In this document: positions 1-64,000 of the stretch, piece by piece
Position numbering within the stretch: position 1 is the stretch's first letter
How the letters are laid out: each line of letters begins with the position of its first letter
From: Minisyncoccota bacterium
GTDB taxonomy: Bacteria > Patescibacteriota > Minisyncoccia > Phycocordibacterales > JAGLPS01
Length of the DNA stretch: 64,000 bases
Reading direction: 5' to 3'
Assembly: GCA_023137185.1 (NCBI GenBank)
Contig: JAGLPS010000006.1
Location: 683-64,682, forward strand
Notes under the pieces: generated by a model
What the model saw: only the letters and a program-made list of their open reading frames with translations
Database searches by the model: none
Told to the model about the DNA's origin: nothing
Position numbers and translations under genes: made by a program

Positions 1-71
1 TTGCTAAAGCTGTTAAGTAATCGACTCATAAAGTGATGTTGTAAAATGTGTTTCAAGTTCATAACACTGTA

Positions 72-195
72 ACCTGCCTACCGGCAGGCAGGCCTGTCTG
101 CGGTAGGCAGGCTTCTAACGGGATTTATCCTATTTATATTATACCCCCACACTCAGAATTGGTATAGTATTTTGTTGCCTAAACAATGCTACTTA
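72..195 (-). promoter_or_regulatory. Putative minus-strand promoter (TATAAT at ~137-142 in minus orientation) followed by a GC-rich leader hairpin (72-110); copy 1 of a duplicated element (second copy 39157-39300)
   Basis: Minus-strand reading gives ...gtgtgggggTATAATataaat... then a perfect 11-bp stem cctgcctaccg/cggtaggcagg. The same arrangement with a conserved ~45-nt block (cagaattggtatagtattttgttg) recurs upstream of the glycosidase gene at 39.2 kb. Confidence 0.35.
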
Positions 196-240
196 CAAAT
201 TTCAATAACGGTTGTAATTTTAATTTAAAACAACTTAATT

Positions 241-330
241 CTAAAAATACTGTCTCCCTTCGGTCGTCCCTACGGGAGATGTTCCGTAGGGACACAACAA
301 TACCAATCTGAGTGATGGAGGGGTTATAAA
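241..330 (-). terminator. Intrinsic terminator-like hairpins 3' of the nrdJ-to-DUF167 minus-strand operon
   Basis: Minus-strand RNA forms ccctacgg...ccgtaggg and tctccc..gggaga stems followed by a U-rich run; lies immediately after the DUF167 stop. Confidence 0.45.
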
Positions 331-331
331 A

Positions 332-559
332 TTATATATCCTCAATGCGAAGACGCTTGTTGGGACTTTTGTGTCCTGTAATAATACGTACCTGAAAAAC
401 AGGAATACGATACATTTTCGCAAAAATTTCCTGAACACGCCTATTAGCTTCATTTCGTTCGGCCTTTTCTTTAATTGAAACCGCAAACTTTCCTTTCGAC
501 AGTTTCTTTACCGTCTCTTTTCGAGCGCCGCTCTTTACCTGTACTCGTATTTCTGTCAT
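332..559 (-). CDS. DUF167/YggU-family small protein
   Basis: 75 aa; KSGARKETV...KGKFAVSIKEKAERNEANRRVQEIFAK pattern typical of UPF0235/DUF167. Confidence 0.55.
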   Translation of the reverse strand: MTEIRVQVKSGARKETVKKLSKGKFAVSIKEKAERNEANRRVQEIFAKMYRIPVFQVRIITGHKSPNKRLRIEDI

Positions 560-564
560 AAAAT

Positions 565-1032
565 TTAGTTTCTTTTGTATAATCCTATAAGTTGAGCTTT
601 TTCAAGAATATGTTCCCCCATCGCTTTCTCCACCTCCTTTTTAGAAGCCCCGGGAAGAAGATCCAACTTTGAATCAAGTGCGTATAGTTTAAACAGATAA
701 CGATGGACGCCGCTTGGCGGGCATGGTCCATGGTAATTCGTATTACCTGCTGTACCAGTGCCGGAAATTCCTTCGGGTTCTTTCCCTTCTTCAATCACAT
801 TTATATCTGGAGAAATATTCCATTTTATCCAGTGATCCCACACGCCGATAGGAGCATCAGGGTCGTCCATAATCAATACGAGAGATCGTGTGTCCGCCGG
901 AACGTGCTCAATCCGAAGAGGTGGATTTATATTACTTCCGTCGCATGTATGCAGAAAAGGCATCAATTCGTCATCCGCAAAAGCCGGACTCGTAATAGAA
1001 AGAGCAGATGTAAAACTTTTTTCTGTATTCAT
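565..1032 (-). CDS. YbhB/YbcL (PEBP/Raf-kinase-inhibitor-like) family protein
   Basis: 155 aa; VWDHW...GPCPP...HRYLFKLYALD motif characteristic of bacterial PEBP family. Confidence 0.75.
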   Translation of the reverse strand: MNTEKSFTSALSITSPAFADDELMPFLHTCDGSNINPPLRIEHVPADTRSLVLIMDDPDAPIGVWDHWIKWNISPDINVIEEGKEPEGISGTGTAGNTNYHGPCPPSGVHRYLFKLYALDSKLDLLPGASKKEVEKAMGEHILEKAQLIGLYKRN

Positions 1033-1068
1033 ATACGTATCCTATCATACAGGTAATTACGAACGTAA

Positions 1069-1647
1069 TTACCTGTATTCACTAGTTTTGTATGTCGGCG
1101 GGTATTCTTTAACGCCTTTTTGAAAAGTTATTACCCTCGCGCAAGCATACAAAAGACTTGAGAGACGATTGAGATATTGCCGTGTGGTATCGGAAACCGC
1201 TTTAGGATGAGCCTTTGCATGAATTAAAACTTTTCGTTCAGCGTGGCGAGTAACGGCGCGGGCATAGTCAAACCACGCGCTTTCTTTGCTTTCTCCGGAC
1301 AATTTGAAGCTTTTTATCGGAGGCATTTCTTTTTCCATATCATCAATGAGCTTTTCCGCCTCATCAAGCACAGATTTTTTTACGCGCTTTGGCGCGCCCG
1401 CAAGTTCTGCCTGAATAACAAAAAGAGTATCCTGCGCAGCGCGAACAATCTCTGCCACAGATATTTTCTTTTTTCCGATTTTTATATACGTACTCTTGTT
1501 GTAAGCTCGACATAAGCCGAGCAGAGAATTAAGTTGGTCAATCTCGCCAAGTGCTTCGAATACCGTGTCCGTTTTGGAAATATGTTCACTCGGACTTGAA
1601 CAAAAAAGCCCTGATGTCCCTTTATCCCCTTTTTTTGTATAGAGCAT
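1069..1647 (-). CDS. PduO-type ATP:cob(I)alamin adenosyltransferase
   Basis: 192 aa; N-terminal MLYTKKGDKGTSGLF motif and length typical of PduO-type ATR; in an operon with the B12-dependent RNR. Confidence 0.7.
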   Translation of the reverse strand: MLYTKKGDKGTSGLFCSSPSEHISKTDTVFEALGEIDQLNSLLGLCRAYNKSTYIKIGKKKISVAEIVRAAQDTLFVIQAELAGAPKRVKKSVLDEAEKLIDDMEKEMPPIKSFKLSGESKESAWFDYARAVTRHAERKVLIHAKAHPKAVSDTTRQYLNRLSSLLYACARVITFQKGVKEYPPTYKTSEYR

Positions 1648-3923
1648 TATGTGATTTCACAAAGTCCCGCAACGCAGGCAAGTTCTTTTTTAATGTCAGT
1701 CTCATCTTCTTTTTCATACGTAACTATCTTTGAAAAATCAAGATGAGCCACCTTTTTTGCAAACTCCTCGCACACTTCTTTGGATACCGCCTCATACGGC
1801 GCGAGTTTATAAACGTGATTGCTGCGAGGCAGAAAAGAAAGCCCCCCCGCCAAACTCCAGTTCTCATATACCCAGTTAGCTACCTCTATCCATTCATTAT
1901 CCCCGACAGAAATCGTTATTGACGGATTGTGTTCAGTAAAATGTTCTTTTACCATTTTCCAATGTTTTAACTGCTCAATCGCGCTTATGTCATCTTTGAA
2001 AACTCCCCCGCGAGGCGCCTTGACTGGAAATTCAAGCACGTAGGTTATGGCTGAATCCGCAGATTGTCCAACCTCCGGATGGTACGGAATACCCTGGTCG
2101 CGAAGCATTTTAAACAACGCATCGGTCGCCGAAATACGGACTCTTCTGATGTAATGGCGTGAATGCCGCGGATGCATACCTGAGGCCGAATCAACGAGCT
2201 GAGAAACTGTTCCTGATGGTTTGACGCACGTAATCGAAGCTGAAGCGGGAATTTTAAATTTCTTCGCATATTCTTTATTTACTTTCAGAGCTTCTTCCTT
2301 TATCTCCTTAAGAGCCTCCTCGTCGCGAATAGCAGGACAATCCCACTGACCAGTAATTGAAACTCCGAGAAGACGTTCTTCTTCGCAGTTTTTTTTCCAT
2401 TCCAGCGACAGATACGGGAAATTGGTAAGAGTTGACTGGTAGGTTCCAAGAATTACCGCAAGACGTGTTTTCCGCAAAAGTGATTCTTTCGTGTCATACG
2501 CTCTGGCAACCACTTCAGTAAGGTTGCAGAACTGCTTTGGTTTTAGAATAATTTCCCCGCACGGATTTGTCCCCCATTGGATATCTTTGTCTTTGTTTTT
2601 TTCCCAGCGCCGTTTCGGCATTGTTGTTTTTAAACTGCCCCGATTGAAAATCCCCCGCTCCCCTGAACCGCTTTTCGCAAGCGCAATCCATTCGTCCATA
2701 AAAACATCCGCTTCGGGTTTTTCGTTATACACCGCGGAATTGTTTGCCATTGAACGCTGCGGGTCGGTAAGATAAAATTGCCCTTTCTTTGCATCGCGCA
2801 TTTCAATATCATCAATATCGGAAAGCGAAATCAACGCGCTTCTTCGAACGCCGCCGGAAACAACGCATTCGCCAATTTTACAGATTATGTCGTGAGCATT
2901 GATGTTTGAGAGGCGGCGTCCTTGTTTTTTCAAAATTTTCTCACGGGTAAAGTCCAAAAGTTGACGCAAAGGTTCCGGTCCAGAACTTTTTCCTCCCATT
3001 GTTTTAAGCCTCGCGCCGGCAGGACGCAGTTGTGAGAGGTCAAAATCAACGTCCTCTCCTTCATACCACGCCTTCATTCCGTACGAGAGCGCGTCTGCCC
3101 ATCCCTCGCGGCTGTCATCTACAATAAACGTTTTTCTCTTGTTTTCTGTCTGCTTCTTAATCTGTGGAAGCGCTTGAACATTTTGGCTTTCGATTGAAAA
3201 ACCTACTCCTGCCCCGCACATCAAAAGATATACGATTTCAGCAAAATCTTGAATCGCTTTGGGTGCTGTATACGAACAATTGTACACGCAGACATTCGTT
3301 TTGCGCGCCGCGTTTCCCGCAAATTGCATCAAACGCATTGAGGGCATAATATCTTGTTTCAAAATCGCCTGTCGCACTTCCTCGTATTCTTCTTCTGAAA
3401 GTTTCGCGCCCAAATTCTCCTTCATAAAATCAATATACCTGCCAACTGTCTCAATCCATGTCTCCCGCCGTCCCTCTTTCTCTATCCAACGAGCATAAGT
3501 GCGAAAGAAAATGAATTCTGAAAGCGGGTTTTTGAAATATTTTTTGCTCGCGCTGACAAGTTTACGCACTTTTTCTGGCACAGCGCCAAATTCACGGCGG
3601 ATTTCAGCCCTTTTTTCACGATACAAAATATAAGCCTTTGCTGTCTTCGCGTATTCTTGGAAAATAAGTTCTTCCTCAACCAAATCCTGAATCATCTCAA
3701 CATTAGGGGTAAATTCTTTAAGTTTGTTGACTTTTTTTATTTTTACAAGGTCACGAAAGATGTTTTCAGAAATTTTTTTTGCCTCCTTCTCTCCTCCTTC
3801 ATTTGTGGCAGAAAACGCTCGCACTACGGCATTGTAAATTTTAGAGACATCAAATTTCACGACTTCTCCGTCTCGCTTACGGATAACGGGAACCTTTTTA
3901 AAATCTTCAGGGGGAAGAGTCAT
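1647..3923 (-). CDS. nrdJ: Adenosylcobalamin-dependent (class II) ribonucleotide reductase with N-terminal ATP-cone
   Basis: 758 aa; ATP-cone (VIRKRDGEVVKFDVSKIYNAV), RNR catalytic-core motifs (CGEIIL, NPCGE region), monomeric class II length. Confidence 0.85.
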   Translation of the reverse strand: MTLPPEDFKKVPVIRKRDGEVVKFDVSKIYNAVVRAFSATNEGGEKEAKKISENIFRDLVKIKKVNKLKEFTPNVEMIQDLVEEELIFQEYAKTAKAYILYREKRAEIRREFGAVPEKVRKLVSASKKYFKNPLSEFIFFRTYARWIEKEGRRETWIETVGRYIDFMKENLGAKLSEEEYEEVRQAILKQDIMPSMRLMQFAGNAARKTNVCVYNCSYTAPKAIQDFAEIVYLLMCGAGVGFSIESQNVQALPQIKKQTENKRKTFIVDDSREGWADALSYGMKAWYEGEDVDFDLSQLRPAGARLKTMGGKSSGPEPLRQLLDFTREKILKKQGRRLSNINAHDIICKIGECVVSGGVRRSALISLSDIDDIEMRDAKKGQFYLTDPQRSMANNSAVYNEKPEADVFMDEWIALAKSGSGERGIFNRGSLKTTMPKRRWEKNKDKDIQWGTNPCGEIILKPKQFCNLTEVVARAYDTKESLLRKTRLAVILGTYQSTLTNFPYLSLEWKKNCEEERLLGVSITGQWDCPAIRDEEALKEIKEEALKVNKEYAKKFKIPASASITCVKPSGTVSQLVDSASGMHPRHSRHYIRRVRISATDALFKMLRDQGIPYHPEVGQSADSAITYVLEFPVKAPRGGVFKDDISAIEQLKHWKMVKEHFTEHNPSITISVGDNEWIEVANWVYENWSLAGGLSFLPRSNHVYKLAPYEAVSKEVCEEFAKKVAHLDFSKIVTYEKEDETDIKKELACVAGLCEIT

Positions 3924-4131
3924 AGTATGAATATATTATATACTGATAATTTTTCTTTAAGTTGTTTTGAAAATTGTCTGACAAATTGACTGAATCTCAA
4001 ACCTGAAATTTACGGCTACCCCACGGCAAAGCATCGGAAGTAAGTACGCCAAATACAAACGCCACCCAAGAAAAAATTTAAAAAAGTTTTCTCTTGAGGG
4101 GGCATTTTTAAGGAGGTCTTTCATAGAGAAG

Positions 4132-4312
4132 TAATAAAGTTTAACCTCGTCCTATCCCAGCAGCACTTCGGCAAGCTCTCAGTGCAAACCACCTCGGCAG
4201 GATATATAGGCGAGGCATCAGGTAAACTTTGTTGTATATGTGTCGGCTCCGCCGACACATATCACTTTTGCGGATTCATCCTCGAGGCTCTGCCTCGGGG
4301 ATGAATCCGCAA
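4132..4312. repeat. Structured element A: one copy of an inverted ~180-nt conserved element (partner 12800-13092)
   Basis: Reverse complement aligns with 12800-13092 with ~75-80% identity. The outer 27 nt (taataaagtttaRcctcgtcctatYcc) are near identical. Nested hairpins gcggattcatcc..ggatgaatccgc and gtgtcggc-tcc-gccgacac. Contains ACCTGAT, CCTAtATAtCCT and GGGATgaaTCCGC motifs reminiscent of M-box/TPP/cobalamin riboswitch 3' halves. Confidence 0.5.
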
Positions 4313-4496
4313 TCACAATAAATAATTTTACTCCTTGTTAGCAATAAGAACAATCATTTTTCTGTGGAAAACTCATAAAAAAATCAGTTGTGCGTCATTT
4401 TTTAAAGCGCGTCCAGAATGTGGAAAAAAATAGCTTGATATAGTTTGATATTCTGAAAAAAAATTTTGCGACACTTAGAGTTTTGAATAAAATACC

Positions 4497-4523
4497 CCGC
4501 TAGCAGCTAGCGGGGGCATTTTA
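4497..4523. other. Perfect 10-bp palindromic hairpin ccccgctagc-a-gctagcgggg
   Basis: seen directly; flanked by A/T runs, between element A and the promoter-like repeat. Confidence 0.4.
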
Positions 4524-4544
4524 GAGTTCACGTGGAAGTAACCA

Positions 4545-4576
4545 CTTGGAAGCTCGGCTTCCAAGTGTGGTGTAAT
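4545..4576 (+). repeat. P1 repeat family copy 1: palindrome cttggaagctcggcttccaag followed by gtggtgtaat (possible -10-like element), upstream of the 4678 gene
   Basis: 8 loci in the window share the 8+3+8 palindrome ttggaagc-tcg-gcttccaa and the adjacent gtggtgtaat motif. Confidence 0.6.
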
Positions 4577-4677
4577 GTGCATACTATCCGCATCATTTGG
4601 CTTTTTGTAATGTTGTGATAAGGTTTGACTTATACAAGCAGTTCTTTGAAGTTAACAAATCAAAAAGGAGGTGAGAG

Positions 4678-5442
4678 ATGGAGAAAAAAAGGTTAAAAAT
4701 TTTTATTTCCTGCGCTTTAGGAGCAGGAATAGGAACAATCGTAGCATTGGGAGTTGACCAATATTTTTGCTGGATAGGATTTTTCGTGGGAGGGCTTGTA
4801 GGTTATTTATCCTATGAGTTCAATACTGTTATTGAAGCAAGCCAAAAAACTTGGCGTAAAGTAACTGAATGGAAACCGGACAAAGAATTATGGAGATTAA
4901 AATTTGAGCTTGCGTGGTGGCAATTTTGCATGATAATAACATTCGCCACATTAACAATGCTAATCTCTTTTATCGTTTTTTGTTTGGTTACACCTTTGGA
5001 GATGATAAAACTTTTTCTACTCACTATGATTATTTGGGGAATGATAATTTTAATGTTTACTGTTTTTATTATCATTCCAAACCTATTTGTAGAAAGCAAA
5101 AAATCTTATACTATTGATGAAATTAATAACATTAAAAAGCTTAATCCTTTTAACGTCTATTGTTGCTGTTTGCCTAAAAGATTTTGGTGGTACTTGAAAA
5201 AAACACCGACTGCCGCAATATGGATATGGTATTGTCGTATCGCCGCGGCAAAATTCGTCAAAACGGTTTTTGTTTTGATCCATTCTGACATCCGTTTACT
5301 GTGCGGAACTGACGCGGCAATTGGAGCCGTAATAGGATATTTCACAGGCAATGTTATTATAGGAATACTTGCCGGCGGAATAATCGGAGTTGTAAATTAC
5401 GAACTCATCTCCAAGCGTTTTTTACGTCTCGAGCGTACATAA
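4678..5442 (+). CDS. Multi-pass integral membrane protein, function unknown
   Basis: 254 aa, ~7 hydrophobic segments; strong SD aaaggaggtgagag 6 nt before ATG. Confidence 0.6.
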   Translation: MEKKRLKIFISCALGAGIGTIVALGVDQYFCWIGFFVGGLVGYLSYEFNTVIEASQKTWRKVTEWKPDKELWRLKFELAWWQFCMIITFATLTMLISFIVFCLVTPLEMIKLFLLTMIIWGMIILMFTVFIIIPNLFVESKKSYTIDEINNIKKLNPFNVYCCCLPKRFWWYLKKTPTAAIWIWYCRIAAAKFVKTVFVLIHSDIRLLCGTDAAIGAVIGYFTGNVIIGILAGGIIGVVNYELISKRFLRLERT

Positions 5443-5452
5443 CAAAAAAAAC

Positions 5453-5504
5453 AAAAGCCAGCGATTTATTTAGATAAAAAAATCTAAAGCTCGCTGGCTT
5501 TTTC
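5453..5504 (+). terminator. Intrinsic terminator for the membrane-protein gene
   Basis: Long hairpin agccagcga...tcgctggct followed by ttttt, 10 nt after the stop. Confidence 0.55.
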
Positions 5505-5507
5505 TTT

Positions 5508-5568
5508 AACTTGGAAGCTCTAACTTGGAAGCTCGGCTTCCAAGTGGGAGCCTTAAAACGTGGTGTAA
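5508..5568 (+). repeat. P1 repeat family copy 2 (tandem half-unit plus full unit, ...ccttaaaacgtggtgtaat)
   Basis: aacttggaagctctaacttggaagctcggcttccaag...gtggtgtaat. Confidence 0.6.
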
Positions 5569-5605
5569 TTTGTAATTTATAAAATTACTATTTTTTAATT
5601 ATATA

Positions 5606-5637
5606 CAAAAAAAAGACCCGTATAAATAACGGGTCTT
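5606..5637 (-). terminator. Minus-strand intrinsic terminator (gacccgt-ataaata-acgggtc + U8), 3' of pyrE and of the GC-rich structured region
   Basis: Stem-loop followed by 8 T on the minus strand. Confidence 0.45.
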
Positions 5638-5639
5638 CA

Positions 5640-5960
5640 AGATAATTAAGGAGCTAGCCATCCTATTTTTTTCATAAAAGAGCTGATTTCACAAGACGAC
5701 ATAAAACAGGCCACTCCGTCCATCCCTCGCCCCGTGCCCAAATTATTAAGGGCAAAAGGGCGAGGTATTGGCGGAGCGGCACCATGGCTGTTTTTTTGGA
5801 AGAAGAAGCAGCCTCCGCCGCTCCAAATCCATTTGTCTCTCATCCCGGCAGCAGAGCTGCGGGGATGAGAGACACCCAATAAAAAGAGGTGCCAATCCAC
5901 AGCGCGCGCACAACTCGCGCACATCCTCTTTTTTTCTTTTACCTTCAATGAGCTCAAGGA
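5640..5960. ncRNA. Candidate structured RNA (GC-rich, multi-hairpin) between pyrE stop and the terminator; class not recognisable by eye
   Basis: Locally GC-rich in an AT-rich genome. Nested long stems (tctctcatccc..gggatgagaga, ggagcggc..gccgctcc, cctcgccc..gggcgagg). Only low-complexity Cys-rich ORFs overlap it. Confidence 0.25.
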
Positions 5961-6010
5961 AGTCGCCCGCTTTTACATAACCGAAACATCGGTTTATTTC
6001 TGTACCACAC

Positions 6011-6658
6011 TTATAGCATTTTCTCACTTTTTTCTCCTCTCTGAGCAAGGTACTCGCGGCCATGACCAACTTCCGTGTTTATTGGAATACCTTTTTTGCA
6101 CATCGGGCACTCAAATTCAAGCCATACTTCCAAATTCATATTCACAAGAGAGAAAAGTGTGGGTACGTCAGCTAGCTTTTTCGCGGTAACTCCTCCGCGG
6201 TTGCACAGTGCGCCAACTCCAATAACTTCGCCTCCGGCAAAACGAGTCGCCACGACAACTTTCCGTGCTGATTCTCCCGTGGTTAGCACATCCTCGAGCA
6301 CAAGCACTCTGCTTCCTTCAACAAACCTGTCATAGCCTCTTTTAATGACAAAAAAATTATTTTCTTTTTCTGCATACACCGCAGAAACTTTCTTACCTGT
6401 AAAAGTAGTCAGGTAATATGCAACCCACTGTGAGAGAATTACGCCGCCAATAGCTGGAGCAATAACTGTCTTTACTTTCTCGTCTTGAAATTTTCTTGCA
6501 AGAATTCGGCACAATGTGGATATTCTTATGGTATCCGCATACAACATATCCTTGTTTATATATGAAGCGCTGTGTTTACCTCCTTTGCAAACAATGTGAC
6601 TGTCCGTGATAATTGCTCCAACCTGCCTGAGTATCTCCAGTATCTGATCTGCGTTCAT
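6011..6658 (-). CDS. pyrE: Orotate phosphoribosyltransferase-like type I PRTase with C-terminal CxxC tail
   Basis: 215 aa; PRPP-binding motif VLVLEDVLTTGES; C-terminal ECPMCKKG. Confidence 0.65.
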   Translation of the reverse strand: MNADQILEILRQVGAIITDSHIVCKGGKHSASYINKDMLYADTIRISTLCRILARKFQDEKVKTVIAPAIGGVILSQWVAYYLTTFTGKKVSAVYAEKENNFFVIKRGYDRFVEGSRVLVLEDVLTTGESARKVVVATRFAGGEVIGVGALCNRGGVTAKKLADVPTLFSLVNMNLEVWLEFECPMCKKGIPINTEVGHGREYLAQRGEKSEKML

Positions 6659-6772
6659 TTCAAATCTCCTTTCTGTCTAAAATATGTGTAAGGATTCAAA
6701 TTTTGAAGAACTTATTTGGTGGACAGTTTACCTGAAAGAGTAAATTTTAGCAAGATTTTTTGCAGTAATTAA

Positions 6773-7777
6773 CTAATCAAAAATAGAAACTAGATACTCG
6801 TCTATTTCCCGTTGTTCCAAATCATAAAAATGCTTCCCTGTACTGTGAATGTCTGTCGCTAACTTCACACCGACAAATCTCCAATGCCACGGCTCAAATA
6901 TGTAGTAGCTGTTGTTGTCAGGGTACGAAAGAATAAATCCGTAACGGTGAGCATTTTGAAGAAGCCATTGATAGGCAGACGTCTCATCAAAGCCATCAAG
7001 TGTACCTCCAATACCCGTGGTAATAATATCCACTGCTGTCCCAAGTTGATGTTCCGAATACCCTTGGTCTGCGGAAAACTGGTTCGCAGTCCCCTCCCCA
7101 TAGGTAACGGCATACTGCTCCTTGAGCGCCTCTTGTTCATCAAAAGAGCGGTATGCTGAAAAGATATAAAGCTCAACGCCGCTTTGTTTTGCCTGATTGA
7201 GCATTGTTTGCAAATATGGCCACACTTGAGAATGAATTTTGGAGTGTTTATTTTCGTAGTACTCGTATTCGTCGGGAATCTCTGTAAGGCGCTCTGGCGC
7301 GTAGTGCTCATTGAGAAAAAACACTTTTGAATATTTTTGCAAAAACTCGGGGTCAGTCTTGCTTAATTTTTCCAAAGTCGTTACTGTTCCAGAAATCGCC
7401 CCGACTTCCTGCTCAAAACTTCCGAGCTGTTGCTGTAACGCTCCGACATTCTGTTTCTCTTTATTAAGTTCGCTAGAAAGGGAACTGTGCGTTTCCGCGA
7501 TATTTCCTTTAAGAAGTTCGGTAGTTGACGCAAGTTTTGTCTCAAGAAAAGCAATTTGTCCAGAAAGCGAAGAAATCTGCTCGGAAAAAGCAGTGATATA
7601 TTTATGTCCGTACCAAAAACCAAAACCGACTAGCAAAACAACTAGCGTAAAGGCTCCTGCCACTACCCAATAGTGAGGCGGAACATCTTTTATTGGATGC
7701 CTCTCTGGGGTATGGGTAGACGAAGTGGCCTGTTTTATTGATTTCTCCTCCTTTGTCATCATATGAGTTTTGTTCAC
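6773..7777 (-). CDS. Membrane-anchored D-alanyl-D-alanine carboxypeptidase (peptidase M15B, VanY-like) with coiled-coil region
   Basis: 334 aa; N-terminal TM, SAYRS..Q...SEHQLGTAVDI zinc-peptidase M15 motifs. Confidence 0.75.
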   Translation of the reverse strand: MNKTHMMTKEEKSIKQATSSTHTPERHPIKDVPPHYWVVAGAFTLVVLLVGFGFWYGHKYITAFSEQISSLSGQIAFLETKLASTTELLKGNIAETHSSLSSELNKEKQNVGALQQQLGSFEQEVGAISGTVTTLEKLSKTDPEFLQKYSKVFFLNEHYAPERLTEIPDEYEYYENKHSKIHSQVWPYLQTMLNQAKQSGVELYIFSAYRSFDEQEALKEQYAVTYGEGTANQFSADQGYSEHQLGTAVDIITTGIGGTLDGFDETSAYQWLLQNAHRYGFILSYPDNNSYYIFEPWHWRFVGVKLATDIHSTGKHFYDLEQREIDEYLVSIFD

Positions 7778-7902
7778 TATATAAGAGTATTATACCCCTA
7801 ACTAGAGTTAAGTGAAAAAAGTTAAATCTGACTTTGAGAAACACCAACAGATATTGGAATCGCCCTCACCTCTTAACTATGCTAATTTGATAGAATATAT
7901 AT

Positions 7903-8994
7903 ATGCGCGCCGTATTAATATCTTTTTTATCTCTTGTTCTAATGTGCCCTATTTCGGCGCAAGGATTTTACCAAGATACTCAGATAGTATGGCGGGCTGA
8001 AGTAGTAAAGGTCACCGATATAAAGACGATCATCGTACCGGGCACAAATGTCAAAAATCCCGTACAAACATTAACGGCAAAGCTGCTCAACGGGGAACAA
8101 GAGGGGGAAACTGTCATCTTTGAAAATGATTACATTCAACTTGAAAAAGGAGACAAATTTTATCTCAACTACTCAACTACTATCAATGGCCAAGAATTAT
8201 ATTCGGTTCGTGAAGTGGACAGGCGTGGCTCAATAGCGCTCATTGCGGCTATCTTTGTGGCAACAATTCTACTATTTGGAGGTATGCAAGGGTTTCGATC
8301 ATTGCTTTCGCTTGCGGGAAGTCTCTTGGTAATTGTGTATGTGCTAGTGCCAACGTTGGTTAAAGGATACGCCCCTATTCCGATAAGTATCGCTGTCGCG
8401 TCAGCTGTTCTGTTCTGCGCCATTTTTTTTACTCACGGTTTTAATCGCAGGTCAGCTGTTGCGTTTCTCGGAACAATTATCGCCGTTGGAATCACAGGAC
8501 TGCTGGCATACGTTTCAATAGACTCAACAGGGTTGACCGGCTTTGCAAGCGATGAGAGCGTGTATCTAAATTTGAATACTGGCGGGCAATTGGATTTCGT
8601 AGGACTCTTACTCGCGGGAATTATCATCGGCGCTCTTGGAGTTCTGGATGACATCGCAATTACACAAGTCGCAGTTGTGCGCGAACTTTTTGAAGCCGGC
8701 AAACACTTCACAAAATGGGACGTATATAAAAAAGCAATCCGTGTCGGAAGGGAGCACGTAGGAGCGCTTGTAAACACGCTCGTGCTTGCTTACACAGGAG
8801 CGGCGCTTCCCCTTCTTCTCTTATTCTCGCTTTCAGATAGTGGAACACTATCAATTATAAATAGAGAGATATTCGCAACTGAAATTGTCCGCTCACTTGT
8901 CGGAAGCATCGGCCTTGTGCTTGCGGTACCGATTACCACACTGCTTGCCGTATTCTTATTACACAACCATTCTCACAAAGAAATGGGTTCTTAG
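7903..8994 (+). CDS. YibE/F-family integral membrane protein
   Basis: 363 aa; signal/TM N-terminus, soluble domain then ~8 TM with GVLDDIAITQ motif typical of YibE/F. Confidence 0.6.
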   Translation: MRAVLISFLSLVLMCPISAQGFYQDTQIVWRAEVVKVTDIKTIIVPGTNVKNPVQTLTAKLLNGEQEGETVIFENDYIQLEKGDKFYLNYSTTINGQELYSVREVDRRGSIALIAAIFVATILLFGGMQGFRSLLSLAGSLLVIVYVLVPTLVKGYAPIPISIAVASAVLFCAIFFTHGFNRRSAVAFLGTIIAVGITGLLAYVSIDSTGLTGFASDESVYLNLNTGGQLDFVGLLLAGIIIGALGVLDDIAITQVAVVRELFEAGKHFTKWDVYKKAIRVGREHVGALVNTLVLAYTGAALPLLLLFSLSDSGTLSIINREIFATEIVRSLVGSIGLVLAVPITTLLAVFLLHNHSHKEMGS

Positions 8995-9099
8995 AAATGC
9001 CTTCATTCATACGCGCGCTGCTAACTTTCACTTTATAGCAAGTAATCGAAACGCGCAGACTATTGTAGTTAGATGTTAAATTAAGAGCAAGGCTTGCTC

Positions 9100-9543
9100 T
9101 TAAAGCCCTAAAATTTGAATCTGAATTTTTCTTTTTCTCAACTGGTCCAACTCAACAAGTAAAACTCTCTGCCATTGACCCAATTGAAGCATTCCCTCAA
9201 TCAAATTCAAAGTGGTGTTCACTAATAAACGAATTGCCTTGCAATGCGAATGGCCGTTAACACATTCCCCCTCGCAAACATTGACTGTCCGTTTGGTAAA
9301 ATCATCGTGCCGATAATTCGCGGTTTTAGAAGCAACCGCCTCCAAATTATCTTTAATATCCTCAATAAGCAGAGGTTCGTTTTCATTTACAATAAGAGCA
9401 GCCGAAGTGTGCAAAATCTGAATATTTATAAGTCCATTTTTAATTTGGCTTTCTTTAACAAAAGTTTTTATTTTGTCGGTTATATCAATAAAATCAAACA
9501 GACCTTTAGTTTGAAATTCGATTGTTTTGTTTAAAATTTTCAT
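9100..9543 (-). CDS. YjbQ/UPF0047 family (secondary thiamine-phosphate synthase-like) protein
   Basis: 147 aa; ...HTSAALIVNENEP...YRHD...NGHSHCKA...LGQWQRVLLVELD conserved YjbQ pattern. Confidence 0.75.
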   Translation of the reverse strand: MKILNKTIEFQTKGLFDFIDITDKIKTFVKESQIKNGLINIQILHTSAALIVNENEPLLIEDIKDNLEAVASKTANYRHDDFTKRTVNVCEGECVNGHSHCKAIRLLVNTTLNLIEGMLQLGQWQRVLLVELDQLRKRKIQIQILGL

Positions 9544-9658
9544 AATTCAAATTCAGATTAGTTGTATTTTTTAAATAATAACACAATTTTTATGAATAGC
9601 GTTATTCAAACAACAAAATACTACGCGAAAACAGGCGCGGAGACAGATGGCACTTGTA

Positions 9659-9693
9659 AAAAAGACCCTCCTAAGGCGGAGGGTCTTTGTTTG
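9659..9693 (-). terminator. Intrinsic terminator (gaccctcc-taaggc-ggagggtc + U-run)
   Basis: hairpin + T-run just 3' of the WG-repeat gene. Confidence 0.5.
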
Positions 9694-9701
9694 ATTATAC
9701 A

Positions 9702-10028
9702 TTAAACACGTGATCCATCGGGGCGGATGTTAAACCATTCATCGTTTTTCTCAACTACTGCCAAACCATTGGAGAAGCAGCCGACAATCCCATATCGCTC
9801 TACATAAGCCGGTCTGCCATCTGGATGAATGTGGAAGCATTCACCATTCTTTTCGACCCACGCCAAGCCTCTAGTGAAATGGCCGACATCGTTATATCGT
9901 TCTTCGTAAGCCTGTTTGCCATCTGGATGAACGTGGAACCATTTGCCATTTTTCCTAACCCGCGCGAGACCTTCAAAGAAATGGTCAACGTAGTCATACA
10001 TTTTCAGTAGTTCTTTTTTGATTTTCAT
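9702..10028 (-). CDS. WG-repeat protein
   Basis: 108 aa; three ~30-aa repeats (KNGKWFHVHPDGKQAYEERY / KNGECFHIHPDGRPAYVERY / KNDEWFNIRPDG). Confidence 0.6.
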   Translation of the reverse strand: MKIKKELLKMYDYVDHFFEGLARVRKNGKWFHVHPDGKQAYEERYNDVGHFTRGLAWVEKNGECFHIHPDGRPAYVERYGIVGCFSNGLAVVEKNDEWFNIRPDGSRV

Positions 10029-10125
10029 TTAAAATCTTTCCTTTCGTTAGTTCCTGCCTATTTATGTAAACGAACTGTGATTCCTTTTAGGTAGTAACAT
10101 AAAAATAACAAAAAGCCAAATGGGT

Positions 10126-10185
10126 TTGGAAGCCGTAAACTTGGAAGCTCGGCTTCCAAATGAAAGTTCCAAAATGTGGTGTAAT
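10126..10185 (+). repeat. P1 repeat family copy 3
   Basis: ggaagccgtaaacttggaagctcggcttccaa...aaaatgtggtgtaat. Confidence 0.6.
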
Positions 10186-10210
10186 TTTTTCTGTACACAA
10201 ACCCATACAC

Positions 10211-10245
10211 AAAACACCCCCGCCAACTGTTGGCGGGGGTGTTTC
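10211..10245 (-). terminator. Intrinsic terminator of csp
   Basis: acacccccgcc-aactgtt-ggcgggggtgt followed by U-run in minus orientation. Confidence 0.55.
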
Positions 10246-10256
10246 TGCATTGCGAT

Positions 10257-10457
10257 TTACGCTTTGCTGACCTTGACTGCGTTCGGTCCCTTTGGACTGT
10301 CTGCAACTTCGAAAGTCACTTTGTCACCTTCGCGAAGTTCGTTGAACGTAACGTCAACGAGCTCATTTGAGTGGAAAAAGAGATCTTTTTCCTGTCCTTC
10401 GCATTTGATGAACCCGAAACCCTTATCGGTGAGTCGAGCAATTGTTCCTTCTGACAT
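10257..10457 (-). CDS. csp: Cold-shock protein (CspA family)
   Basis: 66 aa; KGFGFI, FFHSNEL, GDKVTFEV motifs; long AT-rich 5' leader typical of csp. Confidence 0.9.
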   Translation of the reverse strand: MSEGTIARLTDKGFGFIKCEGQEKDLFFHSNELVDVTFNELREGDKVTFEVADSPKGPNAVKVSKA

Positions 10458-10626
10458 TGTTGATATGTATGAAGAGCGAATAAAAAATCAAACAGTATGC
10501 CGAAGGTCGAGACTCGATCTTTTCTCTACTGGATCAGCACTGAATTGACAAAAGAGATCATATCATATCTCAATTAATTGTCAACGTTTTTTGTACACTA
10601 TCATAGGGTTAGTGACATTTCAGCCC

Positions 10627-12027
10627 TCAAAAAAATTTAGCCCCTATTACCATCACAGCAAAGTATATGAAAAAAATTGAAATCAAAACCATAGCCAGAT
10701 TAGTAAACCAGCTAGGCCTCAAGGCTTTCGGCAACTTCGTATTGTTTATATAAATAAGAAATGGAGTATAAATTGCCATAGTCATACCTCCAAGCACAGC
10801 CGAGATAACAAGCCACGTCAAAGGCTGTTTAGCTGGCAATAAAATAGCGCCAATGGCCACAATCAATATTATAGCGGTATAGTAAATTTTGCTAAGAGAA
10901 ATACCTTTGAACCATTTAAGTTTAGAAGCAAGTGGTCCTACACGCGAATTGGTGTAGAGAATATCCGAAATCATACGGGTCAAAGCATCTATGACAGTCC
11001 ACATAACAGAAAAGAGCATAAGCGAGGCCATAACCAAAAATAATTTATAGCCAAACACGCCCCATTGCTGGCCAAAAATATTAGCCTGCGCCACCGCCAC
11101 ATCCCAACCCTCTGGCACAATACCCAAAGGGGTCAAAACAGCGTGAGCATTCACGCTTAGCAAAAACAAAGTTATAAAACCAAGCAACAGGAAAATAAGC
11201 CCTTGGTCAATCCGTATATATTTCATCCAACCGCGCCATCTTTTAAGATTTTCTTCCGTCATTTCAAAAGTAAATCCTGTGGCAGCGACAGATTCTTCAC
11301 GACCTGTGATGGGATTAACCACGCGGCCAATATATTCACCCATACCGACCTGCTTGTCGCGGTACCACAAAGAAGTGCATAGATTCAACATACCGCCAGC
11401 TCCGGCAAAAACCACAGCTCCCAACAAAACATTTATATCCACACCTTCTGGAATAAAACCGAAACTAAATACCCCTTTAACACCTTCGGCTAGCTGCGCC
11501 CAACTTAAATTGAAAAAGCTAATAACAACGAGTAACGCGAAAAAAGTCGGCACAATTACCTTAAGCGTTTTTTCCAGTATGTTGTAGGCTATCTTGCCGG
11601 AAAAAGTCAATAACAAAACCAGTCCCAATACTGTCCAAGACCAGCCGAGATGCGTCCCGAAACCAAATAATTCAGCTAAAGCGGCGCCTATCGCGCTAGC
11701 CCAACCCGGCCAGATATAAAGAAGTAAAGCGGCAAAAAACCAAAAAACAGGCGACCATTTTATTACCCGCGCGCTTGTGGTAAAAAACCCCTCTCCCGTA
11801 GCGGCGGAATGCCTGGCGACTTCTTGATTGATAAAATACTGGGCGCTAATACCAAGCAAAGCCAGCCAAAGAAGCCCTAATCCGTGTTTAGCAATAAGAT
11901 GCGGCCACAAAATAAGCTCGCCGGTTCCGATAGCTAAACCCATAACCACTACCCCCACTCCCAAAGCCTTAGACCAATGTGGCGGCTTAGGCAAATCTCG
12001 AGTTTCAAGAGGTGGAAATTTATCCAT
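10627..12027 (-). CDS. Nramp-like (MntH-related) divalent metal transporter, ~11 TM
   Basis: 466 aa; polytopic; N-terminal GLAIGTGELILWPH..GLLWLALLG..QYFINQEVARHSAATGEG resembles Nramp family TM1-3. Confidence 0.45.
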   Translation of the reverse strand: MDKFPPLETRDLPKPPHWSKALGVGVVVMGLAIGTGELILWPHLIAKHGLGLLWLALLGISAQYFINQEVARHSAATGEGFFTTSARVIKWSPVFWFFAALLLYIWPGWASAIGAALAELFGFGTHLGWSWTVLGLVLLLTFSGKIAYNILEKTLKVIVPTFFALLVVISFFNLSWAQLAEGVKGVFSFGFIPEGVDINVLLGAVVFAGAGGMLNLCTSLWYRDKQVGMGEYIGRVVNPITGREESVAATGFTFEMTEENLKRWRGWMKYIRIDQGLIFLLLGFITLFLLSVNAHAVLTPLGIVPEGWDVAVAQANIFGQQWGVFGYKLFLVMASLMLFSVMWTVIDALTRMISDILYTNSRVGPLASKLKWFKGISLSKIYYTAIILIVAIGAILLPAKQPLTWLVISAVLGGMTMAIYTPFLIYINNTKLPKALRPSWFTNLAMVLISIFFIYFAVMVIGAKFF

Positions 12028-12057
12028 AATTCAATACAGTTATTTATACCAAGAAAA

Positions 12058-12579
12058 TTACTCCGGAAAAACACCCAAAGCGTCATTAAAACGGTTAATG
12101 TAATTGAAAAGTCCAATGACCGCGGTAAGCTCAACAAGTTCTTCGTCGTTAAAATACTTCTTTACATTTTCAATAACTTTCGGGTCTATCTCATACGCTT
12201 TTTTAGTTACAGCCCTCGCAAATTCCAGTGCCGCGTGTTCTCGCTCATCTGCTTTCTCAACTATTTTTGAAACATCTTCATCAGTAAGCCCGAACTGGCG
12301 AAGTTGTATATGTGTAACATCAAGGCAGAATTCGCATTTATTGAGACGCGACACCTCATCAGCCACTTTCCACTTAAGAATCGCCGGAAGCGGCGCATCA
12401 TCCATTGTCGCTTTAAACAGTGTAAAGAAACCAACAAGAATATCCTCGCAATTTGCCATTACTTTCATCCATTTAGGCACCTTTTTACCCGCCGATGTAA
12501 ATTGTTCGTAAAACTCCCTTGTCTCATCTTTTACTTCTTCAGCAGTAACTAAATGAACAATAGGTTTTGAGTCTGCCAT
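12058..12579 (-). CDS. Carboxymuconolactone decarboxylase (AhpD-like) family protein
   Basis: 173 aa; CMD-domain-like C-terminus; 30-nt gap to the downstream transporter suggests an operon. Confidence 0.5.
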   Translation of the reverse strand: MADSKPIVHLVTAEEVKDETREFYEQFTSAGKKVPKWMKVMANCEDILVGFFTLFKATMDDAPLPAILKWKVADEVSRLNKCEFCLDVTHIQLRQFGLTDEDVSKIVEKADEREHAALEFARAVTKKAYEIDPKVIENVKKYFNDEELVELTAVIGLFNYINRFNDALGVFPE

Positions 12580-12670
12580 AATTTTAATACGAATTAATCG
12601 TTTAACTTATTACTTCGCGACACATCTCTATTCTAACAAAAAAAGTCTGAACAAATAACCTATCTGCCGA

Positions 12671-12700
12671 GCCCCTGCGGGGCTCGGCAGACGGTTTACA
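12671..12700. repeat. GC hairpin tctgccgagcccc-tgc-ggggctcggcaga (copy 1; identical copy at 14108-14137)
   Basis: 13-bp perfect stem, two identical copies flanking element B plus the two permease-half genes. Confidence 0.6.
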
Positions 12701-12799
12701 ACATATATTTTGGTATCGACTTATAGTTTCTATCGCGAGGGACTACATTTATTGTAATTGTGGAGAATGCCCCGTCGGCTTGCCCTTAATAATCCGGGC

Positions 12800-13092
12800 A
12801 GGCAGCGGGGATGAATCCGCAAGTATAAAGAAGCGTCGGCGGAGCCGACACCTCTACAACAAAGTTTGCCCCGATGCCTCGCCTAATACCTCGCCGAGGT
12901 ACTCCGAGGGAACAGCTTGCCCCCACACCTGTTTTCCCGTGGTATTTTGTCACCTAAGCCGATGTATTCATAGTATCGGAAAGCACCAGCCATACTTTTT
13001 ACAATTACATTATCCTTGAAAATACTGTGACAACGGGAAAACAGGTGTGGGGGTTTGTTGCGGGAATAGGACGAGGCTAAACTTTATTAAGG
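12800..13092. repeat. Structured element B: inverted partner of element A, carrying an extra ~125-nt insertion with a 20-bp stem
   Basis: Plus strand here is approximately the reverse complement of 4132-4312. Shared blocks ggggatgaatccgcaa, gtcggcggagccgac, caacaaagttt, gatgcctcgcct, cctcgccgagg, gggaataggacgagg. Insertion cccccacacctgttttcccg...cgggaaaacaggtgtggggg. The terminal 27 nt overlap the stop of the 13077 gene. Confidence 0.5.
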
Positions 13093-13583
13093 AATTTATC
13101 AACTATTACTCCATTAATAACCGAAAATACTATTATGTATAGAGTGAGAACAAGCGTAAAAGATAAACCAAAATAATAAATCATTAAAGGTAAAAGAGGG
13201 ACTTTAATGGCGCGGCTGTACAAAAATGCGACAATGAATGAGTTTTTCATTCCCTTCTCTCTTAGATTACTCAATAGCGGGTACCATATGTATATTGGTC
13301 CCGAAGACATAATACCTCCAATAATCGAGGCTGCCCATCCTTTTATTCCCACATCTTTACCAACATATTTTACGATTTTTTTGGTATCAAGAAAGATATT
13401 TGATAAAAAAATGAGAGTAAATCCAAGTAAAAGGATTGGCAAAACTTGCAGACATAAAGCAAGAGAGGCTTCAAGCGCCCGTTTGGCTATTGAAACATCT
13501 ATTATTGACGTAACCGCGTATAAAACAGCAACAATTATAAGAAAAAAGTATCTTCCATTAATATTTCGCGGTGTTATTTTCAT
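13077..13583 (-). CDS. Putative permease half (DUF318/COG0701-like), C-terminal half
   Basis: 168 aa, 5 hydrophobic segments, GGIMSSGPIYIWYPLL motif; abuts the upstream half. Confidence 0.4.
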   Translation of the reverse strand: MKITPRNINGRYFFLIIVAVLYAVTSIIDVSIAKRALEASLALCLQVLPILLLGFTLIFLSNIFLDTKKIVKYVGKDVGIKGWAASIIGGIMSSGPIYIWYPLLSNLREKGMKNSFIVAFLYSRAIKVPLLPLMIYYFGLSFTLVLTLYIIVFSVINGVIVDKFLNKV

Positions 13584-14023
13584 TATATGAACGCAAGCGT
13601 AAGAGTGATAAATATAGCGACCATTAAAGCGGACACGAAACTGACAATATTTCTTGCAATGGCGAATTTTTTCCCGAGTATCAGTAATTCAGCGGGAAGT
13701 TGGATAACACCTACTGTAACCCACGTGAGAATAAAAGCGGTTACCGCCGTAAGACTTACACCTTGTTGCAAAAGCTCTCCGCCAATAATATAGCTTGTTA
13801 TAGGACTCCCGCCAGAAATACTCCCGAAGAGCGCTCCCGCCAGTGAATCTAAAATAGTATTACCTGAAAAAACGCGATAAAAAATGTCCTTAGACAGTAC
13901 CGCTTGTAACCAACTAACAAGAAAAAGTGTCCCAATGAGAATAGGAATTACCTGAATAAACGAACCTAATGTTTTTAAAAACGCTTTTTTATAAGAATGA
14001 GAAAAAAGCATACATTTAATCAT
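13583..14023 (-). CDS. Putative permease half (DUF318/COG0701-like), N-terminal half
   Basis: 146 aa, 4 TM, GSISGGSPITSYIIGGELL motif; stop/start overlap with the next gene. Confidence 0.4.
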   Translation of the reverse strand: MIKCMLFSHSYKKAFLKTLGSFIQVIPILIGTLFLVSWLQAVLSKDIFYRVFSGNTILDSLAGALFGSISGGSPITSYIIGGELLQQGVSLTAVTAFILTWVTVGVIQLPAELLILGKKFAIARNIVSFVSALMVAIFITLTLAFI

Positions 14024-14107
14024 ATCAGGGATTTAAACATTAGTTCATAAATATCAATTTATTAGAAACTTTAAGCTATGTTGAAAAGTTATTTTCGTCC
14101 GTGAATT

Positions 14108-14137
14108 GTCTGCCGAGCCCCTGCGGGGCTCGGCAGA
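14108..14137. repeat. GC hairpin tctgccgagcccc-tgc-ggggctcggcaga (copy 2)
   Basis: identical to 12671-12700. Confidence 0.6.
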
Positions 14138-14175
14138 CAATTCACAACACACAAAGGCCTCGCCTTTGTATTCTT

Positions 14176-14556
14176 CTAACTCATACAAATGAGGTAAACG
14201 CCCAAAAGTCCCACGATAACCATAACTATTCTAAAGCGCGCGATTTTATCTTTTAAAATAGCGGCAGTTATCTTTTGCGTTGCCTCCGGAAAAGCAATCC
14301 TTGTAATTCCTTTAAAGGTACAGACCCAGCCAGCAATAGTAATAACGATTCTCCAATCAGCAACCCAAAGGTTGTGCGATATTATCGTTGCCAAACCCAG
14401 AAACAACAAAACCCAGCCAGAAAGAAAAACAAAATTCTTGTCCTTGTGTATCTTAAGCAATTCATCCAAAAACGAATTTCCTCCCAATAGATAAACAACC
14501 GCCGTTATCACCGAAAACCACCCCCAAAATCGCGCCAAAAATATAGTAATTTCCAT
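14176..14556 (-). CDS. Small integral membrane protein (4 TM), unknown function
   Basis: 126 aa, four hydrophobic helices. Confidence 0.5.
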   Translation of the reverse strand: MEITIFLARFWGWFSVITAVVYLLGGNSFLDELLKIHKDKNFVFLSGWVLLFLGLATIISHNLWVADWRIVITIAGWVCTFKGITRIAFPEATQKITAAILKDKIARFRIVMVIVGLLGVYLICMS

Positions 14557-14658
14557 AATTAAAAATTAAAGTATTCAATGCTTATAAACAGTTTTTAGAA
14601 CTTTCTTATACCAAATTATACATAAATTATGGTTCTTGCTAAAAGTTAAAAACCGCTT

Positions 14659-14844
14659 TTAAGCGGTTTTTGTTTTGGAAGTGTTATCGTAAAATACTTT
14701 TCTTTGGTCTTCGTTTGCGCGCCTTGCCGCCTCTGTAATTATTTTCTTTTTTTCCTTACTTGACGCTTCAAGGAAAAAACGCGAAAACTTGCTTGAGAGT
14801 TTCCCTTTAACTTCTCTCTTGAATATAAAATTAAATAGTTTCAT
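14659..14844 (-). CDS. Small basic hypothetical protein, overlaps the zeta-like gene end by 14 nt
   Basis: 61 aa, lysine-rich; weak. Confidence 0.25.
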   Translation of the reverse strand: MKLFNFIFKREVKGKLSSKFSRFFLEASSKEKKKIITEAARRANEDQRKVFYDNTSKTKTA

Positions 14845-15562
14845 GACTTTTCAGCAACTCTTCTAATTGATTTTTAGTGTATTTGAATTTTATACAGTTG
14901 TCAATTTTATTGATATTTGCCTTAAACTGAATTGTCTGGTGTTTAAAATCTTTTTCCACAAGATAAATTGTAATATTTTTACCAAAATGCTCTTTTAGTT
15001 TGTTTACGACATCCCTTGCTGCGATAAACTGCTCGATGAAAGTCTCTTTTAGTATCCTACGACCATCTTTTTCTTCACGGCGTATGGTAAATTCCCATGC
15101 AATAACCGGATCTTGATAAATATAAAAAATAAAAATAGTTCGGTTTTTATCTAGGGAACGTTGAATATTATCTTTTGCTTTTTCCAAATTTGAAAGAGTA
15201 CCATCAAGAATGAAGTTTTGTTCGTTCGTTAGTACACTATCGTGAATTTTTTCCACAGCAATTGAAACTGCTCCTTGAAATAAATAAGCGTTGCCACCGG
15301 TATAGCCGGGTAATTTGTTTCTAATTTCATCAGCGTCAATACGTGCTACATGACTTTTGTTATCATCCCAGAGATTTTTAAGCAATCCTTTTGAAAATTC
15401 CGTCTTCCCCGCTCCGGGAGAACCCGCCATAAAAACAGATACTGGCGTGGTATCCGGAAATATTTTCTCGGGGTCGGCAAATTCTTGAACGATTTTTTTA
15501 AAGTTTTCCCTCTTTTTTACAAACTTAATTGCTGCTCTTTTAATATCTTCTTCAGATAACAT
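14831..15562 (-). CDS. Zeta-toxin-like P-loop kinase (PF06414-like)
   Basis: 243 aa; Walker A GSPGAGKT, DADEIR, overall zeta/UNAG-kinase-like layout; leaderless start 7 nt after a TAGAAT -10. Confidence 0.55.
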   Translation of the reverse strand: MLSEEDIKRAAIKFVKKRENFKKIVQEFADPEKIFPDTTPVSVFMAGSPGAGKTEFSKGLLKNLWDDNKSHVARIDADEIRNKLPGYTGGNAYLFQGAVSIAVEKIHDSVLTNEQNFILDGTLSNLEKAKDNIQRSLDKNRTIFIFYIYQDPVIAWEFTIRREEKDGRRILKETFIEQFIAARDVVNKLKEHFGKNITIYLVEKDFKHQTIQFKANINKIDNCIKFKYTKNQLEELLKSHETI

Positions 15563-15570
15563 AAACTTAA

Positions 15571-15665
15571 TTCTACACCACTTCCCCGCCTACGCGCACA
15601 CAAGTCTAAATTTTAGGGAATTAAGACAAATTATCGAGAAATTATCGAGGTTCAACCTCGATAAA
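15571..15665 (-). promoter_or_regulatory. Duplicated ~95-nt upstream region (copy 1) with -10-like gtggtgTAGAAT directly before a leaderless ATG, plus palindrome ttatcgag-N4-ttatcgaggttcaacctcgataa
   Basis: Near-identical to 16939-17045, which precedes the NYN gene. Palindromic core atcgaggtt-c-aacctcgat is also present at 47.8 kb and 54.6 kb. Confidence 0.5.
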
Positions 15666-15724
15666 CAGACCGTGAGCTTGTCGAATGTTTCCCTCTAATA
15701 TATATAAAATGATACACTACAATT

Positions 15725-16099
15725 ATGAGTTCAACTGATAAAAAGATTGAAGATTTGGGGTTAAAAATTACTGAATTAACTGAAGCACTCAAAATGATTT
15801 CTGAACGACAAAATTCTCAGTACACTGATATTATGTTAGCTCTTAAAGATATCAAGGACATCCAAAAAGAAATGTCTGAAGAATCCATTCCTCTTTCAGA
15901 TGATAAATTATATGATGAAGCAAAAGAGCTTGTGATTAAATATCAAATAGCTTCAGTTTCATTTCTCCAGCGTATACTACGGATTGGATATTCTCGCGTA
16001 GCTTTTGTTATGGATAAACTAGAAGAGAATGGTGTCATAGGTCATGCAAACGGTTCAGAACCGCACGCGGTTTTGATAAAAAATGAGGACGAAGATTAG
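15725..16099 (+). CDS. Stand-alone FtsK-gamma (winged-helix, KOPS-binding-like) domain protein with coiled-coil N-terminus
   Basis: 124 aa; C-terminal ELVIKYQIASVSFLQRILRIGYSRVAFVMDKLEENGVI matches FtsK gamma domain consensus. Confidence 0.65.
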   Translation: MSSTDKKIEDLGLKITELTEALKMISERQNSQYTDIMLALKDIKDIQKEMSEESIPLSDDKLYDEAKELVIKYQIASVSFLQRILRIGYSRVAFVMDKLEENGVIGHANGSEPHAVLIKNEDED

Positions 16100-16298
16100 T
16101 AAGAATTCTTCAAGGTCGAACCTTGAAATTCTTAACTCCCCCGCTAAACGCTTTGTGGAGGATGGCGGTTCGGAGGGTTTGGAGGTGGGATTTTTAAGTT
16201 ATGCACAAATTTATTGACTTTATTGACTTTTAGTACTCACTCGCTATACTAAGAGCGTCTTTTAGTTTTATCCATAAACTGAAAGGGTTTTACATCCA

Positions 16299-16335
16299 AG
16301 GGCAGCCTTCCTCGCGGAGGGCTGCTTTTTATTTT
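16299..16335. terminator. Hairpin ggcagcc..ggctgc + T-run between the convergent FtsK-gamma and NYN genes
   Basis: stem-loop followed by tttttatttt on the plus strand. Confidence 0.45.
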
Positions 16336-16931
16336 AATTTCTTGCCTTCCGTTTTACTCTTTTCTACTCTGTGCTTCAATTCACGACCCCAAATATCCTC
16401 TGATACTTGTAATATATCAGTATATCCATCCCCTCCCGTTCTTAATTCTTCAGATATATTGTTCTTGGAAGAGTAGATATATACATTTTTTCCGTCTCTC
16501 CTCAAATAAGTTACTAACGCGAGAAAATCTGAATCTCCGGAGAACAAAATAGCTGTTGTGTATTTGTCTTTATGGTGAATAGCATCAATGGTCATTTCCA
16601 CATCCATATTCCCTTTTTCTTCAGTGATGTCTCCGTTATCCGAATGTACAGTGATCCGCTTCAATTCCTTTTTACGAACGTTAATACCAAGACCCTTGCG
16701 AAGATATGTAAAAAACTTGTGTTTCCCGTCCAATAAATAGTCGCGTGTTCCTTCAGCCGGATACGCTGTATAATAAAAAATCTCAATAGCTTGAGCATCA
16801 TTATTCTTTTTGAGAAATTTTTTCAATTTTTCAAAATCAAAAAAATGTCCTCTAACTTTCTGCGCGCTCCAGAGATTTGAAGCGTCAATGAAAACATAAA
16901 CAATCTTTTGTTTTTCTTTATTATTTTTCAT
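16329..16931 (-). CDS. NYN-domain (LabA/PIN-like) putative ribonuclease
   Basis: 200 aa; VYVFIDASNL, DVEMTIDAI, ILFSGDSDF motifs of NYN domain. Confidence 0.7.
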   Translation of the reverse strand: MKNNKEKQKIVYVFIDASNLWSAQKVRGHFFDFEKLKKFLKKNNDAQAIEIFYYTAYPAEGTRDYLLDGKHKFFTYLRKGLGINVRKKELKRITVHSDNGDITEEKGNMDVEMTIDAIHHKDKYTTAILFSGDSDFLALVTYLRRDGKNVYIYSSKNNISEELRTGGDGYTDILQVSEDIWGRELKHRVEKSKTEGKKLK

Positions 16932-16938
16932 AATGCTA

Positions 16939-17045
16939 TTCTACACCACTTCCCCGCCTACGCGCGCACAAGTCTAAATTTTAGGGAATTAAGGCAAATT
17001 ATCGAGAAATTATCGAGGTTCAACCTCGATAATTTCTCGATAAAC
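16939..17045 (-). promoter_or_regulatory. Duplicated upstream region (copy 2) containing a perfect 45-nt palindrome ttatcgagaaattatcgaggtt-c-aacctcgataatttctcgataa (16999-17043) and the leaderless promoter of the NYN gene
   Basis: direct sequence comparison with 15571-15665. Confidence 0.5.
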
Positions 17046-17050
17046 ACAAA

Positions 17051-17089
17051 CACCAAACACCTCAAATACACCATTTGAGGTGTTTGGTG
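17051..17089 (-). terminator. 17-bp perfect hairpin caccaaacacctcaaat-acacc-atttgaggtgtttggtg, terminator of the 17107 gene
   Basis: followed by U-rich tract in minus orientation. Confidence 0.55.
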
Positions 17090-17106
17090 CAAAAGTGGTA
17101 ATTCTG

Positions 17107-17682
17107 CTAGATTTTGGTGTAAAAAACCGATTTCCCGGTGTTCCCGACCTGTTTTATGCGATTTTCTGCTTCAAGAATATCTAAATATCTTACCGCTGTG
17201 GCGCTTGATATTCTAAGTAGTTTTTGAATATCTTTGTTTGTTATTTGAGGCTTTGTCTCAAAAAGAGCTACAACCTTATCTAATTTTTTCCGTCTTCGTT
17301 CTTGAATTTTTGCCCGCGCTTTCACAAGTAATCTTTGAACAATATTCGGATCGGTTTTGTAGATAATTTGTGTTTGAACTTGAGATTGCTGTGGTTGTGG
17401 CTCTGATATTGGCATAGGTTCTTCTGAAACAGAAGAATGTGTGGGAGCAGGTTCTGACACAGTTTGTTCAACCACTTCTTCATCCGCAAGGACTGCTGTT
17501 TCTTGTGGTTGTTCTATTGGTGCTGTGGTTTGAACTTCAGAAATGGTCTCTGGTTGAATTTTCTCAGTTGCTTCTTCAATAGGGTCTGCCGACGGCTCAA
17601 CAATAGGTTCAGTAGCCACAGGTTCTACTGGTACAGTAGTTTCTTCTACTATGTCTTGAGTTTTATTTTCTTCTGGTGGCAT
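17107..17682 (-). CDS. Protein with disordered acidic Pro/Glu-rich N-terminus and C-terminal winged HTH
   Basis: 191 aa; C-terminal KDIQKLLRISSATAVRYLDILEAENRIKQVG is HTH-like; 11 nt after the hsdS stop. Confidence 0.45.
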   Translation of the reverse strand: MPPEENKTQDIVEETTVPVEPVATEPIVEPSADPIEEATEKIQPETISEVQTTAPIEQPQETAVLADEEVVEQTVSEPAPTHSSVSEEPMPISEPQPQQSQVQTQIIYKTDPNIVQRLLVKARAKIQERRRKKLDKVVALFETKPQITNKDIQKLLRISSATAVRYLDILEAENRIKQVGNTGKSVFYTKI

Positions 17683-17693
17683 ATTGTCTTGAA

Positions 17694-19136
17694 CTACAAT
17701 TTTAATTGATTATTTGATGAATTACGATTGTTTTTTTCAATCTCCTCCTCAACTCTCCTTTTCGCTTCTTCTAAAAGCTCTTTGCTTTCTTTTCTCAATT
17801 TATGGCTTTCCTGTATTTTTTCTGCAATCTGTTTTTGAATTTTTGGGTTGATAAGAGGAATTTTAAATTTTTCAAAATCTGATGGTTTTAGATGGGCGAT
17901 TATTGCTCCGCCTGATAATTTTTCAACTTGCGTTTTAGAAATAATGGAATTGAAAATCAGAGACAGGCATTCTTTTTCAAAAGTTTGATATTTGTCTTTT
18001 AGGCTCAATCTTAAAAACGCTCCGCTCAAAATTAGATCAAATTCTTCTTTGACGACATAACTTAAACCGATTGTTCCATCTTTGGTAAATAAAATATCGT
18101 CCCGTTTAGGCTGATAATCATTTTTTAATTCCTGATAAAGCCCTTTTGAAATTTTCTTGCCTGTGTCTTTAACTCCGTTTATTGAAAAATCCGAAACTCT
18201 CCCAAATGACATTCCGTCCTGCTGATATGTTTCGCTCCCAACCTCAACGCCTTTTTTCCAATTCACTATATTTTTAACAAAATTCCAGCCGTTTTTATAA
18301 TTTTCAATCTTTTTAATTATCTCATCATATTTCGGCTGAAAATATTCCGCGTCAAATCTCCCCGCCTCGTCTGTTTCTTTTTTTGTAGTTTGAAATGATA
18401 AAATATGCTCTAGCTTGTAATCCCCTCCTTTGCCAAGGCTTCGGCGGGCAGGCAACAAATCAACCTCTTTCAAAAGCGTTTCTTCGGCTTGTTTGTAAAG
18501 TTGTTTTGATTGGGTTTGTTTTTCGTAAGCGAACTTTACGATTTTTTCTATTTGGAGTTGGAAAGATTGAGGAAGGATTGGGATTTTTAAATCAGTAAAA
18601 TTAAAAACGTTTAATTTGGGTTGTGCGTTACCGCTTATTCTTCTTAATATTTGATTTTGACCATACTTTGAATTTAAAAAAGTTAAAATAAAATATTTTA
18701 TTTCTTCATTGTAATTCTCTAGTTTTATACCGATATTATTTTCAGAGACATTTGCTCTTTTCATTTCATTATCTATTCTTGCAATCAAGCCAATTGTATT
18801 TCCAACTTTTGAGACAACTAAATCGCCTTGTTTTAATTCAGAATTTTTAATCTTATTATTACTATCCTCAGAAATACAAACCATATTTTCTTTTTCTAAA
18901 AAAAATCTTTGTCTTATGTCTTGAACTCTTACAAAATAAACACCTTCATTAAGATATTCTTCACTTTTTAAAGTTGACCCAAAGGGACCTGATACAACCT
19001 CATTTTTTGATAAATAAAAATGTTTTAAATTGTCCAATTTCTCTTCAATCTCCAAATATTCCAGTTTAAAAAACTCCGCGTCAAACCTGCGCGCTTCTTG
19101 AACATCTGATTTTTTGATAATTGAGATTTGTGGCAT
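17694..19136 (-). CDS. hsdS: Type I restriction-modification specificity subunit
   Basis: 480 aa; two target-recognition domains separated by conserved coiled-coil repeats; N-terminus MPQISIIKKSDVQEARRFDAEFF. Confidence 0.85.
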   Translation of the reverse strand: MPQISIIKKSDVQEARRFDAEFFKLEYLEIEEKLDNLKHFYLSKNEVVSGPFGSTLKSEEYLNEGVYFVRVQDIRQRFFLEKENMVCISEDSNNKIKNSELKQGDLVVSKVGNTIGLIARIDNEMKRANVSENNIGIKLENYNEEIKYFILTFLNSKYGQNQILRRISGNAQPKLNVFNFTDLKIPILPQSFQLQIEKIVKFAYEKQTQSKQLYKQAEETLLKEVDLLPARRSLGKGGDYKLEHILSFQTTKKETDEAGRFDAEYFQPKYDEIIKKIENYKNGWNFVKNIVNWKKGVEVGSETYQQDGMSFGRVSDFSINGVKDTGKKISKGLYQELKNDYQPKRDDILFTKDGTIGLSYVVKEEFDLILSGAFLRLSLKDKYQTFEKECLSLIFNSIISKTQVEKLSGGAIIAHLKPSDFEKFKIPLINPKIQKQIAEKIQESHKLRKESKELLEEAKRRVEEEIEKNNRNSSNNQLKL

Positions 19137-19142
19137 ATTATT

Positions 19143-20948
19143 TTAACTTTCCAATTTATCTTTTATGAAATTAAAAATTTCCTTAAAATTTTTCTTTGTT
19201 GTGTTTAACAAATTAAAACTTTCGCCCTTAATGAAAAGTTCTTGAATGGCTGTATTAAATTTACTTTTTTCATATTCCACGCTATCAGGAAAAGATAATT
19301 TTTGAATCCTCAATCTCTCCGCAGAAGTATGAAATAGTTTTTCAGTTTGAAAATTGCTAAAATTTTCTTTTATTTCTTTCAGGGTAAATATGTGCTTTTT
19401 TAATTCTTCACTTACATTATTTAAATAATTTTTTTTCGCTCTTTTTCCCGGAATGTCATCATCAAAAATTGCAATAAATTTTTTGTTATTTGCTAAATAT
19501 TCGCGAAAAATATTCTCGTGCTTATCAACTCCTGCCCCAGGATAAAAGTTAAAATCATAATCATCATTAAAAAATTGCTCTTTTACCCATTTAAACGTGT
19601 AGTAATCAAATTTACCTTCAGTGAAAACAATGTTTTTAGTCTGCTCAAAAGGATTTTTAATATATTCTAAACAATCTAAAATTGGCTGAAAGTGTGTTTC
19701 CTCGTTTTCATTGTTTGCAACAAAATTCCTATATAGTTCTGCGTCAATATTCTGGCTGTAGTTTTCCATATCAATCACTCCGCTACTGTCTTCTTTTCTG
19801 CCTTTGTCTTTCACAACAAATGAAGTAAGTAAAAATTTTGGATTTAATAAATAGTGGCTATGTGTTGAATAAATTATTTTTGATCTGTCAATTAACTTTT
19901 CAAAAAGTTTTAGCAATTTTTGCTGGGATCCTTGATGTAAATTACTTGCTGGTTCATCAAATAAAAATAAATATTCTCCTTTTTCAGTTTGTCTTGCCTT
20001 TCTAAATTCAGTAAAAAGCAAAAAGCCAAAATACCATCTAAAACCCAAACTCATTTCATTGATGTAAAAACTGCTTGCCCCCTCTTTAATTTTAAATTGC
20101 AAAAAATAACCATTGGTATCTTTATTATGTTCAATTTCAATATTCTTTCTTGTTGAATTAGAAAAAATTTGTTGCCAAGACTGCACTATGACAGAATTTA
20201 ATTTTTGACTCATTTCATTTAATATTTGTTTTGCGGATTCTTCATCATCCTCGCTTGTACTTTTTAATCTATCTAGAATATGTTTATTTAAATTATAAGA
20301 CTCATCAATGCTACTTAAAATGTCTTGTAAAATTTTTCTATATTCTTTTTGAGTGTCCGTTTTTGTTAATTCCGAATTTTCAATATTTTCAAGATAAATT
20401 TTGTCAGGAAAATCAAATAGAAAATTTTCAAAATACAAAATTTTTGGAATTAACTTTTCTTTAATTTCTGTTGTTAACGCATCCCAATGTTCGTTGTATC
20501 TATCGTACATATCAACAAAATTTTTTGCTTGTTTTGTCTTTACTTTTAAATCAATGTTCCACAAAACACTAAAACCTCTATCAATAAATTTAGAATCTTT
20601 GAATTTATATTTTTTAGTAATTGATATTTCATCTATTTCTTTTTCTAATTCTAATTTTTTCTTTAGTAAAAAAGATTCAATAAATTTTTTGTCATCATTA
20701 CCCAATTTTAAAGTTGCTTTAATTGTTACTACATCGTTAAAATTTGCTTTTTTATTCTTATGTATCATCTCGTGCTCGCTGCCCTCAATTTTATTTTGAA
20801 ATAAATCTATTGCTTCTAAAATTGTAGTTTTTCCGCTCTCGTTTAACCCAACTAATGGAAAAATTTCTCCATTCGGTTGTTTTGTTAAATCTAAAACAAG
20901 ACTATTTATCCCTTTAAAATTTTTTATTTTGAATTTAATGTATTTCAT
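19143..20948 (-). CDS. OLD-family nuclease: N-terminal ABC ATPase fused to C-terminal Toprim domain (Gabija GajA / class-1 OLD-like)
   Basis: 601 aa; Walker A GLNESGKTT, Walker B LFLFDEPASNLH, H-loop YSTHSH; Toprim glutamate (VFTEGKFD) and DxD (IFDDD); stop is 6 nt before the hsdS ATG. Confidence 0.75.
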   Translation of the reverse strand: MKYIKFKIKNFKGINSLVLDLTKQPNGEIFPLVGLNESGKTTILEAIDLFQNKIEGSEHEMIHKNKKANFNDVVTIKATLKLGNDDKKFIESFLLKKKLELEKEIDEISITKKYKFKDSKFIDRGFSVLWNIDLKVKTKQAKNFVDMYDRYNEHWDALTTEIKEKLIPKILYFENFLFDFPDKIYLENIENSELTKTDTQKEYRKILQDILSSIDESYNLNKHILDRLKSTSEDDEESAKQILNEMSQKLNSVIVQSWQQIFSNSTRKNIEIEHNKDTNGYFLQFKIKEGASSFYINEMSLGFRWYFGFLLFTEFRKARQTEKGEYLFLFDEPASNLHQGSQQKLLKLFEKLIDRSKIIYSTHSHYLLNPKFLLTSFVVKDKGRKEDSSGVIDMENYSQNIDAELYRNFVANNENEETHFQPILDCLEYIKNPFEQTKNIVFTEGKFDYYTFKWVKEQFFNDDYDFNFYPGAGVDKHENIFREYLANNKKFIAIFDDDIPGKRAKKNYLNNVSEELKKHIFTLKEIKENFSNFQTEKLFHTSAERLRIQKLSFPDSVEYEKSKFNTAIQELFIKGESFNLLNTTKKNFKEIFNFIKDKLES

Positions 20949-20970
20949 GAGTGATTAAATTAAAATTAAA

Positions 20971-21096
20971 TTATCTCCAAAACCCCAACCCATTCTCCCT
21001 CCCCCACTTCTCAAAAGCAAAAGCGATCTCGTCTAAGTCGTCAAACTTGCGCGCTTCTTGAACATCTGATTTTTTTATAATTGAAATTTGAGGCAT
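20971..21096 (-). other. Junction repeat 2 with chimeric 41-aa mini-ORF MPQISIIKKSDVQEARKFDDLDEIAFAFEKWGRENGLGFWR (hsdS N-terminus fused to hsdM C-terminus)
   Basis: Start 2 nt after the stop of the upstream cassette gene. Its stop lies 22 nt before the OLD ATG, reproducing the native hsdM-stop/hsdS-start spacing. Confidence 0.6.
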
Positions 21097-21098
21097 AG

Positions 21099-22025
21099 TT
21101 AATTTTTAATTTTAGAAACCTCTGATGGCTCAATTTCTTTCCCTTCTGGTTTAGGGTTAAATTCTATACTTTTATAATTTTTACATTGAAATAATTGATA
21201 TTTAATAAGTTCATCAAACTTCAAATTTCCTTTTTTTAGATCTGATGGATGAATTACAATAATTAATTTTTCGCAAATCGCTTTATATTTAGATGTATCT
21301 ATAAAAGTATCTATAATTTGCTTAATAATAATTTCTCTGGTTAGCTCAGGATTTCTTCCATGTTGTGCATTTATTAGAGGAATCACAATAGATTCATCTT
21401 TACTTGAATCAGAGGAAAGAAATTCCCATAATCCATTTAAGCTAAGCATAAAATCATCTATAGAGGATTTGACTCTATCATTTTTTTGTTTCTTTGAATT
21501 TACAAGTAAATAAAACCTTTTTATTTTATTTTTAAACAATTTCTTTTTTTGCTTTTCTATTTCAATAACCTTTCCTATCTCAAAAGGAGTATCCCTAATA
21601 TTTATTTTTTCCTTTATTTTATCGTCTAGTTGTTTTGAATCATTATTAAAATAATCTTTAATTAATTTATTCTGAATACTTTTTGCTTCTTTAACATTTC
21701 CATTCAGGGATGTATCAAAATAATTATTAAACGGAACTATTTGTGAACCTTTAACATTAAAAGCATCTCCAATTTTCAACTCAATGCAAGAGTCTCTATC
21801 TCTAATTTTTATAGAATGAGATGATTTCGGATAATTTTTAAAAATTGCATATAAAAAACTTGAACCTAAAATGCACCAAAATATTAAAGGAAGATTTAAT
21901 CTTTCACTTACAGAAGAGAAAAAATATGAAATAATTTCTGTGATTAGCCACAAAAAACCAAGACAAGAAAGAAAGTCTTTAATAGCAAAACGCCAATTTT
22001 GTATCCATCTTTTTATTAAGATCAT
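21099..22025 (-). CDS. Two-TM membrane protein with ~230-aa cytoplasmic C-terminal domain of unknown family (candidate effector/sensor of the TIR cassette)
   Basis: 308 aa; two N-terminal hydrophobic helices; start overlaps the TIR gene stop (ATGA). Confidence 0.45.
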   Translation of the reverse strand: MILIKRWIQNWRFAIKDFLSCLGFLWLITEIISYFFSSVSERLNLPLIFWCILGSSFLYAIFKNYPKSSHSIKIRDRDSCIELKIGDAFNVKGSQIVPFNNYFDTSLNGNVKEAKSIQNKLIKDYFNNDSKQLDDKIKEKINIRDTPFEIGKVIEIEKQKKKLFKNKIKRFYLLVNSKKQKNDRVKSSIDDFMLSLNGLWEFLSSDSSKDESIVIPLINAQHGRNPELTREIIIKQIIDTFIDTSKYKAICEKLIIVIHPSDLKKGNLKFDELIKYQLFQCKNYKSIEFNPKPEGKEIEPSEVSKIKN

Positions 22026-22528
22026 AATCCTAGTTGCTGGTAAACTGTATCTTTGTAATGATAAGCTCCTGTTTTATCATTATTTCTAAAAGAAGAATCT
22101 GAATCAAACCAATCATCAATAGCATGTTCAATTATCTTTTGTTTAAAATTCACATGAACAGCTAATTCGTCTTTTAGTATTGTTGGACATAAATCAGAAT
22201 CCATACTTGTTTTCCCATTTAAATTTACTACAATAATCGGAATATTTCTTTTTATTGCCTGCTCAATTTCCCAACGAACAAATTTATAAAGATGTTTCGT
22301 ATTATCTCCCACAAGAAGAATAAAAACTTTCGTGTTTCTTAATCGTTCAGCAAGTTTTGCCTTAATAGTTTCTTCTGTAGAATCTGACATAAGATTATTT
22401 AAATCATGAGCATCATAAAAATTAAATGAAGTATTATCACTTTTTTTCCAAGCTTGCATTAAACGATAATAATGAATGTCATTATCTGCATCAAAAGCAA
22501 CATATGTTTTGTTTGTATAAATTGTCAT
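22022..22528 (-). CDS. TIR-like domain protein (DUF1863/ThsB-like)
   Basis: 168 aa; YVAFDADNDIHYY N-terminal strand and KVFILLVGDNTKH..WEIEQAIKRNIPIIVV pattern of bacterial TIR-like (ThsB) domains. Confidence 0.6.
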   Translation of the reverse strand: MTIYTNKTYVAFDADNDIHYYRLMQAWKKSDNTSFNFYDAHDLNNLMSDSTEETIKAKLAERLRNTKVFILLVGDNTKHLYKFVRWEIEQAIKRNIPIIVVNLNGKTSMDSDLCPTILKDELAVHVNFKQKIIEHAIDDWFDSDSSFRNNDKTGAYHYKDTVYQQLGL

Positions 22529-22567
22529 AAAAATATTTTAGATTAATAAATTAATTTTTCCAAAAAT

Positions 22568-22879
22568 TCAACTCTTCCTTTTCACAAGAGTTTTTCCTGT
22601 TTTACCTCTTCGTAATTGGACTTTCGGCATATTCTTTTTTGCGTGATCCAAAGCCTCATCATTAAAACCTTTTGTTGAAACAATTACATCTGCATGGTTT
22701 TGTTGATACGCTTTTTGTAATTGAAATTTCGTAAGAGGCTTTTTGTAATCTTTCACTTCAACTTTATCTCCTCCCTTTTTAATATCTGGATTATTTGGTC
22801 CAGCTTTTCTTGTGCCATCAATTCCTTTGGCGACTTTTTTCTCTGCTCGTTTTCCTTTTTTTGCATTGTTATCTGTCAT
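22568..22879 (-). CDS. Small basic protein with possible minimal PD-(D/E)xK motif
   Basis: 103 aa; NNPDIKKGGDKVEVKDYKKP could be PD...ExK; weak. Confidence 0.3.
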   Translation of the reverse strand: MTDNNAKKGKRAEKKVAKGIDGTRKAGPNNPDIKKGGDKVEVKDYKKPLTKFQLQKAYQQNHADVIVSTKGFNDEALDHAKKNMPKVQLRRGKTGKTLVKRKS

Positions 22880-22907
22880 ATTATTTTAAATTAAAAAATT
22901 AATAAAT

Positions 22908-23039
22908 TTATTTCCAAAAACTCAACCCATTCTCCTTCCCCCACTTCTCAAAAGCAAAAGCGATCTCGTCTAAGTCGTCAAACTTGCGTGCTTCATTGAA
23001 TATCTGTTTTTTTATAATTGAAATTTGCGGCATAGCCAT
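22908..23039 (-). other. Junction repeat 1 with chimeric 43-aa mini-ORF MAMPQISIIKKQIFNEARKFDDLDEIAFAFEKWGKENGLSFWK
   Basis: Nucleotide-level copy of the hsdM 3' end joined to the hsdS 5' start; start 1 nt after the stop of the 379-aa gene. Confidence 0.6.
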
Positions 23040-23040
23040 T

Positions 23041-24180
23041 TTAATTTATATGATAATGCTTAATTGCATTATTTCGAATAACTAAAAGATAACTTTCTGT
23101 TTTCCAGCATTGTTGATTATCACATATCTCACTAACATATTCTTTTTCATTAAAAATAACGAAGTTTATCTCTTTTAAAAATGTATTTCCACAAACAAAA
23201 TTCTTAATAAAATCTTTATTTTTTATATTTCCAATTAAATATAAAGTTTCCAAATTTGATTTTGTAAATTCCTCTATATATCTTTTGTAAGGAGCACTAC
23301 CTTGCTCATAAATTTTGTCTGTTTTCCCGATTATAATCATTCCAAATTTACAATAATTACCTAAAAATCTATTATCGGTTTCTTCATTGATTTTTCGCCT
23401 TGAATAATTATTTAAAAATTTTATTAAATTTGTAACCTCTGTAATAATTAAATCGTCTTTTCTATTATTAAAAACTTTTTCTCCTAAAAAAATCATCTCT
23501 TGAATAAAGACAGGAAAAAATAATCCTTTTTTATCAATACTTTGATATTTAACAAATAAATCATCAACTATTTTTTCTTCTATTTTTGGATGTAAAAAAT
23601 CTTCAATAAATTCTTTTACGACATCTTCTTTCTCCTCTTCAAATATTTTCTTGCCAACAAATAAATCTATAGATTCTTTTTGTTTTTCACTTATATATCT
23701 TTTTGCTTTAATTAATAAATTTTCTGCTATAAAAATCATAGTTGCATTAACAAAGTTTTTATTTTCATTATCATTTTTCCTTATTCTAACAATCATTTTT
23801 CCATTCTCTAAAAAAGATTTTGGTATTTCACTATCACTTACCCATTCCACTTTTAGTTTTATTGGCATAAAACCTTTAATTTCTCTTTTTAAAAAACCGT
23901 TAACAAAAGAATTAGTTCTACTTTGAAAATCATGCTGGATATATTTTTTCCTGATTACGGGAACTGTTTTAAAAATTTTTGATAATGCTTTATAAAATAA
24001 TGCAATAAATTTTTCAAATCTATCGGGATAAAATACAGCACAAACAAAAACTATGAAAAATAAAAACCAACCGCCGTATGCGAACATACAGTCAAAAAAA
24101 ACTTTCGCGCTTTCCCCGTCATTAAAATTTATATTAATTGGCATATTTATTTTAAATATACTAATAGTTTTTTTATACAC
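23041..24180 (-). CDS. Hypothetical protein with one N-terminal TM helix (cassette 1)
   Basis: 379 aa, Lys/Glu/Phe-rich, no recognisable motif. Confidence 0.4.
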   Translation of the reverse strand: MYKKTISIFKINMPININFNDGESAKVFFDCMFAYGGWFLFFIVFVCAVFYPDRFEKFIALFYKALSKIFKTVPVIRKKYIQHDFQSRTNSFVNGFLKREIKGFMPIKLKVEWVSDSEIPKSFLENGKMIVRIRKNDNENKNFVNATMIFIAENLLIKAKRYISEKQKESIDLFVGKKIFEEEKEDVVKEFIEDFLHPKIEEKIVDDLFVKYQSIDKKGLFFPVFIQEMIFLGEKVFNNRKDDLIITEVTNLIKFLNNYSRRKINEETDNRFLGNYCKFGMIIIGKTDKIYEQGSAPYKRYIEEFTKSNLETLYLIGNIKNKDFIKNFVCGNTFLKEINFVIFNEKEYVSEICDNQQCWKTESYLLVIRNNAIKHYHIN

Positions 24181-24380
24181 TCAGGCGAATCGCACACAAA
24201 TTTTATATCTTCTGATTTTTTAAATAAAGAATGCAAGTTTTCAACATTAATTATATTTTTGCAAAATTCACATTTTTTTCTTCCTTGTACAAAATCATCT
24301 AAAATGCCAAGCCTTTTCAGCATTCCTTTTAAATCATCATCGTATACTAGATTGATTTTCTTTTTTTCTTTTTTGAACAT
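24147..24380 (-). CDS. Small protein with C-terminal CxxC...C..C zinc-ribbon-like motif
   Basis: 77 aa; CEFCKN...CDSPEC. Confidence 0.3.
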   Translation of the reverse strand: MFKKEKKKINLVYDDDLKGMLKRLGILDDFVQGRKKCEFCKNIINVENLHSLFKKSEDIKFVCDSPECIKKLLVYLK

Positions 24381-24404
24381 ATTAATTTATTTATTTTCAA
24401 AAAA

Positions 24405-25070
24405 TTATTTTTCATCTCTCTTTTCAATAGCTTCTTTGGAATTTTCTGGTAAATCGTTATAAAAACTGTCAATTTCTTTTTGTTCTGTAATCATTTTTTC
24501 TGCTATAAAATTTAGCAATTCAAAAAGTTTCAAGACTTTTTCTGTCTCTTCTTCAAGATTTATTTCTCCTGGGTGAACCGCACCATTTCCTGTTATTCTA
24601 AGTATATCCAAAGATTTTTGAATTTGAGGATTCAACCCTTTTTTAACTAACTCCTTTATGTCATCATTTATATTTTTTCCTTTTTCACCAAGCTGTTTGC
24701 AAAGTTTTTGTAACGCTAATCTTAAAAGTGCAGCAGATGCTCGCGGAGAATCACTAAAAATATTTGCCGCTTCTAAATAATCCTTTTTAATGTCACCAGA
24801 CAAATCATCGTTAGGCAGATCAACAATCATTTTTTTAGGATATATAATTTCATTTTCAAGCCAAATTATTTTTTCGCTACAATGTTTGCATCGTGACATT
24901 TTCCATTCACTTGATAAATTCTCGTTAAACTTGCTAACACCGTAAAAATCATCTCCATAAACATGATGACCTGTAATATGTCCCCATTGTTGCTCTGCAA
25001 ATACTCCACAGTGCGGACAATGGAATTCGCCGTAATTCAATATTGGTGGATAATGTTTTTCTTTTGTCAT
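24405..25070 (-). CDS. Zinc-finger + DUF4145 domain protein
   Basis: 221 aa; CPHCG...CKHCSEK N-terminal Zn finger; C-terminal LRLALQKL...ILRITGNGAVH pattern of DUF4145; starts 21 nt after the hsdM stop. Confidence 0.55.
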   Translation of the reverse strand: MTKEKHYPPILNYGEFHCPHCGVFAEQQWGHITGHHVYGDDFYGVSKFNENLSSEWKMSRCKHCSEKIIWLENEIIYPKKMIVDLPNDDLSGDIKKDYLEAANIFSDSPRASAALLRLALQKLCKQLGEKGKNINDDIKELVKKGLNPQIQKSLDILRITGNGAVHPGEINLEEETEKVLKLFELLNFIAEKMITEQKEIDSFYNDLPENSKEAIEKRDEK

Positions 25071-25091
25071 ATTTTTATTCTTAAATTTATA

Positions 25092-27119
25092 TTATCTCCA
25101 AAAATTCAACCCATTCTCCTTCCCCCATTTCTCAAAAGCAAAAGCAATATCGTCTAAATCGTGTTTTTGTTTTAGGTGGTTATGCTCATCAAGTTTTCTT
25201 TCTCCATTTTTATCAACTTCGTAAATCTCATCCCCCGAATTATCTTTGCCTGAATTTTCACTCACCGCCATAAATATTTTATAATCATCAACCTTTGGAT
25301 TGATTTTTTCATCCCATTTCTGCACAAACAAGACAGAAGTTTTTGTTCCCGTATGCGGTTTGAAAGTATTGCCGTCAAGCCCGACCACCGCTAAAAGGCG
25401 CGCCCGCTCCATTATAAAATCCCTGATCCTTTCATCGCTCGTATTATTAAACCTTCCCTGCGGCAAGACAATCGCCATTCTTCCGCCCGGTTTTAGAAAA
25501 TCCAGATTCCTTTCAATAAACAAAATGTCTCTTGAAATATTATCAATCTGCTTGTCTTTTTTATAAGCCACTTCATAGCAAGCCGTCATCCTTTTATCTT
25601 TAATATCTCCGGCAAAAGGCGGATTCGCCATTACCAAATCAAAATTAAATTCTTTTGGATTTTTTCTGTCTTTCGCCAAATCCAGCAATCTGTAAAAACC
25701 CTCTAAATAAGTTCTGCTCCATTCCCGGTCTTTCAGTTTTTCTTCCCACCTTGTGTAATCAAGCGAATTCAAATGCAAGACATTTGTCCTGCCGTCGCCC
25801 GCAATCATATTTAAAGTCCGCGCGACACGAACCGATTTTTCGTCAAAATCAATCCCGAAAACTTTTAAGACATATTCCTTTTGCTCTTTGGTCGGTTTCT
25901 GATTTGAAAAATTGCTGAATTGCGCCTTGCCGTTGCCTTTTAATTTTTCCCAAACATTAAAAAGCGTATGTACTGTAAATCCGCAAGACCCGCAAGCCGT
26001 ATCTATCATATACTCGCTTGGCTTTGGATTAAGCATATAAACGCACATATCAATTACATTTCTTGGCGTAAAATACTGTCCTTTTTCTCCTTTGGCGGAT
26101 TTGTTGACCAGATATTCAAACGCTTCGTCAATCACCTGCAGATTGGAATTGAAGAGTTTTACATTCTGCAAAAATCCGACGCAGATTTGCAGATGGTTTT
26201 CATCCGTAATGCGAAGCGGTTCGCCTTTTTCAAAAATTCCCGGCCATTTTTCTTTGGCTTTCTGAAAAAGATTATTGATGACTTCTTTCGTATGATGCGC
26301 ATCGCCGCGACTTCTGAATTCCAGTTGCGTTAATCCTTTTATTTTAACTTTAGCCAAAATTTCTTTATCAGATAAATCAGGATTTTCTTCTCTTAGTTCT
26401 TTAAATTTCCACTCTATTTTTTGCCTATCTTCCGAGCTTTCCATTTCATCATAAAGCTTGATAAAAATCAGTTTAAAAACTTCTTCAAAAACATCCACGC
26501 CGGCATTTGCCAGAACTTCGTCCTCCATTTCCTGAATTAAAGTTTTCAAAGATTTTCTTTCTTCCTGAAGCTTGTCTTTTTGCATCAGTTCCAAATAAGT
26601 AAAAATTTCGTTTTTTACATCGTCTATTGTTTCATTCGCTTTTGGAATATCAGAAAGCGGTTCAAAATAATTAGGATCCAATCGCTCGTAATAATTTATT
26701 TCTGTTCCGTTCGTCCAAACCGCCAAAGGTGCGCCTGTCGCGTTTGTGTAGCTTTTCAACTGGTCTTTCCCATCTTTCGCTTTGTGCTTTTTAATTTCCA
26801 AAACACAATAAACGCTCGTTTTATCTTTTTTATTTAAAATAATAATATCCGCTAGCTTCTTTTCCCTGCCAAAAGAAATAGAAAATTCAACCCTTATCAA
26901 ATCAACGGGATAATTATATTCATTAAGAAGTTTATCAAGCGTTAATTGCCTCACAATCTCCTCCGGCTTTGCTTGAATGTCTTTTTCTCTTTTCAAACAT
27001 TTAATAAAATGCTTTCCTTTTTTCTCAAAAATGCTTTTCTCAACTCTGTCTATGCTTTCCGCGGAAAAAGTCGTCAAATCATATTTCCCGCCTGATTTTA
27101 TAAGTTGCGATAGATTCAT
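25092..27119 (-). CDS. hsdM: Type I restriction-modification DNA methyltransferase subunit
   Basis: 675 aa; N6-adenine MTase motifs DTACGSCGF (motif I) and NPPF (motif IV); HsdM N-terminal domain. Confidence 0.9.
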   Translation of the reverse strand: MNLSQLIKSGGKYDLTTFSAESIDRVEKSIFEKKGKHFIKCLKREKDIQAKPEEIVRQLTLDKLLNEYNYPVDLIRVEFSISFGREKKLADIIILNKKDKTSVYCVLEIKKHKAKDGKDQLKSYTNATGAPLAVWTNGTEINYYERLDPNYFEPLSDIPKANETIDDVKNEIFTYLELMQKDKLQEERKSLKTLIQEMEDEVLANAGVDVFEEVFKLIFIKLYDEMESSEDRQKIEWKFKELREENPDLSDKEILAKVKIKGLTQLEFRSRGDAHHTKEVINNLFQKAKEKWPGIFEKGEPLRITDENHLQICVGFLQNVKLFNSNLQVIDEAFEYLVNKSAKGEKGQYFTPRNVIDMCVYMLNPKPSEYMIDTACGSCGFTVHTLFNVWEKLKGNGKAQFSNFSNQKPTKEQKEYVLKVFGIDFDEKSVRVARTLNMIAGDGRTNVLHLNSLDYTRWEEKLKDREWSRTYLEGFYRLLDLAKDRKNPKEFNFDLVMANPPFAGDIKDKRMTACYEVAYKKDKQIDNISRDILFIERNLDFLKPGGRMAIVLPQGRFNNTSDERIRDFIMERARLLAVVGLDGNTFKPHTGTKTSVLFVQKWDEKINPKVDDYKIFMAVSENSGKDNSGDEIYEVDKNGERKLDEHNHLKQKHDLDDIAFAFEKWGKENGLNFWR

Positions 27120-27200
27120 AATTTTTTGTTAAAAGTTTCGTAATAAATTTATTTTGATTGATACTTTTGTTTCTTTGAAATTTGCTATATTTTTATTTAA

Positions 27201-27710
27201 TTAAATCATCCCTCCAGAGGCGGGCAGGCAGGCGAAATACCGAGAGCGTCCGCGATTTTTTAACTGTGTCAATGGTGGGGTTTGGCGTTGCGCGTCGCCG
27301 ACCGCTTTCATAAACTCATCGTAGTTTTTGGCAATGCGTTTGCGATTTATTGTATACCCTTGAACAAGATATTCTTTTAATATCTTGTTCGCCCACTTCC
27401 TAAATTCAACAGCTTGAGCGGAATTTGTTCTATATCCTACGGATAAAATAACATCAAGAGAATAAAAAGAAACCGGCTTATCTGAATTTGCAATGTGCAT
27501 TTTTTGCACATTGCTTTTTTCACTTATTTCTCCAGATTTAATGATCGTTCTAATATGCTTTGTGATCACAGATCGTTCTACACTAAAAACTTCAGCAATC
27601 TGTGCCTGTGTCGCCCATATATTTTCATGCTCAAAATCGCCTCGAAGTTCAATCGCTCCGTTTTTTGCTTGATAAATAATTATATTGTTTGCTGTTTTTT
27701 TCTTTTTCAT
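27201..27710 (-). CDS. RhuM-family (virulence protein RhuM / DNA-binding) protein
   Basis: 169 aa; IYQAKNGAIELRGDFEHENIWATQAQIAEVFSVERSVITKHIR matches the RhuM family commonly found beside hsdM. Confidence 0.7.
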   Translation of the reverse strand: MKKKKTANNIIIYQAKNGAIELRGDFEHENIWATQAQIAEVFSVERSVITKHIRTIIKSGEISEKSNVQKMHIANSDKPVSFYSLDVILSVGYRTNSAQAVEFRKWANKILKEYLVQGYTINRKRIAKNYDEFMKAVGDAQRQTPPLTQLKNRGRSRYFACLPASGGMI

Positions 27711-27889
27711 AATTTATATTTCGCTTTAAACATCCCTCCAAAGGCGGGCAGGCAGGCGAAACGCCGAGCGCGTCCGCAATTTTTTAACTGTGTCAATAGT
27801 GGGGTTTGGCGTTGCGCGTCGCCGACTACTTCGGCGTCTTTGCGCATAATGTTTTGGATATTTTTGATGATGTTTTGTATTTCGGACAT
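27707..27889 (-). pseudogene. Duplicated 3' fragment of the RhuM gene (~100 nt) fused to unrelated N-terminal sequence
   Basis: 27722-27820 is ~90% identical to 27208-27305; encodes ...VGDAQRQTPLLTQLKNCGRARRFACLPAFGGM. Confidence 0.5.
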
Positions 27890-27890
27890 A

Positions 27891-28985
27891 TTATTTCCCT
27901 CTTTGAGCTTCTGTTATCGCGCGATCAACCATAAATCGCACGGCTTCATTCATATGAAGATTTTCAATCTTTATAGATGGATGTTTTTTCTGAAAAACCC
28001 GATATATTTCATCCGCAAATGCCTGACCAACCATAGGAACATTTTCATAATCCAACGCAACAACCTTGAACTTTTCAAGACCGGAAAGAACACGCCGCGC
28101 TTGCGAGCGCGATATATGCACTCCCCCCGCAATATATAGACGTACATACACTTCAGTCTTATCAAAACCGTACTCACCACCAACACCCGTGTCAGTATAT
28201 TTACGAAAAATATCATTGAGATGATGCCTGTCGTCTATGTTGATACGAAATGTAACTTTTGTCCCCTGTTTTTGACCTTTAACTTTTTTTACAAATATAT
28301 CGTCTATTTTATTGTTTGCAATAAATTGGTACCCGTAACTATCGAGAATAAATTCATCACCAACTTTTGACGTAAAGAAAATACCTTCACCGGAATGAAG
28401 TTTTGGCTCAGTTGTCATCTTGCCCTTGAGAAGGTCTTGTATTGCTTCCATTTCCGATTTAAGATGTCGTTTTTTCATAATATTACGATATACTCCTACA
28501 CCAAAATCATCGACGGCAAACGACAACTCATCGTCATTTAATGAAACCGAAACATTAATTTTCTTTGAACCGGAGTGTTCAATTGCATTGTTCAGCATCT
28601 CAGAAAAAGCGTATGTAAAAATACTTTTTATATTTTCCGAAAATCGACTAAATGGAAGAAATCTGTGTTCTATGTCATCAAGAACGATATGTTCTTCAAG
28701 ACCTTTGTTAACAAGTTGTCTGGTATATATATTTGGAGTAACATCCGGATGCTCTTGAATGTATTCCACCGTCGCATACCTCGCCGAACGCGTTGAACCA
28801 AGTTTTATAAGCTTTTTTTCTTCAACAAGATTAGATATGAGCTTGTTCGCATATTGCCGAGAAACTCCAAAAGAACCCGCGATATTACGGCTTTTAATTA
28901 TCCCTTTTTCCTGCGCTATTTTAAGAATGTGTTCCGTGTTTATCATATGTAAACTGATTGTAAACAATCGGTTTACAATTGTCAA
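27891..28985 (-). CDS. wHTH + GHKL-type ATPase (HATPase_c) + STAS-like (DUF4325) protein
   Basis: 364 aa; N-terminal HTH, N-box EMLNNAIEHSG, C-terminal STAS-like region. Confidence 0.5.
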   Translation of the reverse strand: MTIVNRLFTISLHMINTEHILKIAQEKGIIKSRNIAGSFGVSRQYANKLISNLVEEKKLIKLGSTRSARYATVEYIQEHPDVTPNIYTRQLVNKGLEEHIVLDDIEHRFLPFSRFSENIKSIFTYAFSEMLNNAIEHSGSKKINVSVSLNDDELSFAVDDFGVGVYRNIMKKRHLKSEMEAIQDLLKGKMTTEPKLHSGEGIFFTSKVGDEFILDSYGYQFIANNKIDDIFVKKVKGQKQGTKVTFRINIDDRHHLNDIFRKYTDTGVGGEYGFDKTEVYVRLYIAGGVHISRSQARRVLSGLEKFKVVALDYENVPMVGQAFADEIYRVFQKKHPSIKIENLHMNEAVRFMVDRAITEAQRGK

Positions 28986-29005
28986 CTAATTGTAAGCAAC
29001 TTCTG

Positions 29006-29194
29006 CTATGCAGTATACAACTGCCTCTCAATCTCCTCCGGCTTCGCCTGAATATCGCTCTTTCTTTTCAGGCATTTAACAAAAAACTTTTTGTTTTTCT
29101 CAAAAATCTTTTTTTCAACCCTGTCTATACTTTCCTCGGAAAAAGTCGTCAAATCATATTTCCCGCCTGATTTTATAAGTTGTGATAAATTCAT
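29006..29194 (-). pseudogene. Duplicated 5' fragment of hsdM (first 57 codons, ~235-nt repeat including the upstream region)
   Basis: MNLSQLIKSGGKYDLTTFSEESIDRVEKKIFEKNKKFFVKCLKRKSDIQAKPEEIERQL vs the hsdM N-terminus; 29000-29233 approx equals 26925-27158. Confidence 0.7.
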
Positions 29195-29238
29195 AATTTT
29201 TTGTTAAAAGTTTCGTAATAAATTTATATTGCCTATAA

Positions 29239-30678
29239 TCACATCAAAAGAAAATATTTTAATGGAATTTTCAACGCGTTTGCTTCTGCATTATATTCTA
29301 AAACATCAGTTCCTTCTGAAACAACAATGCCACAAGTCGCTTTTACTTTTTCTGCTGTCTGCGTTACCTGCTTATATTCCTTTTTATTCATTCCGACCTC
29401 AAGCACGATTTTGTTTTCTCCACTGCTTAATATAAAATCAGCCCCGCCTTTCGCGCTGTCATAAGTAAGAGAAAAAGACGGCTTTTTGTCGCACAAACGA
29501 TAAAGATACATTCCAATCAGATCTTCCAGAAGTTTTCCGCGCGCGTTTTGTTCCGTTATGACATTGCCAATTGTTTTGTAATACATCGCGCGAAATGCCG
29601 GCGAAGAAAAGAGATATTTTGACGGTTTTTGCGTTACCTGTTTAAAATGAGAGCCGTGCGGATATACGCGGTGTAAAATTTCCGTTTGTTCAAGGACGGA
29701 AAAAATTTCTGCTATTTTGGGACGAGAAATGCCGAATTTTTCTGCTAGTGTCGTAAAATTCAAAACATCCATATCCGCCACGGCATACAAAATCGCCGAA
29801 ATTCTTCCGATAATATCAGACGAAAGCCCTCGCATTTGCGGAATATCTTTATTGATTACTCGCTCAAGAGATTTATTTATTTGGTCATAAACCAAAGCTT
29901 CATTTTGAAGCGCAATCATAAACGGCAATGAACCGTAATGAAGATAATTTTCAAAATCTAACCGGCTGATGCCATGATAATACTCGTTTATTTTCTGTTC
30001 CGATTTTTTTAGCGCGTTAAATACTTCTCCGGCATTTCGTCCGCTAAGAATAATCTCTCTTAACTTTTGCGATAACCCCTTAATTTCGTATTTGTTTCTT
30101 TTGATTTTAATAAATTCCGTGAATGAAAGCGGATAAATTCTTTCATAAATGGCGCGTCTGGCAATGTCGGAATTGCTGTTTATAAGAGCGGCTGCCGATC
30201 CTGTTGAAAATATAAAGACATTATCCGCACGGTCGTAAATTGTTTTAAGAATCGCTCCCCATTTTTCGTCATACTGCACTTCGTCTAAAAACAAAAACAA
30301 AGGTTTATCCAAGTTTGTGATTGACCGACCGATTATTTCTTCGAAAATATTTATAACTTCATTAATATTACTTCCAAGAGTTTGCGTGATTTCATCAACA
30401 GAAAGAATTAAAAAGTACCCGTCAATATTTTTCTTGGCGTAATACAGCTGATACATAATTGTTGTCTTGCCGGCTCCGCGCAAACCGGTAAGTGCCACCC
30501 AGCGATAAGATTTATTGCCGCCGAGGAATTGGTCAAAATGAGACTGTATCCGTATAAAAATATTTCTGTTTGGCCTTTTTTTGTTTTGCGTGTCAAAAAC
30601 ATACGCCCGCCCGCGAAAATCGGCTTGAGCAATTTGGTCGTTTATAAATTCTTTGATTTTTTCTTTATTTACAGGCAT
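29239..30678 (-). CDS. AAA+ ATPase with C-terminal DUF4143
   Basis: 479 aa; Walker A GLRGAGKTT, Walker B FLFLDEVQ, typical COG1373 architecture. Confidence 0.75.
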   Translation of the reverse strand: MPVNKEKIKEFINDQIAQADFRGRAYVFDTQNKKRPNRNIFIRIQSHFDQFLGGNKSYRWVALTGLRGAGKTTIMYQLYYAKKNIDGYFLILSVDEITQTLGSNINEVINIFEEIIGRSITNLDKPLFLFLDEVQYDEKWGAILKTIYDRADNVFIFSTGSAAALINSNSDIARRAIYERIYPLSFTEFIKIKRNKYEIKGLSQKLREIILSGRNAGEVFNALKKSEQKINEYYHGISRLDFENYLHYGSLPFMIALQNEALVYDQINKSLERVINKDIPQMRGLSSDIIGRISAILYAVADMDVLNFTTLAEKFGISRPKIAEIFSVLEQTEILHRVYPHGSHFKQVTQKPSKYLFSSPAFRAMYYKTIGNVITEQNARGKLLEDLIGMYLYRLCDKKPSFSLTYDSAKGGADFILSSGENKIVLEVGMNKKEYKQVTQTAEKVKATCGIVVSEGTDVLEYNAEANALKIPLKYFLLM

Positions 30679-30885
30679 TTTATTTATTTTTCTGTCTTTT
30701 TTAGTGCTAAGTATAGCTTACACTAAACCCTATTTCAGTGTCAAGTCTATTTTACACTAATTTTTAATTCCATTTTTCCCCTTTGTTTAAGCCGTTTTTA
30801 TGGCAATTTTGTAGATTAAGATTCATTGATTTTAGTATTGCTTTACTACAATAATCAGTATCTAAAATTTCCGTTATCTAGTCAA

Positions 30886-30985
30886 ACACCCCCCAAGCCG
30901 CCCCCTAGGGGGCGGCTTTGGGTTTTTTGCAAGGCCATGAGCTTGTTGAATGGCTCCCCTCTTGGACAAGTTCAGAACTTCAGAA
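30886..30985. repeat. Repeat R-beta copy 1: terminator hairpin (aagccgcccc-ctag-ggggcggctt + T-run) followed by ttgcaaggccatgagcttgttgaatggctcccc...gttcagaact
   Basis: Similar to 32810-32922 and partially 35795-35842. Confidence 0.6.
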
Positions 30986-31112
30986 TTTTTCAAGGTTTCT
31001 TTTAAGGTCAAACCTTGAAGTTGTTGAAGATAGCTATTCCGCCTAATCAATGATATATCTAATATAGTTAGTACCTTGAAGTCCTTAATTGAAAAAACTA
31101 AAGGAGGTAAAA

Positions 31113-32651
31113 ATGAAACTAAAACTGTCAGACGGCAACACTTGGCCGCTTGCGCGTTTTATCGCGCCTGTCTATCCAGAAGTCAATATCTTTACTGGAA
31201 GCAGAATCACTCCACTTGGGTTAGTAAATATCGCCACAGCCGCAAGCAAAATTTGGGGCTGGAGAATAGAAATCATTGATGAAAACAATTATCGCGGACC
31301 ATGCGATAAAAAAGGCTTGCCAGACCACGAAAAACTACAAAAAGAAAACCCTGCATCAATAGTTAGTTTCTACTGTGGACTTACTTCCACAATGGATCGA
31401 GTTTTCGCACTATCCAAGTTTTATCGTAAACAAGGCGCGTTTAATATCGCCGGTGGATGGCACGTTCATTTTTGCCCAGATGAAGCTTTGAACAATGACT
31501 TTGATGTAGTTGTTCACGGCGAAGGGGAAATGGTTGTTCGCGACATTCTCAAAGTTTTAAAAAGCGGAAATAACCTCTCCAATATTCCTGGAATTTCTTT
31601 CTGGGATAATGGGATGCAAAAAACTAATCCTCCAACAAGGCTTGAACTGCAGAATCTAAGTGATTTACCTTATCCAGACTTCGGCATAATACGGTACGCA
31701 CGAAAGATTAAAGTTTATCCGATTGGCCGCGTTCGTGGCTGCGGAATGAACTGTGAGTTTTGCAGCGTTAAAGGGAAACCCCGCTGGGCGGACACTGCTT
31801 ATGTCTTCAATGTTGTGAAGTGGCTAGTTGATACGAGAAGGGCGCGACGCTTTTTTATTGTTGATGACCGACTTGAAGAAAATCGCGAGGGCATCCTTTC
31901 CTTTTTCAAAATGATTAGCGACAAATACAACAGTAGATTGGAATTCACAGTCCAAATCAGATTGGAAACAGCGAAAGATACCGAGCTTTTGGAATCAATG
32001 AGAAAGGCTGGTGTTAGAGTAGTATGCGTTGGCTATGAATCACCGATTGCCGAAGATCTAAAAGCTATGCATAAAGGGTTGTCAACCAAAAAAATGGTTG
32101 AGTGGACATTAATCCTACGCCGTTACTTCTGGGTGCACGGAATGTTCATTTTCGGATACCCAAACAAGGAGTCTTCAACGCTTAGTGTTCTTGAAATGGT
32201 AAAGCGCTATAAGACATTCATTCACACGGCAAAAATCAGCAGTATTCAAATCCTTCACCCAGTACCGCTTGTAGGAACAGAGCTTAGAGCAAGACTGAAA
32301 AAAACCGGCAGAATCTTCCCTCTAAATCTGGTGCCGTGGAGCAAGTACGACGGCAACTATGCCTGCTTTCCGCCAGACAATATGAGTCTGTCGGAACTCC
32401 AAGACACACCTATTAAGTTGATGAATTGGTTTTACAGTAAGTGGAGTTTTTGGAGAATTCCATACAGGACTCTGATTTTCCCGATCCATTATCTCATCAC
32501 TGGCTGGCATCACTGGTATGATAGTTGGTTAAGAGATATTGTGAAATACGGAGGTCGTCGCATCCTCACTAAATGGTTGAGAAAACACAAGAGAGATGAT
32601 TTTGTTCCAAAGTTGAAGGATTATGCTAAAAACCAGTTGAATATTCAATAG
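31113..32651 (+). CDS. B12-binding domain radical SAM protein (class B rSAM-like)
   Basis: 512 aa from the ATG with a perfect SD (aaaggaggt); N-terminal B12-binding Rossmann-like region; radical SAM CxxxCxxC (GCGMNCEFCS). Confidence 0.7.
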   Translation: MKLKLSDGNTWPLARFIAPVYPEVNIFTGSRITPLGLVNIATAASKIWGWRIEIIDENNYRGPCDKKGLPDHEKLQKENPASIVSFYCGLTSTMDRVFALSKFYRKQGAFNIAGGWHVHFCPDEALNNDFDVVVHGEGEMVVRDILKVLKSGNNLSNIPGISFWDNGMQKTNPPTRLELQNLSDLPYPDFGIIRYARKIKVYPIGRVRGCGMNCEFCSVKGKPRWADTAYVFNVVKWLVDTRRARRFFIVDDRLEENREGILSFFKMISDKYNSRLEFTVQIRLETAKDTELLESMRKAGVRVVCVGYESPIAEDLKAMHKGLSTKKMVEWTLILRRYFWVHGMFIFGYPNKESSTLSVLEMVKRYKTFIHTAKISSIQILHPVPLVGTELRARLKKTGRIFPLNLVPWSKYDGNYACFPPDNMSLSELQDTPIKLMNWFYSKWSFWRIPYRTLIFPIHYLITGWHHWYDSWLRDIVKYGGRRILTKWLRKHKRDDFVPKLKDYAKNQLNIQ

Positions 32652-32739
32652 GACTTTTTTAATTTGTGTTTAAAAGCCGTCCCGAGCTTTATCGAGGGAC
32701 GGCTTTTATTTTTTCTTTATATGAAAAAGCGCGTTATGC

Positions 32740-32922
32740 AACAAACGCCGAACATACAATTTGGCTCCGCAATCAAAACATCAACAAACTTTTGAAATTA
32801 TTTTGCCGAACCCCAAAGCCGCCCCTTAAGGGGCGGCTTTGGGGAATTTGTTTTTGCAAGGCCATGAGCTTGTCGAATGGCTCCCCCAACTGGATGCGTT
32901 CAGAACTCTGGATTGGGTAGAA
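32740..32922. repeat. Repeat R-alpha (caacaaacgccgaacatacaatttggctcc) plus R-beta copy 2 (terminator 32812-32856 then ggccatgagcttgtcgaatggctcccccaactggatgcgttcagaactctggattggg)
   Basis: R-alpha recurs at 35917-35947; R-beta at 30886-30985 and 35795-35842. Confidence 0.6.
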
Positions 32923-33286
32923 ATAAAGAACGATTTACAGTTTAGCAATATATTAGACCTATCCCCCAAACTAGCATTTCAACACTAATTTTTATTTTTC
33001 AACAACTCATCAATATCGTAACCTATGTATTTTCTTTTACTTACAGAGCTTAGTCCCAAAAGCTTTAGTGTTTCAACTTTCAGTTTATATCCACTCCACT
33101 CACCGAATTTTTTTATTATTTTATGATATTATAAAAAATAAATGAGTCGTACTCAACCAATTAATAACCACAAAAAACGATAAACAATTCAAAATTTACA
33201 CCCAAAACTATTATAGTAATTTTAATTATTGTGATTGCTGTTGTGTTTCTAGGTATTAAACTTTTTAAAACATCTGAGACCACTGA

Positions 33287-33688
33287 TTGGGAAACCTCTA
33301 CGCAAATGATAAATTTGAGCTTGGATACCCCCAAGACTTTACCATCACCATGGAAAGTAGCGCCGGATTCCGCGCCTGTTCTTCTGATAGTAATACTTGT
33401 GTAGAGATTAGTCCCATGGACTCCCAGTGGAATTCATTTGACGACATGGTAAAAGAATGGAAAGAAACAAACCCCGAAACAGCTGATGACACAAAAGTTT
33501 TTAGAGTTTCTAGAAAAGAAGCTTTTTCTATCAAACAAGCTGAAGGAAATGATGTTGTCATAAACACCATTATAAATTCTTCTCACCCAGACATGGTTTT
33601 TATCACAATAACTAAACAAGGTGATAGCGAAATAGATTTAGATAATTTTAACAAACAAGTACTTTCTACTTTCAAGGCTGTAAAATAG
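33287..33688 (+). CDS. Hypothetical secreted or membrane-anchored protein; the N-terminal TM segment appears to lie in a different frame (possible frameshift near 33285)
   Basis: Frame-2 ORF 133 aa; an upstream frame-0 segment encodes ...KTIIVILIIVIAVVFLGIKLFKTSETTDWE with no in-frame ATG. Confidence 0.3.
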   Translation: MGNLYANDKFELGYPQDFTITMESSAGFRACSSDSNTCVEISPMDSQWNSFDDMVKEWKETNPETADDTKVFRVSRKEAFSIKQAEGNDVVINTIINSSHPDMVFITITKQGDSEIDLDNFNKQVLSTFKAVK

Positions 33689-33825
33689 ATTACTTTTCGT
33701 AAACTAACGAAGGTGCTCACATTTATTGCCACAACCCTTTTGGCAAGACGTGTATTCTTCTTTTAATCCACAGCCACTGTCCCAAATAACTAACTAACTA
33801 TTAACACTAAGTGTTGATAGTTGAA

Positions 33826-33852
33826 AAAGCCCCCCTAGGGGGGCTTTTTTTA
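33826..33852. terminator. Bidirectional intrinsic terminator aaaagcccccc-tagg-ggggcttttttt
   Basis: perfect hairpin flanked by A/T runs between convergent genes. Confidence 0.65.
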
Positions 33853-35148
33853 TTACTTAATCCGGCCTATGAAGCTCTTAAGAATTGACATGTGCTGACC
33901 TGGAATCTCTCCACCAGTACAAGCTTCTGCTGGATTAGCATCATTCGTTGTCTCCACAATAAACTGATGTCCACCATAAAAAAATCTACTTCCAATAATT
34001 ACCTTCCCATAAGGACCCGATGAGCAATCCTCGCTACATTCAACTCGCTGCTTAAAGTAAAGAGTATTTTGACAAACCTTAATATCATTTATAGTTGAGC
34101 TATATCGTGTCTTTTTAATAACAGATCTACTTCCCACATAATAATCCACACATCCATCACTTTCATTCCAGTCATTTAATCCGAACGGTATCATCTCTAA
34201 AATTTTAATTTCGGTAGAAATTACTCTCTTACTGTCAGTTTCATATCCTGAAGCACCTTTGCATCTACCTTCAACAACCTCATTAACAGCATCCCATCCT
34301 GTTTCCAACTTCATAATTCCAGCACCAGTTCCACCACTATTTTTATAATCAGACAAAACTGCTTTTATCACTCCGCGATAACCTCCTTGGGATGCTACTG
34401 AAGGCTGTTTCGGAGTTTGCGTTTGTGTTTTCGCCTGTACTGGTGGTTCGTCAGGTTCTTCAAGTTCTTTCTGTACTTCTTGGTTTTTTAAAGCTTCCAA
34501 TCTATCAAGCCTTCTTTGTTCTGCCCTGGCTTTTAATTGCTCCCGATATGCATTAGCTTGTTCTTGTCTAGCAATCAAAGCGTCAATTTCACTACCAGCA
34601 TCTTTTAGTTCTCCTCTCATTCGAGCAATCTCATCAATCTCAGCTTTGTGTCTGGCAAGTTCAAATAAATCTACATTATCTCTAGACCCCTTCAGCATCT
34701 CCCAAAATTTCAAGTCTGATTCAGACATACCATCACCCGAAGCCGCGCCTACAACATTGTCTTTTACTCCAAGAATGTTCATGACATGCCCGATGCCTTC
34801 TCCAATCTTACCAGCAGTTCCAAGCACTGTTCCCAAAGAAAGACCCACTCCTTCTTTCAAAAGATCTGATGAATAGGACCGCAGACCTTCTCTTTCAATA
34901 TCTTTTGACACTTGAAGTAATCTTAATGACTCTTGCACAGCAAGATCTCCTGATTTGCCTAAATTTGGAGCTTGTTTTGTGAGATACTGAACTTGTTCTT
35001 GAATCCCGTCAACTATTCTATTTGTCTGAACTTTGTCATATATAACTTCTCCTCCTTTAGCAACAGAAAGTGCGAGTGCAAGCCAGCTAATTGCCAACAA
35101 AGTTCCCGCCACAACCGCTCCACTTTGATTAGATTTGTTTCTTTTCAT
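33853..35148 (-). CDS. Secreted/membrane-anchored protein with coiled-coil centre and Cys-rich C-terminal domain
   Basis: 431 aa; N-terminal hydrophobic helix, Q/E/R-rich coiled coil, about 9 Cys in the C-terminal 170 aa. Confidence 0.5.
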   Translation of the reverse strand: MKRNKSNQSGAVVAGTLLAISWLALALSVAKGGEVIYDKVQTNRIVDGIQEQVQYLTKQAPNLGKSGDLAVQESLRLLQVSKDIEREGLRSYSSDLLKEGVGLSLGTVLGTAGKIGEGIGHVMNILGVKDNVVGAASGDGMSESDLKFWEMLKGSRDNVDLFELARHKAEIDEIARMRGELKDAGSEIDALIARQEQANAYREQLKARAEQRRLDRLEALKNQEVQKELEEPDEPPVQAKTQTQTPKQPSVASQGGYRGVIKAVLSDYKNSGGTGAGIMKLETGWDAVNEVVEGRCKGASGYETDSKRVISTEIKILEMIPFGLNDWNESDGCVDYYVGSRSVIKKTRYSSTINDIKVCQNTLYFKQRVECSEDCSSGPYGKVIIGSRFFYGGHQFIVETTNDANPAEACTGGEIPGQHMSILKSFIGRIK

Positions 35149-35150
35149 AT

Positions 35151-35678
35151 TTATTGAACTTTTATTGGAAAGGTTTGTATATATATAACTTCATCGCCTT
35201 CTACGGCAACTTTTATTTGCTCGTTGAAATCATAGACTTTGGCATTTTCCATGAGAAGTTCCGGTACAGAAACAACTGTACTTGGATCCGCTCCAATTAC
35301 TTTTTTAACTTGTTCAAAAGTCATTCCTTCTTTAAATTTATCTGGAGAAATTGGAAAAGGATCGGCTTCGTCAATAAATGAGATGTCCTGATCATTGGAA
35401 AATTCACCATCTATAAAAGAGAAAGACCGTCCATGTCTCTCATAACTCAATGCCTCATATCTTGCTGTTTTGTATTCTTCATCAACAATCATCTCTCCGA
35501 AGACAATGGTGTAACTCGTAGGGTTACCAAAATCTTTAATCAACACATCTGTGTCGTTAGAAAAAAGAAAAGATAAGAAATAAGAAGACCAGTTAAATGT
35601 CATGTAGACAAGCAATGCCAGTAAAAAAAGCTTCCATTTTTTCGTTTCTTTTATTTTGTTTAAAATATACATAAGCAA
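35151..35678 (-). CDS. Membrane-anchored small protein (N-terminal TM, extracytoplasmic domain)
   Basis: 175 aa; stop 3 nt upstream of the next gene's start. Confidence 0.45.
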   Translation of the reverse strand: MLMYILNKIKETKKWKLFLLALLVYMTFNWSSYFLSFLFSNDTDVLIKDFGNPTSYTIVFGEMIVDEEYKTARYEALSYERHGRSFSFIDGEFSNDQDISFIDEADPFPISPDKFKEGMTFEQVKKVIGADPSTVVSVPELLMENAKVYDFNEQIKVAVEGDEVIYIQTFPIKVQ

Positions 35679-35794
35679 ATCAAAATTAACTTATTAAAAC
35701 TACTAATATTATACCAAAACTTAAGAGGTTCGAACACGAGGAAAAGTCCTGTTCGGGGTAAAACAAAATACCGCTAGTTATAGCGATATTTTAG

Positions 35795-35842
35795 GTTGGC
35801 TCCCCCAACTGGATGAGTTCAGAACTTTGGATTGGGGGAAGA
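35795..35842. repeat. Repeat R-beta copy 3 (ggttggctcccccaactggatgagttcagaactttggattggggg)
   Basis: matches 32868-32918. Confidence 0.55.
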
Positions 35843-35916
35843 TAAAATTGGAAATGAGGAGATTAGATTTTGTTTTATCAAACCTGTTTTGAGCAAACTC
35901 TTCTTGTAACAAACTC

Positions 35917-35960
35917 GCAACATACAATTTGGCTCCCCCGGTAGGATTCGGCTACAAGTT
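35917..35960 (-). repeat. R-alpha copy 2 fused to a 23-nt remnant of the tRNA-Asn 3' end including CCA (cgaatcctaccgggggagccaaa in minus orientation): att-like scar
   Basis: 18 nt identical to the T-arm/acceptor 3' strand of the tRNA at 36097-36168. Confidence 0.55.
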
Positions 35961-36096
35961 TTTGCTCGCCGTCGCTCGCAAAACTTTCAGCCCACCCCTC
36001 GCGGTTTTGTCTGCTGACAAAACATCGCTGCGGTCTTCAAATCTTCCCCGCGCGCAAAGTAGTTTGCGCGCTCGGACTCGCACTCGCAGACTCGTG

Positions 36097-36168
36097 CTCC
36101 CCCGGTAGGATTCGAACCTACGACCAATCGCTTAACAGGCGAGTGCTCTACCACTGAGCTACAGGGGA
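36097..36168 (-). tRNA. tRNA-Asn (anticodon GTT)
   Basis: 72 nt; acceptor tcccctg/cggggga (one GU), D-arm gctc-agtggta-gagc, anticodon loop ctGTTaa, T-arm gtagg-ttcgaat-cctac; CCA not encoded. Confidence 0.85.
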
Positions 36169-36343
36169 ATGTATTTTTTACAAACACATTTATCCAAAAA
36201 TGTCCTACCTACAAACAAGCAAGCAAACAGGCAAGTTGGATAATAACGATATATTAGCAAAAAATAGTTTATCCGCAATCTTTACTCCTAAACTCCCCTC
36301 TCCCAACAAAGCAAAATGTGTTAATAAAACAGATCACTCTGCC

Positions 36344-36373
36344 AATACCCCGCGGCGAAGCCGCGGGGTATTT
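36344..36373. terminator. Hairpin aataccccgcggc-gaa-gccgcggggtatt, 3' of the protease gene
   Basis: 13-bp stem; a closely related 20-bp version occurs at 47700-47745. Confidence 0.5.
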
Positions 36374-36412
36374 CGGCCACCCAATAATCTAGAAATTTGT
36401 CCAGAGGAACCT

Positions 36413-37624
36413 TTACTGTGTTGCCGCGTACGCGTTTACCAAGCCCCATCCAAAGAGATTGTCAAAACCGCTCGCGCCCAAATCAGTAGCGGTGTCTTGA
36501 AGTTTGTTTTTTACTTCCTCGGGATCCCACTTAGAGTTTCCATTTGTGTCATAAGCACCCGGGGCAGTCTCCAAAACAAGAGCGGCGGCGCCCGCAACAT
36601 GCGGAGCTGCCATAGATGTGCCACTTAACGTTTTGTACCCCTTTCTTTTATAGGTGGAGTAGATACTTACACCGGGCGCGGCAATATCAATTTCGGGTCC
36701 GCGGGAAGAAAATGAGGCAATGTTGTTGTTTGAGTCTGTTGCTGAAACAGCTATCGCTTCGGAATAAGCGGCAGGATAAAGAACTGCTCCTCCCGAATTT
36801 CCAGCCGCAGCCACAACGACAATTCCGGCATCATACGCGCGGATAACGGCATCGTGGAAAGACTGCACGTTTGACCCCGTGCCAAGACTCATATTTATTA
36901 CGTCAAGATTGCTGTTGATGGCAAAATCTATACCCTCAATGATGTCAGAGAGATATCCAGAACCGCGCGAGTTAAGCACTTTGATAGCGTAAAGGTCAAT
37001 ATCCGGACCTACACCAACAACACCGATATTATTTTGCAAAGCGGCAATGGTGCCCGCGACGTGAGATCCGTGCCCGTTGTCATCTTCAGCGCTTTTTCTC
37101 GTCCTGATGGCGTTGTATTGCCCCTTTATATTTTCTTTAAGGTCAGGATGATAAAGATTTATACCAGTATCAATAACACCCACTTTGATAGGATTTCCTG
37201 TATTGCCTTCTGGCCAGACAAGCTCGGCGTCAACACGGTCAATTCCCCACGGCAGTATTTGTGATTGAACAGGAGCAGATGGAAGGATAGGCCTTCTGCG
37301 GGTATATCGTTCTAATTGAGAAGGAAGGTCAAGCGCGTAGACAATAACATCATCGTCTATTCGTTTGACACGGATGTCTCTTTCAAGTGTCCGTAGTTCC
37401 GCGGATGTTAAATTCTCCACAACGTCTGCTTGAAAAACACCTCGCAACCGCTTTATCCTATTTGACCGCAAGGTCTCGCTTAATGCCTCGCGTTCCGCGA
37501 CAGACACGCTTTCAGTGTAAACAATGATTTTTCTTCCCGACTCATACGAAGCGGAAGAAATAATCGGTAAAAGCCCGACAGAAACAAGGGCGATAACAAA
37601 AAGTGAAAGATAATTTATTTTCAT
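36413..37624 (-). CDS. Secreted subtilisin-like serine protease (peptidase S8)
   Basis: 403 aa; signal peptide; catalytic D (VIDTGI), H (HGSHVAGTIAA) and S (GTSMAAPHVAGAAAL) motifs. Confidence 0.85.
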   Translation of the reverse strand: MKINYLSLFVIALVSVGLLPIISSASYESGRKIIVYTESVSVAEREALSETLRSNRIKRLRGVFQADVVENLTSAELRTLERDIRVKRIDDDVIVYALDLPSQLERYTRRRPILPSAPVQSQILPWGIDRVDAELVWPEGNTGNPIKVGVIDTGINLYHPDLKENIKGQYNAIRTRKSAEDDNGHGSHVAGTIAALQNNIGVVGVGPDIDLYAIKVLNSRGSGYLSDIIEGIDFAINSNLDVINMSLGTGSNVQSFHDAVIRAYDAGIVVVAAAGNSGGAVLYPAAYSEAIAVSATDSNNNIASFSSRGPEIDIAAPGVSIYSTYKRKGYKTLSGTSMAAPHVAGAAALVLETAPGAYDTNGNSKWDPEEVKNKLQDTATDLGASGFDNLFGWGLVNAYAATQ

Positions 37625-37730
37625 ATAATTTTATTTTTTAACTTTTTGGATAAGAGATATAGACCTAATTCTCTATAATAGCAGATTCTAAAAAATATAT
37701 CTCTCTCCCACAGCAGAAACCGCAGTCATT

Positions 37731-37779
37731 AACTTGGGAGCTCCAACTTGGAAGCCGAGCTTCCAAGTGTGGTGTAATT
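37731..37779 (+). repeat. P1 repeat family copy 4
   Basis: aacttgggagctccaacttggaagccgagcttccaagtgtggtgtaat. Confidence 0.6.
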
Positions 37780-37909
37780 TAGGTTTTTGGACAAATAGTG
37801 AAATTAAATTCTTGTGTAATCTATGGGCGAAGACCTTTAAATATAAAGTTTACCGTCCGCGAACACCCCGCCGTAAGCGGACGGGGTGTTCTGGTTGCTT
37901 GCAATAAAT

Positions 37910-39214
37910 TCAGTATAACCACTCCTTTTGGTTAGGGTCGCGGGCAAACATATCTACAATAAGCGCGCCCCACGTAAAATTCTGGGCGCCTTGGCCAGCT
38001 CCCGTCTCGGGATTGAAATGCTCGCGGAAACCAGATTCCATAAGCAATTTTGCAGTGTCTTCACGCACCTGTTCTGCTTCTTCGGCAAATTCGTAATCAC
38101 AAAGACCATGATATATAAACCAGTTTGTAGCAACCCACACTGGACCTCTCCAGAACCCGTCAGGATTGTAAACTTTTTCTTCCTTGGCAACCGTGGGCAC
38201 GCTGTATTTTGTTTTAAATTCAGAAGGGTCATTCAAGTGGCGTTCAACAAGTTCCTTCGCTTCCTCTCCTGAAAGGAGCTTCGCAAACAATGGAGAGAAA
38301 ATCGCCCACGTTTTAATGTATATCTTTTTATACTCTTCACCCATTACTGACCAGAACACGCCATCTTCATACATATGGTCCCGCATCGCATCAGCAACAC
38401 GAAGTTCTCGTCCTCGAAAATATAACGCTTCTTCCATTCTATTCAACTCTTCAGCTATCATTCCCATCAAACTTAGATTTTTGACAAAAATCGCGTTAAA
38501 CGGAACATCTTTGACCCAGAAAAACTCTTTCATACAAAATGGCGCGTCAAAATTGCAGGTTTTGTTTTTTTCCACAAGCTCTTTACGTTTCCCGAAATTT
38601 TCCTCCGAAGTCTGGTCTTCTGAAAGACCAAGCGGAATATCAAAACGAGGCGAATCATCCTCTCCTGATTCGTCGGGATTGATAATACCTACAAGGTGAT
38701 TATGACGAGGGTCTCGTTCATTAAGAAGGTAATTATAAAAATGATACAAGTAAGTATACATTTCCTCTAGAAATTTTTTATCTCCATCTTTTTTGTAAAT
38801 ATTCCAAACAGCATAGGCAAGCATTGGGGGTTGTGTAATGCTTGAAATTCCTTCTCTTCCCCACTTAATATCGATTACACCGGGAACCTTCTTCCAGTAG
38901 ATAATGTGAGGGATCAAGCCACTACTATCTTGTTTTGAAACAAGCGCCCTCATTTCCTTTTTGGCGTCTTCAGGAGAGAAATGGGATAGCGCGATAGCAT
39001 GAAAACAAGAATCCCAGAGCCATTGGTACGGATACGAATCCGGTGAAGGAACCGTATATTGATGTCCGTCGGTCGTACGACGATTTTCGGTAAGAATTTT
39101 TAAAGATTGGTCTTTGAGAGTCTTTATATCTTTTTCTGTCATAATATCTTTAGTATACCCCGTTAGTGAGTTTTGGCGAAGGGGTATTGTCCCGTTCCTT
39201 CGGAACATCGCCAA
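37910..39214 (-). CDS. Six-hairpin glycoside hydrolase (GH63/GH37/GH15-like)
   Basis: 434 aa; YPYQWLWDSCFHA motif and (alpha/alpha)6 glycosidase-like length. An alternative start at 39139 (MTEKDIK) is possible because 39157-39240 forms a stable leader hairpin. Confidence 0.5.
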   Translation of the reverse strand: MAMFRRNGTIPLRQNSLTGYTKDIMTEKDIKTLKDQSLKILTENRRTTDGHQYTVPSPDSYPYQWLWDSCFHAIALSHFSPEDAKKEMRALVSKQDSSGLIPHIIYWKKVPGVIDIKWGREGISSITQPPMLAYAVWNIYKKDGDKKFLEEMYTYLYHFYNYLLNERDPRHNHLVGIINPDESGEDDSPRFDIPLGLSEDQTSEENFGKRKELVEKNKTCNFDAPFCMKEFFWVKDVPFNAIFVKNLSLMGMIAEELNRMEEALYFRGRELRVADAMRDHMYEDGVFWSVMGEEYKKIYIKTWAIFSPLFAKLLSGEEAKELVERHLNDPSEFKTKYSVPTVAKEEKVYNPDGFWRGPVWVATNWFIYHGLCDYEFAEEAEQVREDTAKLLMESGFREHFNPETGAGQGAQNFTWGALIVDMFARDPNQKEWLY

Positions 39215-39300
39215 AATCTACTACGGGGTATACCCACCCACCCACACCCAGATTGGCATAGTATTTTGTTGACTAAATAACGCTATTCATAAAAAAAGCA
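39157..39300 (-). promoter_or_regulatory. Copy 2 of the promoter + leader-hairpin element (see 72-195), 5' of the glycosidase gene
   Basis: gtataccccgt...acggggtatac long-range stem; conserved block cagattggcatagtattttgttgactaaa. Confidence 0.35.
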
Positions 39301-39427
39301 AATACTGAATGATATGGGTAAACAGCCAAATACGCGGAGAAAAGCGCTCAAAATACGGCAAACCAAACTGCCCATCCACTCCATCTCAAAAGACATTGAA
39401 ATGACTGCCTGTTTTCTTTACCAACAA

Positions 39428-39463
39428 TAACCCTATTTTCAGCTTGCTATATACTCCACTTAG
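39428..39463 (+). promoter_or_regulatory. Sigma70-like promoter TTGCTA-16nt-TATAAT
   Basis: ttgctatatactccacttagggtataat, upstream of the small acidic ORF. Confidence 0.4.
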
Positions 39464-39519
39464 GGTATAATAGCTTCTGTCGGTTTGATTTATCAGTTAA
39501 GCAAAATTGACTTACATGG

Positions 39520-39633
39520 AAGAAGAAAACACAACACCTCAAAACGAGGGAGCAGAAAATCAGCCTGCGGAACAGCCTGCAGCACCTGCAGAACAGCCTG
39601 CAACAGAAGCAGAACAACCTGCAGCCTAGCCTA
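39520..39633 (+). CDS. Small acidic repeat peptide MEEENTTPQNEGAENQPAEQPAAPAEQPATEAEQPAA (37 aa)
   Basis: three gaacagcctgca repeats; promoter upstream and a terminator hairpin immediately downstream; speculative. Confidence 0.25.
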
Positions 39634-39642
39634 ATATATGAA

Positions 39643-39684
39643 AAACCCCGCATCCGCCAATTGGCGAATGCGGGGTTTTTCATA
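39643..39684. terminator. Bidirectional terminator aaaaaccccgcatccgccaattggcgaatgcggggttttt
   Basis: 15-bp stem with A/T runs on both sides; follows the yvcK stop on the minus strand. Confidence 0.65.
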
Positions 39685-39685
39685 T

Positions 39686-40774
39686 TCATAAACCGGCAAC
39701 AATCGCCCCGAGTTTGTCTGAATCATGACGGAGAATTGAAGCATCATCATACACATCTTTTGCTATGAGTTTTCGGCCATATTTTTTCAATTTCTCATCA
39801 ATTATGATGGGGTGTTTTTTTTCAACAAAATACGCGTCTACGAGCTGCGTAGGGAACGATTTTGTATTATAAATAATGTAATCAAAAGAAAGGACACCCA
39901 TATAAGAAAGCGCGGTACGAGAAAAGTCTGACGCCTTAAAACCGTGCGTTTCACCCCATTTCGTCATCAAATTTAACACGTATACGGTTATGCCTTTGTT
40001 TGCTTTTATTGCTTCCGGAACCCCTTCTACAAGAAGGTTTGGAATAATTGAAGTATAGAGATCGCCTGGAGCAATAACAATCATATCCGCTTCCCGTATT
40101 GCTTTCGCGGTCTCTTCAAATACAAACGCTCGTGGTCTAAGAAAGACTTTTTTAATTTTTAATTCTCCATTATGCGCGGGAATATCAATATTGGTCTCAC
40201 CCTCTATAATAGTTCCATCCTCAAGTTCAGCGCACAATTGAGCTTTATTAAGGCTTACTGGCAATACTTTCCCCTCTATATTCAATAGCTCGCCAGCTTC
40301 TTTTATTGCTTCCGCTTCATTAGTTTTGATATGTGTCAGAGCGGTAAGTAAAAGATTCCCAAAATTGTGGCCGTGAAGAGAGCTTTCTTTGTTATTAAAA
40401 CGAAAATTAAAAAGATTTCGAAGGGTTGCTTCTTTTTCTCCCTCGGAGAGCGCGACTAAACAGCGTCGGGCATCCCCCGGAGGTAAAACGCCAAATTCAT
40501 CTCGCAATACGCCGCTACTGCCACCAGAGTCAAACATCGTCACAACCGCGGTTATATCAAAAGGGTATTTTTTGAGTCCTCGGAGAACTACGAAACTCCC
40601 AGTCCCTCCGCCGATTACTACTATTTTCTTTTTTGTGTTTCTAGGCAAGTAAACTTTTTTTCTGAACAATTTTCGAAAGGTCTTCAAACCGCAATGGAAT
40701 AGTTTCGCCCAAGAAGTCATCTTGTTCTTTGCCTCGGTAGTCAGCCACTTCTTTCCAGAGAGCCCGCCCAACAA
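39686..40774 (-). CDS. yvcK: YvcK/CofD-family (gluconeogenesis factor / 2-phospho-L-lactate transferase-like) protein
   Basis: 362 aa; VVIGGGTGSFVVLRGLK...MFDSGGSSGVLR motifs. Confidence 0.7.
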   Translation of the reverse strand: MLGGLSGKKWLTTEAKNKMTSWAKLFHCGLKTFRKLFRKKVYLPRNTKKKIVVIGGGTGSFVVLRGLKKYPFDITAVVTMFDSGGSSGVLRDEFGVLPPGDARRCLVALSEGEKEATLRNLFNFRFNNKESSLHGHNFGNLLLTALTHIKTNEAEAIKEAGELLNIEGKVLPVSLNKAQLCAELEDGTIIEGETNIDIPAHNGELKIKKVFLRPRAFVFEETAKAIREADMIVIAPGDLYTSIIPNLLVEGVPEAIKANKGITVYVLNLMTKWGETHGFKASDFSRTALSYMGVLSFDYIIYNTKSFPTQLVDAYFVEKKHPIIIDEKLKKYGRKLIAKDVYDDASILRHDSDKLGAIVAGL

Positions 40775-41495
40775 GAAAACCTCGCGCGCCTCCTTCTACC
40801 GCTTTTTCAAGCTGATCTTCAAACACACCAAATGATACTCCCCGACTCAAGAGAATCCAGGGCGTACTTTTTACCAATTGTGTCATTTGAAAGCAGACCT
40901 GCTGGTCATCCTCAGGAAACTCAAGTTTCCACACATCAGGAACCACCCCTTCCTTTATAAATCTTTCAACAGAAGAAAGAATGAGCTCTGAACGTCTGGC
41001 GGTAAATCCCGGGACATTGTACGTTACAATTTCGATGAAAAGCGGCATTCCTTCCTTACGGGCATCCGCAAGAACTGTTCGGGCAACATCAATTTGATTA
41101 AGAGCCGCGGAAGAATAGGGGTTAAAGTATATAAGAAGTTTTACTCCGCTCGCTCCCTGTTTTTTAAGCTGAGCGGCAGTGTATACAATTTTATTAAGGC
41201 GCGCCGTTTCCTCCCCTTCATACCCACTCGCTTCAGCCCGCAAAACAAATGGCGGATGAGACTTCAGATGGCTCTCTGTTGCTTGTTTATAAGCAGGCAA
41301 GCCGTGTTCGGAATCAATTAAAACCCCGCTGGCTCTTGATAAAAGTGGAGCAATGATACGTTTTTTTAGATTGATGATATCCTCGGATAAAACCGCATCC
41401 GGACTATGTGGACTGATTATTTTTCGGAAACTTTCATCGTGGTCAAGAGCAAGCATTAAAAAACCGTCATTTTTTGAAAAGATATCGGTATTCAT
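40641..41495 (-). CDS. Class I aldolase (DeoC/LacD/DhnA-like TIM barrel)
   Basis: 284 aa; LALDHD near the N-terminus and GARGFLVGRALW near the C-terminus; 134-nt overlap with yvcK. Confidence 0.45.
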   Translation of the reverse strand: MNTDIFSKNDGFLMLALDHDESFRKIISPHSPDAVLSEDIINLKKRIIAPLLSRASGVLIDSEHGLPAYKQATESHLKSHPPFVLRAEASGYEGEETARLNKIVYTAAQLKKQGASGVKLLIYFNPYSSAALNQIDVARTVLADARKEGMPLFIEIVTYNVPGFTARRSELILSSVERFIKEGVVPDVWKLEFPEDDQQVCFQMTQLVKSTPWILLSRGVSFGVFEDQLEKAVEGGARGFLVGRALWKEVADYRGKEQDDFLGETIPLRFEDLSKIVQKKSLLA

Positions 41496-41528
41496 TGCAT
41501 ATTATTATACCAAAAACAAAAAGAGAGG

Positions 41529-41699
41529 TTATTTCCCCTCTTTGTACACGGTGTGTTTTCGAGCAATAGGATTATGTTTTTTTAAGGAAAGTTTTCCAGG
41601 ATGCCCTTTTTTATTCTTGAATGTGTAATACACGTGGCCTTTCCCCACCTTTTTCTCGTCTCCTTGCGATATTAGTTTTACAAGATTGTCTTGTGACAT
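41529..41699 (-). CDS. rpmG: 50S ribosomal protein L33
   Basis: MSQDNLVKLISQG..GHVYYTFKNKK..PGKLSLKKHNPIARKHTVYKE parallels the L33 consensus. Confidence 0.8.
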   Translation of the reverse strand: MSQDNLVKLISQGDEKKVGKGHVYYTFKNKKGHPGKLSLKKHNPIARKHTVYKEGK

Positions 41700-41773
41700 A
41701 GTGGAATAGTATACCAGAAAAGAGAAAAAGCGCAAAGCGCGCAAATACCCCATAACACTGCGGACACAATATC

Positions 41774-41922
41774 ACTTGGAAGCCGTAACTTGGAAGCTAA
41801 CTTGGAAGCTCGGCTTCCAAATAACGGCTTCCAAATAAGAGCCTTAAAATGTGGTGTAATATGTTTTTAACTTGGAAGCCGAGCTTCCAAGTCTGGTGTA
41901 GAGCTTCCAAGTGTGGTGTAAT
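41774..41922 (+). repeat. P1 repeat family copies 5a/5b (two tandem units, about 150 nt)
   Basis: cacttggaagccgtaacttggaagctaacttggaagctcggcttccaa...aaaatgtggtgtaat...cttggaagccgagcttccaag...agcttccaagtgtggtgtaat. Confidence 0.6.
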
Positions 41923-42056
41923 TTGTTACAAGGTCAAACCTTGTAACGTTGTGAGGATTCTCACCTCGTTTTTCCTCGTAAGGATATCTTAAATATGATT
42001 CCGCTAACAAAAAAAGGGCGTTCGCTGTTTGCGAAAGCCCTTTATCATACATACTT

Positions 42057-42617
42057 CTACACACCAATTGTTGCAAGCGGTTTGGAAAATTCTTTCTCCA
42101 AAAATTGAGACGCCTTTTTGTAGACCTCTTTGTTAGACAACGATGACGCCTGCAAAGAAAAAGAGGTAACAGAGTGTTTCAAGAAATCAATTGCCGGTTT
42201 TATATATCGCACATACTCATCCCATTGTCTGACAAATTTGTCTTTCTTGTCACCCTCTTCCTCCTGTAAATCAGCAGAACCGCCAAGAAACCGAGCCTCA
42301 GCGATTTTCCACTTTGTTTTTAGTGATATAAAGGCAATAGGATATTTACCCCATACATTTAGAAGGTGTCGAGCTTGAGAAATCGTACAGGGGAATCCAA
42401 CAAAGACACCCCGTACCACACGGTCATCGGACATTTGTTCAAGAATTCTTGAAACATTGTTATCAAAGATTTCAGACGCGGCTTCCCTCGTCGGCAGATA
42501 TCCTTTTCTCATATCAAAAACAGGACATTTGTATTTTTCCGCAATCTTTTCAGCAAGCGCGTTTTTTTCTGACGTTGGCGCGCCATTTACAACAATTAAG
42601 TTACCTCTTTGGCTCAT
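42057..42617 (-). CDS. Hypothetical protein, possibly nucleotide-kinase-like with degenerate P-loop
   Basis: 186 aa; LIVVNGAPTSEKNALAEKIAEKY; weak. Confidence 0.3.
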   Translation of the reverse strand: MSQRGNLIVVNGAPTSEKNALAEKIAEKYKCPVFDMRKGYLPTREAASEIFDNNVSRILEQMSDDRVVRGVFVGFPCTISQARHLLNVWGKYPIAFISLKTKWKIAEARFLGGSADLQEEEGDKKDKFVRQWDEYVRYIKPAIDFLKHSVTSFSLQASSLSNKEVYKKASQFLEKEFSKPLATIGV

Positions 42618-42713
42618 TCATAGCCTCCTTTTTTTGGTGTGTTATAGGTTTATTATAGAACTGCTAAATAGCAAAATAGCCTTAAAAATGTAATCTGTCA
42701 ATAGGGCGCAATC

Positions 42714-44027
<1,314 letters not shown>

Positions 44028-44078
44028 TCAATTTTTTTATATGTAAACCATCACACTTTTAAATGTATAGGGGTTTAC

Positions 44079-44107
44079 AAAAACCCGCCTCTTCGGCGGG
44101 TTTTTGA
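44079..44107 (-). terminator. Terminator aaacccgcc-tcttc-ggcgggttt + U-run
   Basis: 3' of the RRM gene. Confidence 0.6.
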
Positions 44108-44119
44108 ATCATCAACTTT

Positions 44120-44377
44120 TTATTGGTTTTCCCGAGGACGAGCTTCGTTTACCGTCAAGTGGCGTCCGCCGAGATCAGAACCGTCAAGCATTTCGACAGC
44201 CTTTGACCCATCAGCATCCTCCACCATAGTAACAAAACCAAAACCTCGTGATCGTCCCGTCATTTTGTCCGTTATGATATCGGCTGACTCAACTGCTCCA
44301 GCTTTTGAAAAAGCTTCTTTGAGTTCGTCAGTTGTTGTGGAATACGGGAGACCTCCAACGTATAAACGTTTTCCCAT
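44120..44377 (-). CDS. RRM-domain RNA-binding protein
   Basis: 85 aa; RNP2 LYVGGL and RNP1 RGFGFVTM. Confidence 0.85.
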   Translation of the reverse strand: MGKRLYVGGLPYSTTTDELKEAFSKAGAVESADIITDKMTGRSRGFGFVTMVEDADGSKAVEMLDGSDLGGRHLTVNEARPRENQ

Positions 44378-44562
44378 TGTAAGAAATCTCTATTCTGCTA
44401 ACACGTATCGTCAAGCGACCTTCTCACAATGGCGCCAAACTTGCTTCCACAGGAGAACCTTACGATAACAAGGCTGATTATATATCAAACTAACAAAAAT
44501 GCAACGCGGTTTGAAGAGATTTTCCTTGTTTCAGTAAGCTCTTTCGGATAGAATGGTTAAAT

Positions 44563-45795
44563 ATGGGAAAAAAGAGCCTTTCAACAGAAAGCTACAAAGG
44601 AGTTCGGGATTTTTATCCGGAAGATATGTTTATAGAAAAATACATCTTTGGAAAAATACGGGAAACCGTGGAGAATTTTGGCTATGTTGAATATGGCGCT
44701 TCCCCTCTTGAAGAAAGTGAGTTGTACCGCCAAAAATCCGGGGAAGAAATTGTTAATGAGCAGACATATTCCTTTAAGGACCGCGGGGACAGAGACGTAA
44801 CCTTGCGACCCGAAATGACCCCTACAACCGCCCGTATGGTCGCAAAAAAAAGACGAGAGCTTGCCTTCCCTTTGCGATGGTATTCAATCACGAATATGTT
44901 CCGCTACGAGAGGCCTCAACGGGGGCGGCTTCGTGAACATTTTCAGCTTAATGTTGACCTATTCGGCGTTGAAGGAATAGAGGCGGAAATAGAAACAATA
45001 ACGCTTGCCTCAAAAATTCTAAAAGATTTTGGTTTAAAAGAAGAAAATTTTGAGATTCAAATTAATTCAAGAAAGCTTCTTGAAAAAGCTTACGAACCTA
45101 TATTGAAGAACAAGGAGCTATTTCCTGTAATGCTTCGCCTTTTGGATAAAAAAGAAAAAATGGGAGTTGATAAATTTGAGTTGGAATGGAAAAAACTCTT
45201 TAAAGAGCCATTTGAAGAAACAAAAAACTATGAATGTCCAGAGCTAAAAAGAATTTTGGAAATTCTCGACAAGCGAGGCATTAAGACAAAACTTAATCCC
45301 TATTTAGTGCGAGGTTTTGACTACTATACTGATATTGTTTTTGAGGTGTTTGACACTAACCCAGAAAATCGCCGTTCTCTTTTCGGCGGAGGCCGTTATG
45401 ACGAGCTGCTTTCTCTTTTCGGTGAGGAAAATATCCCTGCGGTTGGGTTTGGAATGGGAGACGTTACCCTTAAAAACACGCTGGAAACATATGACCTCCT
45501 ACCGCAATATGCTTCTTCTGTTGATATATATCTCTGCATTGTAGAAAAAGAATACACAGAAGCCGCGGACACGCTTGCCTCATCTCTTCGTGAAAAAGGG
45601 CTTAACGTGGCCGTCAATTATACATATCGCAAAATCGGAGACCAGATAAAAAATGCGAACAAAGAGGGAGCTCCTTATGTTGTATGCGTCGGGAAAAAAG
45701 AAGCGGAAACTCTCCGTTTTGAACTAAAGGAACTCTCCACCGGAAAAATAGAGGAACTCTCCACGGAAAAAATTCCCGATGCGATACAAAAATGA
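44563..45795 (+). CDS. hisS: Histidine--tRNA ligase
   Basis: 410 aa; class II aaRS motifs, GVRDFYPED, RPEMTPTTARMV, anticodon-binding C-terminal domain. Confidence 0.9.
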   Translation: MGKKSLSTESYKGVRDFYPEDMFIEKYIFGKIRETVENFGYVEYGASPLEESELYRQKSGEEIVNEQTYSFKDRGDRDVTLRPEMTPTTARMVAKKRRELAFPLRWYSITNMFRYERPQRGRLREHFQLNVDLFGVEGIEAEIETITLASKILKDFGLKEENFEIQINSRKLLEKAYEPILKNKELFPVMLRLLDKKEKMGVDKFELEWKKLFKEPFEETKNYECPELKRILEILDKRGIKTKLNPYLVRGFDYYTDIVFEVFDTNPENRRSLFGGGRYDELLSLFGEENIPAVGFGMGDVTLKNTLETYDLLPQYASSVDIYLCIVEKEYTEAADTLASSLREKGLNVAVNYTYRKIGDQIKNANKEGAPYVVCVGKKEAETLRFELKELSTGKIEELSTEKIPDAIQK

Positions 45796-45822
45796 GTCCC
45801 GTAGTAGAATTTTAGCTCGATT

Positions 45823-46101
45823 ATGTTCTACATTTATGTGTTAAAGAGTATGGAAAGTAATGAACTCTATGTGGGTTACACTTCCAACTTAAAACAAAGA
45901 TTGGTAGAACATAATCAAGGATTAAATCTTTCAACCAAACGATATATGCCTTGGGAAATCATTTACTACGAGGCGTGTTTAAACAAAAAAGATGCGATCG
46001 GACGAGAAAATTATTTAAAAACAACACAAGGTGGCAGGATGTTGAAACGTAGGTTGAAAGAATTTTTTTATGAAGAAAAGTCGAAAGATTTAATAAGCTA
46101 A
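45823..46101 (+). CDS. GIY-YIG nuclease family protein
   Basis: 92 aa; YIYVLKS...LYVGYTSNLKQRLVEHN. Confidence 0.7.
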   Translation: MFYIYVLKSMESNELYVGYTSNLKQRLVEHNQGLNLSTKRYMPWEIIYYEACLNKKDAIGRENYLKTTQGGRMLKRRLKEFFYEEKSKDLIS

Positions 46102-46115
46102 AATTTCACTACAGG

Positions 46116-46691
46116 ATGAGAAAAATAGTCTTTGATATCGAAACCAGTAATATATTTCAGGATGTCGGAACAAATAACCCGGCGGATTTGTCTTTGTCTC
46201 TCCTTGCCATACACGATTCAGAGACAGACACTTACTCATCATTTGTTGAAGAAGAACTTTCAGAATTGTGGCCAATTTTAGAAAAAGCCGATGTGCTTAT
46301 CGGATACAATTCCGACCATTTTGATATCCCTCTTTTGAATAAATATTATTCAGGCGATCTAACAAAAATAAAAAGCCTCGACATTTTGGGAGAAATTAGA
46401 AAATCAATTGGAAAAAGAGTGCGGCTAGACCAAGTTGCTCAAGGAACATTAGGTACGCGAAAAAGCGGAAACGGATTGGAAGCGCTTGAATGGTGGAAAA
46501 AAGGAGAAATTGATAAAGTCCGCTCGTATTGTGTTAACGACGTAAAAATAACTAAGGAGTTACACGAATACGCCTTAAAAAACGGGAAGCTCCTGTACAA
46601 GGAAGGTCCCGCGCTTGTGGAAATCAAGCTTGACACATCCAATTGGGAAGAAAAAAAAGAGGGTTCTCTCCCCCAAAGTCTCCCGTTCTAG
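46116..46691 (+). CDS. DEDDh 3'-5' exonuclease (DnaQ/RNase T-like)
   Basis: 191 aa; Exo I VFDIETS, Exo II YNSDHFDIPLL, Exo III YCVNDV. Confidence 0.65.
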   Translation: MRKIVFDIETSNIFQDVGTNNPADLSLSLLAIHDSETDTYSSFVEEELSELWPILEKADVLIGYNSDHFDIPLLNKYYSGDLTKIKSLDILGEIRKSIGKRVRLDQVAQGTLGTRKSGNGLEALEWWKKGEIDKVRSYCVNDVKITKELHEYALKNGKLLYKEGPALVEIKLDTSNWEEKKEGSLPQSLPF

Positions 46692-46754
46692 AATACTAAC
46701 CTTACAACAAACACCCATACCTGTTTTGACATAGAGTATTTTATCGTTTATATA

Positions 46755-46862
46755 CTCGGAAGCTCTTGGAAGCGGAGCTTCCAAGAGCTTCCGAGTAACA
46801 AGTAAAAACATATTACACCACATTTTGAGGCTCCCATTTGGAAGCCGAGCTTCCAAGTTGGC
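46755..46862 (-). repeat. P1 repeat family copy 6, including a perfect 19+3+19 palindrome ctcggaagctcttggaagc-gga-gcttccaagagcttccgag
   Basis: attacaccacatttt...tttggaagccgagcttccaag. Confidence 0.6.
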
Positions 46863-46974
46863 GAAGATTGTTAAACTCGCGTAAAAAAATTTGACAAAAA
46901 AGAATACCTATGCCAATCTTGTGGAAGATAAAAGATAATCTGGCTCTTTAAAACCATTAAAAAGGAGAGTTGCG

Positions 46975-47421
46975 ATGGATACTGTAATTGATAATTTGGA
47001 TACTTTAAATCTGGATTTAAAAGATGAGAAAACGGTAAAATACCTGATTGGACGCTGTAAGTCAGTGGAAGATTTCAAGAAGCTGAATGATCAAACTTTA
47101 CCTGGTTCAGAGGCCAAGAAAAAGGTCAGGAAGGCGTGGGGTGAGTTCATTCTGCCTGAAATTGAAAAACGAATCTCAAATTGCAAGTCAGTGGAGAGCC
47201 TTGAGAGGCTAGAAAGCCAAACTCCATCTGGTTCAGAAGCCCAGAAAAAAATCAGGGAGGCGCGGGAAAAGTTCATTACCATGCAAATCTCAAATTGCAA
47301 GTTGGTGGAGAATTTTAAGAGGCTGATTGATCAAACTTCACCTGGTTCAGAAGCCTGGAGAAAAGTCAGGGAGGCGTGGCAAACATTCGTAAAATCTGAA
47401 ATTCAGGAAACTATCGTTTAG
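46975..47421 (+). CDS. Repeat protein paralog A (three ~37-aa repeats ISNCKSVEDFKKL-DQT-PGSEA-KKVR-AW-EFI-PEIEKR)
   Basis: 148 aa; conserved ~90-nt upstream region with TTGACA and aaaaggagag SD; conserved terminator 47441-47477. Confidence 0.5.
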   Translation: MDTVIDNLDTLNLDLKDEKTVKYLIGRCKSVEDFKKLNDQTLPGSEAKKKVRKAWGEFILPEIEKRISNCKSVESLERLESQTPSGSEAQKKIREAREKFITMQISNCKLVENFKRLIDQTSPGSEAWRKVREAWQTFVKSEIQETIV

Positions 47422-47523
47422 ACTCTTAATTAAAACTTGAAAGCGGGCAAGGATGTAATTCTGCCCGCTTTTTTTGACGAAAAGATTTGATGAAAAGACC
47501 TCTCCCCACCTAAATCTTTCCCA

Positions 47524-47571
47524 TCCTTTCTTTCTCTAACCTAATCTCTAATTCGCGCGAATTAGAGATTA
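47524..47571. repeat. Near-perfect 48-nt palindrome ctaatctctaattcgcgcgaattagagattag with flanks, tail of the paralog cassette (copy also at 54468-54505)
   Basis: seen directly. Confidence 0.6.
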
Positions 47572-47699
47572 GATTAGAGAGTTGCTATCAATGTTTTTTG
47601 TTATTGGAAGCGGCCAGAATACCCCGTCCGCTTGCGGCGGGGATGAATGGTCGCGCAGTAATCTGGGCGAGCGAAGCTCGCTCCTATCTAACAAAGTTT

Positions 47700-47745
47700 C
47701 CCCGATACCGTCCACGAATACCCCGCGGCAAGCCGCGGGGTATTC
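47700..47745. repeat. 20-bp-stem hairpin cgtccacgaataccccgcggc-aa-gccgcggggtattcgtggacg
   Basis: related to 36344-36373. Confidence 0.55.
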
Positions 47746-47760
47746 GTGGACGGCAAACTT

Positions 47761-47798
47761 TTATATCGAGGTTTATATCGAGGTTGAACCTCGATAAT
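47761..47798. repeat. P2 palindrome family copy c (tatatcgaggtt x2 - g - aacctcgata)
   Basis: core atcgaggtt-N-aacctcgat shared with 15630-15664, 16999-17043 and 54553-54599. Confidence 0.55.
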
Positions 47799-47868
47799 AG
47801 GACAGCTCCCTCTTCCGCATAGGTCTATATTTTGACAAATAGGATATATCCGCGAATTGGTTTGCTTG

Positions 47869-48696
47869 TCAAAATAATGTAACAATAATCACTAGCGCCG
47901 CGAGCATAATTCGGTAAACGATAAAAGGTATCAGAGAGTGCGTTTTTAGAAAACGAATTAGAAAACGAATCGCGCACAAACCGCTCACAAGCGCGACAAA
48001 AAATCCGACAAGACTGGGAACAAACGCTGAAGTGGCAAATAATACGTCCGAAAATTTAATTACTTTGTACAAACCGGCAGCGGTAATTATCGGAAAAGAA
48101 AGAAGGAAGCTAAAACGAACCGCTTCTTCTCGTGAGAGTCCCGTAATGAGCCCACCAGAAATCGTTGAACCTGAACGAGAAACACCGGGAATAAGAGCAA
48201 GCGCCTGATAGAAACCGATGACAAACCCTTTTTTGTTTGAGAGAGATTCTTTTTCGGTACTTTTTTTCTCGGCATACCCAAAAAGCACACTTCCTAAAAT
48301 CAAAGCAGTGGCAACCAAAAGCGGGTTGCGAAAAGAAGTTTCAATAACCGAATTAAACGCAAACCCAAGCACTGCCGCCGGAATAGTACCGATAGCTATG
48401 GCGGTTATAAGAGTCTTTTCTTGAGGTACAACTGACTCTGGACGTGTAATAAGGCGAAAAGCTGAAGCTGCCATACGAATAATATCTTTTCTGAAATATA
48501 AAAATACAGCAAGAACGGTCGCGAGATGTAAAAAAATGTCGTATGTAAGGCCATTTGGAATATTCATACCTAACACATCGCGCACAAGTATAAGATGCCC
48601 TGTTGAAGAGACAGGGAGAAATTCCGTAAATCCTTGAATAACGCCAAGAAAAGCCGCTTGTAGTATCTCCATACAAATTTTAGCATACCATATCAA
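47869..48696 (-). CDS. uppP: Undecaprenyl-diphosphate phosphatase
   Basis: 275 aa; QGFTEFLPVSSTGHLIL and PGVSRSGSTI motifs. Confidence 0.9.
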   Translation of the reverse strand: MIWYAKICMEILQAAFLGVIQGFTEFLPVSSTGHLILVRDVLGMNIPNGLTYDIFLHLATVLAVFLYFRKDIIRMAASAFRLITRPESVVPQEKTLITAIAIGTIPAAVLGFAFNSVIETSFRNPLLVATALILGSVLFGYAEKKSTEKESLSNKKGFVIGFYQALALIPGVSRSGSTISGGLITGLSREEAVRFSFLLSFPIITAAGLYKVIKFSDVLFATSAFVPSLVGFFVALVSGLCAIRFLIRFLKTHSLIPFIVYRIMLAALVIIVTLF

Positions 48697-48781
48697 AGGC
48701 TAGCGAGGGTCTTTTGGCTATGCTAAAATGGGAAACCTGACGTATTGTTCAAAATTATTATTAACATAAATTTCTAACAGA

Positions 48782-49558
48782 ATGGATAATAAATTCACTA
48801 TACCTGGCGCAATAGTAATCGCGGGAGTATTGATTGCCGGAGCTATTTTACTCACTACCAATAAGGGCACTGAAAGTTCTTCAATTACTACGACAAAAGA
48901 AACAGACGAGACTGCCATTGCTGTTCGCGAGGTAAATTCACAGGACCACATATTGGGAAACCCCTCCGCAGACGCGATAGTTATTGAATTTTCTGATACG
49001 GAATGTCCATTCTGTGTGCAATTCCACACTACAATGCATACCGTAATGGATAATCTCGGAAAAGATGGAAAAGTTGCATGGGTATACCGTCATTTTCCTA
49101 TTCCACAATTGCATCCAAACGCGCCGAAAGAAGCAGAAGCGCTTGAGTGCGCCGCAGAACTTGGAGGAAATGAAAAATTCTGGGAATATACCGACACAAT
49201 TTATCGCATTACTCCGTCAAACAACGGACTCGACCTCGCGGAACTTCCCAAAATTGCCAAGACGATTGGTTTAGATACCACTCAATTTCAAGACTGCCTT
49301 GAAAGCGGAAAACACGCCGAAAGAGTACAGAGGGATTATCAGGATGCTATGACTGCGGGCGGAACAGGAAGTCCATTTTCAGTAATCATCTTGAAACAAA
49401 AACTCTCCCCCGCGTCCAAAAACACACTTGACTCAGTCGCCTCACAGCTTCCGAACAAGCTTCTTATCATCTCCTCCGACCAAAAGAGAATCTCAATAAG
49501 CGGCGCGCTTCCATACGAAATTTTTAGTGAGATTCTTAATGTAGCGCTCACTCGTTAG
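48782..49558 (+). CDS. Membrane-anchored DsbA-like thiol-disulfide oxidoreductase
   Basis: 258 aa; N-terminal TM; thioredoxin CPFC active site in DTECPFCVQFH. Confidence 0.7.
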   Translation: MDNKFTIPGAIVIAGVLIAGAILLTTNKGTESSSITTTKETDETAIAVREVNSQDHILGNPSADAIVIEFSDTECPFCVQFHTTMHTVMDNLGKDGKVAWVYRHFPIPQLHPNAPKEAEALECAAELGGNEKFWEYTDTIYRITPSNNGLDLAELPKIAKTIGLDTTQFQDCLESGKHAERVQRDYQDAMTAGGTGSPFSVIILKQKLSPASKNTLDSVASQLPNKLLIISSDQKRISISGALPYEIFSEILNVALTR

Positions 49559-52500
49559 TATTCTTTAAGAATATCCTCTTCAAAATCAATTATTCCTTGC
49601 AGGTTCTTTTTGTAGTGGCTTATGTCAGGAAATTCAAGACACATAATTTTTTTGTATACCGCGCTGATAAGCGCTTTTGTCCTTTGGAACAATTCATCAT
49701 CTATTTCAAGAGAAAGTTCTTGAAACGTATTGCGTGACGGTTCCAAAAATTCAATAACTCCATTCCGCACTGAATAGTTGTGAAAATCCCGCGATTTCTC
49801 AACAAGAATTTTATAGAACGCAAGCTGGCGAGCGTATCCTCGTAGACGCAATTTTTCATAAACCGTTGTTCCTTTCCAATCGGAGTAGACCCGCCCTGTT
49901 TTAAAGTCGTGCACAATTATTTCTTTATTGGAAACAATCATTTTGTCTATTTTTCCGGAAAGCGGCACGTCATTTTCAACTACTCCTTGCCGTCTGAAAT
50001 TCACTTCTATAAGATGGTCGGAGTGAAATTTTTCTTTTTTGCGCGCGTAAAAAAGTGTAAGCGCTTTTTCGCCTCGTTGCTGTTCAATTCTAAAATCACG
50101 CGCGGAGAGACGTTCAGCAGAAAGAGCTTTCGTAAAAAAAGTGATGAATTTTTTAAGAGTGGGAATTTTTCCGTTTTTCCTTAAACTCCGATACAGTATT
50201 TCAACAGCTTTATGCATCGCCGTACCAAAAGCATTAGATGGAGTTTTCGCCTGCGGGAAACGCAACAGGTTTTGTTCAAGGAAAAATTGAGGGCCGCCAT
50301 GAAAGATATTAAGATAGTTATTCAAATGAGTGACACTCATCGTGTAATTTTCCAAAAGCGGCTTCAAAAGAGCTTTCTCGTCTTTGACAAAGACAGGCTG
50401 ATAAAATCTTTCTGGAGGACTAATTTGCCCTCCTTGTATCGCGCGTATGGAGGAGACGGAAAATGAAGAAGAAAGGAAACCAAGCGGAAACGTTTCTCTT
50501 CCGCGACTGTCGAAAGTGTGAGAGCAGAGATAGAGCATTCTTTTCGCGCGCGTCATCGCGACATAAAACAGGCGGATATAATCGTCATCGCTATCGGGAG
50601 ACGGAACTATTGAGAGATTTTTAGGAAAAGAAATCTTAAGTGCTCTTTCTTTTCCCGCCCATACCGACTCAAGGCAGTGAAGAACAAATACCGCTTCAAA
50701 CTCAAGCCCCTTTGCCTTGTGAGCAGTAAGAAGGGTAACCGCGTCTTTTCCCGTTACAAAAGGACTCTTGTCAGTAAGAATAATTCCGTTTTTCTGATGA
50801 AGGTCAACAAAAGAAATCAGGTCGTCAATTTTCAAAGGCAGTCCTTTTTTGTGTTCTCGCAGGGCGTCAATAAATACTCGGAGGCTTGAAAGGAAGACAA
50901 GATATTCAGCCCGATGTTCGGAAAACTTTTGAGAAGAAAAATAGTATTCTCTGAAAGGACTTGTAAATTTTTTTGTTTTTTTAGCCCGTAGGGGTTTTTC
51001 ATCGGCAGATTTTGGCAAAAGGGAGATATGAGAGCCAATTAGATCGTCGAGAATATATTCGAGCGGTTCTGAAAGAGAACGAACTGCGATATTAAGAAGA
51101 AACCGCGCGACTTCCTGAACTTTCGCGTTACGCGAGGCACGCATCACTTCAAGCCAGCGTTTCTCCTCTTTGTAAGCAGTAAGTGAAATTTCCCATATAG
51201 TTTCCCTTTGAATCCCCCAGAATGGGAAACTTAAAATTTCCGGAAGCAAATTATCCGCTTCTTGTATATTATTGCGTCCCACTGATGAAAGAAAGCGGGC
51301 AATGGTTATGAGCTCTTTAATATGGCGTTCCTTCAAGACATCTTGTTGGCGTTCATAGCTAACAGGAATTTTTCGGGCATATAGATACGGAGCAAGACGT
51401 TCAAGAAAAACGTGCTTCCGCCCGATAACAGCTATATTTTTAAAGGGCGTTCCTTTTGCGGAAAGACGCTGTATTTCTTCGGCAACAAATGTATACTCCT
51501 CCGCGCTTCCTTCAAATGCGGAGTACGCGATTTTTCCTTTTGCGGACGTAGAAGAAATAAGTGCTTTACTAATTGACGGAATTATATTTTCGAGCCGTTC
51601 TTCCCCTTTCTTGATAACAGAAAGGGACGCGTCAAGAATATCCGGAGTTGAACGATAATTGAGCATTAACGTAATAATACGGGGGTCGCGGACACTCCCA
51701 ATAAAACGAACAAAATTTCCCATTTCCGCTCCTTGAAATTTAAAAATTGCCTGGTCATCATCTCCTACCACCATCACATTAGGTCTTCCTTCGTTAACCG
51801 GCGCGTCAATCAAAAGAGAAAGAAGCCTCATTTGGGCATCGTTCGTATCTTGAAATTCATCTACAAGAATATACTGATATGTTTCCTGCAATTCAGAAAG
51901 AAGCGACTGATTTTTTGTAAACGCCGAGATCGTCTGGAGAAGCATATCATCAAAGTCATAGTAACCATTACAGTACATCTTTTCATTGTAATCGCGATAT
52001 ACCTCCTGCAAAGCGTAGAGTATGGGTAATGAGAGAAAGTTTTTTAGCACTCGTTTTTCCTCTTTATCCTTGCTTGTCCATGAACTTTTCCACGCGGATA
52101 GCGCTTGCGTACCGCTATGTTCCGCTTCGGCTAACGCTTTTGCAAGTGAGTGAAAAAACACATATTCATACAGAGGAACTTTTCCAAGCCCGAAATCGCG
52201 TGTCTTTTTAAAAGGAGGGATGTGTTTTTTAAGATAACTGATGTCTTTCTTAGTAATACGAGCAGAAAGATGTTTTGTTAAAAAATTATTGATTTTTTTA
52301 AAAGACTTCTCATTTTCCGAAAGTAAAACTTTAAAATCTTCCGGGGTCAAGCCTGCTTTTTTTAAATAACCAATGGCCGAATGTACCGCTGGAAGATAAA
52401 TATAACCCTGTTCGGGGTGTTCTTTTTTAATGGGGTTGTCGCGAGAAAGATTATCAAAAAGAGTTTGAAGAACTTCGCGCTGAACAATTACATCTGCCGG

Positions 52501-52980
52501 AGAAAGGTTCGCGCCATCATAAAAATATTCAGGGAAACGCTCAATTATATCCACACTAAAATTATGGAACGTATGAATCGGCACGCGATACGCGCTGTCT
52601 CCGATAAGCCCATATAAACGCTTGCGCATCGCAACAGCTCCAGAATCAGTAAAGGTAAGACAAAGCACATTTTGCGGTCGCGCGTCAGTGGAGCAAATAA
52701 TATTCGCAACCCGTAGACTTAAAAGCTCCGTCTTTCCGCTTCCAGGTCCCGCAATCACAACGACAGGTCCTTCTATTGCGTTGACTGCCTCTTTTTGAGC
52801 TTTGTTGAGAGCTAAAAATCGCTTTTTAAATTTGGTCTCAAAGGAAGAGGGCATTTGAGAGTGATTATACCTTTCGTAGACAGATTGGCATACCCCCACA
52901 CCTGTCTTGACACAGTATCTTGTCGTTTCTGTACTTGGAATCGCCAACTTGGAAGCTCGGCTTCCAAGTTGGCGATTCAA
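49555..52980 (-). CDS. UvrD/PcrA-family helicase with C-terminal PD-(D/E)xK (RecB/AddA-like) nuclease domain; true start probably about 52860 (MPSSFETKF...)
   Basis: 1141 aa; helicase motif I AGPGSGKTE, motif II VDEFQDT, and a C-terminal ...VHDFKTG...Y..QLAFYKIL nuclease-like region. Confidence 0.75.
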   Translation of the reverse strand: MNRQLGSRASKLAIPSTETTRYCVKTGVGVCQSVYERYNHSQMPSSFETKFKKRFLALNKAQKEAVNAIEGPVVVIAGPGSGKTELLSLRVANIICSTDARPQNVLCLTFTDSGAVAMRKRLYGLIGDSAYRVPIHTFHNFSVDIIERFPEYFYDGANLSPADVIVQREVLQTLFDNLSRDNPIKKEHPEQGYIYLPAVHSAIGYLKKAGLTPEDFKVLLSENEKSFKKINNFLTKHLSARITKKDISYLKKHIPPFKKTRDFGLGKVPLYEYVFFHSLAKALAEAEHSGTQALSAWKSSWTSKDKEEKRVLKNFLSLPILYALQEVYRDYNEKMYCNGYYDFDDMLLQTISAFTKNQSLLSELQETYQYILVDEFQDTNDAQMRLLSLLIDAPVNEGRPNVMVVGDDDQAIFKFQGAEMGNFVRFIGSVRDPRIITLMLNYRSTPDILDASLSVIKKGEERLENIIPSISKALISSTSAKGKIAYSAFEGSAEEYTFVAEEIQRLSAKGTPFKNIAVIGRKHVFLERLAPYLYARKIPVSYERQQDVLKERHIKELITIARFLSSVGRNNIQEADNLLPEILSFPFWGIQRETIWEISLTAYKEEKRWLEVMRASRNAKVQEVARFLLNIAVRSLSEPLEYILDDLIGSHISLLPKSADEKPLRAKKTKKFTSPFREYYFSSQKFSEHRAEYLVFLSSLRVFIDALREHKKGLPLKIDDLISFVDLHQKNGIILTDKSPFVTGKDAVTLLTAHKAKGLEFEAVFVLHCLESVWAGKERALKISFPKNLSIVPSPDSDDDYIRLFYVAMTRAKRMLYLCSHTFDSRGRETFPLGFLSSSFSVSSIRAIQGGQISPPERFYQPVFVKDEKALLKPLLENYTMSVTHLNNYLNIFHGGPQFFLEQNLLRFPQAKTPSNAFGTAMHKAVEILYRSLRKNGKIPTLKKFITFFTKALSAERLSARDFRIEQQRGEKALTLFYARKKEKFHSDHLIEVNFRRQGVVENDVPLSGKIDKMIVSNKEIIVHDFKTGRVYSDWKGTTVYEKLRLRGYARQLAFYKILVEKSRDFHNYSVRNGVIEFLEPSRNTFQELSLEIDDELFQRTKALISAVYKKIMCLEFPDISHYKKNLQGIIDFEEDILKEY
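52933..52978. repeat. P1 repeat family copy 7 (extended perfect palindrome gaatcgccaacttggaagctcggcttccaagttggcgattc)
   Basis: seen directly. Confidence 0.6.
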
Positions 52981-53055
52981 GTTAAAAATTTGACAAAAAG
53001 GATATCTATGCTATTTTTGTGGAAGATAAATAATAATCAAGTCCTTTAAAAACCA

Positions 53056-53540
53056 TTGAAAAGGAGAGTCGCGATGGATACTGTAATTGGTAATTTGGAT
53101 ACTTTGAATCTGGATTTAGAAGATGAGAAAACGATAAAATACCTGATTGGACGTTGTAAGTCAGAGGAGGATTTTAGGAGACTGGATGGGCAAACTCCGT
53201 CTGGTTCAGAAGCCGAGAAAAAAGTCAGGGAGGCGTGGGATGAGTTCATTCTGCCTGAAATTGAGGAGCGAATCTCAAATTGTAAGTCAGTAGAGGATTT
53301 CAAGGAGCTAGATAGACAAACTCCATCTGGTTTAGAAGCTGAGAGAAAAGTAAGGGAGGCAAGGGAAAAGTTCTTTCTGCTTGAAATTGAAAACTGCTTG
53401 AACTTGAAAAGAAAATCTCAAATTGCAAGTCAGTGGAGGACTTTGAGAGGCTAGAAAGCCAAACTCCGCTTAATCCAGAAGCCAGGAAAAAGGTCAGGGA
53501 GGCGTGGCAAGCATTCGTAAAATCTGAAATTCAGAAAACC
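53056..53540 (+). pseudogene. Repeat protein paralog B, disrupted by a 17-nt insertion/duplication (ctgcttgaacttgaaaa) near 53394 causing a frameshift
   Basis: ORF 53056-53454 terminates early; the downstream frame encodes the conserved C-terminus ...KISNCKSVEDFERLESQTPLNPEARKKVREAWQAFVKSEIQKTIV. Confidence 0.5.
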
Positions 53541-53670
53541 ATCGTTTAGACTCTTAATTAAAACTCAAAAGCGGGCAAGGATATAATCCTGCCCGCTTTT
53601 TATAATCAGAAAACTTTGCAGGTCAAGACAAGAAAGCACTTCGTTTTGGACACTGAGTGTCCAAAAACCC

Positions 53671-53720
53671 AAATTACACCACACTTGGAAGTTGAGCTTC
53701 CAAGTTGGTCGCTTCCAAGA
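53671..53720 (-). repeat. P1 repeat family copy 8
   Basis: attacaccacacttggaagttgagcttccaagttgg. Confidence 0.55.
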
Positions 53721-53832
53721 GCGTAATTGATTTCATAAGAAATGCTTAATTGAAACACAATTTAACTAAATATAAATTGAAATTGAACTCACGGAAAAAA
53801 GGTTTGACAAAAAGGATATCTATGCTATTTTT

Positions 53833-54351
53833 GTGGAAGATAAAGAACACTCAAGCTCTTTAAAACTACTAAAAAGGAGAGTCGCGATGGATATTGTAGT
53901 TGGGAATTTGGATACTTTGAATCTGGATTTAAAAGATGAGAAAACGATAAAATACCTGATTGGGCGTTGCAAGTCAGTAGAAGATTTCAAGAGGCTGGAT
54001 AGTCAAATTCCGCTTTGGTCAGAAGCCAGAAAAAAAGTCAGGGAGGCGCGGGATGAGTTTGTTAGCAAATTGCCTGAAATTGAAGAACGAATCTCAAATT
54101 GCAAGTCAGTGGAGGACTTTGAGAGACTAGAAAGCCAAACTCAATTTGGTTCAGAAGCTGAGAAAAAGGTCAGGGAGGCGTGGAATAAGTTCATTCTGCC
54201 TGAAATTGAAAAGAAAATCTTAAATTGCAAGTCAGTGGAAGATTTCAGGAGGCTGGATAGCCAAACTCCACTTTGGTTAGAAGCTTGGAGAAAAGTCAGG
54301 GAGGCGTGGCGAACATTCGTAAAATCTGAAATTCAGAAAACCATCGTTTAG
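53833..54351 (+). CDS. Repeat protein paralog C (four repeats)
   Basis: 172 aa; the same promoter/RBS, terminator (54371-54407) and palindromic tail as paralog A. Confidence 0.5.
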   Translation: MEDKEHSSSLKLLKRRVAMDIVVGNLDTLNLDLKDEKTIKYLIGRCKSVEDFKRLDSQIPLWSEARKKVREARDEFVSKLPEIEERISNCKSVEDFERLESQTQFGSEAEKKVREAWNKFILPEIEKKILNCKSVEDFRRLDSQTPLWLEAWRKVREAWRTFVKSEIQKTIV

Positions 54352-54552
54352 ACTCTTAACTAAAACTTGAAAGCGGGCAAGGATGTAATCCTGCCCGCTT
54401 TTTTTTGACGAAAAGATTTGATGAAAAGACCTCTCCGTCCAAATCTTTTCTACCCTTTCTTTCTCTAATCTCTAATTCGCGCGAATAGGAGAATAGATTA
54501 GAGAGTTGCTATCAATGTTTTTTTGTTGTTAGTTAAGTGTTATAAGTTTTTT

Positions 54553-54599
54553 TATTATCGAGTATTATCGAGGTTCAACCTCGATAATACTCGATAATA
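54553..54599. repeat. P2 palindrome family copy d (47-nt near-perfect palindrome tattatcgagtattatcgaggtt-c-aacctcgataatactcgataata)
   Basis: seen directly, between convergent genes. Confidence 0.55.
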
Positions 54600-54652
54600 C
54601 AATAATTAGTTAGATGGATAAGGTTTTTGCATTCCTAATTTCTTTCTAATTT

Positions 54653-55876
54653 CTAATAATAATTTCGCAAACGGTTGATTTTTTTGTGCTGGCGGATTTT
54701 TTCGTGTGCTTTTGCTTCGATTTGTCTAATACGCTCTCTAGTAACGCCAAACTCCTTTCCAACTTCTTCTAGTGTGTGCGTTACGCCATCTGAAAGTCCG
54801 TGCCGCATTTCAAGAATTCTGCGTTCTTTTTGCGGAAGTTGGTCTAAAATTTCTTGTACCTGATCGGCAACAATGCGACGGGAAGTTTCTTCTTCCGGAG
54901 AAAGGAGGTGGTCATCAGCCACAAAGTCTCCGAGAACGGATTTCCCTTCGTCCCCTTCGTCCCCTACCGGACTTTCAAGAGAAACAGTATTCTGGTCAAT
55001 TTTTTCAATATTATAAATTTTTTCAACGTCAAGGTTCATTTCAGTCGCAATTTCTTCCGGAAGCGGGTCGCGTCCCAACTCCTGTGAGAGTCTCCGTACC
55101 ACCTGTTTATACTTGGCGATAGTCTCAACCATATGAACCGGTACGCGAATTGTCCGCGATTGGTCGGCAAGCGCTCGTGTAATCGCCTGTCGAATCCACC
55201 ATGTCGCGTAAGTGCTAAATTTATATCCTTTTGTCCAGTCAAACTTGTCTACCGCTTTAAAAAGGCCGAGGTTTCCTTCCTGAATCAAATCAAGGAGTGT
55301 CAGGTCAGGACTGCGTCCGACATATTTTTTCGCGATTGAAACGACAAGACGAAGATTTGAACGCGCGAGCAAATTTTTCGCTTCTTCATCTCCTGCCTCA
55401 ATACGTTTCGCAAGTTCCTTCTCCTCGGAACCGGAAATGAGCGGATATTGCCCGATTTCTTTTAGATACATTTGAATAGAGTCAAAATTTCCACTGTCTT
55501 GTCCCGCCCCGTACTTTTTTGATTCAGTCTCCTTTTCAGAATCAAGAAGATTTCCCCCTTCAAGCACGTCAATACCAGTTGTATTGAGCTTGTCGTACAA
55601 TTCGTCGAGAAGACTAACATTATTCTCAACAGTCGGAAATTCTTTGAGAATTTCATCGTATGTTACAAAACCTCGCGCTCGCCCTTTAGCAATAATTAAA
55701 TTTACCTTCTCATCAAGAGAAAGTTTTTTTTCAAGAGTTTTAGCAGAAATTCGCACTACTTTTTTGCGTTTAATCACAGGACGAGTTTTTGTCCTCGACT
55801 GTTTTGATACGACGCTCTTTTTCACCTTTGAAGACTTACGCGCGATTTTTTTCTTTTTTTTCTTCTGTGTTGACAT
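54653..55876 (-). CDS. rpoD: RNA polymerase sigma factor (sigma-70 family, primary)
   Basis: 407 aa; regions 2.x ([22 protein letters not shown]), 3 and 4.2 HTH; basic N-terminus. Confidence 0.9.
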
Positions 55877-55921
55877 AATAAAAATTTATTTATACATAAT
55901 TAAATACTGCCTGCAAGCGAG

Positions 55922-57637
55922 TTACAATTCTCGTCCGAGAGCATCAATTGTCTTTCGGGTTTCAAAACATTTTTTAAGAATTTCTTGAAATACTTCCTCA
56001 TCATCCCCTTTTTCAGCTTCCTTGAGAAGACGTCCCAGATTTTCGTACTCGTTTTTTAAGAAATCATACAAAACGCGTGTCACGAGACAGTCAGCATCAC
56101 TCTTTTTTATTTTCCCTCCATCATATAACTCTGCGGTCTTGATAAGAAGTATCTCTTTCTTCTTGAGAGCTGTATCGTAAAGTTCTTCCCATTTTTTCTC
56201 TCCAAGGCTAGCAACAATTTTATCACGAATCTCTTCTGAAAGTTTTTTTGATGTTTCTTCTTCAAGAAGAAAATATGCGCCCATCAAAAAATCAGATGGG
56301 GAAAGGCGCAATTCTTTTACTGAAGGTTTTGTTTTCATTGAAAGCTCGTGGACTTTTGCTTTCTTTAAATCCTCCCACAACGCACTTTCTTTAATTCCAG
56401 TCTTATCGGAAATCTTTTGTATGAAATGTGACTGTTCAATCGCGCTGTGCAAAAGGCGAATGTACGGAAGCAGCTTGTTTTTAATGTCATTTCCGAGCGA
56501 GCGGGGTGAAGAAGAAGCCGCGACAATTTTCTCTAGATAAAAATCAATTAGGTGCTGCGAGTTTTTAAGCGCTTCAATCCATTCTTGAGAATTCTTTCGG
56601 ATAAGGTCAGCGGGATCGTTTCCGCTTGGAAGAGAAGCCACTTTTATTTCCATCCCGAGAGAGAGCGCAAGGTCAGCACCGCGAAGTGAAGCAGACACGC
56701 CAGCATTATCAGGGTCAAATGCCATAATAATCCGATTCGAAACCTTCTGAAGAATTTTGAGGTGATTGGTAGTAAGCGCTGTCCCCGATGTCGCGACCGT
56801 GTTTGTTACCCCTACCTGATGTGATAAACAAAGATCCATTTGCCCTTCTACAAGAACAGCGAAATTCATTTTCCGAATAGCTGTTTTGGCAATGTTAAGA
56901 CCATAAAGAGTTTCTGATTTGTTGAAAAACAAACTGTCTGGACTGTTAAGATACTTGGGTCCCTTATTATCTGTATGTAACACCCTTCCAGAAAAGGCAA
57001 TTATTCTTCCGGCGGTATCTTTAATCGGAAAGATTATTCTATCGCGAAATGTATCATAGAAGTTTTCTTCCCCACTTCGCTGAACTGAGACAGACTCCCC
57101 TTTTTTTATGAGCCCCACTCGCGCGATTTCCGCAGTCGTATATTTCTTTGCAAGAAGAAATTCATAGAGATTTCGCCACGCATCTGGCGCATATCCAATA
57201 CGAAAAAGACGAACTGTTCCCATCTGTACTCCTCTGTTTTCAATATACTTCTGCGCTTCCGTGGATGAGTTAAAGTTTTTTTCAAAAAATCGCACCGCTT
57301 CTTCAAGCACAACATATAAACGGTCGCGCTCAGAGCGTTTCTCCTGTGATTCATACACAAGCGGCACACCAGCGCGCTCCGCGAGAATCTTCAACGCTCC
57401 TTCAAAATCCACACCGTCCATTTCCTGCACAAAAGTAAAAATGTCACCACCCCTTCCTGATGAGAAACAGTAGAAAAGACCTTTTTCGGGAGAAACAAAA
57501 AACGACGGAGTTTTTTCACTCGTAAAAGGCGAGATCCCTTTGTAGTGCCGTCCCGCTTTTTGCAGTTTGACGTAGGAGCCAATAACCTCCACGATATCAA
57601 GCCGCTCTTTTATTTTGTCTACTGTGGAAGAGGGCAT
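55922..57637 (-). CDS. dnaG: DNA primase
   Basis: 571 aa; zinc-binding-domain remnant (SPFTSEKTPSF...FYCFSSGRGGD), Toprim (EGQMD, DPDNAG); dnaG-rpoD gene order. Confidence 0.85.
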   Translation of the reverse strand: MPSSTVDKIKERLDIVEVIGSYVKLQKAGRHYKGISPFTSEKTPSFFVSPEKGLFYCFSSGRGGDIFTFVQEMDGVDFEGALKILAERAGVPLVYESQEKRSERDRLYVVLEEAVRFFEKNFNSSTEAQKYIENRGVQMGTVRLFRIGYAPDAWRNLYEFLLAKKYTTAEIARVGLIKKGESVSVQRSGEENFYDTFRDRIIFPIKDTAGRIIAFSGRVLHTDNKGPKYLNSPDSLFFNKSETLYGLNIAKTAIRKMNFAVLVEGQMDLCLSHQVGVTNTVATSGTALTTNHLKILQKVSNRIIMAFDPDNAGVSASLRGADLALSLGMEIKVASLPSGNDPADLIRKNSQEWIEALKNSQHLIDFYLEKIVAASSSPRSLGNDIKNKLLPYIRLLHSAIEQSHFIQKISDKTGIKESALWEDLKKAKVHELSMKTKPSVKELRLSPSDFLMGAYFLLEEETSKKLSEEIRDKIVASLGEKKWEELYDTALKKKEILLIKTAELYDGGKIKKSDADCLVTRVLYDFLKNEYENLGRLLKEAEKGDDEEVFQEILKKCFETRKTIDALGREL

Positions 57638-57796
57638 TTTATCCGCTTACCCGCCAAAATTTTTAAGAAAGGATTTAAACGGGCAAGAATTTTTAGGATT
57701 CAGGAAACTATATAGCGTCCTTTGTGATTAATTTCGACTCTATCTTGTTTTTAGCCGTTGCTCTTAAGCAAACAGACTGGTTCTCTTCTTGGAAAA

Positions 57797-60700
57797 TTAT
57801 TTCTCTTCGGCAAAGGGTTTTGCGTTAAAATTACTCTGCAATTGATGAATCTTTTCAGCCTTCGGACTTCCTTCTATACCAGTTCCGGCTGGAATAAGCC
57901 GCCCAATAATGACATTTTCCATAAGACCCACAAGTTCATCCTCTTTCCCTCGTATTGCCGAATCAATAAGCACCCGTGTTGTATGCTGAAATGAAGCCGC
58001 CGCGAGAAAACTTTTCTTTGAAAGCGAAACTTCAGTAATTCCCATTACCACAGGTACAGTTTTTGCCTCTGGTTCTCCCACCTCTTTGGCTTTTTCGTTT
58101 TCTCGAAAAAGCACAAATGTATCTACAATGTCCCCCGCTGAAAGCGCAGTGCCCCCCGCGTTCTTTACTTTGCGCCGCGAAAACATTTGACGAATAATCA
58201 CTTCGATATGCTTTCGGGACACGCTTTCTCCCTGTAATTCATACGGTTTGTTGATTTCGCGAATAATATAGCGTTCCGCTGCTTCCCTTCCGCCATAACG
58301 GAACAACTCCTCTATCATAGCTGAACCGTCGGTGAGCAATTCTCCTTTTTTCACAACTTGCCCTGATTTTACTAAAATCATTCGGTGACGGTTAACTAAA
58401 TATTCGACTTCGCTTTCTTTCTTCCCCTTGCTTCCACCTTCAGGCAATATGACAATTATTCTGTCTTTACCAGTTTCTTTGATTTCAGACACAACTCCGT
58501 CAAGACGGCATATAACAGCAGGATTTTTCGGTTTGCGTTTTTCAAATACCTCTTCAACACGCGGGAGACCAGCGGTAATATCTCCGCCAACTGACGCGGT
58601 ACCCCCCGCATGGAATGTTCTCATAGTAAGCTGTGTTCCTGGTTCACCAATAGCTTGAGCTGCAATTGTCCCAATCGCTTCACCAATTGCAATCGGTTTG
58701 TTATTCCCAAGGTCAGCTCCATAACATTTAACGCAGACGCCCTGAAGACTCTTGCAAGTCAGAGGCGAGCGAACACGCACAGATGTAATTCCGGCAGTTT
58801 CAATCGTCTGGGCTTCGTTTTTTGTTAAGTAGTGATCGCATTTGAAAAGTATTTCTCCTTTTTCACTTTTCACGTCTTCGGCAAGAAAACGCCCTTTAAT
58901 ACTTCCAACAATTGAAAGATCCATTCCCGATGCCGTTTCTTTTTCAACCAAAACTCCTTCTTTGGTACCACAATTTTCCTCCGTTACAATAACGTCTTGG
59001 GCAACAACAAAGAGTTTACGTGTTAAATATCCAGCTTTTGCGGTGTTGAGCGCGGTATCGGTCAAACCTTTTCGTGAACCGTGCGTCGTAATGAAATATT
59101 CAATTGAAGTAAGACCTTCCAAAATTGAAGAGACAATCGGGAAATCAATCGTTTCCCCCGCGGTATTCTGAATAAGACCTTTCATACCCGCCATTTGGGT
59201 AAAGTTTCCAAGTGAACCACGAGCGCCAGATTTCCACATATCGTAAACCGAGCTTCCTTTTTCAAGTGTTTCGGGAATAAGATTCTCAATTTCATTTTTT
59301 GTTCCGTGCCAAATTTCAATGTCTTTGCGAAAACGCTCGTCTTTTGAAATAAGACCCATTTTGTACTGCCCAAGTATTTCTTCTGTTTTTATTTTGGCTT
59401 TAGCGACAATTTCTTTTTTTTGTTCTGGGACACGGATATCATCAATTCCCCATGTAAAACCGGCATAGGTCGCATACTTAAATCCAAAAGATTTAATCTT
59501 GTCCATTATGGATGGAATGTTTTCAATACCACAATGTTCAATAAGGCTATCTACAAGCGCAGCCATTTTCTTTCTTTCGATCTCCTCGTTGATATATTGA
59601 TAATCAGATGGCAATACGGTATTAAAGAGAAGCCGTCCAACAGTAGTTTCGAATATCTTTCCCTCAAAAGCTTTGTACTTAGCTTTTTCAGTCGGAAGCA
59701 CTTTTATCGGGGTACGGAAACCTATTTCACCAAAGTTATAAGCTGTAATAGCGCTATTTGGACTTGAGAAATATTTGCCTTCTCCTTTTTCGCCAGAAAT
59801 TTTTGTTGTCATCCAATAACAGCCGAGTACAATATCAAGCATTTTTGCCGAAACAATCGGATTTCCGCTTCCAGGTTTCAGAATGTTTTTGTTGGACGCC
59901 ATAATTTCACGCGCCTCCATTTGGGCTTCTTCCGAGAGGGGCACATGAACCGCCATCTGGTCTCCATCGAAGTCGGCGTTGAAGGCGGTACAAACAAGCG
60001 GGTGAACCTGAATAGCGTTACCTTCAATCAAAACCGGTCTAAACGCCTGAATTGAAAGGCGATGAAGAGTCGGCGCGCGGTTCAAAAGCACATGTCTGTC
60101 TTTTATAACATCTTCAAGAATTGCCCACACTTCCGGAATTCCTTCTTCAATAAGACGATTTGCCCCACGAATGTTATATGCGAGTTCCTGGTCAAGAAGC
60201 TTTGAGATTACAAATGGCTTGAACAATTCAAGCGCCATATGCTTGGGTAAACCGCACTCATCCATTTTAAGTTCTGGTCCGACAACAATTACTGAACGCC
60301 CAGAGTAATCCACGCGCTTACCTAAAAGATTTTGTCGAAACAAACCACGTTTACTTTTGAGATTGTCGGCAAGCGATTTGAGAGGGCGGCGTTGTGCTTG
60401 ATTAACCGCGGAAGATGTAGAGCCATGACGAATCGAGTTATCTAAAAGCGCGTCAACTGCTTCCTGTAGAATTCTTTTTTCGTTTCGAAGGATAACGTCC
60501 GGCGCGTTAATGTCCTTGAGTTTTTTCAGGCGATTGTTCCGGTTAATGACACGTCGATAGAGATCGTTCACGTCAGAGGTCGCGTATCGTCCCCCATCCA
60601 ATGGAACCATTGGACGAAGTGCTGGAGGAATAACAGGAATCGTCGTCAAAAACATCCATTCCGGACGCACACAAGCTTTTATCATCGAATGAATGAGAGA

Positions 60701-61465
60701 GAGACGTCTGTTGAGGCGGTCTATCTCTCCTGGCCCTGTTTTTGCGAGAACTTGTTCAAGTTTCTCAGCAAGTATTTCAAGATTAAGATTTTTAAAAATA
60801 TTATAAATTGCCTCGGCTCCGATTCCCGCCTCAAACAATGTTCCATAACGAAGCGAGTACGCGTGATAGGCGACTTCATCCAAAACCTTTCCTTCCTTAA
60901 TCCCCTCTATCTCTTTCTTCGCATTCACAAGACGTTCTTTAAGCTGCTCTTTTGCCTTTGCGTCGGGAAGCGTCTTTATTTTTGCCTTGTATTCCGAATC
61001 GAGGTCCCTAAGAATTCGCTCTTTCTCATCAGGAAACATCTTCGTCACAATATAACCAGCAAAGTAAACCACTTTTTCAATATCAGGAGCTGAAATACCA
61101 AGCAAGAGAGAAATGCGCGAAGGTATGCCTTTGAGAAACCAAACGTGGGAAACAGGACTTGCAAGCTCAATATGTCCCATTCGCTCACGACGAACAATTG
61201 AGCGCGTAATTTCAACACCACATTTCTCGCACACTATTCCTTTGTAGCGAATACCTCGATATTTTCCACAGTAACACTCATAATCTTTATCTGGACCAAA
61301 AATACGCTCATCAAAGAGACCGTTCTTTTCACTCCGCTGTGTACGGTAGTTGATAGTCTCCGGTTTTGTGATTTCTCCGTGAGACCATTCGCGAATTTTG
61401 TCGGGTGAGGCAAGGGCTAGTGTGATAGTGTCAAAATTATTCAAGTTTATTGATGATTTTTTCAT
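57797..61465 (-). CDS. rpoC: DNA-directed RNA polymerase subunit beta'
   Basis: 1222 aa; zinc finger CGKYRG..C..CGVE, NADFDGD catalytic motif. Confidence 0.95.
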   Translation of the reverse strand: MKKSSINLNNFDTITLALASPDKIREWSHGEITKPETINYRTQRSEKNGLFDERIFGPDKDYECYCGKYRGIRYKGIVCEKCGVEITRSIVRRERMGHIELASPVSHVWFLKGIPSRISLLLGISAPDIEKVVYFAGYIVTKMFPDEKERILRDLDSEYKAKIKTLPDAKAKEQLKERLVNAKKEIEGIKEGKVLDEVAYHAYSLRYGTLFEAGIGAEAIYNIFKNLNLEILAEKLEQVLAKTGPGEIDRLNRRLSLIHSMIKACVRPEWMFLTTIPVIPPALRPMVPLDGGRYATSDVNDLYRRVINRNNRLKKLKDINAPDVILRNEKRILQEAVDALLDNSIRHGSTSSAVNQAQRRPLKSLADNLKSKRGLFRQNLLGKRVDYSGRSVIVVGPELKMDECGLPKHMALELFKPFVISKLLDQELAYNIRGANRLIEEGIPEVWAILEDVIKDRHVLLNRAPTLHRLSIQAFRPVLIEGNAIQVHPLVCTAFNADFDGDQMAVHVPLSEEAQMEAREIMASNKNILKPGSGNPIVSAKMLDIVLGCYWMTTKISGEKGEGKYFSSPNSAITAYNFGEIGFRTPIKVLPTEKAKYKAFEGKIFETTVGRLLFNTVLPSDYQYINEEIERKKMAALVDSLIEHCGIENIPSIMDKIKSFGFKYATYAGFTWGIDDIRVPEQKKEIVAKAKIKTEEILGQYKMGLISKDERFRKDIEIWHGTKNEIENLIPETLEKGSSVYDMWKSGARGSLGNFTQMAGMKGLIQNTAGETIDFPIVSSILEGLTSIEYFITTHGSRKGLTDTALNTAKAGYLTRKLFVVAQDVIVTEENCGTKEGVLVEKETASGMDLSIVGSIKGRFLAEDVKSEKGEILFKCDHYLTKNEAQTIETAGITSVRVRSPLTCKSLQGVCVKCYGADLGNNKPIAIGEAIGTIAAQAIGEPGTQLTMRTFHAGGTASVGGDITAGLPRVEEVFEKRKPKNPAVICRLDGVVSEIKETGKDRIIVILPEGGSKGKKESEVEYLVNRHRMILVKSGQVVKKGELLTDGSAMIEELFRYGGREAAERYIIREINKPYELQGESVSRKHIEVIIRQMFSRRKVKNAGGTALSAGDIVDTFVLFRENEKAKEVGEPEAKTVPVVMGITEVSLSKKSFLAAASFQHTTRVLIDSAIRGKEDELVGLMENVIIGRLIPAGTGIEGSPKAEKIHQLQSNFNAKPFAEEK

Positions 61466-61487
61466 AGTAGTGTGGTAGTGATGTTAT

Positions 61488-64000
61488 TTATTTGCTTTCT
61501 CCTTCTTCTTCTCTCTCGACCTTTTTCTGCTCAAGACGAACATCAAGCGCAAGACCTCGTAAATTATGGAGAAGCACATTAAATGATGCTGGTGTATTTA
61601 AGGACGTAATTCGCTCCCCCTTCACAATTGCGTCAAACGCTGCGGCTCTACCCACAATATCGTCAGACTTGATGGTGAGCATTTCCCGCAGAGTATATGA
61701 GGCGCCATAACCAAGAAGCGCCCAAACCTCCATTTCTCCAAAACGCTGCCCTCCTCCTTGCGCTTTTCCACCCAAAGGCTGTTGAGTAATAAGAGAATAT
61801 GGTCCAATCGAGCGCATATGAATTTTGTCTTCTACCATATGGTGGAGTTTCAGTATATACATATACCCGATGGCAATTTTCTGCTCAAACGGCATTCCAG
61901 TCTGTCCGTCAAAGAGTGTTGTTTTTCCGTTTTCTTGATACCCCGCTTTCTGTAACTCTTCTTTAATCTCGTCTACCGATGCGCCAGCAAAAGGAGGAAC
62001 AATTGCCTGATAGTTAAGTGTGTTTGCGGCAAGTCCGAGGTGCATTTCAAGAATCTGACCCAAGTTCATACGCGACGGCACTCCAAGAGGAGTCAAAATC
62101 ACATCAATCGGCGTTCCATCCGGCATATACGGCATATCTTCTTCTGGAAGAATTTTTGAAATAACACCTTTGTTTCCGTGTCGTCCAGCAAGTTTGTCTC
62201 CTACTGACACATTACGCAACTGAGCAACCTCAATATGAATTCTTTTTATGATTCCTGACTCCAACTTATCGCCATTTTCTCGGGAAAATACCTGCACACG
62301 AATAACACGTCCTTGTTTTCCCCCTTCCATTCTCATTGAGGTGTCTTTAACATCGCGAGCTTTTTCTCCAAAGAGTGATCGAAGAAGCCTTTCTTCAGGT
62401 GTAAGCTGTGTTTCACCTTTCGGCGTAATTTTTCCAACAAGGATGTCTCCCGGCCTGACTTCAGCTCCAACACGAATAACTCCATCTTCCGACAGATTTT
62501 TAAGTTTTCCTTCACCAACATTTGGAATATCACAAGTCGTAACCTCTGGTCCAAGTTTAGTGTCGCGAACATTCACCACAAACTCCTCAAGATGGACACT
62601 TGCGAATTTGTTGTTTCGTACAAGCCGTTCTGAAATAATTACGGCGTCTTCGTAGTTTGCTCCAGACCATGACATAAAGGCAACCAGAACATTCTGTCCC
62701 AACGCAAGCTGTCCGCGGTCTGACGTAGAGGTGTCCGCAATCACATCTCCTTTCTTCACCTTCTGTCTTAGAGCAACACTCGGGCGTTGGTGGAACGCAG
62801 TAAAGCCGTTTGTTCGGGAGAAATGAACCAATTTGTGTTCTTTTTCTTTTCCTTTTGCATTTTTGACAACTATCCTGCACCCGTCAACATATTCGACTGT
62901 ACCATCTTCTTCCGCTGTAATAATTCGTCCAGTATCAATTACTGCCCGCTCTTCCACTCCAGTAGCAACAAGCGGCGCTTCAGGGATGATGCAGGGCGTT
63001 GCCTGCTTCTGCATATTTGAACCCATAAGCGCCCGGTTCGCGTCATCATGTTCCAAGAATGGAATACAAGATGTTGCGACAGAAAAAGCTTGGTTAGTGG
63101 CAACATCAACAAAGGCAACCTTGTCGCGAGGCGAAATGTCGGGACGTCCTTTATATCGTACCTCTACATTCTCTTCAATCAGTCTGTCGTTTTCATCAAA
63201 CTTGGCAGCAGCGTGAACAATCGGATATTGCTCTTCTTCTAATGCATTCAAATAAACTATTTCTCCAGTAATTCTTCCTTTTTCCACTTTTACGTATGGT
63301 GTTTCAATCATTCCAAATTGGTCAATCCGCGCATACATAGAAAGACGTAAGATAAGGCCAATGTTTGGACCTTCTGGCGTGTGAATCGGACAAAGTCTCC
63401 CGTAGTGAGAAGGGTGTACGTCACGAACTTCAAAACCAGCGCGAGCTCGAGAGAGCCCCCCAGGTCCCAAGGCAGAGAGTGTTCGTAAGTGTTCAATTTC
63501 AGTCAGTGCGTTTTCCTGTTGCATAAACTGCGAGAGCTGGTTTGTAGTGAAAAATTCTTTAATTCTCGCCTGCAAAGGTTTCGGGCTGATAAACTGCACT
63601 GGAAGTGTTACGTCCGTTTCAATCGTGGACATTCTGTTCTGGATATTTCGCTTTATCTGCGACATACCTACACGAATCTTCTGCTGCATCAACTCCCCAA
63701 CATATCGCACACGACGACTTCCAAGGTGGTCAATATCGTCAGACTGGCTCCCTGGAGTTTGATTTAATGTTGCAATGTGATTGATGATAGTCACGAGGTC
63801 ATTTGAAGAAATCGTTTTATTATTCATTGCCTTTTCGTCAACAGACCTATCGAATCTTTTGTTGAATCTAAATCTTCCGACACGGGAAAGGTCATATCGC
63901 TCCGCGGAAAAAATTCCATTAATGAATTCCCTTGCGTTATCGGCAGTCGCCAAGTCCCCGTCACGAAGACGTTTATGCATATCAATATATGCTTCCTGCA
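61488..64000 (-). CDS. rpoB: DNA-directed RNA polymerase subunit beta (5'-truncated by the window edge)
   Basis: 830+ aa C-terminal portion with conserved rpoB blocks; the ORF continues past position 64000. Confidence 0.95.
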   Translation of the reverse strand, partial: QEAYIDMHKRLRDGDLATADNAREFINGIFSAERYDLSRVGRFRFNKRFDRSVDEKAMNNKTISSNDLVTIINHIATLNQTPGSQSDDIDHLGSRRVRYVGELMQQKIRVGMSQIKRNIQNRMSTIETDVTLPVQFISPKPLQARIKEFFTTNQLSQFMQQENALTEIEHLRTLSALGPGGLSRARAGFEVRDVHPSHYGRLCPIHTPEGPNIGLILRLSMYARIDQFGMIETPYVKVEKGRITGEIVYLNALEEEQYPIVHAAAKFDENDRLIEENVEVRYKGRPDISPRDKVAFVDVATNQAFSVATSCIPFLEHDDANRALMGSNMQKQATPCIIPEAPLVATGVEERAVIDTGRIITAEEDGTVEYVDGCRIVVKNAKGKEKEHKLVHFSRTNGFTAFHQRPSVALRQKVKKGDVIADTSTSDRGQLALGQNVLVAFMSWSGANYEDAVIISERLVRNNKFASVHLEEFVVNVRDTKLGPEVTTCDIPNVGEGKLKNLSEDGVIRVGAEVRPGDILVGKITPKGETQLTPEERLLRSLFGEKARDVKDTSMRMEGGKQGRVIRVQVFSRENGDKLESGIIKRIHIEVAQLRNVSVGDKLAGRHGNKGVISKILPEEDMPYMPDGTPIDVILTPLGVPSRMNLGQILEMHLGLAANTLNYQAIVPPFAGASVDEIKEELQKAGYQENGKTTLFDGQTGMPFEQKIAIGYMYILKLHHMVEDKIHMRSIGPYSLITQQPLGGKAQGGGQRFGEMEVWALLGYGASYTLREMLTIKSDDIVGRAAAFDAIVKGERITSLNTPASFNVLLHNLRGLALDVRLEQKKVEREEEGESK

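Follow-up and report, generated by a model that had tools for sequence, protein, structure and literature searches.

PrrC in EcoprrI and Ronin (hsdMS plus RonA, without hsdR) are examples of defence genes situated inside a co-expressed hsd operon. Both are cases of single embedded genes, and there are no repeats at their boundaries. The locus described here lies in a 64,000-nt stretch of a Minisyncoccota bacterium contig (JAGLPS010000006.1), which is referred to as the window. It resembles these cases in the placement of its defence genes and, like Ronin, has no hsdR, but it carries a stack of unrelated systems with stubs of gene ends at the boundaries. Literature searches found no published description of this junction-repeat architecture.

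Integron arrays share several properties with the array described here: promoterless cassettes are packed in the same orientation behind an upstream promoter, a short element recurs between them, and defence genes are enriched. The present array differs in having no integrase among the scanned operon neighbours and no hairpin-forming attC, in its variable crossover, and in a repeat that is a fragment of the flanking genes; any cassette mobility would depend on general recombination. In the orphan toxin-immunity arrays downstream of rhs and cdiA, a piece of the main gene's conserved coding region remains as a stub in each stacked module. These stubs testify to modules having been acquired one after another by recombination, and they offer homology at which switching can occur later. 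There, however, only one gene supplies the stub, and each module is an alternative C-terminal end for it, whereas in the window two flanking genes contribute the stubs, joined tail to head, and the cassettes consist of autonomous genes. In the tandem lpl cluster of S. aureus, the unit of evolution consists of a 3′ end, an intergenic region and a 5′ end (Tsuru and Kobayashi, 2008; PMC2568036). Modules that are out of register with the open reading frames are shuffled there by recombination at conserved segments, as appears to be the case in the window, but lpl genes are tandem paralogues that recombine at a central conserved region, without unrelated cassettes or chimeric stubs (PMC2568036).

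The restriction-modification genes

The hsdM-like and hsdS genes are separated by 5,955 nt on the minus strand (Table 1). The hsdM-like protein matches Pfam HSDR_N_2 (4.4e-25) and N6_Mtase (1e-32) as well as PADLOC MTase_I (8.7e-260), and its D...ExK motif reads LADIII...VLEIKK in the translation. Its closest PDB match is RM.BsaXI, the RM subunit of the Type IIB enzyme BsaXI (5.3e-23). No hsdR is found in the operon or among the window ORFs scanned, which include all those of at least 700 aa.

A sequence-only reading of this DNA had proposed a Type I RM locus. The two genes are where it placed them; a classical Type I class, however, is rejected, given the lack of hsdR, the nuclease domain fused to ‘hsdM’ and RM.BsaXI as best solved relative. 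The enzyme looks like a Type IIB (RM)2S architecture, i.e. a nuclease-methyltransferase fusion and a specificity subunit in a two-gene operon. PADLOC classes the protein as a Type I methyltransferase. Shared with BsaXI and BcgI are the PD-(D/E)xK domain joined to a gamma-class N6-adenine methyltransferase, the separate S subunit of ~480 aa with two target-recognition domains (TRDs), and the lack of a translocase subunit; the BsaXI RM subunit, however, has 916 aa with knob and paddle inserts, compared with 675 aa here. A Picosynechococcus relative (54% identity) is one fused protein of 1,179 aa, whose length points to an RM-S fusion, and a Klebsiella relative (49% identity) consists of RM with an adjacent S gene, the 6 kb around it being free of annotated hsdR.

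Among NCBIfam models, the window pair matches MAD2 and MAD5 best; both belong to the methylation-associated defence system (MADS, mad1-8). In the MADS numbering, mad3 (named an AAA family ATPase in NCBIfam) and mad4 come between mad2 (methylase) and mad5 (S), which resembles the M-OLD-S layout commonest in the clade discussed below. The window proteins nevertheless score far under the cutoffs: 309 against 720 bits for the hsdM-like protein with MAD2 (7.7e-92) and 153 against 400 bits for HsdS with MAD5 (1.3e-44). The OLD-like protein of cassette 4 matches MAD3 weakly, and MAD6-8, which are mandatory in the model of the MADS authors, have no match among the 24 window proteins scanned with NCBIfam or PADLOC.

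Cassettes and transcription unit

Table 1. Features of the array and its flanks, listed in the direction of transcription (positions in the window)
Feature	Position	Strand	Matches and remarks
Truncated duplicate of hsdM upstream region and codons 1-59	29019-29231	-	87.8% identity to 26944-27156
hsdM-like RM subunit, 675 aa	25092-27119	-	N-terminal PD-(D/E)xK (HSDR_N_2) domain and N6-adenine methyltransferase
J1, native hsdM tail (last 22 codons and stop) and 21-nt spacer	25071-25160	-	Reference for M half of junctions
Cassette 1, gene 1: PD-T7-4/DUF4145 protein, 221 aa	24405-25070	-	PADLOC PD-T7-4 1.8e-87; Pfam DUF4145 1.1e-17
Cassette 1, gene 2: 77-aa ORF with Cys pairs	24147-24380	-	No family match (Pfam, PADLOC, NCBIfam)
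Cassette 1, gene 3: 379 aa, hydrophobic N-terminal segment	23041-24180	-	No family match (Pfam, PADLOC, NCBIfam)
J2, hsdS head fused to hsdM tail	22901-23043	-	Mini-ORF 22908-23039, 43 aa; 28 nt to next ATG
Cassette 2: 103-aa ORF	22568-22879	-	Weakly Mrr_cat-like, Pfam E 0.0037, under gathering score
Eroded hsdM-tail stub (GTTGAATTTTTGGA...)	~22549-22580	-	Overlaps stop of 103-aa ORF; moderate confidence
Cassette 3: type II Thoeris pair	21099-22528	-	thsB and thsA
thsB (TIR)	22022-22528	-	PADLOC ThsB 7.7e-75; Pfam ThsB_TIR
thsA (TM and Macro)	21099-22025	-	PADLOC ThsA 2.1e-40; Pfam ThsA_Macro; 4-nt overlap with thsB
J3, hsdS head fused to hsdM tail	20964-21109	-	Mini-ORF 20971-21096, 41 aa; 22 nt to next ATG
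Cassette 4: OLD-family ABC-ATPase and Toprim nuclease, 601 aa	19143-20948	-	Pfam AAA_15 9e-23
hsdS, 480 aa, two target-recognition domains	17694-19136	-	Pfam Methylase_S; PADLOC Specificity_I 1.2e-40
HTH protein, 191 aa	17107-17682	-	Downstream of hsdS
Terminator-like hairpin, strong, 19-bp stem	17050-17090	-	Only strong one on minus strand; follows HTH gene

That the inserted genes are defence genes, as had been read from the sequence, is borne out by the PD-T7-4, ThsB and ThsA matches (Table 1) and by the OLD/AriA-like protein of cassette 4, which matches PADLOC AriA (1.3e-23) and Old (2.6e-16) over residues 5-537; the Toprim motifs E (FTEGK) and DxD (FDDD) can be read from its translation. 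The GC content of the cassettes is 26%, compared with ~41% in the surrounding genome, which marks them as being of foreign origin. By analogy with PrrC and Ronin, the cassettes may act as independent second-line or abortive defences that are co-expressed with the restriction enzyme.

No terminator-like site is present in the intergenic or junction regions of the array, and the two weak minus-strand matches are inside hsdM and inside the 379-aa gene. The transcription unit likely ends at the hairpin after the HTH gene. A single transcript would thus run from the hsdM promoter through all cassettes to the terminator past this gene.

Three cassettes had been described originally, but four are found. 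The extra boundary is the eroded hsdM-tail stub, which divides the former second cassette (nhmmer E 0.012; local-alignment score 39, compared with a shuffle maximum of 30). Local alignment against shuffles gives no significant hsdM-tail stub upstream of the 77-aa ORF.

Junction repeats in the window

The existence of a chimeric junction array is confirmed. By alignment, J2 and J3 each consist of hsdS codons 1-19 (57 nt) in frame with the last 22 codons and stop of hsdM (69 nt). In the M-tail repeat family, 20964-21057 and 22901-22994 share 93% identity over 94 nt, and the hsdM end itself (25085-25178) has 74% over the whole length; the S-head family comprises the hsdS start (19079-19137) with 21039-21097 (93%) and 22976-23034 (75%). 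In the 6.25-kb region, profile HMMs of the hsdM tail and hsdS head, built from 31 related loci, match the junctions with E values from 1e-8 to 1e-18, and a chance likeness is therefore excluded. The proposal that the repeats are chimeras of the hsdM 3′ and hsdS 5′ ends thus stands. The join (S ...TTTGAC/GCG, M ...CAC/GACTTA) has a microhomology of ~3 nt (ACG) and falls within the F-D/D-L-D codons, in agreement with the crossover at F-D codons suggested before.

The mini-ORF of J3 encodes MPQISIIKKSDVQEARKFD followed at the join by DLDEIAFAFEKWGRENGLGFWR, and that of J2 encodes MAMPQISIIKKQIFNEARKFD followed by DLDEIAFAFEKWGKENGLSFWK. The M-type stops of J1, J2 and J3 precede the next ATG by 21, 28 and 22 nt. 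Between the last stop of a cassette and the S-type ORF that follows lie 1 nt (or 7 nt if counted up to the ATGCC start), 2 nt and 6 nt. J2 has a compensated frameshift relative to J3, by which the frame is restored, and the two differ by non-synonymous changes in the tail. In both halves J2 and J3 are each other's closest relatives (92.6%, 92.8%), exceeding their identity to the resident hsdM tail or hsdS head.

The window is from a short-read metagenome-assembled genome, and sibling samples hold related loci with other cassettes (L002), so that an assembler might have chained strains of the types M-X-S, M-Y-S and M-Z-S. However, the junction is shorter than one read and its halves share no long k-mer, the microhomology being just 3-6 nt; it is therefore not an assembly artefact. 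Identical arrays were also assembled independently in at least three samples, with 100% identity in independent ENA assemblies (contigs of 10.1 kb and 5.5 kb), and the same architecture occurs in L131, a long-read contig of 2.97 Mb with 39x depth recorded in its name. For practical purposes, the artefact is refuted.

An insertion hotspot between hsdM and hsdS

The RM operon is a member of a horizontally mobile clade, defined here by hsdM identity of at least 65%, which spans several phyla and 63 dereplicated loci. The spacer between M and S has an insert of at least 371 nt in 57 of the 63 loci, and M and S are adjacent in the remaining 6; they are adjacent in all 13 loci of an outgroup at ~50% identity. 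The inserts form ~40 protein clusters and include OLD-like, RhuM, Fic, Schlafen/HATPase_c_4, DUF4145, YhcG, Bro-N, PIN and AIPR families, as well as AAA_13, KwaB-like, SduA_C, DUF6119 and others. Several of these (AAA_13, Fic, RhuM, AIPR, DUF4145, OLD-like) are families typical of hsd operons. In ~50 of the 63 loci the final stop is 1-6 nt before the S ATG, regardless of cassette family.

Loci with the hsdM nearest that of the window (87-92% identity) each have a different insert, which shows rapid cassette turnover. Cassette loss is seen as well: in L087 and L095, a cassette gene found complete in L024 survives as 5′ relics, with none of 1000 shuffles reaching the score. The spacer between the RM stop and the S start is shown to be a hotspot for accessory anti-phage genes in the clade. 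The earlier idea of a plug-in site is supported in that the arrangement is not fixed, with ~40 insert families in the slot and a few loci uninterrupted. The OLD-like family C0 is the commonest occupant, found in 25 of the 57 occupied dereplicated loci; on account of this frequency and of the numbering of mad3 between mad2 and mad5, the OLD-like gene may be a functional partner rather than a cassette.

Junctions and stubs in other loci

Chimeric junctions or hsdM-tail stubs are present in at least 10 other loci. The junction type of the window recurs in other arrays, where the cassettes differ. Chimeric S-head/M-tail junctions are found in L001, L002 (three copies), L041, L095 (two copies) and L131. 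In the last, the 2.97-Mb contig, hsdM and hsdS are intact and housekeeping genes lie on both sides of the array. M-tail-only stubs that outscore every shuffle occur in L006/L051, L014, L016 and L023, nhmmer adds those of L001 and L002, and L131 has an S-head-only stub. Full chimeric junctions are rare: whole-database protein searches yield about six loci, and an exact pattern scan of a metagenome collection for forms B and C gave zero matches. Many cassette boundaries have an M-tail stub alone or no stub.

Five crossover forms (A to E) can be distinguished, with S heads of 66, 57, ~42, 21 and 27 nt and M tails of ~84, 69, 63, 78 and 45 nt, joined at different short microhomologies (ACG, TAAAC, TAATC). 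In L095, the M tail of form D shares 98.7% identity with the divergent hsdM tail of that locus itself, and the L014 and L016 stubs match the tail variant of their own lineage; these matches suggest that junctions arose independently. The forms are nested, and it is conceivable that A, B and C represent one ancestral junction that underwent central deletions and gene conversion. Form B is present in the window and L002, and form D in L095 and L131, with different cassettes each time. A Bro-N cassette with its S head has 88.8% identity over 909 nt between L131 and L095, and the M-tail stubs that follow it and its neighbours differ. Such comparisons are consistent with cassettes being shuffled as modules.

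These forms bear on an integron-like system, in which the junction repeat would be an attC analogue and a dedicated recombinase would insert and excise circular cassettes. The likeness, i.e. promoterless packed cassettes in one orientation, a recurring element of ~130 bp and one upstream promoter, is superficial. The mechanism is disfavoured because there are five crossover positions, shuffled sequences fold at least as well as the junction DNA on both strands (z +0.15 to +1.4), and no recombinase family is found among the operon neighbours scanned (13.0-32.7 kb) or the Pfam-matched called genes of L001, L002 and L131. Moreover, M-only and S-only stubs vary in length, and the repeat is plain coding sequence of both flanking genes. 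This reading is very improbable and has been largely refuted.

It can also be asked whether the junction is a selected functional element, in which the mini-ORF relays ribosomes or gives rise to a small peptide with a regulatory role, a mimic of the HsdM C-terminus. The window mini-ORFs are in frame, 1-2 nt past the upstream stop and 22-28 nt before the next ATG, like the native hsdM stop; the compensated frameshift in J2 and the in-frame forms A, B and D fit as well. Forms C and E, however, are frame-broken and terminate after 15 and 11 codons, and three in-frame forms out of five independent ones is indistinguishable from the chance expectation of one-third. The boundaries with an M-tail stub only or no stub, and the non-synonymous tail changes between J2 and J3, also speak against selection, which appears improbable; the mini-ORFs probably arose as by-products. 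In the window, frame and native spacing favour the coupling of translation through the mini-ORFs that was first proposed, but with two of the five forms broken it is not a conserved feature. The window mini-ORFs may pass ribosomes on; other arrays do not require it.

How stacking may have arisen

Cassette stacking may best be looked at as recombination between alleles that combines one homologous crossover with one microhomology join, to which we assign a probability of roughly 0.6. Two alleles of one operon, M-X-S and M-Y-S, would recombine by a homologous crossover within the conserved hsdM or within the conserved ~90 nt at the hsdS start, and the second join would be illegitimate and microhomology-based, linking the S head of one copy to the M tail of the other. 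The process would be one of homology-facilitated illegitimate recombination. The same product would result if a circularised M-tail-Y-S-head fragment integrated by a single crossover. Each event would add one unit of M tail, genes and S head, and a stub would remain where units meet. Most stubs are M tails, some of them preceded by a fused S head, and one (in L131) is an S head alone. The ~130-bp stubs and the two conserved genes could then serve as homology for later gain, loss and swapping of cassettes.

The conservation of hsdS DNA is confined to the first ~90 nt, ahead of the variable TRD1, and the S-head stubs (at most 66 nt) lie within this block. DNA conservation in hsdM is even along its length, so that homology alone leaves the ~84-nt ceiling on M stub length unexplained. 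Selection may keep stubs short, since partial subunits made from longer S or M fragments could mis-assemble. No recombination intermediates or population variants were seen; the array is identical in three independent assemblies of the population, and the single contig that deviates (L045) may be chimeric.

In-situ tandem duplication would yield similar units: unequal sister-strand exchange at microhomologies of S head and M tail would copy the M tail, cassette and S head, and ordinary homologous exchange with foreign alleles would later replace one cassette copy. The close mutual relationship of J2 and J3 fits copying within the locus, as does the near identity of the L095 junction M tail to the resident tail. 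Yet no array has paralogous cassettes flanking a chimeric junction, all neighbours being unrelated; the only tandem same-family pair with a stub between its genes, RhuM-RhuM in L016, has an M-tail-only stub, and for replacement of an internal copy, the homology arm on one side would measure only ~130 bp. Duplication is thus an unlikely, though not negligible, route. With recombination between alleles as the preferred reading, the scar pattern suggests that ordinary recombination is enough for a defence island to grow, with no need of a dedicated integrase.

Of 95 loci, this is the only one with the truncated hsdM duplicate upstream of the operon (Table 1). The interval from the duplicate to the full hsdM holds a DUF4325/HATPase gene, an N-terminal methylase fragment and a truncated RhuM gene.

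Junction repeats of the array

The locus is a defence hotspot embedded in a restriction-modification (RM) operon, and the feature is real and recurrent. On the minus strand, an hsdM-like gene and hsdS are separated by 5,955 nt. A repeat finder reveals two interlocking repeat families in the array between them, one derived from the end of hsdM (the M tail) and the other from the start of hsdS (the S head). The last ~70 nt of hsdM are found twice more, in copies that are 93% identical to each other, and the first ~59 nt of hsdS are also repeated twice. Alignment and direct reading show that each internal element consists of hsdS codons 1-19 joined in frame to the last 22 codons and stop of hsdM, which yields chimeric open reading frames (ORFs) of 41 and 43 aa. 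The fusion point joins S-head TTTGAC/GCG with M-tail CAC/GACTTA and has a microhomology of ~3 nt. M-tail and S-head profiles from related loci match the junctions at E values of 1e-8 to 1e-18. An M-type stop is followed by the next ATG after 21, 28 and 22 nt, and the final stop of a cassette precedes the S-type ORF start by 1, 2 and 6 nt.

The sequence-only reading of this DNA took the repeats to be hsdM-end/hsdS-start chimeras; the repeat finder, the alignment and the profile matches bear this out, and its stop/start spacings agree with those read directly. It counted three cassettes, one too few. Profiles and a shuffle-controlled alignment detect a further eroded M-tail stub, i.e. a leftover piece at a cassette boundary, between a 103-aa ORF and thsB, and the array therefore has four cassettes. 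Another stub, seen by eye between the PD-T7-4 gene and a 77-aa ORF, was not significant and is rejected.

The same array, identical in sequence, was assembled independently from sibling samples. The S-head/M-tail join is not producible by k-mer chaining, and thus the array is not an assembly artefact.

Coordinates of the array and of neighbouring repeats in the window
Feature	Position	Strand	Remark
hsdM-like gene	25092-27119	minus	675 aa
hsdS	17694-19136	minus	480 aa
Internal junction J2	22901-23043	minus	
M-tail copy in J2	22901-22994		
S-head copy in J2	22976-23034		75%
Internal junction J3	20964-21109	minus	
M-tail copy in J3	20964-21057		
S-head copy in J3	21039-21097		93%
Eroded M-tail stub	~22549-22580		
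Rejected M-tail stub	24381-24404		
OLD-family gene	19143-20948		cassette 4
hsdM 5' region, at the gene	26944-27156	minus	
hsdM 5' region, upstream copy	29019-29231	minus	87.8% over 213 nt
Truncated RhuM gene	27201-27710		
ORF fragment	27707-27889		60 aa
HTH-HATPase-DUF4325 gene	27891-28985		
107-nt direct repeat	27201-27307, 27725-27831		91%
95-nt direct repeat	15570-15664, 16938-17032		~97%
Perfect palindrome	17000-17042		listed as 16999-17043; 21-nt arms, 1-nt gap
Near-palindrome	14101-14145		45 nt

Cassette genes

Cassette 1 contains a PD-T7-4/DUF4145 gene, a 77-aa ORF and a 379-aa ORF. The PD-T7-4 model is matched over its full length (PADLOC PDLC04109, 1.8e-87, residues 5-220 against model positions 3-208 of 211), and the two other ORFs have no family match. 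The 103-aa ORF of cassette 2 shows only a sub-threshold Mrr_cat match. In cassette 3, genes for ThsB (TIR) and ThsA (TM-Macro) are adjacent with a 4-nt overlap (PADLOC 7.7e-75 and 2.1e-40; Pfam ThsB_TIR 7e-22 and ThsA_Macro 3.8e-29). This pair is a predicted type II Thoeris system, its label and the N-terminal TM segments being read from domains and sequence; the top PADLOC models are of the ThsA1/ThsB1 class. Cassette 4 encodes an OLD-family ATPase-Toprim protein (Pfam AAA_15 9e-23), to which the PADLOC Old model aligns at residues 5-537 (2.6e-16). The catalytic E and DxD of Toprim can be read as FTEGK and FDDD motifs; the Pfam Toprim model does not match this protein and does match a relative in a related locus (L010). 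The proposal that the cassettes carry defence-type genes is thus upheld by the PD-T7-4, ThsB/ThsA and OLD-family matches.

The cassettes have a GC content of ~26%, compared with ~41% for the surrounding chromosome, which carries rpoB, rpoC, dnaG, eno and hisS. The sole strong terminator-like hairpin on the minus strand (17050-17090) follows a 191-aa HTH gene downstream of hsdS, a position that would fit one transcription unit. A promoter scan was uninformative (63 sites, with 50.9 +/- 6.5 expected).

The restriction system

The locus was at first described as a Type I RM system. The HsdM-type N6-adenine methyltransferase and the two-TRD HsdS are indeed present (Pfam N6_Mtase 1e-32 and Methylase_S 1.6e-15; PADLOC MTase_I 8.7e-260 and Specificity_I 1.2e-40), but there is no ResIII, helicase or HsdR gene in the operon or in the scanned neighbours. 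Nor is there an hsdR among the scanned window ORFs, which include all those of at least 700 aa; these encode an RNR, a UvrD/AddA-type helicase, RpoB and RpoC. An hsdR may nevertheless be encoded in another part of the genome. The N-terminus of the 'HsdM' protein contains a PD-(D/E)xK domain (Pfam HSDR_N_2 4.4e-25, residues 52-159) with the D...ExK catalytic residues, and the nearest solved relative is RM.BsaXI (PDB, 5.3e-23, compared with 1e-11 to 1e-13 for Type I HsdM proteins). BsaXI is a Type IIB, (RM)2S enzyme with an S subunit of 476 aa (PMC11997821). A homologue on a Klebsiella plasmid (49% identical) is an RM gene with an adjacent S gene and has no hsdR annotated within 6 kb. A Picosynechococcus homologue (54% identical) is one protein of 1,179 aa, probably an RM-S fusion to judge by its length. 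With no hsdR found, the HSDR_N_2 fusion, RM.BsaXI as nearest relative and these RM/S homologues, the locus is best assigned as a Type IIB-like RM plus S module. Type IIB enzymes cut on both sides of a bipartite site and need no ATP; for this module such cleavage is a prediction.

The best NCBIfam models for the two RM genes are MAD2 and MAD5 of the methylation-associated defence system (MADS, mad1-8). Both scores are far below the curated cutoffs (308.6 against 720 bits and 152.8 against 400 bits, respectively), and membership of MADS is rejected. The detection model of the MADS authors makes mad6, mad7 and mad8 mandatory, and no match to MAD6-8 was obtained for any window protein scanned with NCBIfam or PADLOC.

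Related loci

A scan of species-representative genomes with hsdM found 38 loci, 37 of which are at 66-92% protein identity; the remaining one (L040) is matched over a 95-residue fragment only, with 33% identity. A metagenome scan with the hsdM C-terminus added 80 loci. Among 63 dereplicated loci with hsdM identity of at least 65%, an insert of at least 371 nt separates the M stop from the S ATG in 57, and the genes are adjacent in six. They are also adjacent in all 13 outgroup loci (~50% identity). The insert proteins form ~40 clusters. OLD-like proteins are present in 25 of the 57 occupied loci and RhuM in 11; further families are Fic, Schlafen/HATPase_c_4, DUF4145, YhcG, Bro-N, PIN, AIPR, AAA_13, KwaB-like, a D12 methylase pair, SduA_C and DUF6119. 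Loci with the hsdM nearest to that of the window (87-92% identity) each have a different insert. Whichever the family, the last stop lies 1-6 nt from the S ATG in ~50 of the 63 loci, and at least one 'empty' locus (L087) retains the 5' relic of a lost cassette gene. The sequence-only reading had proposed that related genomes be searched for uninterrupted hsdM/hsdS pairs or different cassettes, a fixed arrangement being what an ancient duplication would give; the variety of inserts speaks for a hotspot.

The OLD-like gene (protein cluster C0) occupies the slot far more often than any other. Its product is 22-69% identical between loci of the species-representative genomes, compared with at least 72% in most for the flanking hsdM. 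Instead of a passenger, it may be a functional partner that evolves fast, one comparable to mad3 in MADS. In MADS, mad3 and mad4 are numbered between the methylase gene mad2 and the S gene mad5, and the NCBIfam name of MAD3 is AAA family ATPase; by this analogy, a working partnership of the OLD-like occupant is a possibility.

The RM subunit is present, at 72-92% protein identity, in metagenome-assembled genomes (MAGs) labelled as many Patescibacteria lineages, Aenigmatarchaeota, Ignavibacteria, Cloacimonadota and Gammaproteobacteria. This suggests very wide and recent horizontal transfer, where individual cases may be MAG binning errors. A mussel symbiont is among the hosts (loci L003-L039).

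Stubs in other arrays

A search of 5.8 billion proteins, with the mini-ORF as query and then with a synthetic chimera carrying the commoner tail variant, recovered further arrays. Exact junction-pattern scans of metagenome collections, limited to the gap range of forms B and C (see below), and of viral collections found none. An hsdM-based locus scan was a second source of arrays. L002, whose sample belongs to the sampling project that also yielded the window, has five entirely different cassettes with three chimeric junctions and one M-only stub. L001 and L041 have 49-aa junctions, and L095 has two junctions. The L131 locus, on a 2.97-Mb contig with 39x depth recorded in its name, is flanked by purF/folC/cvpA-type and fabA/fabB-type genes. 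It reads hsdM, a relic with an M stub, HEPN, an S-only stub, Bro-N, a chimeric junction, two genes and hsdS. M-tail-only stubs scoring above every shuffle are found in L006/L051, L014, L016 and L023.

L131 (7431-7516) and L095 (7179-7261) have in common a non-coding stretch inside both arrays, 81% identical over 86 nt, of which one segment is GC-rich. In L131 it sits in the ~185-nt gap between the hsdM stop and the M-tail stub. It is a possible terminator, promoter or small element passed from array to array. In L053 (JGI Ga0307992), a degenerate S-head-like and M-tail-like stretch without a cassette behind it takes up the 94 nt immediately before the hsdS ATG. Its scores were reached by 16 and 66 of 1000 shuffles and it is not counted as a junction; loss of a cassette could have left it as a scar.

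Crossover forms and the origin of the array

The junctions are of five forms, joined at differing short microhomologies, and the crossover thus has five positions rather than a fixed one.

Crossover forms of the junctions
Form	S head	M tail	Reading frame
A	66 nt	~84 nt	in frame
B	57 nt	69 nt	in frame
C	~42 nt	~63 nt	out of frame
D	21 nt	78 nt	in frame
E	27 nt	~45 nt	ORF ends after 11 codons

A serial array of cassettes calls to mind an integron, and this candidate is rejected: no tyrosine-recombinase integrase is among the scanned genes beside the array, there is no attC hairpin, and there are the five crossover positions. More widely, no recombinase family was found among the scanned flanking genes or the Pfam-hit called genes of L001, L002 and L131, and the junction DNA shows no attC-like folding (z +0.15 to +1.4, both strands). 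The varied microhomology joins, together with the lack of a nearby recombinase and of single-strand structure, argue against a site-specific, integron-like process.

The stub of L095 is 98.7% identical over 79 nt to that locus's own divergent hsdM tail, and the stubs of L014 and L016 likewise match the hsdM tail of their own lineage, which indicates independent origins. Junctions also travel between arrays. Form B is common to the window and L002 and form D to L095 and L131, with different cassettes each time. A unit of the Bro-N cassette plus S head shows 88.8% identity over 909 nt between L131 and L095, whereas the M stubs and neighbours after it differ between the two; the breakpoint accordingly falls within the junction.

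These observations are best explained, with a probability of about 0.6, by stacking through recombination between alleles of the operon. Units consisting of M tail, genes and S head would be concatenated, each event requiring one homologous crossover and one illegitimate join, i.e. homology-facilitated illegitimate recombination; Campbell-type entry of a circularised fragment would be an equivalent route. The main rival, which we consider unlikely, is in-situ duplication followed by cassette replacement. J2 and J3 are each other's nearest relatives in both halves: either one junction was copied or two units entered via the same linker.

J2 carries a compensated frameshift when set against J3 and hsdS: a T is missing after the KK codons and an extra T is present 12 nt on, by which SDVQ becomes QIFN and the reading frame is restored.

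The lengths of the stubs may be looked at in terms of the parent genes. In hsdS, the only conserved block at the start is the first ~90 nt, before TRD1, and the S-head stubs fall inside it. The hsdM tail was tested for greater conservation than the rest of the gene; conservation proved even, and therefore the short M stubs need another explanation. Selection against expression of partial subunits is one suggestion, given that the C-terminus of HsdM packs onto the coiled coil of S (PMC11997821).

Translational coupling from hsdM to hsdS through the mini-ORFs had also been proposed. In the window, frame and native spacing are kept, and a translational relay is possible there. It is not a conserved requirement, as forms C and E are frame-broken in other loci, and many boundaries have an M stub only or none. 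For the same reasons the peptides are regarded as by-products.

A broader scheme, which is tentative and on the whole doubtful, would have the conserved hsdM end and hsdS start serve as docking arms of universal use, on a platform that needs no integrase. Units of M tail, defence genes and S head would be exchanged by general recombination alone among lineages as distant as CPR bacteria, a MAG labelled Aenigmatarchaeota, Cloacimonadota and Gammaproteobacteria. The S-head/M-tail linker would be a portable, selectively maintained joint for cassette gain, loss and reshuffling, and the whole would amount to an analogue of the integron in function, dependent on RecA, by which defence islands are seeded within a restriction operon.

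Relation to known systems

Defence or abortive genes inside hsd operons are already established, e.g. PrrC in EcoprrI, and Ronin, which consists of hsdMS plus RonA without hsdR. In the literature on hsd-embedded cassettes, remnants or repeats, no description was found of serial stacking with chimeric stubs of both flanking genes. Orphan module arrays at rhs and cdi loci are a near conceptual parallel. Another is the '3' end - intergenic - 5' end' evolutionary unit of Tsuru and Kobayashi (PMC2568036).

The gain and loss of systems in chromosomal defence islands outside mobile elements has been called poorly understood (Sci Adv 2026, PMC12829572). The present locus family keeps sequence scars of single acquisition events, and these point to a simple mechanism whereby two conserved partner genes provide homology and a microhomology join does the remainder. 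It may thus record how defence islands can expand with no mobile-element enzyme dedicated to the task. The occurrence of the RM module across MAGs labelled Patescibacteria, Aenigmatarchaeota and Gammaproteobacteria suggests an unusually wide horizontal spread. An S head followed by an M tail within 150 nt, or an orphan M tail, is a signature by which new defence genes can be mined; several window cassette ORFs (379, 77 and 103 aa) are without a known family.

Other repeats and variants near the array

The upstream region and codons 1-59 of hsdM are duplicated ~2 kb upstream of the real gene. Between the two copies are the HTH-HATPase-DUF4325 gene, the 60-aa fragment, which resembles the N-terminus of a different methylase, and the truncated RhuM gene. 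Such duplicated homology would be the signature expected of a single-crossover insertion, here at the hsdM 5' end; a profile search found this head duplication in 0 of 94 other loci. In L132 (Logan SRR24204450, 156-442), an internal deletion has left hsdM with ~63 N-terminal codons joined to its C-terminal tail; a Fic cassette and an hsdS head come next. The N-terminal part of this hsdM breaks off near codon 59, the point at which the window's upstream hsdM fragment ends.

The 107-nt direct repeat, unusually GC-rich, lies on either side of the truncated RhuM gene. In both the RhuM fragment and the 60-aa ORF upstream of it, the repeat supplies the end of the coding sequence, i.e. the C-terminus (...GDAQRQTP.LTQLKN.GR...FACLPA.GGM).

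A contig of 2,466 nt (L045, ENA ERZ23498458) is 100% identical to window positions 21376-19182, which cover J3 and the OLD gene, up to 40 nt ahead of the OLD stop, where its sequence becomes unrelated and carries an ORF on the minus strand. Either a variant of the array within the population or a chimeric assembly would account for it.

Just downstream of the operon, the 95-nt direct repeat flanks NYN and FtsK-gamma genes and contains the perfect palindrome. Together with the second, near-perfect palindrome, it may represent small mobile or regulatory repeats.

Follow-up and report, generated by a model that had tools for sequence, protein, structure and literature searches.

The 601-aa protein encoded by the gene studied here is, to judge from its sequence and from structural models, a divergent but intact enzyme of the OLD family, which combines an ABC ATPase with a predicted Toprim nuclease. 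The gene is located in a Parcubacteria genome, within the window (the whole stretch of DNA that was analysed, 64,000 nt), and it is the S-proximal of three cargo cassettes in a BsaXI/BcgI-like restriction-modification (R-M) operon. These cassettes lie between the gene of the methylase-containing protein (M; "hsdM") and that of the specificity protein (S; hsdS). Both the OLD gene and its setting are of familiar kinds: an ordinary type of protein in an already-known sort of place. It is probable that the enzyme serves as self-sufficient, co-transcribed, second-line nuclease cargo, separate from the R-M complex. The features of the locus are presented in Table 1.

Table 1. Features of the OLD locus (positions in the window).
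Feature	Position	Strand	Description or basis
Restriction–methylase fusion gene ("hsdM")	25092–27119	minus	675 aa; N-terminal HSDR_N_2 PD-(D/E)xK + N6_Mtase
First cassette	23041–25070	minus	PD-T7-4-like DUF4145 protein (24405–25070); 379-aa protein (23041–24180)
Second junction scar	22908–23033	minus	Identical hsdS(1–19)/hsdM(last 22) fusion point, in frame
Middle cassette	21099–22879	minus	103-aa ORF (22568–22879); ThsB TIR (22022–22528); ThsA Macro/TM (21099–22025)
Junction scar upstream of OLD	20971–21096	minus	In-frame 41-codon mini-ORF
OLD-family gene, stop codon included	19143–20948	minus	601 aa; ATG start
ABC ATPase domain	19794–20948	minus	aa 1–~385; AAA_15, invariant columns, TsOLD 6p74 match
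C-terminal Toprim (predicted) and helical region	19146–19775	minus	aa 392–601; model, fold matches, family-level Pfam
Spacer AATAAT	19137–19142	minus	6 nt, from OLD stop codon TAA to hsdS ATG
Specificity gene, HsdS-like	17694–19136	minus	480 aa, two target-recognition domains; Methylase_S, Specificity_I
Two strong terminator-like hairpins	16999–17090	minus	3′ of the 191-aa HTH gene

The 1.8-kb ORF, situated in DNA of 25–28% G+C, is far longer than expected by chance; it is unbroken and retains all of the family-invariant residues. Its product has over 3,000 database matches at E≤1e-5, the majority of them over the full length of about 600 aa. The N-terminal part matches Pfam AAA_15 (PF13175; 9e-23, aa 1–367) and AAA_21 (4.8e-11), and the PADLOC "Old" model extends over aa 5–537 (2.6e-16). 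An alignment of 32 homologues (44–75% identity) revealed the following invariant ATPase motifs: (i) Walker A, G34-LNES-G39-K40-T41 (20826–20849), (ii) the ABC signature S300-L-G-F (S300–G302 at 20043–20051), (iii) Walker B, D331-E332 (19953–19958) and (iv) the H-loop, H363 (19860–19862). Among PDB sequences, TsOLD (6p74) matches best, with an alignment confined to the ATPase. The AF2 model of the full-length protein (pLDDT 86.7) gave GajA (3.8e-16) and TsOLD (2e-14) as its best PDB fold matches.

The C-terminal region was recognized mainly at the level of the family and of the fold. The Toprim motifs E444-G-K-x-D448 (E444 at 19617–19619) and D496-x-D498-xx-G501 (D496-D-D498 at 19455–19463), together with E536, K561 and N565 of the C-terminus, are likewise invariant in the 32 homologues. 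Toprim_2 matches the C-terminal domains of 15 out of 24 family members (best 1.9e-5) and OLD-like_TOPRIM (PF20469) those of 13 out of 24 (best 1.3e-4). The five top PDB fold matches of the C-terminal domain model (pLDDT 82.7) are all OLD C-terminal regions (6njx, 6njv, 6njw, 6nk8), and the model superposes better on those of class 2 (E 2e-4) than on TsOLD (7e-2). In a Pfam search with the C-terminal 233 aa of this one protein the sole Toprim match was Toprim_2 (E=0.02). When the PDB was searched by sequence with this protein, with the full alignment or with that of the C-termini, the ATPase alone was aligned; the matches of the C-terminus to the Toprim of T7 primase were non-significant (E≈0.6). 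No PADLOC defence model, those of AriB included, matched any of the 24 family C-terminal domains, and the substrate of this clade could therefore differ from those of the characterized OLDs.

The insignificant single-protein Toprim match, the lack of a PADLOC match for the C-terminus and the restriction of the PDB sequence alignments to the ATPase might suggest a different protein: an ATPase of RecF, SMC or ABC type whose C-terminal domain is unrelated, or the product of a pseudogene in decay. We regard this as extremely improbable, given the invariance of E444, D448, D496, D498 and G501 in homologues of such divergence, the family-level matches to Toprim_2 and PF20469, five best fold matches drawn from the whole PDB that are all OLD C-terminal regions, and an unbroken ORF with a complete set of family-invariant residues. 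The original prediction had placed an ABC ATPase and a Toprim domain in one polypeptide, with Walker A and B, H-loop, and Toprim E and DxD motifs, and this description was borne out by AAA_15, the PADLOC Old model, the family-level Toprim matches, the fold matches and the 32-sequence alignment. A RecF/SMC-like ATPase devoid of Toprim, which it named as the finding that would overturn it, is excluded by the family-level Toprim matches and the OLD C-terminal folds. As for the two profiles it proposed, PF13175 was found, but PF20469 did not reach the threshold in the 601-aa protein itself and was detected only in its relatives.

A search of a viral structure library with the OLD protein yielded generic giant-virus "ATP-dependent endonuclease" and SMC-like matches and nothing else. 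Since tblastn gave no matches to phage records and only distant similarity of the ATPase (identity ≤30%) to plasmids, the clade is not evidently phage- or plasmid-borne.

The partner genes were also inspected. The "hsdM" product contains HSDR_N_2 (4.4e-25) and N6_Mtase (1e-32) domains, and its best PDB match is RM.BsaXI (5e-23). The D…EIK residues of its PD-(D/E)xK motif are invariant in 25 relatives. No HsdR/ResIII protein was detected among the scanned large ORFs of the window, nor beside the related M–cargo–S loci. Since M carries an intact PD-(D/E)xK motif and HsdR is absent, the R-M system has its own predicted nuclease. The HsdS-like protein matches Methylase_S (1.6e-15, in two stretches) and the PADLOC model Specificity_I (1.2e-40). 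For the partner genes, originally called HsdMS, a classical type I system is ruled out by the missing separate HsdR subunit and does not agree with a methylase that bears a nuclease motif like that of BsaXI. By their domain content, the genes fit a BcgI/BsaXI type IIB-like layout, i.e. a polypeptide that joins a putative PD-(D/E)xK nuclease to a gamma-type N6-adenine methylase, plus a separate S protein with two target-recognition domains.

The lack of HsdR in the window might also indicate that OLD is an integral motor or nuclease subunit, acting as MAD3 or as a surrogate HsdR, which M and S need for restriction. In the MADS system, the position of mad3 is likewise between the genes of the methylase and of S, and a genetic interaction links it to mad5 (10.1101/2023.03.30.534895). 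Consistent with this, NCBIfam MADS2 matches M (7.7e-92) and MADS5 matches S (1.3e-44), and MAD3 weakly matches the OLD ATPase (PADLOC 1.1e-8, NCBIfam 0.005). However, the NCBIfam scores fall far below the curated cut-offs (MAD2 309 versus 720, MAD5 153 versus 400, MAD3 16 versus 420), and the MADS-defining MAD6–8 genes, required by the authors of MADS, are missing; the genes downstream of hsdS encode a 191-aa HTH protein and an NYN protein. Membership of MADS is thus ruled out. In addition, M bears its own conserved nuclease motif, and OLD is missing from half of the related M…S loci, which makes an obligatory subunit role very unlikely.

The position of the OLD gene, described beforehand as the last cassette 5′ of hsdS with its stop codon 6 nt before the ATG, was verified (TAA, AATAAT, ATG at 19136). 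The 6-nt spacing suggests translational coupling of the two genes, and re-initiation of ribosomes over the gap into hsdS is possible. The hairpins listed in Table 1 are the only strong minus-strand terminators downstream of hsdM in the terminator scan, and for this reason the operon is likely to end there. The M…S stretch may form a single transcript, in which case OLD would be made alongside the R-M enzyme. The promoter scan was uninformative in such AT-rich DNA (66 sites observed versus 54 expected). In Rfam and tRNA scans of the window the only feature detected was a tRNA-Asn (36096–36168); the locus itself yielded no RNA element. The G+C content over 19–25 kb is 22–30%, compared with 35–46% in the flanks.

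The OLD gene is preceded by two further cassettes. The middle one is a Thoeris system, identified by Pfam (ThsB_TIR 7e-22, ThsA_Macro 3.8e-29) and by PADLOC (ThsB 7.7e-75, ThsA 2.1e-40). In the first cassette, the DUF4145 protein matches PADLOC PD-T7-4 (1.8e-87) and Pfam DUF4145 (1.1e-17), and the 379-aa protein has no family match. The three cassettes (the PD-T7-4-like gene plus the gene without a family, Thoeris, and OLD) are linked into a chain by two junctions, at each of which the 5′ end of hsdS is fused in frame to the 3′ end of hsdM. In the mini-ORF upstream of OLD, which starts 2 nt past the ThsA stop codon and ends 22 nt ahead of the OLD ATG, hsdS codons 1–19 are joined to the last 22 codons of hsdM. 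The second scar has the same junction, and the two scars have five substitutions in common when compared with the 3′ end of the resident hsdM. The chained array may have arisen from a single illegitimate S5′–M3′ join that was propagated later. Among 151 loci, an S′–M′ fusion scar was found elsewhere only once, with a different junction (locus L116), and a literature search found no description of cassettes chained by in-frame S5′–M3′ fusion mini-ORFs.

Comparison of 33 related loci in which both M and S genes are visible revealed that the gap between them serves as a slot for variable cargo, bounded by conserved flanks. It contains OLD alone in 17 loci, unrelated genes in 15 and nothing in one. 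The alternative cargo includes genes for SLFN/AlbA+HATPase_c_4, DUF4145, a D12 methylase pair, AAA_13, AIPR, another type of OLD, PIN, Fic, DUF4357, DUF1016/YhcG, RhuM and Bro-N proteins. In one locus (L126) M and S are fused. The S N-terminus and the M C-terminus are conserved across all related loci and the cargo-to-S gaps are of 1–9 nt in all of them, both independently of the cargo. Cassettes would be gained and lost through recombination in the conserved 3′ end of M and 5′ end of S.

The wider distribution of the family was analysed in a sample of 80 species-level genome loci, the majority of which have no R-M gene adjoining OLD. Upstream of OLD, the adjoining gene is N6_Mtase in 9, Methylase_S in 7 and ResIII in 3 of 70 cases; downstream, it is Methylase_S in 13 and HsdR in 3 of 71. 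The Pfam families listed for the genes directly beside OLD in about 70 relatives' loci do not include UvrD. Approximately one quarter of the wider family adjoins type I genes in other phyla, e.g. in the order hsdM–hsdS–OLD–hsdR in Bacteroidota. In a neighbour-joining tree built from p-distances, without bootstrap, on a sample from two biased searches, the OLDs located between M and S group together as a pure clade (n=31). The distances of M and OLD correlate weakly (Mantel r=0.27; an r as high was reached in 89 of 2000 permutations), and in this comparison the proteins have a median identity of 83% (M) and 52% (OLD).

Both the purity of this 31-member clade and the presence of OLD in about half of the slots exceed the expectation for a random hotspot, and a functional partnership is therefore possible. 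OLD might act as a guardian resembling PrrC, PARIS or Ronin: it would be silenced by M2S, or would monitor it, and once a phage anti-restriction protein (a DNA mimic, for example) had blocked the complex, its ATPase would free the Toprim nuclease, which would then cut DNA or tRNA and cause abortive infection. There are published precedents. PrrC is encoded within EcoprrI and freed by T4 Stp, PARIS is a split OLD triggered by Ocr, and RonA of Ronin is restrained by HsdMS (10.1101/2023.04.06.535777; PMC12707154); PARIS has also been reported in a fused form (PMC12392090). Such a role agrees with the purity of the M–S-embedded clade, with the status of OLD as the commonest slot cargo (17/33), always next to S in the related loci (gaps of 1–5 nt), with the presence of the same family in canonical type I operons of Bacteroidota, and with AriA of PARIS as the top PADLOC match of the OLD ATPase (1.3e-23). 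On the other hand, the C-terminal domain has no AriB-type match in PADLOC, most family members lack an adjoining R-M gene, the divergence of M and OLD is poorly correlated and their identities differ as given above, and the slot accepts self-contained systems such as Thoeris equally well. We therefore consider a guardian role somewhat unlikely.

A more elaborate proposal combines several of these elements. The OLD clade would consist of fused guardians of PARIS type, which dock on the M2S core of a type IIB-like enzyme and fire upon a phage-imposed block of that enzyme; the M–S gap would be an integron-like array, stacking cassettes by recombination in M 3′ and S 5′, and the S′–M′ mini-ORFs would relay ribosomes and so keep the stack coupled to hsdS. 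Taken as a whole, this is improbable.

As between a stand-alone and an R-M-linked OLD, the two options of the original prediction, the data lean towards stand-alone cargo. The protein would not be a subunit of the neighbouring R-M enzyme and would provide an independent second line of anti-phage defence. Its ATPase would have a gating or sensing function, probably as a dimer by analogy with the Thermus OLD; the predicted two-metal Toprim site may cut nucleic acid, by DNA nicking or 5′→3′ degradation if it resembles class 1 OLDs.

These observations give a defined genetic context to a large, uncharacterized clade of OLDs that is represented in hundreds of species, most of them Patescibacteria or Bacteroidota. 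Whether single-gene OLDs defend autonomously or guard a restriction enzyme is listed as open in reviews of the family, and M–OLD–S is a simple three-gene construct in which this can be addressed. Moreover, a BsaXI-like R-M family of CPR bacteria with tiny genomes carries a slot with conserved flanks, which shuffles classical "R-M-embedded" defence genes and is able to stack them. The slot may be useful in mining for new defence genes, considering that the 379-aa and 103-aa proteins, like several of the related cargo proteins, belong to no family.

Among known systems, the closest in organization are the class 1 OLDs (P2 Old, the Thermus scotoductus OLD 6P74 and Vibrio cholerae Vc OLD), in which an ABC ATPase and Toprim are likewise found in a single polypeptide and a partner helicase, a retron and a separate AriB gene are similarly absent. 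The structure 6p74 ranks first among the PDB sequence matches and is also one of the top matches by fold; identity to TsOLD is only ~14%, the protein is longer (601 versus 528 aa) and its C-terminal region superposes better on class 2. Class 1 OLDs have been described as single genes located away from other defence genes (PMC10568477), but the gene analysed here lies within an R-M operon beside Thoeris and PD-T7-4-like cassettes. Its immediate neighbours, namely ThsA with the scar mini-ORF upstream and hsdS downstream, include no helicase, retron or split Toprim gene.

GajA, a class 2 OLD of similar length, heads the fold matches of the full-length model (8u7i, 8x5i, 8sm3), and the C-terminal fold is nearest to class 2 C-terminal regions. 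In PADLOC, the matches of the GajA models are confined to parts of the ATPase, and no GajB/UvrD-like gene adjoins OLD, either here or in the relatives. As originally noted, a GajB-like helicase is lacking next to the gene; the only UvrD-like gene of the window encodes an AddA-like UvrD+PDDEXK protein (49555–52980) and is 30 kb away. Membership of Gabija is ruled out, the downstream gene being hsdS and not GajB. The earlier description of a "GajA/class-1 OLD architecture" is correct as to the architecture but not as to the label, which merges two classes, because GajA belongs to class 2 and the stand-alone form to class 1. A retron-associated OLD (class 3) is likewise ruled out by the absence of an RT domain in the neighbours and of a retron RNA family in the window.

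The protein resembles the PARIS, PrrC, RloC and Ronin guardians in its OLD-type ATPase, whose top PADLOC match is AriA, and prrC is similarly situated within an R-M operon; moreover, AAA_13 (RloC/PrrC-like) genes fill the same slot in locus L086. It differs from the split form of PARIS (class 4) in being fused. The AriA models match its ATPase, and those of AriB match none (0/24) of the family C-termini.

The setting as a whole recalls accessory genes embedded in R-M or Hma systems (TgvAB, PADLOC "HEC"), in which co-transcribed defence genes are placed between hsd genes and the insert varies from strain to strain within conserved flanks. The rlo genes of Campylobacter type I loci are likewise accessory genes embedded in R-M. 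TgvAB are accessory defence genes in the type I R-M locus of V. cholerae (PMC11411939). The HEC-01A models of PADLOC match the OLD ATPase. The locus described here differs from these systems in that its host is a BsaXI/BcgI-like R-M fusion plus S of Patescibacteria, and in that three cassettes are chained via in-frame S5′–M3′ fusion mini-ORFs.

The gene of the OLD-family protein ends 6 nt (AATAAT) ahead of the ATG of hsdS (S), which encodes a 480-aa specificity subunit with two Methylase_S stretches; the spacing agrees with the original prediction. In "Candidatus Parcubacteria bacterium RS_9_75", a public contig of 2.5 kb carries a 100% identical OLD gene, placing the source genome in the Parcubacteria (Patescibacteria). 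Database searching yielded more than 3,000 matching proteins, the best 120 of which are nearly all full-length (approximately 600 aa) and originate from Patescibacteria, Bacteroidota and other phyla. The single polypeptide had been proposed to combine Walker A/B and H-loop motifs with the E and DxD motifs of a Toprim nuclease, and all of these are invariant in an alignment of 32 sequences (44–75% identity to the query): (i) in the ATPase, Walker A G34 and G39-K40-T41, signature S300-L-G-F, Walker B D331-E332 and H-loop H363, and (ii) in the C-terminal part, E444-G-(K)-x-D448, D496-x-D498-x-x-G501, E536, K561 and N565.

The N-terminal two-thirds of the protein is an ABC ATPase, matching the expected family AAA_15 (PF13175; 9e-23, aa 1–367) as well as AAA_21, and the PADLOC 'Old' model aligns with aa 5–537 (2.6e-16). 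The C-terminal third is a divergent Toprim domain. By itself, it falls below the threshold of the Pfam Toprim models (Toprim_2, E=0.02) and goes undetected in sequence searches of the PDB; the anticipated match to OLD-like_TOPRIM (PF20469) is found among its relatives (13/24 homologous C-terminal domains, best 1.3e-4) rather than in the protein itself. The signal is clear at the level of the family, since Toprim_2 is also matched by 15/24 of these domains (best 1.9e-5). The identity of the nuclease is settled by structure, as judged from AlphaFold2 models. Among the best PDB fold matches of the full-length model (pLDDT 86.7, pTM 0.83) are GajA (3.8e-16) and the OLD of Thermus scotoductus (2e-14), with alignments covering the whole chain. 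When aa 392–601 were modelled separately (pLDDT 82.7), the five best PDB matches were the C-terminal regions of Xanthomonas and Burkholderia OLD proteins (E 2e-4 to 3e-3), followed by the Toprim domains of TsOLD, GajA, RNase M5 and T7 primase. These fold matches exclude the refuting case named at the outset, an ABC ATPase lacking a Toprim domain, and an identity outside the OLD family is extremely improbable.

Coordinates of the features of the locus and of the related loci
Feature	Location	Strand	Remarks
OLD	19143–20948	minus	601 aa
Junction mini-ORF	21096–20971	minus	hsdS 5′ end joined to hsdM 3′ end
Thoeris cassette, compact	21099–22879	minus	ThsB TIR (168 aa) overlapping ThsA (308 aa; N-terminal TM region + Macro)
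Junction mini-ORF	23033–22908	minus	hsdS 5′ end joined to hsdM 3′ end
PD-T7-4-like DUF4145 protein + 379-aa protein	23041–25070	minus	PADLOC PD-T7-4, 1.8e-87
hsdM (M)	25092–27119	minus	675 aa; HSDR_N_2 (4.4e-25) N-terminal to N6_Mtase
UvrD-helicase protein	49555–52980		1141 aa; C-terminal PDDEXK_1; AddA/RecB-like; 30 kb from OLD
Different OLD type	L094, 4545–6362		Matches PF20469; same slot
AAA_13 protein	L086, 8403–10592		RloC/PrrC-like; same slot
M–S fusion	L126, 194–3097		Single 967-aa ORF, no cargo
Stacked cassettes after M–OLD	L116, JAAGOD010007572.1, 4100–7266		Scar MAQISII joined to QKHDL… at 5265; degraded scar at 7083

[quoted passage not shown] Among the large ORFs of the window that were scanned, none encodes HsdR, nor does HsdR adjoin the related loci, and the system is therefore type IIB-like. 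The best solved relative of M is the type IIB enzyme RM.BsaXI (5e-23), and the PD-(D/E)xK signature of M (D…E-I-K) does not vary among 25 relatives. Because M carries this domain of its own, resembles BsaXI and is not accompanied by HsdR, M and S look like a self-contained BcgI/BsaXI-like enzyme that already has a predicted nuclease. Their matches to MADS2 and MADS5, both below the cut-off, might indicate a MADS-like system that requires OLD as a subunit; this is very improbable, given that MAD6–8, the genes defining MADS, are absent at the locus.

The 5′ end of hsdM, together with its upstream region, is duplicated (26944–27156 and 29019–29231; 88% identity), and the second copy lies upstream of a gene encoding a 364-aa HATPase_c+DUF4325 protein. 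The 3′ end (107 nt) of a truncated gene for a 169-aa RhuM-like protein is likewise duplicated (27201–27307 and 27725–27831; 91%). Since two related loci (L101 and L102) have an intact RhuM gene directly upstream of M, these duplications suggest a second insertion event on this side of hsdM.

On the minus strand, M is followed by the DUF4145 and 379-aa proteins, a junction, a 103-aa ORF with thsB and thsA, a second junction, OLD and S. The 379-aa protein has no family match in Pfam, NCBIfam or PADLOC, and may be an uncharacterised partner of the DUF4145 protein or a separate defence gene. The basic 103-aa product has a weak Mrr_cat-like match (E=0.004). The junctions that separate these three defence cassettes are direct repeats (families D2 and D3), each an intact 41-codon ORF in which codons 1–19 of S continue in frame into the final 22 of M; in the copy next to the DUF4145 cassette, compensating -1/+1 indels keep the frame open. 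As the junction point is identical in both and they have five substitutions in common when compared with the 3′ end of the resident hsdM, they probably go back to a single joining event in another allele and not to separate events at this locus. The G+C content of the cassettes (19000–25000) is 22–30%, versus 35–46% for hsdM, hsdS and the flanks, which is consistent with a foreign origin.

Three proteins are encoded 3′ of hsdS (14831–17682): an acidic and proline-rich one of 191 aa with an HTH at its C-terminus, a 200-aa NYN-domain protein and a 243-aa Zeta-toxin kinase. Two long perfect or near-perfect hairpins (17090–16999; stems of 19–20 bp) are located between the HTH and NYN genes. They are the only strong terminator-like structures of the minus strand downstream of hsdM, in line with the reading of a single M-to-S transcript.

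We also inspected 71 metagenomic loci encoding proteins closely related to M (72–91% identity); the genes of these loci were called with a simple longest-ORF routine; some fragmentary loci, or loci with alternative genetic codes, were skipped. Where M and S are both visible (33 loci), the slot contains this OLD family alone in 17, other cargo in 15 and nothing in one. The other cargo comprises SLFN/AlbA_2+HATPase_c_4, DUF4145, an unknown gene with a D12 methylase, AAA_13, AIPR, the different OLD type, PIN, Fic, DUF4357, RhuM and several family-less proteins. In L116 and L117, where S was not identified, Bro-N and DUF1016/YhcG genes lie downstream of M. Whatever the cargo, conservation extends in all of the loci over ~25 residues at the start of S and ~28 at the end of M, and in nearly all of them the cargo stops 1–9 nt before S; the short distance to hsdS therefore characterises the slot rather than OLD. 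L116 is another chained locus, with an independent in-frame fusion (S codons 1–7, last 25 of M); its cargo includes two unknown proteins besides a Bro-N protein. We found no description of stacking through such S′–M′ mini-ORFs in the literature searched, and it is a more unusual feature of the locus than the OLD gene itself.

OLD may conceivably guard the R-M complex, as do PrrC, PARIS and Ronin (10.1101/2023.04.06.535777; PMC12707154), although we consider this rather unlikely. Its appeal is that PARIS represents a split OLD whose AriA is the top PADLOC match of the OLD ATPase; however, the C-terminal domain gives no AriB signal, and 24 C-terminal domains of the family matched no PADLOC model. 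A tie to R-M is suggested by OLD being the commonest cargo of the slot and by a clade of 31 sequences, each encoded between M and S, that includes the OLD of the window; this clade is indicative only, since the tree is a p-distance neighbour-joining tree without bootstrap, sampled from OLD-based and M-based searches. Among 80 species-level genome loci of the wider family, roughly a quarter have an immediate type I-like neighbour (aggregated Pfam matches, E<=1e-3: upstream, N6_Mtase 9/70, Methylase_S 7/70 and ResIII 3/70; downstream, Methylase_S 13/71 and HsdR 3/71), and apparent hsdM–hsdS–OLD–hsdR operons occur in Bacteroidota. Several observations speak against such a tie: in most of the family no R-M gene adjoins OLD, OLD is missing from half of the M…S loci, M possesses a predicted nuclease of its own, and the slot also takes up systems that are complete and autonomous, such as Thoeris. 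Moreover, the divergences of M and OLD (median identity 83% versus 52%) are weakly correlated (Spearman 0.27; as high in 89/2000 permutations).

It is more probable that OLD works autonomously as a nuclease and shares one transcript with the R-M enzyme, behind which it would form a second defensive layer. Analogy with class 1 enzymes that have been characterised (PMC7049728, PMC12392090, PMC10568477) suggests that DNA would be nicked or degraded at its Toprim site through two-metal catalysis, under regulation by the ATPase.

The proposed "GajA/class-1" architecture holds as regards membership of the OLD family and the lack of a partner gene, by which class 1 is defined; however, class 1 OLDs are described as solitary genes at a distance from other defence genes (PMC10568477), from which this one differs. 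Class 2 was rejected because there is no GajB: as predicted, none is adjacent, and the one UvrD-type gene that the window contains is most likely not GajB but serves housekeeping repair. Class 3 was rejected for want of a retron, and OLD does not clearly belong to class 4. Defence genes embedded in hsd operons are already well known, TgvAB being one case (PMC11411939). The prrC gene and the embedded candidates of PADLOC also lie inside hsd operons. In such embedded loci, rloA/rloB and AbiL constitute split ATPase and Toprim-like pairs.

Follow-up and report, generated by a model that had tools for sequence, protein, structure and literature searches.

A Type II Thoeris Pair and a Separate Minimal PD-(D/E)xK Nuclease Gene in One Cassette between hsdM and hsdS of a CPR Bacterium

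Type II Thoeris has already been described (bioRxiv 10.1101/2024.01.03.573942; PMC11204291), and its reference systems come from Bacillus amyloliquefaciens Y2 (PDB 8r66) and Escherichia coli CFT073 (EcThsA/EcThsB2; PDB 8v6q, 8v6r, and 8v6t). Work on these systems has reported a histidine-ADP-ribose (His-ADPR) signal that is bound by the Macro domain of the effector ThsA (10.1101/2024.01.03.573942) and has characterized both the class of TIR enzymes to which ThsB belongs and the nucleotide-induced oligomerization of the Macro domains (PMC11204291). More recently, thsA together with an EcThsB2-like thsB2 was found to be sufficient for function, with the transmembrane (TM) helices of the effector being required (10.64898/2026.01.22.701046). 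Two observations complicate the simplest account. Purified EcThsB2, the closest solved ThsB to the one considered here, had no NADase activity in vitro (PMC11204291), and the inferred production of His-ADPR by the EcThsB2/BaThsB class leans on BaThsB. In one study, moreover, a type II system caused growth arrest without NAD depletion or markers of cell death.

Here we consider three linked genes in a window (the whole stretch of DNA analyzed, 64,000 nucleotides) of a CPR genome. The original prediction took them for a single undescribed TIR-based defense cassette. We think it very probable, instead, that the locus is a type II Thoeris pair beside which the third gene, p103, stands as a separate module.

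Layout of the locus

An ORF check recovers three reading frames on the minus strand, of 103, 168, and 308 aa, at the coordinates originally given, and the cassette that they form is bounded on both sides by duplicated junction repeats. The features, in the direction of reading, are as follows.

22908..23033, minus strand: boundary of the cassette on its upstream side, a hybrid mini-ORF of 41 aa (from direct repeats, sequence reading, and tblastn)
22568..22879, minus strand: p103, a basic stand-alone protein of 103 aa having a Mrr-like PD-(D/E)xK nuclease fold in minimal form (E13, D32, E41-x-K43)
22022..22528, minus strand: thsB, a 168-aa TIR protein of EcThsB2 type ("subfamily 9"; from Pfam, PADLOC, PDB, and residue mapping)
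21099..22025, minus strand: thsA, a 308-aa effector in which two N-terminal TM helices precede a ThsA-type Macro domain at the C terminus (from Pfam, PADLOC, PDB, AF2, and Foldseek)
21837..21974, minus strand: TM-helix region of ThsA (Kyte-Doolittle and AF2), comprising helix 1 (21909-21974, aa 18-39) and helix 2 (21837-21899, aa 43-63), both from Kyte-Doolittle
21249..21785, minus strand: Macro domain of ThsA, aa 81-259 (full-length Pfam match, residue mapping, and conservation)
20971..21096, minus strand: downstream cassette boundary, a second HsdS-N::HsdM-C hybrid mini-ORF (from direct repeats, sequence reading, and tblastn)

As the original prediction held, thsB and thsA overlap by 4 nt (ATGA at 22022-22025), and domain search and tblastn bear out the placement of the cassette between hsdM and hsdS, inside the hsdM-hsdS operon. 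Three cassettes are stacked there, of which p103 plus thsBA is one.

The composition of the boundaries was read by searching the window with HsdM and HsdS in tblastn. The upstream mini-ORF joins the HsdS N terminus (aa 1-19) to the HsdM C terminus (approximately the last 22-29 aa) and lies within a direct repeat of about 134 nt (22901-23034; repeat families D2 and D3). The repeat at 20964-21097 has two parts, which are 93 and 75% identical to that copy, and the mini-ORF within it begins 2 nt past the thsA stop codon. The cassettes were apparently stacked through recombination at these duplicated hsdS-5'::hsdM-3' junctions. A promoter scan was uninformative, with 51 promoter-like sites versus 45 ± 7 expected.

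The ThsB–ThsA pair

The TIR domain proposed for the 168-aa protein is real and of the ThsB kind. Pfam ThsB_TIR (PF08937, DUF1863) matches at 7e-22, above the gathering score, PADLOC ThsB (PDLC00429) matches over the full length at 7.7e-75, and the EcThsB2 sequence of PDB 8v6t aligns with aa 4-168 at 5.6e-33 and 42.9% identity. In that alignment Y9, E87, Y158, and Y163 correspond to EcThsB2 Y8, E89, Y159, and Y164, which makes Y9 the active-site tyrosine, E87 the catalytic glutamate, and Y158 and Y163 the tyrosines of the C-terminal tail. All four are unchanged in each of five orthologs.

The 308-aa protein was predicted to have two N-terminal TM helices, and this holds: the hydrophobic segments have 19-residue Kyte-Doolittle peaks of 1.79 and 1.74, and the AF2 model (pLDDT 85.3) places helices at residues 11-35 and 45-63. 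It was further predicted to carry a novel cytosolic domain of about 230 aa lacking SIR2, Macro, and SLOG motifs. The first and last of these absences stand, as neither Pfam nor PADLOC gives a SIR2 or SLOG match, but a Macro domain is present. Pfam ThsA_Macro (PF20016) matches aa 81-259 at 3.8e-29 over the entire profile (1-183 of 183), and PADLOC ThsA (PDLC00414) matches aa 14-271 at 2.1e-40, with all of the PADLOC ThsA matches being to Macro-type models. By sequence, the protein matches PDB entries 8r66, 9uuz, 8v6q, and 8v6s (1e-9 to 7e-7), improving to 6.5e-15 (8v6q) when a profile is used. Structure prediction agrees: the best eight Foldseek matches of the AF2 model are the Macro domains of EcThsA, PcThsA, and BaThsA, with target TM-scores of 0.65-0.73, and generic macro domains rank lower. 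PF20016 is present in all 61 ThsA homologs.

The ligand pocket is recognizable but altered. We mapped D87, D104, S116, Q118, S177, R224, and H259 to EcThsA and BaThsA and judged their conservation over 26 homologs, taking as reference Ba D100, N133, S194, R240, and Y277 and Ec D83, N114, S175, S217-G218-T220, H259, and K262. Four reference positions are kept: the aspartate that contacts adenine N6 (D87; Ec D83/Ba D100), S177 (Ec S175/Ba S194), R224 (Ba R240, the arginine binding the carboxylate of histidine), invariant among the homologs here, and the stacking residue H259 (Ec H259/Ba Y277). D104 corresponds to Ec D100. Differences occur at Ec N114/Ba N133, which is Gln118 here; at Ec K262, which is Asp262; and in the phosphate loop, which reads NAQHG versus GSGIT. 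Overall, the Macro domain shares only about 20% identity with ThsA domains of solved structure. Judged from its residues, the pocket is compatible with an ADPR-type ligand, of which they do not single out His-ADPR; because ligand-contact positions differ, the exact ligand could differ as well, and it is conceivable, though rather unlikely, that this divergent CPR pocket reads a signal distinct from His-ADPR. A conserved extension of about 35-45 aa (from approximately aa 265-270 to 308) follows the Pfam domain.

The two genes co-occur strictly in the loci compared. We examined six other ThsA loci, which represent five gene neighborhoods (L010 and L015 being one contig); a search of GTDB genomes with a 12-sequence ThsA alignment found only three loci. 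In L010/L015, L012/L013, L014, and L016, thsB lies directly 5' of thsA, again overlapping it by 4 nt, and its product is 69-83% identical. The contig of L017 stops 64 nt upstream of thsA. All related loci whose sequence extends upstream keep the arrangement, in line with the co-occurrence test that the original prediction proposed.

That prediction also proposed a Thoeris-like logic, a TIR signal acting on an effector that sits in the membrane and carries a ligand-binding domain, and the domains found here fit it. By analogy with the characterized homologs, the signal chemistry, oligomerization, and defense phenotype are likely to be shared. ThsB would sense infection and convert NAD+ into a signal of His-ADPR type. 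The signal would bind the C-terminal Macro domain of ThsA, and ligand-bound Macro domains would then oligomerize, clustering the two N-terminal TM helices. Membrane integrity or growth would be compromised, and phage propagation would halt. Because growth arrest has been seen without death markers, the terminal effect could be either pore formation or arrest.

p103 and the alternative readings

The remaining protein was described as basic, with a possible PD...ExK motif, and on both counts the description was accurate. Its pI is 10.2, and E13, D32, E41, and K43 are invariant across its family down to 28% identity. The AF2 model (pLDDT 86) has the core alpha-beta-beta-beta-alpha-beta fold with an E...PD...ExK signature, and its best fold matches are PD-(D/E)xK nucleases (the AF1548, AspBHI, and LlaBIII domains). 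Pfam Mrr_cat (PF04471) scores 17.8 bits, below its gathering cut-off of 21, and matches only 5 of 24 relatives (best E 2.3e-4); a profile search of PDB sequences yielded no related solved structure. The family comprises 30 cluster representatives among 1.84 billion. Its saturated dS (1.1-2.4) and low dN/dS (0.07-0.17) point to old divergence under strong constraint and weaken the idea of a recently spreading selfish gene. The family profile found no relative in IMG/VR viral contigs, so a phage-borne or anti-defense origin is unsupported.

Does p103 belong to the Thoeris system? A three-gene variant, in which p103 would be a functional third component, an additional effector or a regulator working with ThsB and ThsA, has some appeal: the gene lies 39 nt upstream of thsB in the same direction, no terminator-like site was found between them on the minus strand, both modules sit in the same repeat-bounded cassette, and in three other loci (L004, L021, and L022) a p103 homolog follows another pair of TIR and membrane protein (ThsB_TIR plus 8xMP). 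Several lines of evidence oppose it. First, p103 is missing from all six other ThsA loci. Second, the p103 loci all lack ThsA and ThsB proteins of the subfamily found here; besides the TIR+8xMP pairs, the neighbors there are Shedu SduA_C genes, hsdM/hsdR genes, or, in L023, an HTH-Panacea gene. Third, DNA homology stops exactly at the border between p103 and thsB. Finally, the published type II system functions with thsA and thsB2 alone (10.64898/2026.01.22.701046). We therefore regard a three-gene system as very unlikely. DNA and protein comparison both divide what had been seen as one TIR defense system into two juxtaposed modules, and p103 is an independently distributed minimal PD-(D/E)xK nuclease gene that happens to share the cassette.

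On its own, p103 may act, most plausibly, as an autonomous nuclease or toxin-like defense gene or as a restriction-modification accessory gene. Whether it always occupies a cassette edge was also considered, but in cassettes of two to three genes such a position carries no information. It is also conceivable, but rather unlikely, that it represents an undescribed stand-alone PD-(D/E)xK family of CPR defense cassettes, serving as an accessory or back-up nuclease for neighboring abortive-infection modules (Thoeris II, TIR+8xMP, and Shedu) or promoting cassette stacking and exchange at hsd junctions. A 379-aa protein encoded upstream was considered as its partner and set aside, no homolog of it occurring in any p103 locus. 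The same protein was rejected as a divergent Shedu; it travels with a DUF4145 gene and a 77-aa gene. Separately, we note a conserved trio of DUF4145, 77-aa, and 367-aa proteins.

A second alternative is that the genes are a decaying or non-functional remnant, passive cargo of an AT-rich island. Their GC content of 25-28% (versus about 40% elsewhere) and the truncated hsd fragments that flank them could be read in this way, as could the fact that no hsdR was seen adjoining the hsdM-hsdS pair of the window. But neither thsB nor thsA is interrupted or shortened in comparison with its homologs, the catalytic and pocket residues, as counted for this alternative, are all kept in thsBA, and selection is purifying, with dN/dS of 0.1-0.27 and saturated dS over the pair (0.11-0.27 for thsA; 0.12 for thsB, from the sole comparison that allowed a dS estimate). 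Decay thus seems highly improbable. The idea of an undescribed TIR system, its effector bearing a novel domain for ligand binding, can practically be dismissed: NCBIfam has no model for ThsB or ThsA, neither it nor PHROGs matches p103, ThsB, or ThsA, the public (NCBI) annotation of ThsA is "hypothetical protein," and its pocket loop is unlike that of characterized ThsA, but Pfam, PADLOC, solved ThsA and ThsB sequences, fold, and literature all recognize the pair, PF20016 runs through its whole homolog set, and the thsB-thsA pair is an already described system.

Significance and comparison with known systems

For Thoeris biology the finding changes little; it adds a divergent type II pair from a single CPR genome to those described. 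It also provides a concrete case of Thoeris II as a cassette within a type I restriction-modification operon, and five of the six related loci are embedded in the same way. The by-products outweigh the main finding, namely the p103 family, the hsd junction scars, and the trio noted above. p103 is a rare, strongly conserved nuclease family of about 100 aa that recurs in CPR defense cassettes, and the hybrid junctions are clear sequence scars of cassette stacking within restriction-modification operons.

Against the type II references, the pair here agrees in gene order, thsB coming first and its stop overlapping the start of thsA; in a ThsB of about 168 aa (43% identical to EcThsB2) with the active-site tyrosine, the catalytic glutamate, and a tyrosine-rich C-terminal tail; and in a ThsA that joins two TM helices to a Macro domain, which keeps the adenine aspartate, structural aspartate, ribose serine, carboxylate arginine, and stacking aromatic. 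It differs in its CPR host (Candidatus Pacebacteria), in having one ThsB versus two in E. coli CFT073, in the low identity of its Macro domain, with the NAQHG loop and the Asn-to-Gln and Lys-to-Asp changes at two ribose contacts, in the conserved C-terminal extension of ThsA, and in being embedded between hsdM and hsdS. With type I Thoeris (ThsB TIR plus ThsA SIR2-SLOG) it shares a TIR sensor and signal synthase and a signal-activated effector. Its effector has no SIR2 or SLOG domain, however, and the signal would be expected not to be 3'cADPR, nor the killing to proceed by NAD depletion.

p103 resembles Mrr-like/AF1548-type PD-(D/E)xK domains (Mrr_cat, PF04471) in its core fold and E...PD...ExK signature; unlike them, it has only about 100 aa, has no DNA-recognition or regulatory domain, and falls below the Pfam gathering threshold. 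The setting, a defense cassette inserted between hsd genes, recalls PrrC, TgvAB (Vibrio cholerae VPI-2), and the "guilt-by-embedding" cassettes of Payne et al. We found no mention of stacking at hybrid junctions in those papers on defense genes embedded in restriction-modification operons that we consulted. In contrast to those cassettes, three are stacked here, split by duplicated hsdS-5'::hsdM-3' hybrid junctions.

The thsB-thsA pair as type II Thoeris

The cassette comprises three co-directional genes, lying exactly where the original prediction placed them.

22568-22879, minus strand: p103, a 103-aa ORF
22022-22528, minus strand: thsB, a 168-aa ORF for a TIR protein
21099-22025, minus strand: thsA, a 308-aa ORF for a protein with two transmembrane (TM) helices and a Macro domain

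A 4-nt overlap (ATGA) joins thsB to thsA. GC content is 28% in the cassette and 25% in thsA versus about 40% across the bulk of the window, and because strong AT-richness makes stop codons frequent, ORFs this long are not due to chance. A 100% identical 308-aa sequence in NCBI carries the title 'MAG: hypothetical protein KAR00_01250 [Candidatus Pacebacteria bacterium]', which places the window in a CPR/Patescibacteria genome.

These genes had been read as an undescribed TIR system whose effector carries a novel cytosolic domain lacking Macro features. The claim about the domain is wrong, and the wider reading as an undescribed system is not supported. ThsB and ThsA form a type II Thoeris system, a divergent CPR member, and a ThsB paired with a ThsA of two TM helices and a Macro domain is the architecture that defines this type (10.1101/2024.01.03.573942; PMC11204291). 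ThsA matches the whole Pfam ThsA_Macro profile at aa 81-259 (PF20016, 3.8e-29), PADLOC Macro-type ThsA models over nearly its full length (2.1e-40), and, among PDB sequences, Macro domains from solved structures of type II Thoeris (8r66, 9uuz, 8v6q, and 8v6s); a 26-sequence ThsA profile reaches a best E-value of 6.5e-15 against PDB. The AF2 model (pLDDT 85.3, pTM 0.80) shows a pair of long helices at the N-terminus ahead of an alpha/beta domain, and hydropathy puts the TM helices, which had been correctly recognized, at aa 18-39 and 43-63. In Foldseek searches of PDB with this model, the best eight matches are ThsA Macro structures (E 1e-10 to 6e-9, target TM-score 0.65-0.73), with the generic macro domains of macroH2A, PARP14, and OiMacroD ranked below them.

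The ligand pocket can be compared with those of the characterized E. coli (Ec) and B. amyloliquefaciens (Ba) ThsA proteins. D87 occupies the adenine-N6 Asp position (Ec D83/Ba D100), D104 the structural Ec D100 position, S177 that of Ec S175/Ba S194, and H259 the stacking-residue position (Ec H259/Ba Y277). The invariant R224 corresponds to Ba R240, which touches the histidine carboxylate of His-ADPR (10.1101/2024.01.03.573942). The pocket differs in having Gln118 in place of Ec N114/Ba N133, a phosphate loop of NAQHG versus GSGIT, and Asp262 in place of Ec K262. Judged by these residues, the pocket is of the ADPR-derivative type, and its exact ligand may differ from His-ADPR.

The ThsB-type TIR domain is borne out by profile searches (Pfam ThsB_TIR PF08937, 7e-22; PADLOC ThsB, 7.7e-75, near full length), and the closest comparison among PDB sequences is EcThsB2 (8v6t, 5.6e-33, aa 4-168, 42.9% identity). 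Y9 aligns with its active-site Tyr8, E87 with catalytic Glu89, and Y158 and Y163 with tail Tyr159 and Tyr164; all four are invariant across five orthologues, so the protein belongs to the ThsB class that contains the Tyr. Shi et al. saw this class, which by their account includes the His-ADPR-producing BaThsB, only with TM-Macro effectors (PMC11204291).

The two genes also travel together, contrary to the refuting case set out beforehand, in which their homologues would never co-occur. All 61 ThsA homologues found (26-65% identical, the exact database match aside) carry PF20016, and a ThsB of 166-168 aa, 69-83% identical, lies immediately upstream of thsA with the same 4-nt overlap at L010/L015 (Moranbacteria), L012/L013, L014, and L016; at L017, just 64 nt of contig precede thsA. 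Low dN/dS values (0.11-0.27 for thsA, with dS saturated; 0.12 for thsB, where a single comparison allowed a dS estimate) indicate purifying selection on both genes.

The putative p103 mini-nuclease and its neighbors

The p103 protein is strongly basic (pI 10.2), and its only Pfam match is a sub-threshold one to Mrr_cat. We found 22 close homologues (64-93% identical), and when 1.84 billion representatives were searched exhaustively with a profile, just 30 relatives emerged, nearly all stand-alone proteins of 78-164 aa. Across 24 relatives, down to 28% identity, only E13, D32, E41, and K43 are invariant. These residues constitute the PD-(D/E)xK catalytic signature, so the PD...ExK motif that had been guessed is supported.

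Could p103 belong to the Thoeris system? None of the other ThsBA loci carries it, and neither this ThsA nor this ThsB occurs at any p103 locus. Its homologues have unrelated neighbors: a Shedu SduA_C gene directly before them (L001, L003) or directly after them (L007, L026); a ThsB_TIR and 8xMP pair (L004, L021, L022), an hsdM-like gene (L024), or an HSDR_N-like ATPase (L018) before them; and a 157-aa protein plus hsdR (L019) or an HTH-SocA/Panacea antitoxin-like gene (L023) after them. Further, DNA homology in the p103 module spans the gene and about 35 nt upstream, and that of the thsBA module starts right after the p103 stop. These observations argue strongly against such a role; judged by gene content and DNA homology, p103 and thsBA are two juxtaposed modules. 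Recent selfish spread is also disfavored, as dN/dS of 0.07-0.17 with dS above 1 points to an old gene under strong constraint; the viral contigs searched contained no relatives. Most likely, p103 is a nuclease that acts autonomously, as a toxin-like protein or as an accessory of restriction-modification (R-M).

At L023 (1283-2098), a 56% identical relative lies 15 nt upstream of the HTH_3 plus SocA/Panacea gene, an arrangement hinting at a possible role of the mini-nuclease as the toxin of a pair. The TIR operon at L004 (5085-5991), L021 (1852-2767), and L022 (1947-2856), all CPR-type contigs, is a distinct one, in which a 137-aa ThsB_TIR protein gene overlaps that of a ~170-aa membrane protein (Pfam 8xMP, PF24838, 5.2e-43); p103 homologues lie directly 3' of it at 3/3 loci.

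Cassettes and repeats at the hsd junctions

Order of the array, read along the minus strand
1, 27119-25092, minus: hsdM
2, 23041-25070, minus: cassette 1, DUF4145/PD-T7-4 + 77 aa + 379/367 aa
3, 23033-22908, minus: 41-aa hybrid mini-ORF
4, 22879-21099, minus: cassette 2, p103 + thsB + thsA
5, 21096-20971, minus: second hybrid mini-ORF
6, 20948-19143, minus: cassette 3, OLD-like AAA_15/Toprim protein
7, 19136-17694, minus: hsdS

The cassettes are parted by duplicated junctions. Each hybrid mini-ORF fuses HsdS residues 1-19 to the C-terminal 22-29 residues of HsdM, and the two ~134-nt repeats (20964-21097; 22901-23034) are 93% identical in the hsdM-3' part and 75% in the hsdS-5' part; further junction-repeat sites lie at 19079-19137 and 25085-25178. 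Such hybrids suggest, from their sequence, the scar expected from recombinational stacking of hsdM-3'-X-hsdS-5' units, possibly by a circular intermediate recombining within hsdM-3' homology. Elsewhere, L012 is a simple hsdS-thsBA-hsdR allele. The junction pattern recurs in other CPR loci: at L010, thsBA lies between duplicates of the hsdS 3' end (91%, preceding it) and the hsdR 5' end (90%, following it) (repeat pairs 3246-3310/4408-4472 and 5935-5984/7713-7762), and at L007 a copy of the hsdM 3' end precedes p103 (4769-4825/5938-5994). These duplicated ends likewise suggest stacking at hsd junctions. Relatives of the thsBA pair lie inside type I R-M operons at 5/6 independent loci.

Cassette 1 is a conserved three-gene module (DUF4145, 24405-25070; 77 aa, 24147-24380; 379 aa, 23041-24180, probably 367 aa from 24144). 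Its DUF4145 protein matches PADLOC PD-T7-4 (1.8e-87); the 367-aa protein has one N-terminal TM helix, no match in Pfam, PADLOC, PHROGs, or NCBIfam, and >100 homologues, some in Bacteroidota. A Parcubacteria genome carries the trio as well, there without R-M genes around it (L027-L029). Cassette 3 (19143-20948) consists of one OLD-family-like protein of 601 aa, which has AAA_15/AAA_21 ATPase domains and matches Toprim weakly; its PADLOC matches are AriA (1.3e-23) and Old (2.6e-16). The 675-aa HsdM (25092-27119) bears an N-terminal nuclease-like HSDR_N_2 domain ahead of N6_Mtase and Eco57I methylase domains, and no hsdR adjoins the hsdM...hsdS pair among ORFs listed for 14-42 kb; thus, the system may depart from the canonical type I enzyme of three subunits.

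The hsdM 5' end is duplicated about 2 kb upstream (26944-27156 versus 29019-29231), where a 62-aa ORF (29006-29194) is 85% identical to HsdM aa 1-59. The copies enclose two genes, one of 364 aa (27891-28985) and one of 169 aa (27201-27710); the 169-aa gene has its 3' end duplicated at 91% (27201-27307 versus 27725-27831). Given these duplications, more junction-bounded cassettes seem to be present upstream of hsdM.

Proposed Thoeris mechanism and known systems

Defense genes embedded in type I R-M operons are already known from TgvAB (PMC11411939) and from Payne et al. (10.1101/2024.01.29.577857). What remains novel is the p103 family, the stacking of cassettes at junction repeats, and the possibility that the ligand varies within this ThsA clade.

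The sequence and structure prerequisites of the Thoeris mechanism are present here, and its steps are drawn from homologues. Upon infection, ThsB would convert NAD+ into His-ADPR, as demonstrated for the B. amyloliquefaciens system (10.1101/2024.01.03.573942). The ThsA Macro domain would bind this signal, and binding would drive Macro oligomerization and TM clustering, as demonstrated for EcThsA (PMC11204291). Either the membrane would be damaged or growth would stop; in one study, growth reportedly arrested with neither NAD depletion nor cell-death markers. In the known system, the TM helices are essential, and thsA with an EcThsB2-like thsB2 is enough for defense (10.64898/2026.01.22.701046).
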